In this document: piece by piece, positions 1 through 64,000 of the stretch
Layout: each line of letters starts with the position of its first letter
Position numbering within the stretch: position 1 is the first letter of the stretch
Assembly: GCF_964204645.1 (NCBI RefSeq)
Contig: NC_134025.1
Coordinates: 12,710,001 to 12,774,000 of the forward strand
DNA length: 64,000 nucleotides
DNA from: Tubulanus polymorphus
Taxonomy: Eukaryota; Animalia; Nemertea
Direction of reading: 5' to 3'
Translations under genes and position numbers: made by a program
Notes under the pieces: model-generated
The model's database searches: none
What the model saw: the letters and a program-made list of their open reading frames with translations, nothing else
What the model was told of the DNA's origin: nothing

Positions 1-1000
1 TTTTTCGAACAATGGGGACATCGGTTCCCAGCACAATCATTTCCTTTCTTCTTTTTAACTGCAATTGTTTTTTCACGACTTTTGGCAAGATGACATTTGA
101 GCATATGTGACGATATTCTGCCTCTGTAATGGGCAACATGCTCACAAGAATCACAATGATAGTGTGATCTTGTAATACAATTGTGTGAGCAGAGAACACT
201 GTACCTAAAAATTATGAAAAAAAATCCAATTTCAAAATGGAGTGCACGAGGGGATCCAGGTTCTTATTATGACTACCCGCAAATAGGTTTTTTTGGGGAT
301 ATTTCTCTTAAAAATTTGAACACATTTCAATTGCTAAAACGTCTGTTTTTACTCGTTTGAATAAGAGAAAAGAAACTCAATCTTTATTTTAAAAACTAGC
401 CTAAATCAATTTGAACAATATGTCTCCAGTCCATATGCCTACCATTTATAGGCCTACATTGGTTTCAAATCATCAACAATTATTGTTCGTACGCACGGCA
501 GCATGGAACATATTGTTTAAAATTTAAATGTGTCCGATTTTTTGTCAGTAGGGGAAAATGAAGACGCTTAGCAATCCTTAGTAAAATTATAGGCCTGACG
601 ATGAACCTCATCATCGGATCGATCACGCTAATAAAAATTTGAGGCCATCTTATTCAAGTATCATTCAACGTCTTCAATCAAACACAGACATTTCTATCTT
701 ACCTGTTATTAACAGTTAACGGTTAACATTATTTGAATTTAATGATGATGAAGATGATAATGATGCTATACCGGGTACCGGTACTTTTGATGACCAATGC
801 ACTTTTCGTACATGATTTATCACATTCAACTTTTTTTTTCCAACATATCTTACGTTAGAACATAACGGACAGTGGTAACGGTGGTTCAATGGCTTGTCTT
901 GGCAACATGACATAGAGCAAAGCTCTATTTTAGCCAGTATTTCGTCCACGTTTTCGAAGAACGTCTCCATTTGTTGTGTGGTTACCAAGGAAGCGGCCAT
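1..1000 (-). CDS. 5' part of an intron-containing multi-zinc-finger gene (HYHC-type fingers) that continues off the left edge. It resembles the N-terminus of HMGXB3/KDZ(CxC)-type transposon proteins.
   Basis: Exon 1 (ATG 1000 to ~772): CSMSCC...HRYHCPLC...HVRKVH. Exon after the ttttag acceptor at 205-206: YSVLCSHNCITRSHYHCDSCEH...HMLKCH, then a CPHC near the edge. Splice phase between these exons is not resolved. The family resemblance is from memory. Confidence 0.55.
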
Positions 1001-1601
1001 TTTTGCATCATGTGACTAATCAATTGCTGTGGGGAACACAGGCTCTACGGGGAACCATCTATCAGCCACATAGGAAGTGCGTATGCTATTGCACTTACAA
1101 CTGTCGTGGTGTTATGCGCCAAGTGGGAATATCGTGCCAAGTAAGAATTATCGGCGGAAGTACATGCCAGAGTAAGAATCAAAATGCAAACAACATCCTA
1201 TACTGAAACGTTGGCAATAGTAGGAGGCGCCACGGATACTTGCGCCAAGTTGGAATAACTTTTTCGACAAGTTTCGACTCAGCGATTTAACAGTTTTTTT
1301 CAGTTTTCAACATACAATATGATGTTCTTAGGTTCTACTGCTTGGGCATATTCTAAGAGGCCTTCAAAATACACTCGTGGTCTTGCTAATTATGGGCAGT
1401 CTTGTTATATGAACAGCGTTATTCAATCGGTTAAGTGTGTAGCAGAACATTTCAAACTGTTCTCTAAAAAGTCCGCAGAAAGCCAGAATTCAATGGAGCT
1501 TTTCAATAGATGTCGTAAGTATATATAAAGCCCATTTTGAAGGCTTTAAAGAATGGAAGTGGATATTTTGCCAACAATGCAGCATTATTTTAGTAAACCA
1601 A

Positions 1602-2086
1602 GTGGCTATTCGTACAGACACGTACGAATAATTCCGTAGGCTATTTGTACGCGCCCGTATGAATAATTCCGTAGGCTATTCGTACGCACCCGTACGGATT
1701 ACTGTGGAATTATTCGTACGGTCAGGCTAGTCAAAACATTCGGCTGACTGTCAGTGAGCTCAGTGGTCTAGTGGTATGATGCTGTGCTAGTTATTTACTG
1801 GCCCAGGTTCGAGTCTCGCTTGATCCACTCTATTGTTCTCTAACTATATTCTCCACACTTTCCTTGAATGGCGGGCGTTTATCGGCCAATCAGCGACAGT
1901 TATTAGCGTACAGATCCTTCACCCAGCACTGGCAGTGGTTGTCTCCACCAGTGATCTCCGTCGCTCTACGATCCTAGTGTAACCAATCCTGTGGTACATC
2001 AGACACTAAGATTCTTGGTGAAACAGATCCTAGTTCCGTATGAATAGCCTCCAGAGTAATCCGTACGGGTCCGTACGAGTAGCCAC
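1602..2086. mobile_element. MITE with ~45-bp TIRs and an internal tRNA-like module
   Basis: Left end gtggctattcgtacagacacgtacgaataattccgtaggctatt; reverse complement of right end gtggctactcgtacggacccgtacggattactctggaggctatt. Confidence 0.75.
1750..1828 (+). repeat. tRNA-derived (SINE-head-like) module, copy 1
   Basis: A-box-like agtggtctagtggta and B-box ggttcgagtc. No intact cloverleaf. A related copy is at 2236-2312. Confidence 0.6.
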
Positions 2087-5000
2087 AGCGATATGCTATT
2101 TTGCCAATGCCCAATGGCTATGAAATGTAACAATAAAATCGCGCCGGTTAGGGTGAGGTTTAGCCACTTAAGTGTCCGTTATTACCCATAGAGTTTTGGT
2201 AAAGGTGAGGCTGTAGTGAAAAATTACGGGTAGTTGTCAGTGAGCCCAGTGGTCTAGTCTAGTGGAAAGACGTTAGGCCAGTAATCTGGTGGTCCAGGTT
2301 CGAATCCCACTCTAGTCTATGCTCTTATTTTGTCTAGGCTAACTCTGTTCTCCAAACTTTCCTATGCAGCCGCAATTAGTCATTCAGAACGCGCCATTGG
2401 CAAAATAGTGTTAAGAGGAATAATACCGCATTGGCAAAATATTGGCTGCCTTTCTTATTATTAGACTATGTCATTTTTCCAATGACTTGTTTTGATTGCC
2501 TAATTGATGCTGCGCAAATGCAAAACTTTGAAAATTCAAGAAAATTTGAACAGATTTAGAGAAAATAGAGCGGGATTCGAACCCGGACCAGTGTATATAT
2601 CCTCTAAATATAAATATAAAATACGTTCTTGCAATCTGGCTGTAAGTTTTCAATTCATATAGCATTCAACGTATCGTATCTCAACCTTACCCTAACCCTT
2701 TCATCTCTCTAAGTGTAAAACGGACCCTTAAACTAACCCTAACTCCCTGGGCCCGGTTTTACATACAGGGATTAAGCCTCTAATTTGGGTTAGTTGCCCA
2801 ATTCGAATAAAAATTTTTAGGTTAATTTTCGATGCCCATTTCAAAAATGCAAATTAAGATATTTATCATATATCACCTACACATTTTTAGATTTAGGGCC
2901 TATTGAAAATCTCATTGGAGAAAGAATTGCAAAGAAAATACGGAACGATCAATTATACAATTTCATTGTACAACCAAAAAATCCTACGATATTTATGAAT
3001 GAAACCTTGTTCATGTTATAGGACTAATGCATTATGGGCAACTAATTCAGAATTATCTGAGATAATTTGAATTGGTTAATTATTCGCTAATTTGCGTTAG
3101 TGAAACAGATTTAATCATCAAATGATCTATGCCTAATTCGAAGAATTTTTGATTATCACCTTCGAATTCGAAGTTAACTGGCGTTCGTGAAACGACCACC
3201 GGTATTCAGACTAACTATAGATACCATATAGCCTATGCTATTATGATATATCTAACTGAAATATTTATCATCATCTATATATATTATTTTAAGTATCGCT
3301 ACTTTTCAGCTGCACCAAAATATACGGCCCCGTGACTTGACTTGGATGTCATTTGGGGCAGAGCCCTGTGAATATCAATGCCTGAGGAATAGCCTAATGC
3401 ATATCGGTTCAATTTTAGTCAAGTTACCTAGGCATATTTTTACCACAATTGCAAAATTGTCACCACTTTGCAAAATTGTAGCTCATTATGAGTTCTATGA
3501 TTGGATATATAGGCCTAATCATCATCATCAAATTTCGGTGAGGAGCCATAATTTGACATTATGCTTAGCCCATATAAAGGATGGGTACCGGTATATATGT
3601 TATCCTATGTGTATGACAACCTCCCTCTCCTGACTTGACGCGATGGAACTGAGCGCAGGAATACCAGCCAATTAGAGACCGAATGATCATAGTACAAATT
3701 TTGATTGCTACATTAGTGTCATTTGTATCATGTCACAAATATTTACCGGTAATTTCAAGTAGTTTCAAACGCAAACCAAACGTCCAGCATTGCAGTTGAC
3801 TGGACTAAAGATCTAGAAACGAAATTGGTAGAATTACGTAGTGAGCGGCCATCTTTATATGATGTCGCTTACACATTGTATTCAAAACAGAATCAGAAAG
3901 ATAAAAGTCTTAACGAAACTGCTTTTCAACTGGAAATATATTTCGCAATTCAAAATAATTTAAATCTATCCTCAAAATGCTCATGACCATGTGATCCAGT
4001 GCAGTTGCCAGTAATCGGAACCGGACAAAAGCAGGGAAGCAACTGGGAGGATCTCATATCCCGCTAATCAGCCTCAAGCCAGCCTTAAGGGTGGGATGAT
4101 AGTTAATTTGTCTAATCGTCTCACAGCCAAGCATTCCTATTGTTCATAGAATTGACACATAACATCTTTGATTTAGAGGTAAAGCAGGATAATTTCACCC
4201 AGACACTGGAGGATCTGTGTCTAGTTCTGCGAAGTACATCAGCAAATATTAGTCATGTAGTGAATCCTAGTGCCATGAAATGTCTTTTGCCTAGTACGTA
4301 TTTACTTTGATCAAAATTTCTCATTATACTGCAATTTTTAGTCCTTTGAAATAAAATATCTCTAATTCATAAACTAGATTAGTTGTGTAATTTGAGAATT
4401 AAAGTGTTTTTGACCTAATGTTTATATTTCAATTTCCTTTTCCTCACAGAATAATGGCAAAATGGTTGGTATATATAATCTTCCTATTTGTTTTTCATCA
4501 ATTTTCTTTGCTTCACATTGTCTATGTAAATACTCTACACATATAGGCTTCATCTCAGGGTATTAAGTATTAAGTAATCCACATGATTATGTCTCATTAC
4601 AATGCAAATGCTTTTTAACCCACTTGGGACTTAAATCCTAGCGGGCCTAATTTGTTCACTTTTCATTCATTGTTTGTAGACAGGCCCCAGTAATTTGTGG
4701 AAAATTGAACTGTAATTGATGCTTCAATGGTTTGTTTTGATATTAGGTTAATAGCTACTTTAGATGCATCTGGAGCCAAAAACTGGCCTGATCAAATTCC
4801 AGATGGCTGGCTGGGAAATCTTGAATATGCTTCAATGAAGTTCCTTGATATTTTGACAAAAAAAGGTCACTTGTGCCCTGAATTCTGAGACCTGTAGCTT
4901 CCTAATGGTAGTGATTATGGTTTGCCATTATAATGTGTTGAAATTCGTGCTGGGTGAGTTTCAAGGTACATAATTCGTTTCTGAGTATGATCACCAGGCG

Positions 5001-7402
5001 AATAACGGAATAATGTGGTATTTGATTATTTTCAGATTGTCAAGCATTTCGCCAGTAGGCGTGGTGTCCTAGTTGTGTGGTTGCACCAAAAGTCTTTTTT
5101 CACCTTATTGCAGCGATTTAGGAAAACATTTTATGTGCCTATCTCAGGAAAAGTGATCAGATGGGCTTATACTAGGAATAGCCTGTATCAAACACTTTTG
5201 ATATGATATTTAATTATAGTATGATTTCTTGCCAAACCAATGACAGTCACATAGGCGTTATTTTCTTGGAAATTCCATAGGTATCCCCTAATTTTGAGTA
5301 GGGTCTTAAATGACTAGAGCCTCATTGCCACTTGCTTCTGTATCTGAAGACTTTGAGGTGACCACAATGACCAGTGCAAATTGAATATTTCACTCCTATT
5401 TCATCTGTTTTCTGTTTTATATATGTTGCTTCGCTTCATGACTTTTATGCTATTCATGTATGTTATACACTACTATGATCAAAATATGTAGGTGATGTCT
5501 CGAGGAATGAGACCCTTGCCTATCTGTTCTATAATGAAGAGCTGGATGGTTTGGTGTTCATACACAACCGTGGTGAACTGGAAAAAAATGTGGTTTTGCT
5601 TCTTTCTCACTTCTTTCTTCAACTTTCCTTTACTGAACCAAACTGATTTTCACCCCATTTTATCTTAGATATAGGGCTCTACTCAAGACGTCAGTGTGAT
5701 GCCCATGAGTTCTTCATTCGTTGGATGAGTAAAATTGAAGATGAAAATTCAAGGTAAACAAAATGAATGAAGCAACGAGCGAATGAACGAATGCAATTAT
5801 GTTTATACTTATCAAAAAATTGAGGCTAGATAGATGATGAATATAATGTGTGTTTATTTTTTCTGTTCTGATTTTAAACAGATTGTTAAGTTTTTCCATG
5901 GTTCTCTTCAAACAAAAGGTATTTTAAGTAGCAAAGCTTTTCAAGCAATGATTCATTCATTTTTACTACACTTAATTTTCACATCAGTAAGCCCTGTTTG
6001 AATATTTTATGACTTTCTCTTTCAGTCATCTGTAGATCCTGTTCTACTGAATCAACACAAACTGATGGATTCACAAACCTCAGTCTATCACTAGGGGTGT
6101 GTAGCTGTGTTTTTGGTCCCTTAAACCGCTGAATATTTCTATATGTTTCCTATAAATAGTTCCTATATGACATTTGAGATTTTCTTTGTATTTCAGAAGG
6201 ATAAAGGAAAAGGAGTCACAACCCTTGTCTTGTTACTTAATTCATATTTTTGTAGTGAGGAACTGGATGACTATGAGTGTTCCCAGTGAGTTTGTTATGT
6301 TTATTTCATGTAGTGATCATAAGTACTGATTCCATATTTATAGGTATTATCTTTTAGCTATGATTTCATTTCCATCGTTTTTCATTGAAGTTGCAAATTA
6401 AAGGTTGCAAGGAAATCTACTAAACCTTTGAAGGCTCCTGAATGTTTAGCTATTCAAATTAACAGGTAAATACTTAATCTGTCAATTTGGTTAAACTGCT
6501 TTTGTGTAACTGAAAACACATTTTTTGAGGCACCCTGTAGAATGGTATTTTACGCATGGCATACGGTATGAACAGTATCTCTAGAATTGATTGGTGGAGT
6601 TATAACTAATAGACTGTCTTGTCCTTTTAAGATTCAGTAAGACATTGGAAAAAAGGAAATGATTTTGTGAGATTTGATGAAGTTCTTAGCTTCCACAACG
6701 AGGTATGCTCATTTACTGAAGATATTCTAGTTTTTTAGGAATACTGCACATAAATAACACTGTCACATATTTTTCAGAATTTTAAACTTTGCAGTGTTGT
6801 GGTTCATCAAGGCTCTTCTTTGGAAGGAGGACATTATATATCTTTTGTTTGCGATATTGATGGTAAATGGTTTGAAACAAATGACAGTAAGGTACTGTAA
6901 ATCCATTGATCATTTGCAACCAGGAATATTTTATCATTTATTGATTATTCATCAGACACCTGGCAGCTATGTCTTGAACATGAGTCAGATAACTAAGGCG
7001 AATCACCATTCTGACGCAGCACCTAATTCTTTAATCTGGTTCATGCCCATTCTGTCACATTATATAACAAAAACCAATGCAAAATGTGCAATTACAGGCA
7101 AAAGTGACTCAAAAGTTTTATTATCATAAAATAATCGCTGCGGACAAACCCTTTGGAACCACAGGAGCTCTATATAAAAAACAAGCATACATCCTGTATA
7201 TTTTTGTCATAATATCAAATGAGGACAGAGAAGTTAGTTCCGTTCATTTGCACAATATAACGTAACTTAATCTTTATTTTAGGTATTGAGAGCCAATAAG
7301 GATTGGGTCCTATCCCAGAATGCTTACATGCTATTTTATATAAAAGTACCAGTATGTGTTCTTTCTTATTTTGTCATATAATATTCAACTTTATGTAGTT
7401 AA

Positions 7403-7700
7403 CCCTTAACTTGCTGCAGGCTACTGAGTCGACACACTGGGGATCTGCCGTAGGCAACTGTAGTCAATAGCCCGGCCTATCTCGCATTAAAAGATTGTTT
7501 TTATGTCACAAGCGCCTCGCAGCGCGTTGAGCCTCTTCAGACATGGCAACTGCCTATACTCGTGAATCCGAACCCGGAAGTGATTTCACTTTTCGCGCTG
7601 GGCCCCCAAAAATGACCCCACCCAGTGTACCCCCTCTTTCAAAAATCGGAAGTTTAATTTCATCAACATGCAAATGATCTTGCTGCCAGAAGGTTAAGGG
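7403..7700. mobile_element. Non-autonomous piggyBac-like element
   Basis: TTAA on both sides (7399-7402 and 7701-7704). Termini CCCTTAAC...GTTAAGGG. Confidence 0.75.
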
Positions 7701-7736
7701 TTAAACTCGCCAGTAATGCACGATACAACGGTAATT

Positions 7737-8283
7737 AGGATTTAGGATGTAATATATATTTTTAATGAGTCTAAATATTATTTTTCAGACAAGGACAACA
7801 GCAGATAATTCACACCAACCCGATCCTCAGGTATGTGAAACATTTTACACGTTGATTTTTCTAAAAATGTGTCATTACTTGGAATTTAGGATGCAGTATA
7901 TATTTGTAATGAGTCTAAATATTATTTTTCAGACAAGGACTACGGCACATAATTCACACCAACCCGATCCTCAGGTATGTGAAACATTTTACACGTTGAT
8001 TTTTCTAAAAATTTGTCATAACTTGGAATTTAGGATGCAGTATATATTTGTAATGAGTCTAAATATTATTTTTCAGACAAGGACTACGGCACATAATTCA
8101 CACCAACCCGATCTTGAGGTATGTGAAACATTTTACACGTTGATTTTTCTAAAAATGTGTCATAACTTGGAATGTAGGATGCAATATATATTTGTAATGA
8201 GTCTAAATATTATTTTTCAGACAAGGACTACAGCAGATAATTCACACCAACCCGATCCTCAGGTATGTGAAACATTTTACACG
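7737..8283 (+). repeat. 144-bp tandem repeat (4 copies), each an intron plus a 42-bp phase-0 micro-exon (TRTTADNSHQPDPQ)
   Basis: Exons 7789-7830, 7933-7974, 8077-8118 and 8221-8262, each with a tttttcag acceptor and a gtatgt donor. Confidence 0.85.
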
Positions 8284-8522
8284 TCGCCCAGCCGCCCCTG
8301 TATGTGTTTATGAGTTGTAGGTTTAGATGTTGTATTTTGGGTGTCGGAAAATGGTCGGTTTCATGTGGAGATCAGTGTGACTTGTTTGAATCTTGAATCT
8401 TGCAATGGAGTCTGATCATTTTCACACCTTTAGATTATTGTATCGCTATGAAATTGTATGTGATGGCTAAGGATTAGAATGTTATTACCGGGTACGTATA
8501 TTTCTAATTATTCCATCCATCT

Positions 8523-8639
8523 GGGGCCCAGTTTCACAAAAAGGATTAAAGCCAAAATCGATCAAAAAAAGATAAACTGAATTAATGAAGAAATTAAATC
8601 GATTTAAGAGTTAAAACTTTTTGTGGAACTTGGCGGCCC
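8523..8639. mobile_element. Short PIF/Harbinger-like MITE
   Basis: ggggccccagtttcacaaaaa...tttttgtggaacttggcggccc form imperfect TIRs. Similar ends occur at ~2748 and ~52940. Confidence 0.45.
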
Positions 8640-8915
8640 ATTTTACTCTACTTTATTAGTGCGAGGATGTAGTGTATCATGCTAAATTTCAGTAGGCTAG
8701 GCCTACTTGTATCCAGTCATGTGCAATATGTACATAGGATTATTAAACTAAGATGAATGTATAGTTCTCTACTCATTTATGAATTGTATTCTTTTTTATT
8801 CGCATATTTTATTTGTAAAATTGTAAAATGAACAAGTTAACTATGAAATAATAATCGATATATTATGTTAAGTTTATAATTCTTCTCGTTTTCACTGTCA
8901 GGAGAGGAGGAAGCC

Positions 8916-9113
8916 AATGCCTAACGAGAGAAATCCCAGAATAGAATCAGCCCAAAATGAAAAGTTCTATAGCAAAGTGGTATATATTTTGAGCAACATA
9001 TATGCTAAATACTATTAGCCATCATCAGATTATACCGATGTATATAGAATTTTACTCAAGAACTTAACATTTTTGGCTGAATCTATTGTGGGATTTCTCT
9101 CATTATTCATATT
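8916..9113. mobile_element. MITE (inverted repeat)
   Basis: gagagaaatcccagaatagaatcagcccaaaatg is inverse to catttttggctgaatctattgtgggatttctctc. Confidence 0.6.
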
Positions 9114-11166
9114 GTTTATCTTTCAAGACTAAGTCTCTTTTGATTTGCTTATTTTATGTGTGAGACCATAGTAAGTGAGGGCAAGTCAAAGAGGCTGGTT
9201 GCAGTAGTGATGTGCTGGAGGCATTTGGAATGACACTACACCTCCGAGGACCAGAGAAGTAGGAGCCGGTGTTTGGATGACTGATCTCGTATCTTGTCAA
9301 GGACCCTGACTTGATTGAGTACCTGGCAGACACTCGTCCTGATTGGTCAAGTGACTTCATTTAGATAATGTAGTCACCTGGGAAAGATTTCGCACTCATC
9401 TCGGACACTAGTTTACCCCTTTTAGACCTTTTATTCCTGGAGTCGGCCATTATTCATTCATCAACCTTCAGAGGATGACATTTTCCCTTTTCACTACCAC
9501 TCCCCGGGACTGTTTGACGATGGCGGACCCTTGTAGATAGCCACGCCCTGACGAAGAAGCCTTTAGATTCTGGCGCATAGGATTTCGTTGATATTTTGGA
9601 CATGCTACATTGGCTTCACTGGCACCATAGGGACAATCACTATATGTGCGTACATATAGATATGTCAGCGGCTGATCCAGGGGTTTGCGCAGAGGGCACG
9701 TGCACCCCCCTAAGGACATTGCTCTTTTTTTAGAGTCTGAACCTTTTCGTGAGAAAGAAGAAAGAGCATGTGAAAAATCCCTGAAAATGTGTTGGCCTAA
9801 GCATTGTTGTCATTTACCGATGCTTTTATCTGCAGTCCTCTAGTTCATGGAGTTTCATCGATGTTCATTGCTGCATTTGGTTGAATGACTGGACTGGTTC
9901 CAGACGTACTCTGATTGCGCACCTAGTTTTTAAAGATTATAGCCCTTGATTTTTTTCCTCTTACACTCGCTTGTGTGCATCCATATTGAACTCACTTGTG
10001 TGCATCCATATTTGAATGTAGTTTATAGTTTTGTCAACCCTCTACATTTTATATTTGATAGGCCTCAAACAGTCGCACTAAAGCTTCTGTGTCATGTGAC
10101 CACATGCCAGATGATGATAAGTATGTTTTGAGAAATGACGTTTCCACTGAGACATGCTCATTAGAAAACTAGAATTTCATCCCATGTTAATGATAGATTT
10201 TCAGATACAAATCCTATAGATCATTCAGAGAAAGCACATGACTCTGCTAAGAAAGCATCATCTAAGTAAGTCTATCTATGAAACTTATTATATTCTAAAA
10301 GGTTTTTCAGGAAAAATTTCAACAGGTCTTGATAGTCTTAATGTTTAATAATTGACTGCATTATCGTAGGATACATCTCCTTGCTCGGAATTGTGGTCTT
10401 TTGTTCTCTCCCCACCACGGATAGTTTGATATTAAATTTAATATTTTCCCTTTATATTGGTACGTATGCATATTTTGTTAACCCAATCAATTGCACATTG
10501 GTAGCCCATGATATGGTATGGTTATGTTGAGTTAGAAGGCGATGGCTTCTGCTATATGTTAACCATGGAATATTATGGTATATATGCTCAATTGATTGGC
10601 ACTATGGCATTTAAAAGTCAGTGTCATTCATCTATTGCTGTATTTGTTCATCAGGGGGTGTTGAATATTGAAATTTTGGCTGTCAAATATTTTTCGAAGT
10701 TGTCAGTTTAACTAGTTTAACCAAGAAAACTTTATTGATTAAAAAAAGAGCACAATTGGTACAAAATATTATTCAATGCCCACAAATGCTGGTGGTTAAA
10801 CCTAAGATTCGCTTTATGGTTCAGTTTGTTTTAGGATACAAAATTGTTCATTTTATTACGTAAGATACTTGAGACTAAAAGCTGGCCAATTTATTCGCTA
10901 CAATAAATTTTCATTCATTTTATAACAGAATTACAGATGATGTGTAAAGATCTGATGTGAAAAAAAGAGGTAAGCTAAGATAGCATGGGTTATTCAGATA
11001 CATTCTCACCTTTGTTTTATAAAATACCTTTGTTTTATAAAATCAGAAATGATTTCCTGGTGGGAATGAATCTTTTTCCTTACTGCTAGGCCACAAATTA
11101 AAATGATTGGTTTCATAAGGCATTAGGCCTATGTATGAATGTGAATAGAGGTGTTTCATTTTTTAG

Positions 11167-14100
11167 CCAAAAATAGCTCGGTTATGGATAAAGAATATCT
11201 GGATGTTGTCAAACAGTTTCTTGAAAACCCAATGCATCCAGATGTTAAGAATTATTTTCCCAACAGCCAAAGCTTAGCCAAATTCCGACATCAGGTAAAT
11301 GTTCTCGTTGTGAATGCTTGACGACTTGTATCACTACAATTTTCTCATAATAGAACTGATTTATGAAGTGATGCTTCGTCTTATTTTGCAGGTCAAAACC
11401 AAAGGTTTTACTTTAAAAGAGGAGGAAAACGGTGATAAGAATGTAGTTGCACCATGCAAAAGTGATGTACGTATCTTACATGGAAAATATCATTTTATTG
11501 CAGTATGTACAGAAGTTATTCATTTGCTCCAAATGGGTTGTTTCAGGTTTCAAGGAAACTCAGAGTTATCCCTTTGGAAGATTTAGATCAAATCATATTA
11601 TCCTGTCACGAGGCTATTGGGCATGGTGGAGAGAATGCTACATTTAAAAAGGTAAAATTATTCCCTGAGGTTTTAGTTAATCATATCTTTAATCACTTAT
11701 TCAAAAGATCAACTTTCAGGTTCAAGAAAACTACTTCGGTGTCATTCGTATTCATGTAAGGAATACCTTGAAAAAATGCAAAGTGTGCACACTGAAATCA
11801 TCGCAAACTGGCAGAGCCCCAGTCATTCCGATCATTAGCCAAAATGTATTCGAAAGAATTCAGGTAAGACATAACTTTTATTTAAGGTCTGAGTACTATT
11901 ATCGTTAATTCATACATGTATATTCATTTCAGGTTGACTTGATTGATATGCAACGTCAAGAAACAGAAGGTTATCGCTTCATATTGCATGCTATTGACCA
12001 TGCCTCCAAATTTCATTTTCTGTGGCCCTTGAAGGGAAAATTTGCGACTGATGTGAAAGATGCTCTCAGGATCCTATTCAGTTTTACTGGGCTACCCAAA
12101 ATTCTTCAATGTGATAATGGAGGTGAATTTTCTGACCGGGAGCTGGGTGATCTTCTGTCTGAATGGCCCTCCAGCTGTAAAATTGTCCATGGTAGACCTC
12201 GTCATCCCCAGAGCCAGGGCTTAGTAGAACGGGGTGGGGTCATCGTATCGTGGCTGATATAATTGCCTCATTCAAAGCGTCTTTCACTGGAAAAGGAGAA
12301 TTTCCATGGCATCATTATTTACCACGAATTATGTGTAAGTAAAATTGAACACGATATCTTGATTAATTCATAATATGCTTCCCCTATATGCTCAATGTTT
12401 TTTGCTTCTTTAGATATGATCAACACTACGTATTCCACACGAATAAAATGTACCCCCTATGAATGTGTGTATGGGCAAAAACCCCCAAATATTGCACTTC
12501 AGGTAAAATTTGTAGTTACTTCAGCAAATGGTATTCATATCATTATTCAGTCCTTATAAGAAATTGTATTTGATTTCAGTCAAATGAACATAATGACGAA
12601 GAGGAGGGCAATGCAGAAGTATGTACTAATACTCACTAAAATCTATTTTAGGGCAGGGCTGTAGGAACCGGGGAGCCATGCCCCCCCCCCCATTTTCTGA
12701 CTCTTGCCTATGACTTCCTACATGCCTAGGGTAGGTCTCCATAGTACCTAGTGGCAGAAATGGTGAAACTGTGAGCTTATATCATTCCTAATTTCAACCA
12801 GGAAGTACTCAGAATGTACCTAAATGATATAATTTTTCAAAATTTTATGACCATTTAGTGCTTTGTGCCTGCTACGCCGTCATTATGGGCCACAATTCGT
12901 TCCTATGGCCCTGTAGGGTGTAGTAAGAAATTAAGTTTCAAATACAGTAGTATCACAAAGTCAAAATACCTTTCAAAATTAATCAACATCTTGTAAACAG
13001 AGCCAGGCTGTAGATATTATCTTAATGCATGTTTTTTTTATAATACTTACCAAGTATCAGTAATCCATATTCTTTTTCATAGGCCATAACAATTCAGAGT
13101 GATGAAGATATTACGGTGTGTACATGCTTGATTGATTATCTTGTGTATATATTCGATTTAATTTTAAATACAAATATGTCTATCTCATCTCCTGCAGAAT
13201 AAGGCTCATTGAAATCTTGTCCTGAGAAAAGATAACTGCCAACTTGCATTTTATAAAGGGATACTTACAGTATTTCATTAATGTAAACTTTGTGGCATTT
13301 CTAAGAGATGTATATTTAAAAAATTAACAATTTTTCAAGTGTCAGAAAATCGACATTTATTGCAAGTGCAGTGTTTACCAATTTTCATTCTGTATATCAC
13401 TCAACTTTTTTCAGATGGAACCAAATGCCTCAACCACTTCGCAAGTAAGCCTTTTTAACAATGCACAAAACTTGTCACTTTGCTATAACCTAAACTCTAC
13501 TTACTACATTTGGCCTTATTTTAAGCTGGCTAACCAATGCACCACTTCCATTCTAGGGATTTGATTTTAGTGAGCTGCCAATAAAGAGAGTTAAGGTTGC
13601 TAATGAGCTAGCAACTAAGGAAGCTCACCAAAAAATTAGGATGGCTGCTAACCTTGCCTCCTTAAAAGGCGCAAAAAGGATGTTGAAAAGGGGATACAAA
13701 GAACAACTAATATTCAAAGTTGGGGATTTTGTAACTGTGAAAATTCCTGAGCAAGACCGCCACAAAATAGATCTACGTAGACTCCCTGGTGTGGTAGTCC
13801 AAGTGAAAAAGTTTAAGAATGGAAACTTTTATATAATACGGTTTGTCAGATAATTTCATAAATCGTAAAGCAAAGTCTTAACAGCTCTATTCTTTATTCT
13901 GTTAATCCTCATTTTTAGAACCAAGTACGGAGTCTTAGATGTTGCCTTGCGAGCAGATGTGCTACAACGGTTTGTTGGGGAATTTGATATTCCTGTCGCT
14001 GGGTGGGGATCAGTTCCCAAATTGCCGATAAGAACAGCTGCGATGGCAATGTCACACTCTTTGAAACCAGCTAGCCGATGCCACTGCAAAGCAAATTGCT

Positions 14101-14173
14101 CGACTTTAAGATGTCTGTGTAAGAAGAGGGGTGTAATTTGTACAGCTAGTTGCCACTCAGGAAAGTCATGCGA
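11167..14173 (+). pseudogene. Ginger2/Tdd-type (KRBA2/SCAND3-like) DDE integrase/transposase with HHCC zinc domain, SH3-like segment and C-terminal CxC cluster; multi-exon
   Basis: Exons encode HEAIGHGG...CKVC (11547-11863); VDLIDMQ..IDHASKF..PKILQCDNGGEF..GRPRHPQSQGLVER (11933-12334); NTTYSTRIKCTPYECVYG (12414-12502); FKVGDFVTVKIPEQDR; and TKYGVL..CHCKANCSTLRCLCKKRGVICTASCH. No gag, RT or RNase H. Frameshift from a duplicated ggggt at 12231-12240. Confidence 0.88.
12654..12913. mobile_element. Non-autonomous CAG-terminated element with 5-bp TSD (hAT5-like)
   Basis: TIRs cagggctgtaggaac / gttcctatggccctg. taggg lies directly on both sides (12649-53 and 12914-18). Confidence 0.7.
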
Positions 14174-14305
14174 GTAAGTTTACATTGCATTCTCCATCTT
14201 ATTCATATTTTATATAGTATGTCTTATTGGTCATTCGATGTAATTTTCGCTTTCAATCATCTAAAGAAAAATTACATGTATTTGATATCAATCTGTGATT
14301 TTTAG

Positions 14306-17300
14306 AAATAATCATGTTATGAACAAAAATACAGAACAGTTAAATGTAAGTAATTGGTTATATTTTACAAACATATAACGTACTAATATAGTCAATGGTG
14401 TTTATGAAAGCTACCTACAGATTATTATTGAATAAGTTTATGATAAGTTTGAGACACTAGTGTATAATTAGCAAACGTTTGTTAACCAGTTAATAAGACA
14501 AACAGAAAAGTCTTTGATGTGATCTGTAACTAAATACAAATATCCTGTACATAGAACTTGAAATATGTTGATGATTAAATGTGAGATATTAGCATTATAT
14601 TTGAAGATTTTTTTTATGCAACCATTTCAAATCCCTATTATATACTTGATAATGTTCCCTATAATATTAGTACCTTTACACATTTTGTAAAACACAATCA
14701 GAAAAAGTAAAATTGTAGCCCATGACTTATTCTATGTTTGTGGTGAGTTTCGCGGACATTGGTTTCTATACATATTTACCAGGGGCATTGAATATTGAAA
14801 TTGTCAGGTTGCAATGCATTTCACTAAGTGGGTATGGTGTCACTGGACCCCTGGTTCATTTTCATTTGCCTACAGTGTCAGTCCCTTGCGGTTCACGATT
14901 CGGATTCATCGGAAACAAGTTTTGAAATGCTGTAAGTTTTTGGCCAGGAAAATATCTTACTTTATTTGTCCTAATCATGGAACATTTAAAGTTGATAGTT
15001 AAATTGATGATTTTTCACCATTTTAGGGATGACTTAACTGTACCCGAAGAGATCAGACATTGTGTTGATCAAATCGTCAATGAGGTAAAGTTTTTAATTG
15101 TTTCTGTTTTTATTAGTGTATGTGTTCTACACTTCAGATCCATATGAAAGAATGTTTGAAATATGGCGCTTAACAATCAATTTTATCATTCATTCTTGTG
15201 TCAAATTAATAATAGGAATTGAATTTAATACATTTAGTCATTATAGACATATTACTTTTGCTGTTCCTATCAAAGTTTTGCTGAATGCTTTTTGCACTGT
15301 AACATATTAATGTGAATCATCATTATTATTATTATCAAAGGAGTATTTTGAGATGATTTGCATTTGAACATGATCTTCGTTTGATTCTTTCTTTTTTATG
15401 CAGTATCAGCTTGATGAGTTAAATATGAATGAATCGTAAGTTGATGCATGCCATAAATGTATCAACAACTTTGAAACTAATTTACACATATATTTCCATT
15501 TCATTTTTTACCAGTGTATTGTGTATTTTTCTTTTAGCCTAGTACCAGTGAAAAATAAGAAACAGAACAATGATGATGGACATATTGAAAAAAGAAAAAT
15601 TTGTAAAGAGTAAGTATTAATTGTGCAGTGGATACCAATTGTAGTAAATTTAATCAAATTTATAGAAAATCAATAACTCAACAAACTCTTCAAACTAGAT
15701 GGTTTACATTCATGCTTCAACATACGTATGCAGGATTGATACCTAAAACCAGATGTGTTGTACATTGACTTAAAAAATGATATTAAGTTTTATCACTAAG
15801 TAATTTGGGTGAATTCTTTGAAGGGAAAATATAAACGAATTCTAGCATTGATTGAGTTTTGCTATAGCATTAATGAGAAAACTAGATCATTAGACTCTGG
15901 ACCTTGGAAATCGGTCAGCATTGCTAAGTATCTCCTAACAAGGTTATCCTTACACAGCACTATATCAATGACTTTGAAAATCAATACATTATTTTATTTC
16001 TTTTGTTGAAAATTTTGTCCACTTTTAGAAGAAGAACTTATCGAACGGTCTCCCAGGTATGTGAAAAATCTAATAAAGCGCCATATGCGCATGAGTTGTG
16101 AAAACAGAAATTGATAGTGGTATGGTATGCTTTATTAATGATTTAACCCCATTTGTCTGAAGTTAAAGCGTACAAATATCCAGAAAAGAAGGCAAAATTT
16201 CGATATACTGCGTAATTTAACGGATGAAGACAACAAACGTCCATTATTGTGCTTTTGTAATGCACAGAAAAATGAGTAAGTGATCAGCAGCATGAACATG
16301 AAATAATGGTAACAATGGATAACTAGCTTTTTGGGAAAATGATTACCGAAAAAATAATGATGACTCTTGTGGTGAAGTTGGAACGTTTTGTCATCTTTGC
16401 AGTAATTTTGATCTTGATTGACTTCAAGATGTAGCACATCTTTTTATTGTCAACATTTACATGACTGAGCCAAAAATTTCACTGAAATTATGCATCAGAA
16501 AGCTAGGAGTTGGTATAAAATGTCAAAGGTTCTTGATTGTTGAAATTGTATATTAAAAACGCCCTAATGATATCATTTAATCTACATGTCTATGTGAATG
16601 AACCACCCTTGAAGAATGTTGTGTTTGGATCTGCAGAGGTCTTCACCACTCATGGCGCATATTAGCCCTTTATTCATTCTCACATGTGCTTCACCTTACA
16701 ATCTCCCCCCCCCCCCCACATAGCTTATATGTGACTTATTATGGTTGTACTTCCAGTCAAGACCAATACAAAATACGTAACTGCATTATATTACATTGCA
16801 AGATATGTTATTTCTTTTTTACCTGAAACAAAACCACTTAAACTCTGAATCAAAGGATTTAATTTTATAATTTCTTTTTGCCTTCATTATTGTATGAAAT
16901 TCAAACCAGTATACCGTTACTGAATATGATACATTGAAGATATCAATAATTCTTAATTGAAAACTATTCACTCCATAGATTCAAAAACTAACTCTCTTCC
17001 TATTTTATAGCAACTATCATGTTATGGAATGTTTGAATGTAAGTTGTAAATGGCTCATTCATCCTGGATGTGTCGGTCTGGAAGAAAAAGATTGTCATTT
17101 GATTAGAACATACACATGTCCCATACATATCGTCGAAACAAAGCTCAGTGCTTATAATCAGGTAAAATCATATATACGTACTACTACAAACTGTCCATCA
17201 TTTATAGCATCAACCAATAATTGTCAAATTGATCCTGCCAGTAGTTATTCTACAGAAATGTCTAATTTGGTCTCTTTGCTTTTGTTTCTTCTAGGTCAAG

Positions 17301-19076
17301 GAAGAGGTCAGATTGTCCATTACTTCTGCGTGTATTATCTGTTTTTCCAAAAGTAGCTCGAGGTTATTAATCTTAAGTTCATGGTTAACATTACATTTTG
17401 TAAATTCAGTTTCTTTGATGCTTACATGTTATGTATTTATTCATTAAATTTAGAATGTCTGATAGCATTGTATGTATGATTTGTTCGCAAAAGCTGAATA
17501 AACTCATTGATGATGAAAACGATGTAGACGATTCAAGAATGATTCCTTTGTCATATTTGTATCGCAGCAATGGGAAAGTGAGTATATATGTCTTGAGCCC
17601 TCAGATGGCTAATCTATAGCCAACTTCAGTATAGCATAGATCTTCTATTCCTACTTTCTATTATTGAATATTAGTTAAGATCCTTAAACATATCGGTTTC
17701 AACTAGTCAGCAGACGGTGTTGCTGTAGTCTTTCATAGATTTTGATCCCATTGAGCAGTGGCATGGTGTCCCGTTAATATGTCTATAGGACTTTCAAATG
17801 TACACCACTCCAACTCTCTATTATACTTTCAGGTTCTCCTTGAGCTCAGATATGATATTGAGAAGATGTTCAGTCTACCAAGCATGTAAGAACAAAGTTT
17901 CATGACAGGAGATTCTGAAAATTTGATCGATTTGGCTAATTTTTGAAAAAAAGCATCAGCTCATGTACATCTAGGGATTTAATACAGATCTGAATCTTGA
18001 CCATAGTAGCGACCCATATTATGGATGAATTAATAATCAACATCCATAATTTCTATGAATTTCTGATCTAAAGCTTAAGGCAGAAAATGGAAGTGCCAAG
18101 TTCATGTAATCATCATCTGATGGACTCTAGAGAAATTCATATCATTATGACATCCCATTTGTGCCATAATTTTAGTTTCTCTTGTTATTTGCAATTGTTT
18201 AACGATAAAGATAATTGCTCTATGCATTCAGCTTGCAGGAGGAAAATATTTTGTCTGATAATGCGTATGGTGCTGGTGTTGTCGAAAATAATGTCAGCTG
18301 TGTCGTTCAACTGATTGCTGAGTCACTTTTTGTAAAATTTACAGTACATCCAATGTAAGTTTACTCAAATCACATAAATATTTGAACACTCTCACAGATT
18401 ATTTTGGTAAAGCAATGTTTCGTACTACTGAAAGAGCATGTTGCACTCGGTATTCAAGTTCAAATATTAAAACATCATTGAATAAAACATTATATCTCAC
18501 GGTTTGTTTGTACAACCCTCCAATAATTTAACCTTCAAAATACAGTTGGGTCAACAGTACAAATATTTGCTTTAAAGCCGTTAAACTATCATTTTCAGAA
18601 TGGTGTATTCTTACTCACAAATGGAAGTTCCATTCATGGCACCAATTCATTTAGTATCCAAAATTCTTCAAAAGAGATTAAGGTAGGTATTTCATTGCAT
18701 TTGTAAATGATTGTATTAAAATTTCAATTCCTGAATCCCTGTATGACTGGTATACCAGTTCAATGTATTTAAATTTTTGTCTTCACTCAAATGTGTTTGT
18801 TAGGTACAGATCTAAGATTCAAATTTATACATATATGGATAGATAGATATGAAGTTTTTTCTTATTTGATTTCTCTCATCTTTCAGTTCTTCATCAGTAC
18901 GTGCAAGAATAAGGATACACATAATTAGATCCCTGGTGGCAAGATATTTTGGTATCAGTGATAACCAAGCTCATGAAGTCTGTGCTGCGACGTTAGGAAA
19001 AAATACAGCTGAGCGGTACAACAGATTGGCAAATTTTAAGATTGAAAATTACAATATAAGGCCACTTAAAAGTTGA
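14306..19076 (+). CDS. 3' exons of the integrase gene: linker, PHD finger, CxxC pair and an unknown C-terminal domain
   Basis: LCFCNAQKN (exon ending 16275) splices to MECLNVSCKWLIHPGCVGL..YTCPIH (17011-17161), giving a C4HC2H PHD. Then CIIC, CMIC, and phase-compatible exons at 17833, 18232, 18599 and 18887 ending ...NYNIRPLKS* (TGA 19074-19076). Confidence 0.72.
14700..14855 (+). repeat. Fragment of the dispersed 'ccagggggc' Helitron/Helentron-like repeat family
   Basis: accaggggcattgaatattgaaattg...ggtgtcactggacccctggtt matches 57840-57921 and the reverse of 25001-25130. Confidence 0.6.
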
Positions 19077-19559
19077 TTTGTAGATTCTCAGCAATTCTGC
19101 TGACATACGTCGTTAAGTGTTATCCAATATCGTTGACGGAATGTCAAAGTCGAAGAGCCTCTGTGAATGGTTGTAATATTTTGTCGATAGAAATTACGTC
19201 CGCATCAGGATATTTCCTTTTTAGCCCACTTGAGACTTAAGTCCCACCAGATTATTGTGCTCACTGTTCATCCGTTGTCTATCTTCGCATTTATCCATCC
19301 GTCCATATAGGGAATATGGCATTGCTGAACTTAGCACTTACACACTTTTGAAGTTTTGAAGGGAGATTTTGAAAACGCTTTAATCAATTATCTTCTATCT
19401 ATCAAAATTGGACTGACCTGAGATGGTCCTCCTGTGGCCTAAATTCATGTACATGTACATATATATATTATTAGTAGTTTAAACAGATTACTTATAGGGA
19501 TTCATAAATGTATTACCAATGGACTGATGTCTACTTGTATGTATGTATGACACATTTTT

Positions 19560-19720
19560 AAGGCATGGAGGACGGCCATTAGACGAATACTTGATTTACC
19601 GCTGCGCACCCATTCTCGATTACTACGAACATCCAAAGTATCAAAAAACTCTTTCAATATTATTTTGAATACTTGCAGTTATTTAGCTGAGTCAGGTAGT
19701 GGGTCAGTATGCTATATATT
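19560..19720 (+). mobile_element. Small non-LTR retrotransposon (LINE) ORF2 C-terminal fragment
   Basis: Translates KAWRTAIRRILDLPLRTHSRLL, which resembles the W-R-x-A-x-R-R...LP-x-RTH motif after the RT in invertebrate LINEs. Confidence 0.45.
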
Positions 19721-20107
19721 AATGCAATATTAATTTTTATCTTGCATTACTAAACCAAGATAGATGGTCTCACACGCCTTCTTCCATGCCTCCTGTTCAG
19801 ACTAATGACGTCCAACAAGCTGTAGCTACTGGTATACGATTTCATCAATTAATTCTCGAAAACCGATGTGCATGAGAGAAATATTGTACAGAAGATAATC
19901 GAAGATTGTATTAATTAGCGTTTTTTTTATATATGTTTTTGATACGCTGTATTAGTTTTCATTCCTTAATAATGCTTTAAGTGGAAAACCGATAATTCTG
20001 TTTTTTTTATAATAAATTGTATCGTTTTGATATTTGAACTGTTTAGCTTTGTGGAACTTATATTGAACTCTTTTGCTAAGTTTACCTCGTCAGTTATTCG
20101 TGCATTA

Positions 20108-20288
20108 CAGTGGAACCTCGTTATAGCAAACTCGAAAACAACGACTCATCGGATATAACAAATATAGAATTTTGTCCCAAGTAAGAAAGATAACTATTAA
20201 TTTCATACTGGATATAACGAAACAAACTATCGGTAATAACGAACATATTTTCTGGTCCCATGAACCTCGCTGTTACGAAGTTCCACTG
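20108..20288. mobile_element. Tc1/mariner (pogo/Tigger-like) MITE
   Basis: TA|CAGTGGAACCTCGTTATA...TGTTACGAAGTTCCACTG|TA. Confidence 0.85.
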
Positions 20289-21134
20289 TATTATAGAATA
20301 AACTTAGTAGACGTTTTGATTGGATTTTTTGTTTCAGTATTTAGGGTCCCCTAACTTATGTCATTGCCTTCATCTGCCGTCTGGAAATTTACTCTGGAAC
20401 TTAATTCACATGCTACAGGGATGTAGCCATGCATAATTTAAAGCGAATCCCACAGAAATAACGAAAACGTCCAAAACAAGGTCCTAAAAATGTTTCCTTG
20501 AGCTAGTCTTTTACTCAAGTGAGCAAGTTTCTGTGTGGTTCTATGGTTAAACCGATCCTTTTGTATTCGTGTGAAATATGGGGATATGAAAACCTGAAAA
20601 TCTTAGAATGGTTCACCTAAGTTTTGAAAGTATATACGTCTTAATAATGCGACACCAAATACATGATATATGGAGAGTTAAATATATGTGTATAAAAAAA
20701 ACCGTAAAATCTGTGAACTAACCTTGTTTTTAAAAATGGGAAAATTTATCTAGCAAGATATACCATAGACTTCAGTATTTCAAAAGTTTTCAATCTTAAA
20801 TGATTAGCTTGTATGAAAGGTATACTGGAAGAATGTGGAATGGTCGATGTTGGGGCACACCAAAATATCCGAATATTCAATATGTTTAAGAATCTATTAA
20901 ACTACGACTAACCGACCAATTTATTCAACATTGGAATTCAGACTGCTTAACTTTTTCAAAAGCCGTAACATATCTTGAAATCAAACCAACTTTTAACCAC
21001 AAATAACTAGAACTTATCTTTTTAAATTTATTTTTTTCAAACCCAACTATCCATAATCATGAACACGCTTTTTTATATAAATGACAAAAAACACCCGGTA
21101 CGTTAAGTTATTAAAATATAAAACAAGATTAGTT

Positions 21135-21222
21135 AAGTCCGCTGCACACGGCATAACAAGACACATCGAAAACGTTTTTCACGAGGAAAAAACTTTTTTT
21201 CGGTGCCTTGTGCAGCGGACTT
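21135..21222. mobile_element. Tiny MITE
   Basis: aagtccgctgcacacggca / tgccttgtgcagcggactt. Confidence 0.6.
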
Positions 21223-24200
21223 TACTATATGTATAAAGTTTTAAGATGCAATGTGGTAAACCACTAAAACTTCAAACGCGAAATAAGCCTGCATTTATTC
21301 ACTCACAAAAATGGTGTCAGTCATCGCTGTCTTGAATATGAACTATTTAATTTTCAGCCTATTTACCATGTTGACCGATAATGCCTTAAAAATGTGTCAT
21401 ACATACATACAAGTAGACATCAGTCCATTGGTAATACATTTATGAATCCCTATAAGTAATCTGTTTAAACTACTAATAATATATATATGTACATGTACAT
21501 GAATTTAGGCCACAGGAGGACCATCTCAGGTCAGTCCAATTCTGATAGATAGAAGATAATTGATTAAAGCGTTTTCAAAATCTCCCTTCAAAACTTCAAA
21601 AGTGTGTAAGTGCTAAGTTCAGCAATGCCATATTCCCTATATGGACGGATGGATGAATGCGAAGATAGACAACGGATGAACAGTGAGCACAATAATCTGG
21701 TGGGACTTAAGTCTCAAGTGGGCTAAAAAGGAAATATCCTGATGCGGACGTAATTTCTATCCAGACTTTTGATCCTACGGTTTGCAAAAATTCCCTCAGA
21801 ACTGCAAACTGCTGAAAATGTTTGTCGTGAATCTCATTGACATGAAGGTTACTTTCCTCCAGCCATGAACCTACTTTGCGTGCCTCTGTACCGAACCAAA
21901 TATCAGGGTAGTTCATTTATATCAAGAATAAGCAAGCAAATTACATATCAAATTTCATAGATTATATTATAAACCAACCTGGGTTTTTTGAACAAACCGT
22001 CTGTGGCTGGTGATTCTAGCTGTGAAAACTACTTGACTATAGGTCATGCAGGCGCAATGAAAAATGAAAGTTTGGGAATTAAATCCTCGAATTATGGTGG
22101 GAAAAGTCTACATCTTCCCCCAAAAATGACTGTCATGTGTCTTGATTTGGAATGTTCTTAATTTTTACCATATCATTCACCTTGTGGAGGCATATTTTTG
22201 ACCCAAACAAATGTGTAGATAACTATTGGTCCAGCACCTTAAACTTTCCTTTAACATTTAAAAATTTAGAAAAATTGTGCATGCCATATAATATTCACCA
22301 AATTGATGCAGCCAATGTACTTTATGACGAGTATCGAAACGCTGTATCATTTTGATCTGATGTTTCTAATGAATGTTAGGACCAATTGAACGCCTAAACT
22401 TGCGGTTTTTAAATAATCTAATTTAGAATGCCGCAATATCTATTGATTCTTTATCAACGCGCAATGGATCCTATCTTAATCAATCCGATTGCGCTCCTTA
22501 AAGACAGGCTTACTAGCTGGGCCTGAATATTTAAATTTCCTCTATCTAGCTTATGTAACTGTTATTGAACAATCCTTCAAACATGGATAAAGCCTTATGT
22601 AAAATCTTAATCATTGCAATTAGTGTAAAAAGTCTTACTCTTCAAAGGTCTATATTATCACTCAACTTATTTCATGAAATATTAATAAAAGAAATCATAG
22701 TCGAACAAGGTTCTTAATTTTTCAATGTGGGTTTTCCTAGTCAGTAACCTGATCCGGGCCTAATCATTACACCGACACACACTTATACTACAGAATATAT
22801 AGCCCACATTCGATAATGACAATGGTTTTCTATGATATGGGTGCTTCTTTCAGGACCCCATAGCGATCTGACTTCAAATTTGAATTTTGTTTTAGTTGTG
22901 ATTTTGTTATGGATTTATCGATCATTCAACTCTAGCCAAAGTGATGTGATATGTATTAGTTGGCATAGGCAGGGTTGGTATGTTTGCCTCAGTTTAACAC
23001 ATACATGTATTTTGAATTCAATAGGGAGTACACTATAGCGTAGTTAGTCCCATGAATTACTATATATGACCATTATCAATTTCAAAAATTATAATTTTGC
23101 GTGTATCTTTATTCATAAAGGTACATATCTCCCTGTTCATTCTTGTCACAAACTGAAGATAGTGTACGTTTTATTTGAGTGAGCATCGACTTGATAGTGT
23201 TTGTTGATGTTTTTGCAACAATTTGATTCTGAGCAGCTGAGCACTAGAGTAGGCCTATTGTCTCGGTCGTGCCAGAAAATTTGAAAAAAAAATACAAGCG
23301 CTCAGATTGCAGCAGATACGTTTTTTCGGTAATCCAACTGTTCCCCAGGCCTAGTTGCAGTAACACATGCCAGTATATAAACTTACCACACGATTGAATA
23401 TGATATAATAGGAAGTCTGGAAAATGATTGGTTCGGCGTTAAGGTTCGGCGCATATTCGCTCGAAAACGCGTAACCATAGAAGTTCAATCAAATTATTCT
23501 GTTAGTAGATAGAAAAATATGATTATCTCCTATTCTTGATTGTCATATCGTCCGCATACAAAGCCGTCACTTCAAGAAATAGAAATATTGCAACTCCGAT
23601 AACGAGGAAGGCCTATATAATTTTGAAATGAAATCGCCGTTTCCCAAAAGAAATCAAAGTCAAACTGAAAGCAGATGAATTTAGGAGCCATCTCATTTTA
23701 CATGAAGAATACCGAATCTGGGAGGATGATTGTAGGCCTACGAACCGCATTGTTAGAAATCACCTTATGATATCCAATCAATTTTTGAAAATTGCTTTAG
23801 GTGACGAACAAAATTTCTCTAATATTAAACATTTCATGAAAAAAACTTTATACAAGACCAAGACAAATCATTAGTTGATGGCGTAGGGGAAATTGAAACT
23901 TCCAAAAATTCAGCTCATCAAAATACCATGACAAAAAAAATCAAGTTGCGAGCGCGAATGTTTAACATTTATACGGAATTTGAATTATGAATGAAGCATT
24001 TGGGGATGTTAGGCCTAATTCTGTTCGTAAATCCTAACAGCGCATTTCTACAGCGTAACGATTTATCTTTCCAGAAAGTAAGCGGTTGGCTATAACTCAC
24101 AATTTATCATCAAAACATGGAATTATAAAATATTCCTAATTTTTGATGGGTCCCGCAACTATATATATGATGTCTTGATATTTTGGGAAAAAGAAGATGC

Positions 24201-24503
24201 GCATAATCGAAAAGCAGGCGGTAGCCATATCAGAACTCAAAAGACAACTTGTTTATTTTCATATTAAGATTGCTTTTTCTTTTTTAAGCAAGGAATTAGT
24301 CTTTCTCTAAAGCTTATTTTTTCAGAAAAAAAGTATATAGTTGCGGCTTGCCTAATCTGGGCAGGCTAATATTCTGATATCATCTAAAATTCTAGCAAAG
24401 AAACGGATATGATATCATATGATATCTATGAATTCATTTTCTATACAATTCTATAGAAGAAATGGGAAGAAGGGGGAGAAGAAAAGAAAGAGGAAAGAGG
24501 AAA

Positions 24504-24550
24504 GATTTTAGCGGGCTACCGGCGCGAAGCGCCGGTAGCCCGCTAAAATC
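24504..24550. other. Perfect 22-bp-stem hairpin with a GCGAAGC loop
   Basis: gattttagcgggctaccggcgc-gaa-gcgccggtagcccgctaaaatc. Confidence 0.9.
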
Positions 24551-25000
24551 ATCGTTTCGCCAAAGCAATTTTAAATTTAGAGTAGTGCGCATATATTCTC
24601 AGATGGCACGATTCCTATTCGGCACGCAACAGTGGCCGCCATTTTGTAACGTTCTCATTCACTCACTCGCCATAGTCTTGAGAGCATATCAAGCCAGCCG
24701 GTGGCGCCACCTCGTGGAGTCACTTGACACTTTCGAAAATCTTTATCGACGATCGTCGGCTCGCGATATTTTTTAACGTAGATTTTTATGATTGAGATAC
24801 GAACAAAATGAAATTTGAGACTTGTTTATGGAAATCATAAAAATGACAAGAAAAATCGTAAAATCGGGATATTTTTATTTTAAAATCCTATTTTTCAAGC
24901 ACGAGTCAGAACGGCGTATTTTTCTATACCAAAGCAACGATTCCGCCTAAATCGGGACACTTGGCAGCACTGCTCATGAGAAACCGAGAGAGATAAATAT

Positions 25001-25420
25001 ATAACTAGGGGTCCAGGGACACCATGCCCACTTGGGAAGTGCTTTGAAATGCTCAACAATCTGTCAATTTCAATATTCAATGCCCCTGGTGAACATATAC
25101 TGAAACCAATGACCTTGAAACTCACCACATATGCCTAGGTACCAACATAATATGGAAATACTTAGTTATTCTGCAATTCAATGCCCCCTGGTGACCATAT
25201 ACAACAAGAAACCAAATTCTTAACATGGACTTTCCTAAATTTACATACCGCACATCAAGAAGAAAATAATGAACAACTATGAGGAACTGTATTGATTGCT
25301 TTTGTGTTTTATTTGATTTTAAACTGTTTAAAAAATATTGTAAATAATCTAAAAATCTATTTTTGTTAATAAAAATGGACAGAATATAATTCTATTGAAG
25401 CCCCAATATGGCCACTTGGT
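25001..25420 (-). mobile_element. Helitron/Helentron-like non-autonomous repeat ('ccagggggc' family), 3' end
   Basis: aactaggggtccagggacaccatgccca is the reverse of the ...ggaccccctagtt end at 57921. Repeated caatgccccctggtg units. Confidence 0.6.
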
Positions 25421-26454
25421 AATATTTCCTTTTTATGAATCAGACAGAAATTATGTGACACAATAAAATGCCATGTCTGGTTTGATACATTCTTTATAAT
25501 ACTTATACATTTACATTAATGTATTACAACAGTAGGTACATATATTAGAGAACAGGGAGTTTACATAGAAGTCTGAGCTGAAAAAAGAACGCGAATGAGT
25601 GAAACTCAAAGCAAGTAAATCACCATAAAAATGTTATAATACTGAAAGATGGTCACTGGCTAGATGGGGAATGTTAAGTGGAGTGGCCCTAGCTTATTCT
25701 ATGTTTTCAACATTTATGACTAATCTCATATTGAATAATTACAGGGTGTGAAGCACACTAAAATTACACATTTAACATAAGATTGTAGGAAGTCAAATGG
25801 TCCAGCTAGTACTAAATAAACTGAACTGAGATAAATATAACAGTATCCATATTTTGAGAAAATGTGTGTCCATGATCCAAATCTTAAAAAAAGTTAGTAA
25901 TTCATGCTATTCACAGCAGGAAAGTAGAACATTCATAGTAACTTATATCCACATCATAAAAGTTTATATCATGACCTTTGCTTTGTGCTATAGCAAACTG
26001 TAATTCCTGATTTTTTTAACCTTTAAATTATTGAATTATCAATTATTGACCAATACACATAGGAGGGTCACTGCATTTTGTAAATTACATGGAAGAAATA
26101 AGCAGTATTTACCATTATGTCAAAATAATAATTGACAATATCATGTCAACATGTGTCTTTACTACACATTGGAGCCTGTTGTCTTTACTACACATTGGAG
26201 CCTGGGTAGCTAGAAAATGAACAAATTTGTCATCAACTCACGAGTTACTTACAAAATTCAAAAACAGCTCTTTCAATTGATACATTAATTTCATGCGCAT
26301 TCTTTGATGATAAGTAAAATGATCTAGCAAAGACTATTCAAATCAAATGAATATGCAATGTCCACATCAGTAATGCTAGGACTATTCAATTCAAACTAAA
26401 ATGCAATGACCATAATAGTGCAGCTAGAACTACTCACCAAAATGTAATGCCTAT

Positions 26455-26920
26455 GGCAGTCCAGTTAGGACTACATGTATTTACTTTTAACTAAATTATA
26501 ATGTTTATGCCAGTCCAGGTAGGACTATTCACTTTTAACTAAAATCTAATGTTCATGTCAGTCCAGGTAGGACTATTCACTTTTAACTAAAATCTAATGT
26601 TTATACCAGTCCAGGTAGGACTCTTCACTTTTAACTAAAATCTAATGTTTATGCTAGTCCAGGTAGGACTATTCACTTTTAACTAAAATCCAATGTTTAT
26701 GCCAGTCCAGGTAGGACTATTCACTTTTAACTATAATCTAATGTTTATGCTAGTCCAGGTAGGACTATTCACTTTTAACTAAAATCTAATGTTTATGCCC
26801 GTCCAGGTAGGACTATTCACTTTTAACTAAAACCTCACGTTATTATCAGTCCAGTAAGGACTATTCTCTTCTAAATAAAATCTAATGTTTATGCCAGTCC
26901 AGTTAGGACTCTTCACTTCA
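26455..26920. repeat. 48-bp minisatellite, ~9-10 copies
   Basis: Unit ccagtccaggtaggactattcacttttaactaaaatctaatgtttatg. Confidence 0.9.
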
Positions 26921-27415
26921 AACTTAAATGCTATGTATAGTTGTTTCACCCACAATGTAAATTCAAAAAACAATTCTTATAACTTTTGTTCTAATGTTTC
27001 GGGTGGATTACTTCTACAGGGAGGAAAGTCACCATAGAAGAAAAATCCGGAAAATTAAAAGTTATACATCTGCCCCCACCTCGCGAGCGCCGAAGCCGCG
27101 AAGCAACCCCTAGGGGGTTTGGGGGTCCTCCCCCAAGAAAATTTTTGAAATTAAAAGCGTTTTCCGAGCACTTAGAGCGATCTTGAGCCCATGAACGATG
27201 ACCCTATATTTTGAAAGTAATGTCCATTTCCAATGCGACACATCCACATTTCACTAACAATCAGCATCTGAAGCAGTAGAGGTCGAACCCCTAAATAAGT
27301 GAATATTGTGCGCTGCGCACCGCGCTACCCGAATGACTGTATTGAGGATAGACGCTCGAGACACGACGCTATGTTTTCTCACTATACGTACTACTTCTAG
27401 TGGCTATAAATAGAC

Positions 27416-27451
27416 CTACGAGCAATTATCTAGTTAGATAATTGCTCGTAG
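27416..27451. mobile_element. 36-bp hairpin insertion with a 7-bp flanking direct repeat
   Basis: aatagac|ctacgagcaattatcta-gt-tagataattgctcgtag|aatagac. Confidence 0.7.
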
Positions 27452-28049
27452 AATAGACGTAGCCTATTAATGATCGATCACACTATGAGGTCACGCAGAT
27501 GCGCTATTCTCGCAATATAAATAATCGCAACATTTCAAACAAACAGTTTAGAATAAAGTCCGGAATTCCGTGTTAAAAACTCCCTCATCAGTTTGATTCA
27601 TGAAGTACCGGTACACAGTAATATTTTTTTTCTATTTTTTACATTGATAACAAAAAGGCAAAATAATACTCACATTTCTATGAAATATCCAATAAACAGC
27701 TCCCATGTTGACAAAACACAAATAATTCCACACCGACGTTGTCGAATTTGAACACTACCGGTACTTATATATAAGTAAAAGTTAGCACTAGCAGGCTGCA
27801 CTGGATATTCCAACGAATTGTTCATGATAAAATCACATCAGATATAAATATATACAGTATTCAATTTAAGAATGTACCTGAACTAGAACTACTACTATCT
27901 AAAAACTATTAAACTACGAACGCAAAGTTATTTTCAGTCTATTTGAAAGACTGACGACGACGGCTTTCACTAGCCCTGGACATAATCCTACGTTTGGTTT
28001 CTTGAGCTATTTGGTGAACCGTTTTTCTTTTCAAGTTCACACGACTTGG

Positions 28050-30408
28050 TCAATTGGATGCAGTTTTGGCAACTTTTCTTGGTCGCAGTAGCTCACTTTC
28101 CCGGGCTAAATCAACACCAAGCTGTCGTTTTTCGGTGTTTTTCTTCTCCCGAATTTGCGAGTTGTTTTTAATAAATCTCGAGTAGGCAGTATGCATATGA
28201 TATGCTATATTACGGTCTACCGGTGAATATTCTATGTCCGGTCTATGGTAAACTTCAAGCGCGCTTTTACCTTTAGCCTTCAAGTCGTACTTTACGTTTT
28301 GAATAGCTGCGAATGTTGATGCATGCATCCTGTTCGATTTTTTATCCATTATATCATTCATTATAGAAAACGAATGCTCGACTCTTGGCCCAGTGATATG
28401 GACATACACGCTTTAACCACTTTTGCAATGTTTGGGTACTTATTGGTCTTAAATACTTCGGTCCACCACAGGTCAAGCCTAATTTTCTCAGCATCAAACT
28501 TCGGTAAATGAGTGTCAAGTTGTATGCGATTTATCTCCAATAAATAATTGTTCATAGATTCGTGGTCGTTTGGTGAAATGACAGTGGGAAAGTAGGTAAC
28601 CAAGTCTTTCAGTGCAGACGCGGTTTCACTGTTACCGAGCGCATCGGGCCCTATGGCCGATAAACAACGCAGAAGGTGATTTTCAAGGGGCATTTTCTTC
28701 GGTAGATATCCACCAGATTTAATATATGCCTTGGATACAGTTTCCAAGAAATGTGTGCGCATTTTTTTGTCCCACGAGTCTAATAGGTTGCTGGCTTCGG
28801 CCCCGACAAACATATCGTCAAGTTTACGATGTTTCGTACTGTTTGTAGCGTCGAACTCGGATAACTTCTCTGGAGTGAGATTTTTAACAAACTCGTGCTT
28901 AACATATCCACATGTAAAATCTCTAGACAGCGCATATATCTCGTCATGAATCTGATGTATTTTGGGTTCATCAGCTTCAAAAATCATCACGAATGATTTG
29001 AACAAAGGTAAAATGCGTGCGTACGTTTACATGTGTATAAGAGTCTCCTGTCTCTTATAGAACTCTTTTTCATAAATCCGTCGCTTTCTTTCTTTACCGT
29101 CCGCAGTGAGGGATTTATTTTTCATTTTTTTAACGACACTGTAAACTCGTTTCCTAGAAGCCTCCGAGCACGATTTCAGGATGTCAATAACATAGTTATC
29201 ATAGAGGTTTCTGTCCTCATCGCTCATAAATGAAAAGTAAATGCAAGTTAGCGCGTCAAAGAGCTCCAGATTTTTTACGGTTACGTCGTACATAGACAAC
29301 CAGCGATGCGAGATTCTTTCAGCGGGAACAACAAACGGTATGTTCAGTATAAGACAAATTTGTTCTAATGCCTCACGCATATCCGGGGAATACTTAAAGT
29401 CGGTATATATATCGTCATCAAGCTTTTCAAGGTACGAGTCAAATGCAGAACAAAAGTTCTTAACCATATTGTGTACATGATGACATATGTCCCCGTCAAT
29501 GTCCAGCAGATGATTGACTTTTCGTCGTAATTTGGCTTCATAGCCATTTAGACGTCCTCGCATGTAATTTGTCGAATCAGAGAGCGACGAAATCAGATTA
29601 TCGAGAGAAATATTTGCCGATTCAAATAATCCAATAACGGTATCGAACACGGTCTGCACATTCACAGTTACCATCCTGACAGAATCAAAATGCTTAACGA
29701 CACACTTTCCTTCGATTTCTGAGTAAAAGTTGACGAGTACCGTGATGATTCGCTCTTTATTTTGTGCCGTACATTCATCTAATTTGATTGAAAAAAAACT
29801 GCGCTGCATCTCTGCAACTAGACGCTTGTGAACCGCTGGGCTTAGTCCATGAGTCAGTTTATACTTGGCCGTAACCTTACTCATGGAAAATGACTGAGAA
29901 CTTTCTCATCTCTCGACATAGCCTGTGTAAATTGTATCAAATGTGGCGCAAATGCAAACGGCAGCCCGTGTTCCGCCAGAAAACTAACGGTTAATGCTTG
30001 CGCATTAGACAAACGACCGAGGACCGACACAATCGGTTGATTTTGAGTCGCCGTAGAATTTGAGCTAGACGCCCCGGGTGATTCATCACTTACCAGTGCT
30101 GGGGGCACTACCCCTTGATAAGCTATAGGAAGTTGTTCGTTTGATCGAATGGCCTCAATGGCCCGTTTATGGTCTCCACGCTTAGCATGTTTTTTTAAAT
30201 CACTTTTCCCCGAGTTTCCATATTTCAAAGTCATGTTACACAAAGAACAAAATGCAAGTCCAGGAGCATCTATTTTCTTTAAATAGATCGACATAACATC
30301 GCCAATACAATCCTTCTCTCCCAACCATGCCCATTGCCATGGATTTTTAACATCACGATCTATAGTTTTTATATCGTCACTCGCACGACTTACTATTTTG
30401 GAATTCAT
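28050..30408 (-). pseudogene. hAT transposase broken by three frameshifts
   Basis: BED-like finger (WQWAW..AFCSLC..DLKKHAKRGDH), FSIKLDECT, SDSTNYM, CHHVHN (CxxH), RWLS, LWW and GPRVEHSFS, spread over ORFs 29881-30408, 29027-29884, 28361-29005 and 28050-28409. Confidence 0.9.
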
Positions 30409-31894
30409 TTTGACCTATCCACACTCAATTACTGCAGAGAATTAAGAGACTCAAAAAACTTCTCTAGACGTAGCCTACACGTACAAATGAGGTCACGTCA
30501 CTCAGGTGCACGGCTATCGCCGAAAGAGTGATAATTGTAACAGAAGGAAATTATACACTTGTTAAACGTCAGTAATAGAATCTAACTGTAAAACGAAATA
30601 AATGTCGTCCGGTCTGCGGCGCTTTTACGGCCACCGGTACCAACAAACTTTCAAATAAACCCTACCCCCCCCCCCCCCCCTCACATTTTCTCATCGTTTT
30701 TAGGCTTTTTAGAAAAATGACCTTGGACTTGAAAAATCCGGAATTCCGGATAAATCCGGAAAACTTTCCTCCCTGCTTCTACCCATCTGGATGGGTGGAA
30801 GTAATTCACCTCAAACGTCAGAAAAAAAGTAACATAAATTATTTATTGAATATATTGTGGGTGAAAGTATATACTAAAGTAATATAGTATAGACTAAAAA
30901 TAGTCATAACTATCTACATAAAATGCAATATCGATAGGAGTCCAGCTAGGACAACTGAACTACAATATCCATATTGTGACTGTCAGTATACTTTGAACAA
31001 AAAAGTTAGGTAACTAATTTTTGTTGAGGGATACCAACTTAACAAAGCATTATATTTTAGTTATCAACTAAGATAAACTACAACAGTAAAAAGTGTCTGA
31101 AAGAGGAAAGTCACAGATATGGAGAGTAATGAAGTGAATGAATTCATCCTTTAATGCACAACAATCTATTGTGAATTTACAATCAAGGTAAACCATTCCT
31201 TAATGCTGAAGAAATTGTGTTCCTGAGCAGCAACTACTTTAATGATTTATTCTGGTAGACAACAATCAAAGATACAGCTGCAATATTTGTCAACTTCTTT
31301 GCATAATTTGATCTGGAAAGGAAGGAATGTACGTCACAAATTAACCATTTTATAAAATCTTTGTTTTTGATTTTAAGTTGACTTCTGTTTCCAGTGGAAT
31401 ACGTGTTTAAAATACGTGGGATGAGGCTTCATGGGTAGATTCATATTCAAATTTTATATATAAATATCTATGCTAAAATGAGAGATATTACTCCATAAAG
31501 AAAACACTTTTTTACCAAAATACTAAACATTGGCCAACATTAACTTAGTATCTAGGTCAGAATTCACAAGAAAACATGTTTTATCATAGTGAACACAAAT
31601 TATTAGTTAAACTGGATGGATAGAGTCTGCCCAGTAGCACATTTAATACAGCATAGAAAATGAAAATGAATACTCAATGGATGAACAGTAGTGCATTAAC
31701 GTGTGAAGTGATTAAACAATTCAATTCATAAATCTTCATAGTTGAGATTCTCTTCTTTTAAATCTTTTAACTATTTTAGTTTATTCTAAATATTAGGTGA
31801 GATATGATGGTTTGAAATTAAGGTAACGTTCTACAAAATAAGCCTGTATGTTACATTACTTTTTTTGACAGTGTATATGGGCAACCAGGTTGAT

Positions 31895-34212
31895 TTAAGT
31901 CATAGAGGTGATAGATTTGCCTCTCATGTGCACGGTAGGCGTAGCAGGTAATAGTTGCAGAATGTTATCAAGATCAGTTGGAATCACTGTTAAGTTGAAA
32001 TAATTGTTCACAATTTCATGCGAGCATTGAAGTGTCATTACTTCATCAGTGCCTGGTTTTTCAGCGAGAAAATGTACCAACTTGTCATCAACTGATTCGA
32101 TTGCTGTTAACTCAAGCTCAGCAATGTCTTCAGGAGCTTGAGTGATCTGAAAAGAAATATTCACCTAACTTAAGACACGGCAGTATTAAGATGGTTGCTA
32201 GAAATATTCTGTAGCAATACTTGCTTGTGGCAATAAATGGGGAGCTGCAACACCACATGGAGTGATGAGCACTCATGCAGCCGTCAATATTTGGATTAAC
32301 TCCCCCCCCCCCCCTGTCCATCCACTCGATTTCACTTCAATTTAGGTTGGTAGTCTATTTGACTGGGGTTCTATTTCCCTATACCTTAACTGAGATATGC
32401 ATTCGATCATCTATCGGTGCGATTCAAGAATAGGGGACTATAGCAATATATATGTAGTGATAGTAATCAATTAAGTAATAATATTAGTAATTGATAATGA
32501 TGATATATAATGATAGTTATGTATATAGTAATTAATGATGATTAGGGAACTAAACCTAACCCTAAACCTAACCACTAGTCCCCTATTCTTGAATCTTACC
32601 CATCTATCTATTTCACAATTGTCATGACCTGTGGTACACTCGACTATCACTTGACTACCTTAACTACTACATTAGTCTCTGTCTAATGGGTATTGGTCAA
32701 ATCTGGTAATCCATTCAATTGGGTAGAAGGAAAATAACATAACGGTTTGCTCCATTCATTTTTATGCTGAGTACTTAATGATGAATACACAATGTTTGTG
32801 GAATTCAATCAAACAAACATTAAGTATTGTGTAAAATAGGACTTCAAAACACAACCCTGCTTAACATCTGGAACACGGCCTAATGGGACGTTGGTGATAC
32901 ATTTTACCAAATATAAAGTAGAACTGGCAAGTCGGACAGTTGGATTATTGGCAAAGTTGGCTGAAATTCTAAGGTCTTGATTTTTTCAGTTCATTTTCAA
33001 AATCTGTCTCAAAGTTGAATTCTGGAAGTTGGAAATTCAGCTAAGTTTGCTAGAATACACTATGTTCTGAAAGTTTGAAAGTAATGCATTTTTCAATCTC
33101 TTAAGTCTGTTGGCCAATTTCAGTTCTTTTCAAAAAGATAGTTTAATATTAATATTATCATACTACCCTGGTAAGCAAACATTTTCATAGGAAAATGCTA
33201 AAAGAAAAGCCAGCAATTCATTGTATTACAGAGGTTTTTGATGTAAGTCGAATTGTTGTACTAATGAGGCTTGACTGTAATCATTTGATAAGTTGACAGC
33301 ATTTTACATATATGCTTTACCATAACTTGTATCATCAATAGACTCCAGCGATACTAACCTGAATGACTGTGGATGCAGTTGTAGCTAGTACTGTGTTGTT
33401 GTTGAAACTGGAGACAAAGAGGTCCGAAGCTTGTATATGTTGTCCTGTTGCCACCTTTGTCTCAGAAAACTGCCTCCACAAGGCAACTTTCACGGATGAT
33501 GAGGAATCTTGCAATCTAATGTTCCTTATTGGAACATTGGTTTCACCCACTTTGACAGGGCTTGGTAATTCATCCTGAAATATAGAGCATGAGATTGACA
33601 TTGTTTACAGGTCTTCCTCTTTAAATGAAAATGATTTAGAATAATTAGTAATTTGGCAATGAGAACTTTGGCAATGAGAACGAGAAAGAGATTCAAGCGA
33701 AAAACCAAAATTTCAAGGACTGTGAATTTAGAATATAGTGGTAATTTTGTATATAAAATATAACCTATACTAACATTTCATAATGTAACTTGGAGTAAAA
33801 GAACCAACTAATTATCCATAGTTATACAGGCCAAGTTGAAGTATAAAGAGTTTTACCTGTACTATGGTTCCTTGAATCGTCACTTTTGATTTTAAAGGCT
33901 GTGCTTTAGCTTCTTTAATAGGAGACACAGGTATTGGAGGCGGGTTATGTGTGGTGCTTGTATAATTCCGACAGTAGTGTCAGCATTGATTGACATTGCG
34001 GAATTTCTTAATCGAAAATTAGTTAAAATCAATCCTGCATTCTGGCGTAGTTTGCCATCATGTTTATTTGAGTTGACGAAACACTTCATCACCCCAGTGG
34101 AATCTGCGATGACGATTTTATCTTTTGTTTTAGAGACATCCATTAGTTTCACTTTTAACATTTTATTTCCTGGTGTGGCACCATCTTTCAACCCTTGTAT
34201 TGTTAGCGGCAT
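31895..34212 (-). pseudogene. RPA70-like multi-OB-fold (ssDNA-binding) protein gene, three coding exons, one frameshift
   Basis: Exon 34212-33857 (KIVIADSTGVMKC..LILTNF; frameshift before PIKEAKAQPLKSKVTIQGTIVQ). Exon 33574-33359 (IRNIRLQDSSSSVKVALWRQ, an OB-fold 'D-x-S/T-G..TLW'-like motif). Exon 32146-31895. GT-AG junctions. Confidence 0.7.
32417..32598. mobile_element. MITE in an intron
   Basis: gattcaagaataggggacta / tagtcccctattcttgaatc, with internal cctaaccct motifs. Confidence 0.7.
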
Positions 34213-34487
34213 GATCTGTAAAGAGAATAATAAATCAAAATTTACAAGATTTATTTCAAGAATAGTTGAAATCATCACAGAATAGTGAGTTATTGACTGT
34301 ACTTTGAATATCTATATTTTGTCACTTAAATATCTTCAATTTAACTTTGAGTGCCATCAATAGAGATCCATATTGCTTAATGGTCTGAATAATAGCATTC
34401 TAATACACCAGAATCACTCCAAGAGTTATTATTAACTAAGATGAAATCACGGATAGAGTGGTAGTCAGTCACATGTGACTCTGTTAT

Positions 34488-34912
34488 TGTATTATTCAAC
34501 GCCCCCTGGTGTCCATATACAAAAACCAATGACCTTGAAACTCACCAAAATCATAGAACCCGTTATGAGCTACAAATTTCCAATTGATTGTGTTGAGGTA
34601 ACAAAATTTGCTTAGGTATCAATAATGTGGAAACACCTTCCCTCCTACGAATGAGTACTGATGACACCAAAATGGCCGCTAATTGTGTGATAATTGGTTG
34701 ACTGTCTCAGGTATTAAACATCCCTTTCCATAGAATAGCCACCACAAATTGCAATGAGAAATGGCAAACCAGTAGGAAAATTGACAAATTGACATTTTCG
34801 GGCACTAAAAAAGGTCACAGGAAGGCCATCTTGAGTCTGATTGACCCAATTTTTCTTAATATGGGCCTTTAGGGGATTCAAATATATACGAAAGATCAAG
34901 GTAATTGATCCA
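34488..34912 (-). repeat. 'ccagggggc' family fragment
   Basis: Reverse match to 56785-57245 (ggccatcttgagtc, ctacgaatgagtactgat, caacgccccctggtg). Confidence 0.7.
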
Positions 34913-36068
34913 TAGTTTTTGATGATTGTAGTGACTCAAAACATTTGACTTCGCCTCGTCAAAACACAATTGAAGTGAACAAATATGGTGGATCAGATTG
35001 TTTTCTTGTGGGAAGTTACAGATTTGGACTTGGATTGATGCCAGCAACTGATTTATTTGCTGATTCTTTTCTTATTTCAAATTTTCAAGATGTGACTCAA
35101 ATAAACGTTTATTATCAATAAATAGTACCATTGAGAATAAATTAGGATCAAAGTATAAGTTTGTTCAGTTTATCAATTCAGTCCGTATTATTCAATATCC
35201 CAAGAAAGTGAAACTAAATTTAATTTAAAGCCCCAGATTTCCAATACAAATCACACGTTTAGAAAGTCATGCAAGTTCTCAAAGTCATGAAGGTAAATAT
35301 TCGGATTATTTAATAAAATAGCTTGGATTGTGGACAAAAAACTGTGGTTGCACTGTACTGAACTGTAAGAAACAGGAATTAACTACGTGGAATTAACCTC
35401 TAACAAGAAAAAAATTTCTAAAAATGGACTCAATGTTGGTCAGTGTGAACTTTTAATGAAACTGTCATTTATCAGAACTCTCTTGAATAATATCTTCGAA
35501 AGATTGATGATGGGAATTTTAAGACTTACAAACGTTCATAATTTTAATCCTGAGAGAAGATGACATAAAACTAAGAGAAAAAGCTTACGGATTCAGGACC
35601 AGGTACAAACTAACGAGTTTACTCATCAGTTCGTTAATCATATGGACACAGTTATAAAACTAGAAGACCAAAGGTCCCGTGCTCTCGTGGTCCAGTTTTT
35701 TTATAATAGGGCCTAATAATGAAAACATATTACATTATTCATTCTACTACTCTTTTAATTATGCAGATCTGTTCACCTAGTGCCCTGGACCCTACGGTGA
35801 GACTGGAGCCTCAAACAGTGGCAGGCTGGAACAAATACGTCAGATCGATTTGTTTTACCTTAAACTTTAGAGTGAGATATGGCCGGTTAACGTAGTTCAA
35901 AAAGATCGACAGACCAATTAAGTGTATCACATTCAATGACTTTTTAATACGACAACTTCAATGAAAATCTATGATAAAGTTTACTTCATCCAAAAAACTA
36001 ATTTCACTGTAGGCCTATGGAAAACGCTCGTATTCATAACGCGCGCGGCAATATGAGCATGCTGTCAC

Positions 36069-36642
36069 TTCAAATTCAAATTCAAAATAACTTTATTGAT
36101 CCTTAATGTTCAACATATACATCATTGGATTGACATTTTAAATAAAGTGGACAGGACAAACAAGAGACATGGAGAATAGAAAAAAAAACAAAAATAATAC
36201 AGTATAATGGAGCAGTTTAGAAGGAAATTTTAACATAATTAATGTAACAGAGAATAGGCTATAAACATATATACAGTATCATGAATGGAGTAGGATAAGA
36301 GTATTAGACATTTATTAACTACAGCCTATATATAAACTTACAATGAATATATACATATACATACACATACATACATACAAATATACATACATATACGTAT
36401 ACATCCACATACACACATATACACACACATACATGTGTATCTATATAGTCCACTCAACCCAGAGTAAAGCGGTATCTGTATCCGTGTTTAATTAGAGTTG
36501 TGACGAAAGGTAGCTAGATCATTTACCAGGTTACATACAACTTTGCCTATTTCAGAATCATTGTTATAATTAGAGAAGAGGAGGGCGAATTGTTCATCAG
36601 GGTTTAGGGTTGAGAAGGAAGGGATAATATCATTGATGTTGG
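36069..36642 (-). mobile_element. 3' end of a LINE (CR1/L2-group-like) with a (TTGAAT)n tail and TACA microsatellite; this is the gypsy insertion target
   Basis: Minus-strand NINDIIPSFSTLNPDEQFALLF..VCNLVNDLATFRH*, then aataaa and a tttgaa repeat tail at 36069-36097. Confidence 0.6.
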
Positions 36643-38958
36643 TGTAGCGGTTGTAGTGTAAACATATAAAATAGTAATTCTGGTAGTGACTGCCGTTGTC
36701 CATAGGTAGCGTAGTCGTAGTCACTCTGCTGTGCCGGGGCGCTCGCTACACGGGTCCGCCTGGGTCGACTGCACTCGGGTAGTGAATACGGCAAGGAGAC
36801 TCTTGTCTTCCCCAGGAAAGTAAATGGTATAAAATATGTAGAATCTGTTCCTCTATTGAAAAATGTCGCTAAAAAGGGCGCTTAAGCAGTACGCTCTCCT
36901 CCAAACAGTCGCCTCCCTACTCCACGTAGCCTTAATCTGTGTGGCCAATACAGACCCCCCAACCCGCTCTCCTCAGAGTAATCCGCTTTAGGGGCTTTCC
37001 TCGGACGAAACTCGCAGTGTTGATTACTCGGCGGATATGGCTACCCCCATTCCAAGTGCCCTCTCGCACATAGCTGTCCCCCATCATCTCAGGAGCTAAT
37101 TGCGACTCATGCCAGATCTGTCAAACTAGTCGTATGCATAAGTGTTGTCCGTAGCGACGGTCAATAGGGGAACGATCCTCACGTAGAACTAAATGGGTTC
37201 GATGCAGCAGGAAAACAACAGAAATCCTCGTCCTTCCTTCCAGTGCCGGCGAATCAAATAAACGCAAGATTCGAAGTTTGATTGGAATGTAGTACGAATT
37301 ATTAAATATATATATTTTCTTATAATACAAAGTTCATCGTTCTTGATGCCAAGGGGACATCATGTCCACACGCAAAACACCTTGAATATTTACATTTCGA
37401 TATATAAAAAGAATGTGCCCTTCATGGCTTGCAAAGCCTTGGTACAGTCAATGTACGGTAGCATACAAAGGAGACGACCGAACGTCAAATAGAAGCAAAT
37501 GAATATTAAGATGTTAACGACGGAGCGACAAATAGTTAACGACGAGCGTGGTCGTTAATCAACGATAAGAATTATACGACGGAGCGTCAAATAGTTAACG
37601 ACGAGCGTTGTCGTTAATCAACGATATGAATTATACGACGGAGCGTCAAATAGTTAACGACGAGCGTTGTCGTTAATCAACGACTGCGCGCCAAATTCGA
37701 AATGTCGTTGACGCGAACTCGAATAGTCGAAATTCAGAGGCGACGTCAAGGAGATGAAACGGCCGCGTGTTCGTTCGAAAAAGGAGTTACTGAATACAGG
37801 CGATTTTCATGGTCAGCAGAAATGACATCTCGGAGTAAGATTACGGAAAAATAGCACAGAAGATATACTATACTATTACTATTACTATTAGTAATTACAG
37901 CGACGAGAGCGTTAAGATGGCATCATCAAAGGATTGAATTTAAACAGACGATAAATTGACAATATTTACAGGATTGTAAGTGATGAGCTTATCAGCAGCC
38001 CATGGCCGACGACTACACGGCCCCCGGGTGCGTCGGCACCCGGGACTCACTGAGGGCGGGATGTCAAAAATCACTGCAGCGATCCCGGGGTCAGACGACC
38101 AGGAGGCCCGTGTCCCGTGTCCCGTGTCTCCTTACATGATCTGTACGATTTACAGCGTCCGATTCCTAAAACGGTGAAGAAGCAGCAAGAAAGAGTTTCT
38201 AATGGGGCTCTGCCAGAGCCAAGTTGCCAATGAGCGCGATTGCGCTAAATTTATAGTTTTCATGCGGTCAATGCACGCGGTGATTGGTCAAGCGAGACGA
38301 GCAGTAATACGCTCCGCGGACAAAGTAGAGCACGCGAAATTATTCGACCGTGACGAATGATAAAACCCTAAATAAAGACTTCATACGCGAGAAATAGAAT
38401 TAAGTTCTATAATATTTTAAGATTAACGCGAAAAATGACGACTATAAAACCGATACGGAGATATTTACTACAAAATAAACCGGATTCAACCGCACCACCG
38501 AGAAAACGCTCATACGGAAGTGAGGCGGCGCCAGCGAACGGCGTCGTAAAAACGAGCGTAAACACGAGCAGGGCTGGAGAATTCTCCGGCGACGAGACGG
38601 AACCAAAACCGCCCAAAATCAAAGAAGTTGGGTCTCAAATATAAAAAAATGGCCTGGACAGGCGCCGAAAAATCGCTAATATCACCGCGATGTGGCGTGG
38701 CCAACACCGCGGGGGCCTGCCCAGGTCGTAAAATTGGAATCTGACAGAACTGCCAAAAATCTGTCAGATTGAAATTGAGCCGAAAAGATCCCGAAACATC
38801 GCCGCAGAACACTTGCCCGGTCCCGGAATACGTACATCTAAAAAGAAACAATGAGAAAAGAACGGCTTAAGGCCATTCCGAAATACATAATATAATTTCA
38901 CCAAGAGACCGACATTTTGTGGTCAAACCCACCCCAGATATAGACAATTTTCGCCACA
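36643..38958 (-). repeat. 3' LTR (~2.3 kb), TGTGGCG...CGCTACA
   Basis: On the minus strand the PPT-like AGGAGGCTGGGCGGGGG precedes TGTGGCG at 38958. The LTR ends CGCTACA at 36643. Its last ~1 kb matches 45585-46624. Confidence 0.75.
37517..37684. repeat. 59-bp tandem repeat (3 copies) inside the LTR, each with a hairpin
   Basis: acgacggagcgtcaaatagttaacgacgagcgttgtcgttaatcaacgataagaattat. Two copies also at 46520-46624. Confidence 0.85.
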
Positions 38959-39246
38959 AAAACCCCCGCCCAGCCTCCTACTACGCTTAAGGCGATGAGG
39001 CGAAATGAATTTAAAGAAAATTGGATGAAAAAGAAGCCTAATCAAAAAGCAAGCCCGAAAGTAGAAGACCCGAAAATAGTACAAATTACAATTAATATTA
39101 CATTTACAGGAAACGGCGTTCCGAGGAGAAGAGAACCGACGAGGGGAGCAGGCACTCATCCGGAGTGCTCCGAATCAGCCTCCTCTCGGCCCTCAACGAC
39201 CCCCACCAGATCCCCGAAACCAACGGAACACCGTAAAAACAGAGCA

Positions 39247-40490
39247 CTAACACACGTTTGGGATCTTGGCGGATTTGCAGTCGATGGCGCACAGAACGCA
39301 CGGACTGGGCCGACGGTCCAGGCCCCAGGTGGCGACGGGTCCGTGCGGGGTTGGATGCTGATGTCTCAGGCCAAATACTGCGACACGGCGCGGAGCGATC
39401 TCTTTCTCGGCGGGAGGCCATTTAATCCTGTGGTGGGCTGCGAGGACCCGACACGCGGTGCAAGTGAAGGTGAAGTGAAGTGAAGTCACATGCAGGCTAC
39501 GGGTAGACGCCGAGCCAACCTCTTCGTCGCGCACAAGTATGACGTGCTGGCCCGTGCCAACACTTATCAGTTCGTTAGTTCCTATAATGACTTCCGGCAC
39601 ACCAGCGTCAGCCAGGGCGAGCAGCCGCTGCTCCTCCTCTTCGATGTTCCTGGTGGGTATCACCTGCGTGATTTGATTATTGAACAGCTGGAACCTGCCC
39701 GCTTCGGCCTGCGTCTCCGCGACGACTATTGGTGCAACGACGGGAATGTCGGCCGACGAATTTGGAGAAGTCGCAGGCGGCGAAGGAGGGGCGTCCCCCT
39801 TGCTCCAAACGTGATCAAAATCAGCCGGCATGTTCGGGCCGATATCCGACGCAGGTGTCGTCTTCGGTGACGGCGCAATAGGAGATATCACGATCGGTGT
39901 TGACACGGTCTGAGGCGTCGCGATCTGTGGCGGCGCGATCTGAGGCGGAGACGTTGCTATCGGTTGCGGCACAATCTGAGGCGTCGCGATCGGTGTAGGT
40001 TTACCGGGCTCAAGCCGAGCGGTCGCCTTCTTGGCCTCGAGGTCGCGACGAATTTCTAAACCTACATTGGTCTGTTGCGCCAGAGCTGGCGGGCCTCCTC
40101 TGCAATGCGGTCGCTTGCGATCATGTTCGCCTTCACGCGTGCCCGATGGGCCCGGTCGGCCTCGCGTCGCGCCCGACGGTCGTCAGTGCGGATGGGAGAT
40201 TCCGAGATAGTTAGAGCTGGATCTCGGTCCCACTCCTCGGTGCGCACGATTTTGCGCGGAGGTGAATTTTCGTCACCCTCGGTGATGACCTCGTACCCCG
40301 GGTCGCGATTTGTTGTTTTGACATGATATTTGCCGTGCTGACGCGCGGAAAGTTTAGTATGAGATATACGGCCGCAGTCGCGGCATTTGTAGCAGCGGCC
40401 TGCGACAGGCCGCCCCTCGCACCCATTAGCATGTGCTTCGATCGCTTCCAGTTGCAGATTTATATAAGAAAACCAGATTAGACGGTCCAA
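39247..40490 (-). CDS. Additional ORF3 of the gypsy element: C2H2 zinc finger, Arg-rich helix and Pro-rich region (one frameshift at ~40065)
   Basis: YKCRDCGRISHTKLSARQHGKYH. ORF 40062-40490 joins, via a frame change, to NVGLEIRRDLEAKKA..PTPIATPQ and ORF 39247-39972. Confidence 0.6.
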
Positions 40491-43400
40491 TCCCCGAACC
40501 TATCGGGCAAGCGGGTTCTTCGATCAGATCTTCTACTAGAAAGGCCCTCAGAGGGCATCGCACCTAGGGGCGAATCAACGGCCACATAGGGCTTCAATCG
40601 ATCGAAATGTATATATTTGACATTGTGGTTTTCAAGATTCTCAACACCAAAGACCACGTCGTTGACTACGCGCGTGACTGAAAACGGACCAGTCCAAAGA
40701 CAGGACAATTTCTTGGTCTGCCGGGCCGAAATGGCGGGCGTGTAGACCCAGACTAAATCTCCGATATTATAAGTAGAGCCCCTCTGTCGCAAATCATAAC
40801 ATCTCTTATTTCGCTTCGTTCTTATTTCCAGGTTGCGTCGAGTTAACGCAAACGCGGTTTCAAGACGCTCTTTAACTTCGATCGCATACGATTTAGTTGG
40901 AAGAGGAGAGTGTTCCGCCGCAGATGTACCGGATACAATTTGAAGCGGTAAGTTAATTTCACGCCCGAACATCAAATAATTCGGAGTAAAACCAGTGCTA
41001 TCATGCACGGAAGCACGGTACGCCATAGTTAAGAAAGGTAATTGTTCGTCCCAGTCAGTCTGGTTAGAATTCACAGTCATAGCGAGGCCGTCTAAAAGAG
41101 TCCGATTGTACTTCTCGCACAACCCGTCGGATTGCGGGTGATAGGCCGTTGCACGGGTTTTCAGCATCTCAAGCAGTTCGCATATCTCTCTAACTAGTTT
41201 CGATTGGAAGTTCGTGCCTTGGTCACTATGGAATTGGCGGGCTACACCATACCTCGAAATGAATTCTCTCACTAAGGTCGTTGCCACGGTAACAGCTGTC
41301 TGATTGGGTAGAGCATAGGCTTCTACCCACCGAGTGAAATAGTCAGTCACAACTAAGATAACTGTATTGCCGGAGTCAGTCTCGGGGAGAGAACCTAGAA
41401 TGTCGAGTGCGATTCGTTCGAGTGGTAGTCCCACTCTGTAAGCTTTCATAGCGGCCCTTCTCTTCTTAGGGGTGGTCTTTCTTGACGCGTAGATATGACA
41501 CTGTTGACACCAGATTTTAATGTCCTCATGGATTCCGTGCCAGAAATATTGACCATGGACGGCGGCGAGAGTCTTCTTTACTCCGAAATGTGCCGAAGTA
41601 CGGGAGTTATACGACGGAGTTAAAGACTTCTTTTCGATACTTTCTCGGGAGGAGTAGGAGCGTTGAATCGGGATGTCCAGCGCGTTCCTTGCTTATAAAT
41701 AGTTTACCGTCAATCAGTTTTAATTGTGTCCATCGAGCCTAGTAGAGCTTGGTCGAAAGCCCAAGGCTGGAAACATCTTGCCAGGCAGGCCTGTCGCCGG
41801 ACTTGAATCTTTCCACTATCCAAGATAGCTCCGAGTCAACTGCCTGTTCATTTATCAATTGTTGAGTCGTTCATTCGGTTGAACTTAACAGGGTGGTCCC
41901 AGATCTAGGTATATTTCGTTGTTCGATGTTAATGTTTCTAATTTCTGGTTCTGTCATTACAGGGAGTAATATCGCCCTGAAAGTTTGAAGAAGAACGGAG
42001 GCAGCTTGCACACTCTCGGCATGAAAGACCATCAGCATTGGTGTGAAAACGACCGGGTCGATGTTGAATCTTGAATCAATACTCGGCCAAGGCGGTTATC
42101 CATCTTGCGGTATGTCCCTCTGGCTCCTTGAATGACATCAGCCACCGAAGTGACGCGTGGTCGGTCCTGAGAAGGAATTCTCTCCCAAGTAAGTAGTGTC
42201 GAAAATGTTTCACATAAGTTATAACTGCGAGCAACTCTCGCCTGGTGGTACAATAGTTTCTCTCCGGTTTAGAAAGGACACGGCTACCATACGTGATCAC
42301 CCTTTCCTGTCCGTCCTGCAGCTGAGATAGCACTCCTCCGAACCCCACTCCAGAAGCATCGCAATCTAGAATGAATGGTAAATTGGGGTCAGGATAGGCT
42401 AAGACTGGTGGCGACATCAACATCTCTTTCAATCGGATGAACGCATCTTCGCAGTCTGATGTCCAGGTAAACTTCCTGTCTTTCTCGGTTAATTTATACA
42501 TCGAATGAGCGACAGAAGAGAAATCCGGGCAGAAATTTCGATAATACGACGCCAGGCCGAGGAATGATCGGACATCAGTTGGACACTTCGGTGTAGGCCA
42601 GTTCTTGATGGCTTCAATCTTAACAGGATCGCAGGCGACTCCCTCTTCTGAGACGATATAGCCTAGGAAAGTGACGCTTCTCTGGAAAAATTGACACTTC
42701 TTAGGTTTGAGCTTCAACCCGGAACGTCTGATTCGGTCAAAGACCGCCCGTAGATTCTGCAGAGTCTCGTCGAAGGATCTTCCGTATACGATGATATCGT
42801 CGAGATAAATTAAACAAATCTCATTTTGCAGCCCGCGCAAAACCTGCTCCATCAATCTTTCAAACGTGGCGCCCGCGTTGCATAGACCGAACGGCATACG
42901 CTTAAACTGATAAAGGACATTTCGTACTACGAATGCTGTTTTCTCTTTAGCTTCTTCAGACAACTTCACCTGCCAATATCCTGAGGCAAAGTCCATCGTG
43001 CAAAAGTATTTCGATCCAGACAAAGAGCGAATCGAATCATCTATTCGGGGAAGCGGGTACGAGTCAAGCTGCGTACACGAGTTCAACGCCCGGAAATCTA
43101 CGCAGAACCGTGTGGAACCATCTTTCTTTCCGACCAACACGATATTCGAGCACCAAGGGCTGGATGAAGGTTCTATCACGTCTCGGTTTAGCATGTCTTC
43201 CACCATTTCGTCTGCTGTCTCTTGTTTCGATATGGGCATCCGCCTCGCCCGCTGTTTGATAGGGCGGCCCCATTGGTGTCAATGTCGTGTGTCACGCCCT
43301 GGGCAAAACCCAAATCAGTGTCCGATTTCGAAAATATGTCAGAGTATTCTAGTATGAGCTGTATCGCTTGTTCTCCCTCAGTAGGACTCAAATTCTCAAG

Positions 43401-44200
43401 GGTCCTCGCAATTAAGTCCACTAAATGATCAGACTCTCCCTGGTCGGGTTGTAATTCTAGCTCGGATATGCCGATCTGATTCATGCTTGAGCCGCCAGCT
43501 CGGCTGATGGTGCTGAGATAACCCAGGGTTGAACCCTTATAAATGGTTATCGTTTCCGGGGTCGGATTCATAACCCTTGCTGGTAGAAATTTCTTCTCTG
43601 TGTCTACTAGACTACGTGCGGTGAGAAATTGGTGTTTATGGGTAAGTCGCGATGACTCTATTATTGCCCATTTTCCAGTATGGTGTTGAACATCTACGAG
43701 TCCATCAACTATCTGTTCCGAAAATGGCTGAAGGATAACTTTCCGCCGGCTTCGTACTCGAGTGTTATTCTCGTCAAGATTACAGTGCTTTCCGTAAAAC
43801 TGTTGCTCATCACCCAAAATCAAGCTCTTCCGTCCGGGAAATATCTTACAGTCGAAAAATTCTAGAAAGTCCATGCCGAGTATGACATCTTCTGATATAT
43901 CAGCAATCACACATTTCCAGGGAATCGATTTATCGAAGATCTCAGCGTCGATCTCCATCTGACCTTTGACCTCAATACCTAAGCAATTGGCCGTACGCAA
44001 TGCAACATCTGACATCTCTAATTTATCTTTCATCGCAGGACGCAGTCGATTATAAATCTTGCTATTTACAACGGAGACGCAAGCTCAAATAATTTACATT
44101 GATTTCTCCTATCTTTCCGTGTATGATTATGCTCGTTGAATTTCTGCTTATTTGATAAATCTTTCTGATTTCCTTAATTTTAGGAGTTGGAGTATGATGA
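40478..44200 (-). pseudogene. Gypsy pol (protease, RT, RNase H, integrase) with frameshifts and stops
   Basis: ILGMDFL; RFCVDFRALN; MPFGLCNAGATF; YLDDII; DCDAS; LRTDHASL; DILG..DYFTRW..HSDQG..YHPQSDGLCE; WTGPF. The protease D(T/S)G appears deleted at ~44085 (VNYL/ACVSVV). Confidence 0.95.
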
Positions 44201-44225
44201 TTTAATGAAGGAAGTGAGAGTTCTT

Positions 44226-45342
44226 CTACTTGCGCGGCTGGCCGGACTCTCGAGGAGCCAACCGTCCCTCGTTTCCCCGATGCCTTGATCTGCGACATTC
44301 TCGAGAAATGTGGCCGGGCTCTCCGCAGGCGTAACAGACGATGCGATTAGGGAGACGCCTACCGGCATCCGCAGGGGGGCGTTGCTGAGTCAACACTTGC
44401 TTCACCATTGAGGTTAGTTGAGAGACTTGTTCTTTTAACCCTTCAATTTCTCCACGGGGTTCCGATTTAACCTGATTCACGAAGCCATGCGAGTTTCTCT
44501 CCCGAACATCTTCTAGTTTCTCGAATGCTTCGAGTTCTACCGCTAATTTCACGACCTCATCTAATGACGTACTATGACTGATGAAGGTGCATTCTCAAAT
44601 CTCTATCATCCAAAGCATCGATAAAATGGTTTCGTGTTAATCGGTCTCGTTGAGTCGGAGTTAAATCAGGGTAAGCCTTGGTTGCCAAGGTGATTAATAC
44701 CTGCGAGAGCTCTCTCAGGCCTTCATTTCGTTTACGACGTCTGTTTCTTATTTCAGCCAAAAATAGTTCAGCCTGATGACCATGTCCAAAGCGATTGTCG
44801 AGCACTCTGACCAGTTGCTGAAAATCTCGCCTCTCCTCGTCGACGAGTGTACATACTAGTTGTCGGGCTGGACCACGAAGATGAGCAAACAGGATATCGG
44901 CTTTAAGACGTCCGTTCCAGCCATTAATTCGGGCTACAGTCTCGAAAACTTGGAGATAATCAGGCCATGAGCCGTCTCCGGAAAACGTCTCAGGTCTGAT
45001 ATTATATAATATATGAACAGTCGAGCTATAGCCGGTCGTTGCTGGGCCGATCGGTGCTGTCTCACGCTCAAAGGGCCTCGGTCGGTCGATTTCATCATTG
45101 AAAGGAAGGTCAGTGATGTCGTCCCTCGATTCTGTCATCGTACGAGTCTCCTCACTGGTAAGCCGGCTAAATGACCCGTCGTGAGAACCGTCGCCGGAGG
45201 CTGATTGAGTAACCTCACGATCTCTAGTAAGGTCAAGGTCTTGATCAAATCGTACGTGTCGTTCATCTCCCTGACTATGGGATCTGCTCTTTGCCTTGCC
45301 TCGGGAACGTGAGCGACCTCTCGTCATGTCATTATTTTCCAT
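44226..45342 (-). pseudogene. Gypsy gag with CCHC zinc knuckle, one frameshift
   Basis: PETFSGDGSWPDYLQVFETVARINGW..LRGPA; CYACGEPGHISREC. Frame change at ~44572. Confidence 0.9.
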
Positions 45343-45562
45343 TTTTACTTATAGCTGAATTAGAAGACGAACGATTAGAATGACGCCGCGCAAGAAGGTT
45401 GAAAGGAAATACCGATTTAAATATATATGATAAGCTGATCACTGGAAGAAGGATTTCTGCTGCATCGGAAAAATAAAATAGCCCTAACCCGTCACTCGTC
45501 AAGTCAAACGAAAATTAATACTATAAGGGATATATATATAAGGGAAGTATTTTGATAAATAT

Positions 45563-45580
45563 ATCCCACCGCTACCACCA
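45563..45580 (-). other. Primer-binding site, tRNA-Leu-like
   Basis: TGGTGGTAGCGGTGGGAT, 4 nt from the LTR end. Complementary (one mismatch) to the ...ATCCCACCGCTGCCACCA 3' end of eukaryotic tRNA-Leu. Confidence 0.8.
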
Positions 45581-45584
45581 TTTT

Positions 45585-46624
45585 TGTAGCGGTTGTAGTG
45601 TAAACATATAAAATAGTAATTCTGGTAGTGACTGCCGTTGTCCATAGGTAGCGTAGTCGTAGTCACTCTGCTGTGCCGGGGCGCTCGCTACGCGGGTCCG
45701 CCTGGGTCGACCGCACTCGGGTAGTGAATACGGCAAGGAGACTCTTGTCTTCCCCAGGAAAGTAAATGGTATAAAATATGTAGAATCTGTTCCTCTATTG
45801 AAAAATGTCGCTAAAAAGGGCGCTTAAGCAGTACGCTCTCCTCCAAACAGTCGCCTCCCTACTCCACGTAGCCTGAATCTGTGTGGCCAATACAGACCCC
45901 CCAACCCGCTCTCCTCAGAGTAATCCGCTTTAGGGGCTTTCCTCGGACGAAACTCGCAGTGTTGATTACTCGGCGGATATGGCTACCCCCATTCCAAGTG
46001 CCCCTCTCGCACATAGCTGTCCCCCGTCATCTCAGGAGCTAATTGCGACTCATGCCAGATCTGTCAAACTAGTCGTATGCATAAGTGTTGTCCGTAGCGA
46101 CGGTCAATAGGGGAACGATCCTCACGTAGAACTAAATGGGTTCGATGCAGCAGGAAAACAACAGAAATCCTCGTCCTTCCTTCCAGTGCCGGCGAATCAA
46201 ATAAACGCAAGATTCGAAGTTTGATTGGAATGTAGTACGAATTATTAAATATATATATTTTATACAAAGTTCATCGTTCTTGATGCTAAGGGGACATCAT
46301 GTCCACACGCAAAACACCTTGATTATTTATATTTCGATATATAAAAAGAATGTGCCCTTCATGGCTTGCAAAGCCTTGGTACAGTCAATGTACGGTAGCA
46401 TACAAAGGAGACGACCGAACGTCAAATAGAAGCGGTGGCGCGGCGGACTCCAGCGTGTATCTAATATAACTTAGGTCTCAGTAAACGAGCGTTGAAGCTA
46501 ATCAACGATTAAGATGTTAACGACGGAGCGACAAATAGTTAACGACGAGCGTGGTCGTTAATCAACGATAAGAATTATACGACGGAGCGTCAAATAGGTA
46601 ACGACGAGCGTTGTCGTTAATCAA
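45585..46624 (-). repeat. 5' LTR, truncated (~1.04 kb remaining)
   Basis: Near identical to 36643-~37620 except for a substituted segment at 46434-46506. Stops abruptly at a foldback element. Confidence 0.9.
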
Positions 46625-47034
46625 AGTAATAGGGGTAATGGGCTTTCAAATCAAAGGTCGAACGGTCGAGCTCATTAAAAACAAAACATTAAAAGTAATT
46701 TAAAACTATAATATATTTTCATAACCGTGTGTATTTTATATTATAACTAAATATTTATTCTAAGATATTAATAATTTTAATTTTAAAAGCATATTGTATT
46801 AAATCAATTGGTCGCTCCACTTCGCTACCGCTCCGCTCCGCGGCCAATTGATTTATTTACAATACACAAATTCATATAATCAAATATATTTTAATAATAA
46901 TAATTATTCTATTATTCAACTGAAATACACACGGTTATGAAAATATATTATAGTTATAAATTACTTTTAATATTTGTTTTTAATGAACTCGACCGTTCAA
47001 CCTTTAACCTGAAAGCCCATTACCCCTATTACTC
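46625..47034. mobile_element. Foldback MITE, Sola3-like termini
   Basis: ~110-bp TIR agtaataggggtaatgggctttca... The right end is CTC|TTAA; the left G and TTAA are missing. Central hairpin. Confidence 0.75.
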
Positions 47035-47306
47035 TTAAAATAATCATATAAATGAATAACATTTAAATTGACAGATTATTCAATATAAAAGTATATATTT
47101 ACAACATTATTTCAATATTCATATTTGTGTGAGTTAGATTTTTAGACATTAAAAGTGTTAGTAAAGTGTGATTGAAATAATGCATATATAAATCATTGAA
47201 CTTCTAAAATCAATTTTAATAAAAAATTTAGTATTAAAATGGAAGCAAATAAGTACTAATGCCCAACATGTAATATCAATATAGATAAATCCCAAAAAGC
47301 AAGACA

Positions 47307-48225
47307 CAACAAGAGCCCCAAGGGGCACAATGGCCAGCCTGTCAGATTTGCTTTTTATAAATGATGTAAACTGTGGGTTATATTTATCAATATACACTCC
47401 CTGCTCAATATCATTTACATAGTAAAATCGTGTGTTAACACAGACAGCAGGAACGAATGTAATATAGAAATACTAAGTTATTGTATTGTTCAACGCCCCT
47501 GGTGGCCATATACAAAAACCAATGAGCTTGAAACTCACCAAGATCATAGACCATGTCATGAGCTACAACTTTCCAATTGATTGTGGTAGCAAAATATGCA
47601 TAGGTACGAATGTAATATAGAAATACTAAGTTATTGTATTGTTCAACGCCCCCTGGTGGCCATAAACAAAAACCAATGAGCTTGAAACTCACCTCGATCA
47701 TAGAACGTCATGAGCTACAACTTTCCAATTGATTATAGTAGGAAAATATGCTTAAGTATCAATTATGATGTGGAAAAACTTTTTTCCACCTACGAATGAG
47801 TACTGATACCCTCTCGGATATAAAAGATCCCTTTCCAAAGAATACCCATTACAAATTGCAATGAAACATGGCACACCATTAGAAAGCTACAGTACTCAGA
47901 ATTCAGGCCAAAATGGACATTTTTGGGAACAAAAAAGGTCACAGTACGGCCATCTTGAGTCCGATCGACCCAATTTTTCTCATGCCGATGGGCCCTCGGG
48001 GGAAACAAATATATACGAATGATCAAGGTTATTGATAAAAGTGTCTTCAAAATTTCCCTCGAAAACTTCAAAAATGTGTAAAAAGTGCTGATTTTGGCGA
48101 ACAACAATGGCTGCCAGTCGGCCATCTTGAATCTGACAGGGCCAGTTTTTGGCCTGAAGATGTGTCTAGGGTAGATACACGTATAAACCAAATATCAAGA
48201 CATTACCTTGAAGCCTCTTCAAAAC
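47307..48225 (-). mobile_element. Helitron/Helentron-like non-autonomous element ('ccagggggc' family)
   Basis: aacaagagccccaaggggcac terminus. ~150-bp internal tandem units homologous to 57100-57850. Confidence 0.65.
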
Positions 48226-48227
48226 TT

Positions 48228-48350
48228 TGGAACTCTCACGAACTATCTAGATGGTTATCTCTCGACCTCAATAGCTTCAAGACCCATCTCAAAACAACTT
48301 TGTTCCATGCAGCATACCATTAACTCTCGGAAAGCGAATTGTATATAACA
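48228..48350 (+). mobile_element. L2/CR1-type LINE 3' fragment
   Basis: Translates SLDLNSFKTHLKTTLFHAAYH*, the FK..LKT.LF C-terminal motif. Confidence 0.6.
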
Positions 48351-49675
48351 TTTTTTGGCAGAATAAAATTTGATTGAATTTGCAATTCGGGCACATGGCT
48401 AATTAGCATATCAAGGTCATACACCCGATTTGGTAAAACCATTTTTTTCGCGAACCTTGCGCAATTGTCAAGGATGAATTTTCTGTAGAGCAAATAAAAA
48501 TTCCTCCCAAACACCAAATCAACTAAAGATTTCATAGAAATCGATCTTGAAACACAATTTTAAATCTTAAAATAAAACCCGGAAGTAAAACAGTAGACGA
48601 TACCGCGGGTTCACGTGAACCCTGATATCTGTAAACGAAATGTTGGTTGTGACAAAATTGTTCAGACGGTTTTAGGTGGTAATAAGTACGGAAACGTAAC
48701 GACCATGGTCGACTTATTCGATGAAATCAGGCCTATGTGATATCCAAATTTTGACTTTTTTATTCTCCAGACCTCCCTGATATAGAAATAAAAAATGTTG
48801 GTGGTACGAAAGTGCAATCACAGCGCCGACGGGGACAGAGCCGTGTCAGAGATCGGCGGAATGAAAATCGAGGTGGACGAACACGAAGAAGTAGGCTATT
48901 GCGCTACTTGAATCACGAAAACTCCTGGCGCGGCCCCGACGCTTTTCGTTGATTAAGTAATACAAATATCATGCAATGGGTTTTCACAATCTACCGCTGG
49001 TATTAACCGGATTTCAATATCACTCCAAAATTCAAAGAAACCTCGAAATATCGAACCGGAACACTTCCGGTAGATATCCGCGGCTGCCCAACCGGGAAAC
49101 TTATTTGTTTCAATAGATATTGATAGGATCTATCATCTTCACCCGTCAAGGGATTCGAACGCACTAAGCTAAAGCCATGCCAGAATCGGCTCGGGCCAAT
49201 CACAGCGCTTGTAACAAACCACATTAGGCTTCTGTGGAATTTCCCAGTAAATGGGCCAATCAGCGAACACGTAGCGAACGCGGAAGTATTGTCGCGTGTT
49301 GATACATGACGTCATGCGCAAAAGCGCCAGTAATGAAATCGCGTTAATCTACGTGAACAGCTGATATTTTCAGATAAACCAATCACAGGGAAGACACAAC
49401 TTCCTGATTGGCTGATAAAAATTGAAATTTTCCCGATTTAACTTTCGTGAAAAATGCAGAAAACATTTTTATGAGACCATATTTCAAAATTCTGCTCGCT
49501 ACGATTCCGAGAATGGATTACGCTTAAATACGTGATTTGTTCGAATATGCCCTCACTTGGCAAGCAAAAGAGCCTTTTGTGTGGAAACCATGTCATTTAA
49601 ATTCGCTCCATTTGTATAGTAATAGGCTCAGCCTACGGCTGGCCTAATAAAACTAAAACACATTTAGAGAATAAA

Positions 49676-49864
49676 TTGAAATTAGAATATGAAGATGATA
49701 TATTAGAAACTAAATTAGATGAATTAAAGAATGAAAAAGAAACATACAAATGTGATACATGTAATCAATTATTCAGTGATAAAAGATATTATAATGAACA
49801 TTTAAAATCTAAAAGTCATATTAGAAATAAGAATAATGATATTTTAAGGAATGAAAAAGGATGA
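49676..49864 (+). CDS. Zinc-finger (C2H2/matrin-like) ORF fragment of a viral-like segment
   Basis: YKCDTCNQLFSDKRYYNEHLKSKSH; intronless and very AT-rich. Confidence 0.6.
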   Translation: MKLEYEDDILETKLDELKNEKETYKCDTCNQLFSDKRYYNEHLKSKSHIRNKNNDILRNEKG

Positions 49865-49931
49865 CGTTAGTCGAAGAAATGGAAGAGGATTCTAAAATGT
49901 TAATCAATTTTGATAAAAATATATATTATAA

Positions 49932-50716
49932 ATGGAGGAACAATCACAAGCTATAAATATAAACAATAATGGTGTAATAAATATATGCTATAAGAAATGT
50001 AATAAGTGTGAATTGAATAAATCATTAACAGAATTTCAAAAAAATAAAACTAAAAAAGATGGCAAACAAACATATTGCAAAAGCTGTACTAAACTATATA
50101 CAATAACAAATTTCTTGAAAATAATCCAAATTATTCAACACAATATTATATGGATAATATTGAAAAATTCAAAGTTAGAAATAAACAATGGAGAGAAAAT
50201 CACTCAGATTATATAACAGAATATATGAGAGAATGGAGGGATAATAACAGAGAATATTATAAAGCGTATCAAAATAATTATAAGAAAGAAAGATATCAAA
50301 CAGATTTTAATTACAAATTGAAAAAATGTTTAAGATCTAAAGTATCAAAATTATTCAGTAAAGAAAACCACTCAGTAACACTAGCACATTTATTGGATTG
50401 TTCAGATAAATTTTTTAAATCATGGATAATATATCAATTCGATGATAAAATGAATATAAATAATTATGGCAATTATTTTCATATTGATCATGTGTTACCA
50501 ATATCTAAATTTGACATGAATGATGAATATGATAAAAAGTTAATTTGGAATTGGAAAAACCTGAGACCTCTTGAAAAGAAGGAAAATATGATTAAACATA
50601 ACAAACTAGATTTACAGTTATATTTACAACAGTTAACAAAAGTAAAGAAATTCATTGAATTATGGAACAATAATCCAAATAATGAACAATACGTTGAATC
50701 TTTATTGAGTGGTTAA
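49932..50716 (+). pseudogene. HNH-like endonuclease of the type seen in large dsDNA viruses and Polinton-like elements; one frameshift
   Basis: KKCNKC..EF.KNKTKKDG..TYCKSC, then LRSKV..LLDCS..QFDDKMNINNYGNYFHIDHVLPISKFD..NWKNLRPL..ENMIKHNK. Confidence 0.75.
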
Positions 50717-50963
50717 AGATTAATAGAATTCAAATAAAATATATTAAAAATTACATATCTTCAACTAGCTAGTATTAGTTATTGTTTTTTTAATATTTTC
50801 TTTTCAAAAGAGAATACTTTATATCACAAATAAAAAATACTAAAAAAACAATAACTAATACTAAAATTCTTTACCTTTAACTAAGCTAGTATTAATCTAA
50901 AGAGATACTGGTATCATTTTATAATACTTATAATATTTTTTTTGCTTTTTTTCTCTAATATAA

Positions 50964-51396
50964 ATGTCAAAGAAATCTAATAAGAATAGTATTGATATTG
51001 AAAAAACGATGATTTGGGTATAAGTGATAATAAAGATACAGTTGTAACTAATTGTGCTCAAGTTAATTGTAATATAGATTATGAATACTATTTATATTGT
51101 AAGCATCATCTAGAACTATTGATTGCCGGTGGAAAAACTAAAGAGTTTTTAAATAGAATTATTAATTTTCAAGAATTAGATGCTATGAAACCCGATAAAG
51201 TAATAAAATATTTTAAGATTTATGAAGAGGCAAGATTGGCCCGAATAAATGATTCTATTTCAGATGGTATTGTCAAATGTTATTCTAAGTTATGTAACCA
51301 GTTAATACCAATTGATGATGAAAATAAATTATGAAGTGATTTGAAAAATGACTACTTAGTTATGACTGAATTACAAAAATGGGTTGGATATGCTTC
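50964..51396 (+). pseudogene. Conserved uncharacterised Polinton/Maverick-type ORF, truncated
   Basis: LLIAGGKTKEFL..ELDAM..KYFKIYEEARL..YSKL..IPID....KL*SDLKND resembles an ORF I recall from invertebrate Polinton-like elements. It is cut by the insertion at 51397. Confidence 0.5.
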
Positions 51397-52506
51397 ATTA
51401 GGGTTTTCTGTTACATCACAGAAAACCCTATTGAGATTCGCATGTTTCTTATTATTATTAGGGTTTTCTGTTACATCACAGAAAACCCTATTGAGATTCG
51501 CGTGTTTCTTATTATTATTATTATTATTTTTTTTTTTTCCACACATTTTTTGTCAAAAGTACATAGGCTTTTTTACATTACCGCTGTTGCCGATACAATC
51601 CGTCTGATATCATTCAGCTCAGTTCGATCTACAAATACTCCGTGCGAATTTTGAAGAATCAACGTTACAAAAGCACTGTCGGGCCGTAAACATCGAAAAT
51701 TGAGCCCCATTCAAAGAGCCGACATGTTTTTCTAAGTCGTCTTTCCGAAATCTACCGCACGTTTCTGGTCACATCGATTATCAATTCAAGCATAAATTAA
51801 CAAATTTATTACCCAAAGATTGCACATTCTGTCGCGGTTTTTAAAAACTAATTTTAACAATAACCCATTTTCCTCATCAAATTATAATACCAATACACAG
51901 GAAATTTACTACTTCAGATTTTAAAAGCACTGTCGAGCCGTAAACATCGACGAATCGACGTGTGTCACTACATCGTCGTTCCGGGAATCAGCTGCGAGTT
52001 TCTCCTCATTCTGAGAATCAAATCAAGTACAAATTAATTTATTACTACCAGTGATTTGGCTGCGGGCGTCAAGCAGTTAATTTAGCAAAACCTATTTTTC
52101 TTTACCAAATGTACCGTGTTTTTACTAAGATAAATCATAAGTGTACCGGGGAGTCGTAAGCCTAAACTAAACACGCCGAAGAGATATAGCGGAGAAAAGC
52201 TGTTATGTCGACGAGGTATCAAAATAAAAGAATATATTACTCTATTCGGCCGCGGGCTTCAACCATTTATCAATACTCCTACAGTACATACCGATCATTG
52301 TCAAATCCACAAGGTATTTACTAAATACAAGTATATAAAACAATCCTTTCCGTATGCTGGACTCACACTTGACATTCGGAGTAAGCGTTCGCTGTGGGGG
52401 AAAGGGATCGTTCGCTGTGTCGCTTGAAGTGTTTATCGAGTTTGACGCGGCTTTAGGCCTACCGGTACTGAGCTTTACTCAAACAAACAAACACAGTATA
52501 ATTGTT

Positions 52507-53820
52507 CGGTGTTGTCATATCCCGGAAAGACGGAATCGCGGAATTTTCCAAAAACGCGGAATTTCTTCATTTTTACTATAAATAGTTAACGGGGTTTTCC
52601 CACGGGGATACCCACTGTCGGACAGGGCACCGGACCCAGGTTTTCATCACCGGGAATTAGTATTTGATAATTTATTATATCGCCAGTCAACAACTTAACG
52701 ATACTGTTCCAAATAATGGAGAACTTAGGCAATACGTGCTTTGCGAATTCAGTGATACAGAGTATCGCTGCATTAACTGAAGGAATACAGATCGATGGTA
52801 CGTAAACGTAGGATTTGTGATGACACCATGGGTCATTCTCCAGGACTCATTTCCGAGTTAAGATTTGACTCTGGTCTCTGGATTTAAAACATTGGAAATG
52901 AATTGATTCTAAGAAACTGAGAGTTAACTCACAACTGTGGAACTGGATCGATGTCAGACGAAAATAAATAGACATCATGTATATTTCCTTCTGGCTTAGG
53001 ATTGTTCATGCGTGTTGTGTGTCTACATTGTTGTTATAAGCGAATGTGGTTTATCTTTTAGAATTAAATGATATTAAAGATTATAAAATGGTTTCGTTTT
53101 TTTAATGTTTACTTTGTGACTGCTATAACATATATGTCCCTATGCTGATTATTTGGATCCAAAGAATCTTATTGGTACCGGTACTGGACGGCCGTAAAAT
53201 TATAATAATTTCAAAGGAATTTGAACCGGTACTTGTTTGGTCGTAGGATTTCATGTTTGCAACCATCTACAACTACGGTCCGACACCGCGAACGTGCCCA
53301 ATATTTATCTGATAATATTCGTTTCTGAAGTTCTCAAAAAGTCGATGAACTTCGATAACCGAAGTTTGCCTAGTAGAAATAGACATTAGGTGCCTGGTCT
53401 CTTTCACCCCACTTGATTCTTACTTCTTCTACAGGTGACAGCCAGGGCCACCTTCGGTTATCTGAGTTAGTCGAGTATAGTTAGTCGAACTAAACGAAAC
53501 CGAATGTCCGATAGTCGGAACTATATTCCGGAAATAGTTCGAAAATCAAGCGCATTCGGTTATTAGTTCTGACCACTAGTCGACTAGATACGAAAACCGA
53601 ATTTGGCCCAGTCAACGGTATCGTAATATAATATTTCCATATAAAATTGCCTGCAAATAATGGGATTCGAACCTAACTCGTTGCATCGATCGGTCCGGTG
53701 CCCTGTCCGACAGTGGGTACCCCCGTGGGAAAACCCGTTTACTATTTAAAGTAAAAATGAAGAAATTCCGCGTTTTTGGAAAATTCCGCGATTCCGTCTT
53801 TCCGCGATATGACAACACCG
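52507..53820. mobile_element. Mutator(MULE)-like non-autonomous element, ~130-bp TIRs and 9-bp TSD, carrying a USP Cys-box exon
   Basis: TIR cggtgttgtcatatc..; TSD ataattgtt / ataatcgtt. The empty site ataattgtt|gcgtttatt is visible in the paralogous unit at ~63280. Confidence 0.85.
52716..52797 (+). pseudogene. Isolated USP Cys-box exon
   Basis: atggagaacttaggcaatacgtgctttgcgaattcagtgatacag = MENLGNTCFANSVIQSIAAL, followed by a g|gtacgt donor. Confidence 0.75.
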
Positions 53821-54149
53821 ATAATCGTTGCGTTTATTAACGGACTCATTGGATTGAACTTCAAAACAAAATTTACGATATTTAGGTGGGTTGTTATTCA
53901 ATAGGCCTACGACCAATCTGTCCGGATGTTAGGCCTACGCATATACATAGGCCTACATAGGCTAGTAGCCTCTACTAGGTTAAGTGTTGGCTGTAGGGGA
54001 AAGGAGATCGTTCACTGTGTCGCTTGAAGTGTTTATCGAGTTTTACGCGACCTTAAGGCTTTAGTATGGTGGCTGATAAGATAAAAAAACACGAATATGC
54101 AAATGAGGGCGACATTACGACAAAACTAAAATAACGCGAGAAAACAATG

Positions 54150-56765
54150 ATTTTGATTTTGTCGCCCGTGACAATTCATTATTTTGGTTTTGTCACACGC
54201 GACAATTCAATACTTTGGTTTTATCGCCCGCGACAATTCATTATTTTGGTTTTATCCCTTGCAACAATTCTTTATTTTGGTTTTGTCGCCCGCGAAAATT
54301 CAATATTTTGGTTTTATCGCCCACGACAAATCACTACTTTGGTTTTATCGCCAGCGACAAGTCATTATTTTGGTTTTGTCGACCGCGACAATTCTTCTTT
54401 TTGGTTTTGTCGCCCGCGACAATTCATTATTTTGGTTTTGTCGTCTGCGACAATTCACCATTTTGGTTTTGTCACCCGCGACAATTCATTATTTTGGTTT
54501 TATCGCCTGCGACAATTCATTATTTTGGTTTTATCGCCTGTGACAATTCATTATTTTGGTTTTGTCGCCCCGACAATTCTTTTTTTGTTTTGTCGCCCGC
54601 GACAATTCATTAGTCTGGTTTTGTCGCCCGCGACAATTCAATATTTTGATTTTGTCGCCCGCTACAATTCAATATTTTGGTTTTGTCGCCTGCGACAATT
54701 CATTACTTTGGTTTTATCTCCAGCAACAATTCATTATTTTGGTTTCGTCACCCGCGACAATTCTTCTTTTTGGTTTTGTCGCCCGCGACAATTCATTATT
54801 TTGGTTTTGTCGCCCGAGACAATTCATCATTTTGGTTTTATCGCCCGCGACAATTCACCATTTTGGTTTTGTCGCCTGGACAATTCACCATTTTGGTTTT
54901 GTCGCCCGCGACAATTCATTATTTTTGTTTTGTTGCCCCCACAATTCTTTTTTTGGTTTTGTCGCCCGCGACAATTCATTAGTTTGGTTTTGTCGCCCAC
55001 GACAATTCATTACTTTGGTTTTATCTCCAGCGACAATTCATTATTTTGGTTTTTTCGCCCGCGAAAATTTTTTCTTTTGCTTTTGTCGCCCGCGACAATT
55101 CATTATTTTGGTTTTATCGCCCGCAACAATTCAATATTTTGGTTTTATAGCCCGCGACAATTCATTATTTTGGTTTTGTCGTCTGCGACAATTCACCATT
55201 TTGGTTTTGTCACCCGCGACAATTCATTATTTTGGTTTTATCGCCTGCGACAATTCATTATTTTGGTTTTATCGCCCGCGACAATTCAATATTTTGTTTT
55301 TGTCGCCCGCGACAATTCATTATTTTGGTTTTATCGCCCGCGACAATTCATTATTTTGGTTTTGTCGCCCACGAAAATTCACCATTTTGGTTTTGTCGCC
55401 TGGACAATTCACCATTTTGGTTTTGTCGCCCGCGACAATTCATTATTTTTGTTTTGTTGCCCCCACAATTCTTTTTTTGGTTTTGTCGCCCGCGACAATT
55501 CATTAGTTTGGTTTTGTCGCCCACGACAATTCATTACTTTGGTTTTATCTCCAGCGACAATTCATTATTTTGGTTTTATCGCCCGCGACAATTCAATATT
55601 TTGGTTTTATAGCCCGCGATAATTCATTATTTTGGTTTTATTGCCCGCGACAATTCATTATTTTGGTTTTGTCGGCCGCGACAATTTTTCTTTTTGGTTT
55701 TGTCGCCCGCGACAATTCATTATTTTGGTTTTGTCGTCTGCGACAATTCACCATTTTGGTTTTGTCAACCGCGACAATTCATTATTTTGGTTTTATCGCC
55801 TGCGACAATTCATTATTTTGGTTTGATCGCCCGCGACAATTCATTATTTTGTTTTTGTCGCCCCGACAATTCTTTTTTTGGTTTTGTCGCCCGCGACAAT
55901 TCATTAGTCTGGCTTTGTCGCCCGCGACAATTCAATATTTTGGTTTTGGTCGCCCGCCACTATTAAATATTTTTGTTTTGTCGCCTGCGACAATTCATTA
56001 CTTTGGTTTTATCTCCAGCGACAATTCATTATTTTGGTTTCGTCACCCGCGACAATTCTTCTTTTTGGTTTTGTCGCCCGCGACAATTCATTATTTTGGT
56101 TTTATATTTGGTTTTAGTCGCCCGCGACAATTTTTTTTTTGTTTTGTCGCCTGCGACAATTCAATATTTTGTTTCTGTCGCCCCCGACAATTCATTATTT
56201 TGGTTTAATCGCCCGCGACAATTCAATATTTTGGTTTTATCGCCCGCGATAATTCATTATTTTGGTTTTATCGCCCGCGACAATTCATTATTTTGGTTTT
56301 GTCGCCCGAGACAATTCTTCATTTTGGTTTTATCGCCCGAGACAATTCACCATTTTGGTTTTGTCGCCTGGACAATTCACCATTTTGGTTTTGTCGCCCG
56401 CGACAATTCATTATTTTTGTTTTGTTGCCCCCACAATTCGTTTTTTGGTATTGTCGCCCGCGACAATTCATTAGTTTGGTTTTGTCGCCCACGACAATTC
56501 ATTACTTTGGTTTTATCTCCAGCGACAATTCATTATTTTGGTTTTGTCGCCCGCGACAATTTTTTTGGTTTTGTCGCCCGCGACAATTCATTATTTTGGT
56601 TTTATCGCCCGCGACAATTCAATATTTTGGTTTTATAGCCCGCGATAATTCATTATTTTGGTTTTATTGCCCGCGACAATTTATTATTTTGGTTTTGTCG
56701 CACGAGACAATTCATTATTTTGGTTTTATCGCCCGCGACAATTCATTATTTTGGTTTTGTCGCCT
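54150..56765. repeat. 31-bp satellite array
   Basis: Unit ttttggttttatcgcccgcgacaattcatta, with higher-order variant blocks. Confidence 0.97.
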
Positions 56766-57922
56766 GAAGAAAATTTTGAAGACGCTTTGATCAATTACCT
56801 TGATCTTTCGTTTATATTTGAATCTACCAAAGGCCCATCAGCATAAGAAAATTGGGTCGATCTGACTCAAGATGGCCGTCCTATGACCTTTCTAGTGCCC
56901 AAAAATGTCAATTTTGGCCAGAATTCTAGGTCCTGTAGCTTCCTACTGGTTTGCCATTTCTCATTGCAATTGCTGATGGATATTCTTTAGAGAGGGATGT
57001 TTTATACCTGGGACAGGTATTTTTGATCAGCCAATTATGCCGCAATTGGCGGCCATCTTGGTGTCATCAGTACTCATTCGTAGGTGGGAAAAAGTTTTTC
57101 CACAATTAATTGATACCTAAGCATATTGTGTTACTATATTCAATTGGAAAGTTGTAGCCCATAACGTGTTCTCTGATTTTGGTGAGTTTCAAGGTCATTG
57201 GTTTTTGTATGTGGCCATCAGGGGGCGTTGAATAATACAATAACTTAGTATCGCTATATTATATTTGTACCAAGGCATATTTTGTTACCATGATCAATTG
57301 CAAAGTTGTAGTTCATGACATCGTCTATGGTTGGTGTGAGTTTTTAAGGACATTAGTTATTCCATATAGTCACCAGGGGGCGTTGATTAGTAGAAAAGCT
57401 TAGTTTTTCCTTATTAGATTGGTACCTAGGCATAGTTTGTTACCATGATCCATTGCAAAGTTGTAGTTCATGACGTCGTCTATGATTGTGGTGAGTTTTT
57501 GAGGACATTAGTTATTCCATATAGTCACCAGGGGGCGCTGAATAGTAGAATGGCTTAGTATTTCCTTATTAGATTGGTACCTAGGCATATTTTGTTACTA
57601 TGATCAATTGCAAAGTTGTATTTCATGACATGTACTACGATTGTGGTGAGTTTTAAGGTCATTGGGTTTTGCATATGGTTACCAGGGGGCGTTGAATAGT
57701 AGAATAACTTAGTATTTCCATATTAAATTGGTAACGAGGCATATTTTGTTATCACAATCAATTACAAAATCATAGCTGCTCACATGTTCTATGATTGTGG
57801 TGGGTTTCAAGGTCATTGGTTTTTGTATATGGTCACTAGAGGGCGTTATGTATTGAAATTGTTAGATTGTTGAGCATTTTAAACCACTGCCCAAGTGAGC
57901 ATGGTGTCCCTGGACCCCCTAG
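56766..57922 (+). mobile_element. 'ccagggggc' family element nested in the satellite
   Basis: Ends ..ggtgtccctggaccccctagtt and the satellite resumes at 57923. Internal ~155-bp tandem units. Confidence 0.7.
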
Positions 57923-58329
57923 TTTGGTTTTGTCGCCCGCGACACACGAATTTTCTTGTCAGAACATAAAGTATTTCGTTCGAACAAGTATATTGAAAAA
58001 AGTTTTTTCTCCGAACCGAAAGTATGAAGTATTTCGTTCAATCGAACAGAATTGTTTTCATTCAAACATTCGTTCGAAAAAATTGTTTTCGCTCGACCAA
58101 ATTTTTTTGCCGGGACTTAAAACCTTTTATTTCAAAAATAACATAGCTTTTTATTCGAACACATTTTTTGTCAGAATGAAGAAAATTTTTAGTTCAAGCA
58201 AAAAGCGTATTGTTCGATCAAACAGAATTATTTTCATTCGAACAAGATTTTCTTGTTGGAACATTAAGTTTTTTGGTCGAACAGCGTGTTAAGGTCGATT
58301 TGGAAATTTACTCGTTCTGGTATATGTTG

Positions 58330-58580
58330 GATTACTGTGTATGTCGTTTGTCAGGACATTAAACAGAAGACAACTTAGGTTACTACCTTGCGTGACTCCA
58401 CTAGTTTGACCGACTTATTCCAAGATGAGGCGTTCCGTTGATTTCGGCTACAAGTTTTCGTTCAGAGATAACTGCTGAGCCATTTGGGCGACCTATCATT
58501 AATACTGTTTCCTAATAGCCCGTTTAGTAATGGCTGATGTTGTGCCTTATCAAATGCCTCGTCGAAATCCACCGTTGAAC
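58330..58580 (-). pseudogene. Captured LINE reverse-transcriptase fragment inside the HINE-like unit (shorter copy at ~62170-62265)
   Basis: DFDEAFDKAQHQPLL..KWLSSYL and TSGVTQGSNLSCLLFNVLTNDI are degenerate 'DFxKAFD' and 'SGVPQGS.LGPLLF..IND' motifs. Confidence 0.7.
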
Positions 58581-59511
58581 AGGATTCTATGACTGTGCAG
58601 AAAACCCGTTATCGCTGCTTTGCAGCTATATTTATTATTATTTTCTTCCACACTATTTTTACCAAAAGAACATAGGCTTCGTCATCCCGAAATCAACCCG
58701 CAGGCCGACTGTCACTTCGATTATCAATTCAAGTATAAATGAACTAATTTATTGCCGCAGACTTCAAATTCAGTCGCGGTCTTCAAACAGTGATTTTAAC
58801 AATAGCCCATTTTCCTCATCAAATCATATTACCGATACACTGGAAATTTACTACTTTAGATTTTAAAAGCACTGTCGAGCCGTAAACATCGACGAATCGA
58901 CGTGTGTTACTACATCGACGTTCCGGGGATGAGCTGCGAGTTTCTCCTCATCATGAGAATCAAATCGAGTACAAATTAATTTATTACTACCAGTGATTTG
59001 GCTGCGGGTTTCAAGGAGTTAGTTTAACAATACCTATTTTTCTTTACCGAATTAACCGTGTATTTACTAAGATAAATCTTTAGTGTACCGGGGAATCGTA
59101 GGCCTAAACTAAACAGGCCGAAGAGATATGGCGGAGAAAAGCTGTTATGTCGACGAGGTATCAAAATAAAAGAATATATTACTTTATTCGGCCGCGGGCT
59201 TCAACCATTCAATCAATACTCTATATTTCCTACAGTACATACCGATCATTGTCAAATGCACAAGGTATTTACTAAATACAAGTATATAACACACTCCTAT
59301 CCGTATGCTGGACTCACCCTTGACGTTCGGAGTAAGCGTTCGTTGTGGGGGAAAGGAGATCGTTCGCTGTGTCGCTTGAAGTGTTTATCGAGTTTTACGC
59401 GACCTTAAGGCTTTAGTATGGTGGCTGATAAGATAAAAAAACACGAATATGCAAATGAGGGCGACATTACGACAAAACGACAAAACTAAAATAACGCAAG
59501 AAAACAACGAT

Positions 59512-60802
59512 TTTGATTTTGTCGCCCGTGACAATTCATTATTTTGGTTTTGTCACACGCGACAATTCAATATTTTGGTTTTATCGCCCGCGACAATTCA
59601 TTATTTTGGTTTTATCGACCGCGACAATTTTTTTCTCTTTTTTGTCGCGGTTTTATCGCCCGCGACACTTCAATATTTTGGTTTTATCGCCCGCGACAAT
59701 TCATTATTTTGGCTTTATCGCCCGCGACAATTCATTAGTTAGGTTTTGTCACCCGCGACAATTGAATATTTTGGTTTTGTGGCCCGCGACAATTCATGAT
59801 TTTGGTTTTATCGTCCGCGACAATTCATTTTTTTGGTTTTATCGCCTGCGACAATTTATTATTTTGGTTTTATCGCCCGCGACAATTCATTAGTTTGGTT
59901 TTGTCGCCCGCGACAATTGAATATTTTGGTTTTGTCGCCCGCGACAATTCAATATTTTGGTTTTGTCGCACACGACATCGGCGACAATTCAAGATTTTGG
60001 TTTTATCGCCCGCGACAATTCATTTTTTGGATTTGTCGCCTACGACAATTCAATATTTTGGTTTTATCGCCCACGACAATTCATTATTTTGGTTTTATCG
60101 CCCGCGACAATTTTTTTCTCTTTTTGTCGCGGTTTTATCGCCTGCAACACTTCAATATTTTGGTTTTATCGCCCGCGACAATTCATTATTTTGGTTTTAT
60201 CGCCCGCGACAATTCATTATTTTGGTTTCATCGCCCGCAACAATTCATTTTTTGGATTTGGCGCCTACGACAATTCAATATTTTGGTTTTATCGCCCGCG
60301 ACAATTCATTATTTTGGTTTTATCGCCCGCGACAATTTTTTTCTCTTTTTGTCGCGGTTTTATCACCCGCGACACTTCAATATTTTGGTTTTATCGCCCG
60401 CGACAATTCATTATTTTGGCTTTATCGCCCGCGACAATTCATTAGTTTGGTTTTGTCGCCCGCGACAATTTAATATTTTGGTTTTGTCGCCCGCGACAAT
60501 TCATGATTTTGGTTTTATCGTCCGCGACAATTCATTTTTTTGGTTTTATCGCCAGCGACAATTTATTATTTTGGTTTTATCGCCCGCGACAATTCATTAG
60601 TTTGGTTTTGTCGCCCGCGACAATTGAATATTTTGGTTTTGTCGCCCGCGACAATTCATTATTTTGGTTTTATCGCCCGCGACAATTCATTTTTTTGGCT
60701 TTGTCGCCCGCGACAATTCAATATTTTGGTTTTATCGCCCGCGACAATTGATTATTTTGGTTTTATCGCCCGCGACAATTAATTTTTTTGGTTTTGTCGC
60801 CC
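59512..60802. repeat. 31-bp satellite array
   Basis: Same unit as 54150-56765. Confidence 0.97.
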
Positions 60803-60892
60803 ACATTATTAGCTTTTGAATAATTAGGCCAATTAATAACGTAATAACGACTTATGCTTTCACCTATTTTGAAGTCGATTAATCTGATATAG

Positions 60893-61308
60893 TACGGAAG
60901 CGATAAAGGGCCTCGAGTTGTCATGTTCAAACTCGACAAGTCGCCATATTTATGTCGATATATCGCGATATATCGTGTCAAGTCCACATGAATATGTCTA
61001 CATATCGTGACGTTTTCACGACAAATTTCGTTTATTTGCTCATTTTCCACGGGACAAGCCGTCATTTGAAGACATGTCTAAATGTAAGATGAGGACGCCA
61101 GTAATATGGCGACTGAGTTTCAAGTCGTCATGAATATGTCGACTTGTCGCGAGGAAAATGGTTGAGAAAACGAAATATGTCGTCAAAACGTCACGATATA
61201 TCGACATATTCATGTCGACTTGACGCGATACATCGCGGTATGTCGACAATAATATGGCGACTTGTCGAGTTGGAACGCGTCATCTCGAGGTCCCTTATCG
61301 CTTCCGTA
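60893..61308. mobile_element. MITE with long TIRs and a 7-bp flanking repeat; a second partial copy starts at ~61406
   Basis: gatatag|tacggaagcgataaagggcctcgag...ctcgaggtcccttatcgcttccgta|gatatag. Confidence 0.75.
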
Positions 61309-62315
61309 GATATAGTGTCGGATATTAAGGTCATTTTGGCAGATTCTTTTTTTTTGAAAAGTGATATTAAAGCGATCATTCAAGTGATCCTACTTAATGA
61401 AAGATCTACGGAAGCGATAAAGGGCCTCGAGTTGTTGCGTTCCAACTCGACAAGTAGCCATATTTATGTCGACATATCGCATCAATTCGACATGAATATG
61501 TCGACATATCGTGACGTTTTGACGACTTGAAACTCAGTCGTCATATCACTGGCGTCCTCATCTTTCAGCAACGCCAGTCACATGGAGTCGTAGGTGTTCT
61601 ACTTTCTGCGACGCGACACGACTGTCACAACCAACCGACGCGCTCTTGCGACTGGCAGAATCTAGTCGCACACAATCGCATTGCAAGCGACTTGCATCGA
61701 AACTTGCGATGCAACGCGAGGATCGCATCGTGTCACAAGAACAACCTACGTCTGGCTTTAAGTTACTGCGGAGCACCAGAAATATCTTTTTTTTCGTTCA
61801 AAAGACCTTTCGCTTGAAAATTCTTTCGTCGGAACAAAGTTTATTTCGTTCGAACCAATAATATTCTATACAATTGAACCAATTTGAAAAAATCGTTAGA
61901 ACAAAGTTGAACAAACTTTTTTTTGTCCAAACGAAAGGTTTTTCGTTCGAACAATCATTCAATTGAACAGAATCGTTTTAATTTGAACAGAATTTTCTTG
62001 TCAGAACATTAAGTTTTTCGTTCGAACAAGTATATTGAAAAAAGTTTTTTCTCCGAACCGAAAGTATTAAGTATTTCGTTCAATCGAACAGAATTTTTTT
62101 CATTCAAACATTCGTTCGAAAAAATTGTTTTCGCTCAACCAAATTTTTCATTTCAACATTAATAATTTGAGTGACCTATCCTTAATGATGTTTCCTAATA
62201 GCCTGGTTAGTAATGCCTGATGTTGTGCCTTATCAAATGCTTTGTCGAAATCCACCCTTGAACTGGATTCTAAGACTGTGCAGAAACCCGTTATCGCTGC
62301 TTTGCAGCTATATTT

Positions 62316-64000
62316 ATTATTATTATTATTTTTTTCCACACATTTTTTGTCAAAAGTACATAGGCTTTTTTACCTTACCGCTGTTGCCGATACAATCCGT
62401 CTGATATCATTCAGCTCAGTTCGATCTACAAATACTCCGTGCGAATTTTGAAGAATCAACGTTACAAAAGCACTGTCGGGCCGTAAACATCGAAAATTGA
62501 GCCCCATTCAAAGAGCCGACATGTTTTTCTAAGTCGTCTTTCCGAAATCTACCGCACGTTTCTTGTCACATCGATTATCAATTCAAGCATAAATTAACAA
62601 ATTTATTACCGAAAGATTGCACATTCTGTCGCGGTTTTTAAAAACTAATTTTAACAGTAACCCATTTTCCTCATCAAATTATATTACTGATACACAGGAA
62701 ATTTACTACTTTAGATTTTAAAAGCAGTGTCGAGGCTAAACATCGACAAATCGACGTGTGTCACTACATAGTCGTTCCGTGGCTGAGAATCAAATCGAGT
62801 ACAAATTAATTTATTACTACAAGTGATTTGGCTGCGGGCGTTAAGCAGTTAATTTAGCAATACCTATTTTTCTTTACCAAAATTAAACGTGTATTTACTA
62901 AGATAAATCATGAGTGTACCGGGGAGTCGTAGGCCTAAACGAAACACGCCGAAGAGATATAGCGGAGAAAAGCTGTTATGTCGACGAGGTATCAAAATAA
63001 AATAATATATTACTTTATTCGGCCGCGGGCATCAACCTCTATATCAATACCATCAATACTCTATAGTTCCTACAGTACATACCGATCATTGTCAAATGCA
63101 CAAGGTATTTACTAAATACAAGTATATAACACACTCCTTTCCGTATGCTGGAGTCACACTTGAAATTTGGAGTAAGCGTTCGCTGTGGGGGAAAGGAGAT
63201 CGTTCGCTTTGTCGCTTGAAGTGTTTATCGAGTTTGACGCGGCTTTAGGCCTACCGGTACTGTCTCAAACAAACACAGTATAATTGTTGCGTTTATTAAC
63301 GGACTCATTGGATAGAACTTCAAAACAAAATTTACGATATTTAGGTGGGTTGTTATTCAATAGGCCTACGACCAATCTGTCCGGATGTTAGGCCTACGCA
63401 TATACATAGGCTTACATAGGCTAGTAGCCTCTACTAGGTTAAGCGTTCGCTGTGGGGGAACGGAGATCGTTCGATGTGTCGCTTGAAATGTTTATCGAGT
63501 TTTACGCGACCTTAAGGCTTTAGTATTGTGGCTGATAAGGGCCATGCGTAAAAAAAACACGTATTTGCAAATGAGGGCGACATTATGACAAAATGACAAA
63601 ACTAAAATAACGCGACAAAACAATAATTTTGGTTTTGTCGCCCGCGACAATTCATTATTTTGGTTTTATCGCCCGCGACAATTTATTATTTCGGTTTTAT
63701 CGCCCGCGACAATTCATTAATTTGGTTTTAGTCACCCGCGACAAATCAATATTTTGGTTTTGTCGCCCACGACAATTCAATATTTTGGTTTTATCGCCCG
63801 CGACAATTCATTATTTTGGTTTTATCGCCCGCGACAATTTATTATTTCGGTTTTATTGCCCGCGACAATTCATTAATTTGGTTTTAGTCACCCGCGACAA
63901 ATCAATATTTTGGTTTTGTCGCCCACGACAATTCAATATTTTGGTTTTATCGCCCGCGACAATTCATTATTTTGGTTTTATCGCCCGCGACAATTCATTA
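62316..64000 (+). mobile_element. HINE-like unit 3 (runs off the window), with 31-bp satellite from ~63625
   Basis: 62330-62720 is near identical to 51530-51940. Confidence 0.75.

What the first reader, a model, noticed from the sequence alone, without database searches (positions are those of the whole stretch)
1332..19076. Intron-rich gene apparently fusing a USP deubiquitinase, a Ginger2/Tdd-type integrase and a PHD finger
Seen: colinear plus-strand GT-AG exons encode a USP catalytic domain with Cys box, finger CxxC pairs, His box, ND and AYMLFY, and no stop follows it. Then come micro-exons, HHCC+DDE integrase, CxC, PHD and a final domain. No gag, RT or LTR. Known: Ginger-type DNA transposases are described with OTU, Ulp1 or PHD add-ons; I do not know of a C19/USP fusion. 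Inference: a transposase that reads chromatin (PHD) and removes ubiquitin (from histones or from itself) at the integration site. Caveat: the exon chain between 8262 and 11167 is not phase-resolved, and this copy has lesions (6650s frameshift, 12231 duplication, probable stops near 5056 and 10945).
Basis: partly seen in the sequence, partly recalled or inferred. Interest (0 to 1): 0.88.

Follow-up and report, generated by a model that had tools for sequence, protein, structure and literature searches.

The report
Giant Ginger2 transposon carrying a deubiquitinase
A 23.5-kb, intron-rich DNA transposon, present in several near-identical copies in what is likely a ribbon worm, carries a gene for a ubiquitin-removing enzyme in front of its integrase-type transposase; the enzyme is likely made mainly as a separate protein and is predicted to shield the transposase from the host's ubiquitin system.

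Summary
A 41-exon chain reads in one frame as USP - linker - H2C2/DDE integrase - CxC - PHD-like finger - unknown tail (1,351 aa, X at three breaks). Read depth rises 3-8-fold at the left end and gene models 98-99% identical lie on six sequences. The integrase core has Ginger2 motifs. An RNA-like run shows splicing from the integrase to the last exon. The fusion itself is not shown: all four public USP models and an RNA contig read through the donor at 8262 into a stop, no USP-to-integrase joint was displayed, and the integrase RNA contig appears to carry the 10945 stop. So: USP and transposase travel together (about 95%); separate proteins as the main products (about 55-60%); a fused isoform possible (about 35-40%). 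No USP-bearing Ginger was found in nine literature searches; it is over three times longer than the Ginger elements tabulated in PMC2836005.

The parts
1106..1109 (+). Left target-site duplication GTGG
   Evidence: Same 4 bases follow the right end; single-copy X1 contig stops aligning at 1109
1110..1154 (+). Left terminal inverted repeat, begins TGTTA
   Evidence: 33 of 47 columns match the right end; best of 62,695 positions; depth jump
1110..24631 (+). Whole Ginger2-type element, 23,522 bp
1319..7351 (+). USP (C19) catalytic domain in 10 exons: 1319-1514, 4150-4293, 5669-5753, 5866-5918, 6026-6096, 6197-6285, 6391-6465, 6632-6702, 6778-6891, 7283-7351
   Evidence: Pfam UCH; exons from 5669 on match public models P0117-P0119; first two exons inferred from phase and motifs only
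7789..8262 (+). Four 42-nt phase-0 micro-exons in a 144-bp tandem repeat (linker)
   Evidence: 3-4 of them used in P0117-P0119, P0128
8263..8313 (+). Read-through of the last micro-exon donor to TGA 8311-8313: end of the USP-only form
   Evidence: 4 of 4 public USP models; X4 contig 8233-8597 at depth 26.3
8902..8979 (+). Candidate phase-0 linker exon (overlaps a hairpin repeat; unconfirmed)
   Evidence: Best-looking candidate exon between 8263 and 10061, open only in the needed frame; repeat I23
10062..10969 (+). Linker exons 10062-10120, 10197-10265, 10929-10969 (stop at 10945 in this copy)
   Evidence: In P0001 and P0107; last two in X4 record 18
11167..12502 (+). Integrase: H2C2 zinc finger and DDE core (D613, D672, E710 of the chain); 5-nt duplication at 12231 in this copy
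   Evidence: rve and Integrase_H2C2; spliced in X4 record 18
12580..14345 (+). Acidic micro-exons, C-terminal integrase region without GPY/F, CxC cluster (13919-14173), exon 14306-14345
   Evidence: matches Ginger2/KRBA2-like relatives up to the CxC
15027..16056 (+). Linker exons 15027-15084 (alternative to 14306-14345), 15404-15435, 15538-15609, 16029-16056
   Evidence: both routes in frame
16163..17161 (+). PHD-like finger split over exons 16163-16275 and 17011-17161
   Evidence: an RNA joint 16056>17011 skips the first half and shifts frame
17295..19076 (+). Cys-bearing and helical tail of unknown family, six exons, stop at 19074-19076
   Evidence: six GT..AG joints in X4 at depth 59-133; no family or fold found
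19077..19993 (+). 3' untranslated region (AATAAA at 20011)
   Evidence: X4 record 22, 18885-19993, depth 133
24587..24631 (-). Right terminal inverted repeat, reads TGTTG from its end
24632..24635 (+). Right target-site duplication GTGG

Best explanation
This is one copy of a 23.5-kb Ginger2-type DNA transposon with a USP deubiquitinase gene and an integrase-CxC-PHD gene on the same strand and in the same frame, and it likely makes a free deubiquitinase plus a transposase as its main products, the former predicted to protect the latter from ubiquitin-driven removal. Shown: ends, target duplication, several near-identical copies, domain order, splicing of the integrase-to-tail exons, intact catalytic motifs. 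Inferred: most USP transcripts run through the donor at 8262 and stop at 8311-8313 (a ~394-aa protein); the transposase mRNA is separate; splicing 8262>8902/10062 would give a ~1,350-aa fusion as a minor or ancestral form. Inferred from known families: the DDE core cuts and pastes the element at its TGT...ACA ends, and the USP fills the slot that OTU or Ulp1 proteases fill in Ginger1 and VTD/OTU fill in Helitrons. The window's copy is broken in both genes and would move only in trans.
For: Ends: 24631 ranks first of 62,695 positions for likeness to the left end, with TGT and the GTGG duplication. Copies: X1 contig depth ~36 up to 1109, then 286-322 from USP to integrase, 200-240 further on; X5 reads 6-9 deep in the flank, 19-29 inside; models 98-99% identical to the chain on six sequences. 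Ginger2 core motifs match the Ginger2 rows and not the Ginger1 rows of PMC10045372 Data S3 (by eye); no GPY/F. RNA: record 18 of X4 accounts exactly for the exons from 10197 to 14345; 7 GT..AG joints in the 3' part. Separate USP: 4 of 4 models end at the read-through stop; X4 contig 8233-8597 at depth 26 against exon depth ~18-20 and intron background 5-7; no USP in 116 integrase-set proteins. Role of transposon DUBs: proposed in PMC2836005 and PMC9741609.
Against: The 8262 donor is identical to donors that are used in the repeats upstream, an in-frame acceptor follows, and about 62 codons upstream of the integrase Met stay open over three introns in copies without the 10945 stop, which looks like a single reading frame kept by selection. 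Only 15 of 183 joints were displayed, all at high depth, so low-depth USP-to-integrase joints could not be seen. X4's kind is not on record (spliced contigs make it RNA-like), it is one run, and it may be the evidence behind the public models, so the two are not independent. Contig depth is a poor measure of expression. No promoter for a second mRNA was located. The two Cys-box exons were not covered by the RNA lay and are in no public model found. No drop in depth could be read at the right end (bins too coarse, repeat beside it). No activity was measured.
Confidence: 0.58

Rival explanations
1. The working product is one ~1,350-aa USP-integrase-PHD polypeptide; read-through at 8262 is intron retention or an off-switch.
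For: 41-exon chain open in one frame; strong phase-0 donor and in-frame acceptors; open linker upstream of the integrase; start codon only 209 bp from the left end, as for a single transposon gene; Ginger1 proteases are fused; an intronless Gypsy pol, P0191, has a USP directly before its integrase.
Against: 4 of 4 USP models stop at the read-through; read-through contig is as deep as the USP exons; 0 of 5 integrase models start in the USP; the X4 integrase contig covers 10945 with no other letter, so it appears to carry the stop.
Confidence: 0.33
2. The USP exons are passive cargo: a captured host or viral gene that rides along without a role in transposition.
For: Gene capture is common in related elements (GingerRoot, 22 of 77 elements); 0 of 80 related integrase loci show a USP.
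Against: The domain is whole with all catalytic residues, is spliced, and has no close parent: highest identity 34% in the tree, long branch, whereas captured fragments in GingerRoot are partial and 79-98% like their parent. The 80 loci are short (median 2.5 kb).
Confidence: 0.2
3. A domesticated host gene, spread by segmental duplication rather than transposition.
For: About 40 introns and 23.5 kb are unlike described Ginger elements; KRBA2 and SCAND3 show that Ginger2 transposases get domesticated.
Against: Inverted ends with TGT...ACA, exact 4-bp duplication, sharp depth boundary at 1109/1110, copies on six sequences, several breaks confined to some copies.
Confidence: 0.04

Closest known systems
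Ginger2/Tdd DNA transposons (Bao, Kapitonov, Jurka 2010, PMC2836005)
   Same: H2C2 + DDE integrase without GPY/F, TGTNR ends, 4-bp duplication, core motifs like Ginger2-1_HM, -LS, -BF
   Different: 23.5 kb against 2.7-6.7 kb for the autonomous elements tabulated; about 40 introns; short imperfect inverted repeats; carries a USP, a PHD-like finger and an unknown tail; target GTGG, not the AT-rich preference
Ginger1 with OTU, Ulp1 or PHD (same paper)
   Same: Integrase-type transposon that carries a ubiquitin-like-modifier protease and sometimes a PHD
   Different: Other integrase group; protease there is OTU/Ulp1, C-terminal and fused; 0-4 introns; CCGG/CCGT targets
Helitron VTD/OTU deubiquitinases (PMC9741609)
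   Same: Transposon-borne DUB; there shown active on ubiquitin chains and proposed to protect transposition proteins
   Different: Rolling-circle elements; other DUB classes
Trichomonas vaginalis XP_001314237.1 (cited in PMC2836005)
   Same: Transposase domain with Peptidase C19 in one protein
   Different: Transposase_11 (IS4-like) rather than integrase; not shown there as a delimited element; sequence not examined here
KRBA2 / SCAND3 and 'KRBA2-like' invertebrate proteins (PMC3575427)
   Same: Same integrase group; the public models of this element carry these names
   Different: Mammalian genes are single-copy and domesticated; this is a multi-copy element with ends
Gypsy pol P0191 (unnamed ENA proteins, found here)
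   Same: USP placed directly before an H2C2/DDE integrase
   Different: LTR-retrotransposon polyprotein without introns; its USP does not group with this one, so likely an independent gain

Membership tests
Ginger2/Tdd | H2C2 zinc finger plus DDE integrase core | tested here: met
   Pfam Integrase_H2C2 E 1e-6 and rve E 5e-9 on P0108; D613, D672, E710
Ginger2/Tdd | No GPY/F motif | tested here: met
   No GP[YF] in the 1,351-aa chain
Ginger2/Tdd | No YPYY motif before the zinc finger | not tested
   No profile of the motif on hand
Ginger2/Tdd | TGTNR termini | tested here: met
   TGTTA and TGTTG
Ginger2/Tdd | 4-bp (Tdd: 5-bp) target-site duplication | tested here: met
   GTGG at 1106-1109 and 24632-24635; one site only
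Ginger2/Tdd | Terminal inverted repeats (about 45-300 bp in the paper's table) | tested here: met
   About 45 bp, imperfect: 33 of 47 columns; rank 1 of 62,695
Ginger2/Tdd | Preference for RTATAY targets | tested here: inconclusive
   The one site seen is GTGG; a preference needs many sites
Ginger2/Tdd | Groups with named Ginger2 transposases in a tree | tested here: inconclusive
   Quick tree of 103 cores places it among the search hits that include KRBA2-like proteins, apart from two Gypsy integrases; no Repbase Ginger1/Ginger2/Polinton rows were available; motif match by eye to Ginger2 rows
Ginger1 | GPY/F motif; CCGG/CCGT target; C-terminal OTU or Ulp1 | tested here: not met
IS3EU/GingerRoot | 6-bp duplication, mostly TA..TA ends, no HHCC (PMC10045372) | tested here: not met
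   4-bp duplication, TG..CA ends, H2C2 present
Polinton/Maverick | 6-bp duplication, protein-primed polymerase, no H2C2 finger | tested here: not met
   No further long ORF in 1110-24631; H2C2 present
Gypsy LTR retrotransposon | LTRs, gag, RT, RNase H | tested here: not met
   No long direct repeat at the ends; no such ORF inside
USP / Peptidase C19 | Cys box, QxDAxEF, His box and Asn/Asp | tested here: met
   model TM 0.85-0.89 to USP clusters
USP / Peptidase C19 | Cleaves ubiquitin conjugates | not testable with these tools
   Needs a probe or chain assay
PHD finger | C4HC3 zinc ligands | tested here: inconclusive
   Last ligand is His; Pfam below cut-off on the half exon; weak PDB hits to PHF2/PHF8
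H3K4me3-reading PHD (PHF2/BPTF type) | Aromatic cage with Trp two residues before the His ligand (recalled) | tested here: not met
   Leu stands at that place in the alignment to PHF2

The most novel reading that the evidence does not exclude
The active form is a single USP-integrase-PHD polypeptide: a transposase with a tethered USP that removes ubiquitin from itself or from nucleosomes at the insertion site, with intron retention at 8262 as a switch between a free DUB and the fused enzyme; together with the Gypsy pol P0191 this would make 'USP directly before integrase' a repeated invention.
Probability: 0.35. Interest if true: 0.8.

Novelty: new variant of a known kind. Interest (0 to 1): 0.62.

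Why it matters
Transposons of several classes carry ubiquitin or SUMO proteases, and why they do is open. This element adds the USP class to the Ginger superfamily in a family whose copies are 98-99% alike and still spliced, so the role of the protease can be tested directly (excision or insertion with and without the catalytic Cys). It also stretches what a cut-and-paste element can look like: 23.5 kb and about 40 introns, which public annotation splits into several apparent host genes named SCAND3-like, KRBA2-like and uncharacterized. Such elements are probably miscounted as genes elsewhere.

Tried and rejected
No whole genome was held, so copies could not be mapped and no second target site was seen. 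No listed run was on record as RNA; X6 and X7 held only one small repeat piece. Exact-pattern searches for the right end failed; a first candidate end at 20109 was rejected as the end of a small nested repeat with a poorer match. Candidate exons 4747-4865, 5036-5152, 5492-5589, 10370-10392, 10835-10859, 13198-13269, 15666-15725 were left out: not needed for the frame, in repeats, or absent from models and from the RNA accounting. A stop I first read at 6093 was a frame error of mine; the difference is silent. A search with the Cys-box exon found no protein of 106-2000 aa. Idea that the tail is a tyrosine-recombinase end (HxxR...LG...Y look, recalled): no Pfam, PHROGs or Atlas support, and the 62-aa model gave best Z 5.1 with no such fold listed; inconclusive. 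Viral contigs: four giant-virus USPs at 29-41%, none for the integrase, no integrase near those USPs. The USP tree (139 of 152 rows kept, FastTree) gave no supported donor. The careful integrase tree did not finish; the quick tree was read (103 of 116 rows). Earlier findings: none returned.
Full report
Observation. The window was read and translated in three frames. Pfam on 14 single exons found UCH on 2 (E 1.3e-5, 7.4e-9), rve on 1 (4.6e-9), and weak Integrase_H2C2 (0.016) and PHD_NSD (0.006) hits. From splice-site and phase tables I built a 41-exon chain from ATG 1319 to the stop at 19076: 1,351 aa with no internal stop when three breaks (6655, 10945, 12231) are read as X. Forty acceptors are AG except one (before 5866), which other copies have intact (19 of 19 reads differ from the window there). 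Catalytic motifs are complete: Cys29, QCDAHEFF, His280, Asn296/Asp297; H2C2; D613, D672, E710.

The element. Reads showed where the unit begins: a contig at depth 36 aligns up to 1109, and contigs at 286-322 cover USP to integrase, 240 and 200 further on; raw WGS reads are 6-9 deep at flank sites and 19-29 at most sites inside. The tool warns that contig depth is no copy number, so I read this as 'several copies'. Position 1110 begins TGTTA after GTGG. Scoring the first 45 bases against the reverse complement of every downstream position put 24631 first of 62,695, with TGT, 33 of 47 columns alike, and GTGG right after it. The element is 23,522 bp. A fall in depth at the right end could not be read. 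The rest of the window holds no second copy.

Other copies. The integrase exon is 100% identical to proteins that NCBI names from Tubulanus polymorphus, so the host is likely this ribbon worm. Five integrase models (P0001, P0002, P0107-P0109) and four USP models (P0117-P0119, P0128) lie on six sequences, one of which may be the window's own; on two sequences both kinds occur (no coordinates given). Seven of the eight models compared are 98-99% identical to the chain where they align without gaps, or differ by skipped pieces. The breaks are not family-wide: 13 of 17 reads lack the extra base at 6655, 38 of 39 lack the duplication at 12231, 8 of 12 lack the stop at 10945.

RNA. No run was on record as RNA, but X4 has spliced contigs. 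Seven GT..AG joints run from 16056 to 18887 at depth 58-133; six are predicted introns and one skips exon 16163-16275. Record 18 (1,689 nt, depth 22) is accounted for exactly by 29 nt of exon 10197-10265 and all exons to 14345, which adds exon 14306-14345 as an in-frame alternative to 15027-15084. Bin arithmetic gives about 18-20 for the USP exons. Against a fusion: an unspliced contig 8233-8597 at depth 26.3 runs through the donor at 8262, where intron background is 5-7; 4 of 4 public USP models do the same and stop at 8311-8313; 0 of 5 integrase models reach the USP; and record 18 covers 10945 with no other letter, so it appears to carry the stop. For a fusion: the donor is the same sequence as donors used upstream, both 8262>8902>10062 and 8262>10062 are in frame, and the linker upstream of the integrase Met is open in P0001 and P0107. 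Only 15 of 183 joints were displayed, none of them at the depth of the USP or integrase exons, so the absence of a USP-integrase joint from the table is uninformative. The contigs do not link record 18 to the 3' contigs in one molecule.

Family. PMC2836005 (parts 1-3 of 5 read) defines Ginger2 by H2C2 + DDE without GPY/F and YPYY, TGTNR ends and 4-bp duplications, and lists OTU, Ulp1 and PHD only for Ginger1. The window's core matches the Ginger2 rows, not the Ginger1 rows, of the alignment in the supplement of PMC10045372 (passages seen; by eye). PMC3575427 (part 1 of 3) ties KRBA2/SCAND3 to Ginger2, which fits the names of the hits. My tree lacked named Ginger references. GingerRoot, Ginger1, Polinton and Gypsy features are not met (passages).

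The USP. phmmer over 1.84 billion representatives gave no relative above about 41% outside this species' models; in a tree of 139 domains it is a long branch without a supported partner. PDB hits are Ubp8-type, USP36 and USP15 at E 5e-18 to 1e-13; Atlas feature hits include viral USP clusters. The donor is unresolved. A USP profile hit 0 of 116 integrase-set proteins, and an integrase profile hit 1 of 152 USP-set proteins: P0191, a Gypsy pol with a USP between RNase H and integrase, four members of 1,737 aa. 0 of 80 related metagenome loci carried USP sequence, while the same scan found six USP exons in the window; those loci are short (median 2,529 bp; 17 of 80 reach 5 kb).

Mechanism. Shown: anatomy, copies, splicing of the transposase side, intact motifs. 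From established knowledge: DDE integrases of this class join TG...CA ends to staggered target cuts, leaving the 4-bp duplication. Inferred: the USP counters host ubiquitin control of the transposase or of repair at the site, as proposed for Ginger1 proteases and for Helitron VTDs, which were shown to cleave K48/K63 chains (PMC9741609, passages). I favour stabilisation of the transposase over histone deubiquitination because the USP seems mostly free and the finger lacks the cage Trp in register and ends in CxxH.

Novelty. Nine searches of the held library (listings) showed no Ginger element with a USP, none of this size and no Gypsy pol with a USP; passages of PMC6431247 and bioRxiv 2021.09.26.461848 add none. 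The library lacks most subscription papers and Repbase reports, which may hold such entries. A transposase with a C19 domain is mentioned for Trichomonas. Verdict: a new variant of a known kind; the element is solid, the fusion is open.

Noticed in passing
P0191 (cluster with P0269-P0271; ENA contigs of 7.4-8.2 kb): Gypsy-type pol (protease, RT, RNase H, USP, H2C2, rve) of 1,737 aa in four members, with a complete USP between RNase H and integrase; no paper found.
   Followed up: partly
window 21381-21761: Inverted 99.5% copy of 19186-19566 (in the element's 3' UTR); 29 X5 reads and an X2 contig skip it, so it is present in only some copies.
   Followed up: partly
window 16163-16275: An RNA joint at depth 58 skips this exon, removing half of the PHD-like finger and shifting the frame; the exon is also covered by RNA contigs.
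   Followed up: partly
window 3756-3950 (+): MADF-like fragment in intron 1 (Pfam E 0.065), in a high-depth stretch; likely a piece of another transposon.
   Followed up: no
window 36643-46624 (-): Gypsy-type LTR retrotransposon with ~1-kb LTRs 99-100% alike and gag-, protease-, RT- and integrase-like ORFs plus an extra Pro-rich ORF at 39247-40182.
   Followed up: no
window 28050-30414 (-): Four ORFs that look like pieces of a hAT-type transposase (recalled resemblance, not tested).
   Followed up: no
window 50093-51334 (+): Two intronless ORFs in a 27% GC stretch; the first has an HNH-like end (recalled resemblance); may be virus-derived.
   Followed up: no
window 54150-56764, 59510-60802, 63611-64000: 31-bp satellite arrays inside a larger repeated unit with shared flanks.
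   Followed up: no
P0036: A nimavirus 'integrase-like protein' falls among the Ginger2/KRBA2-like cores in the tree.
   Followed up: no
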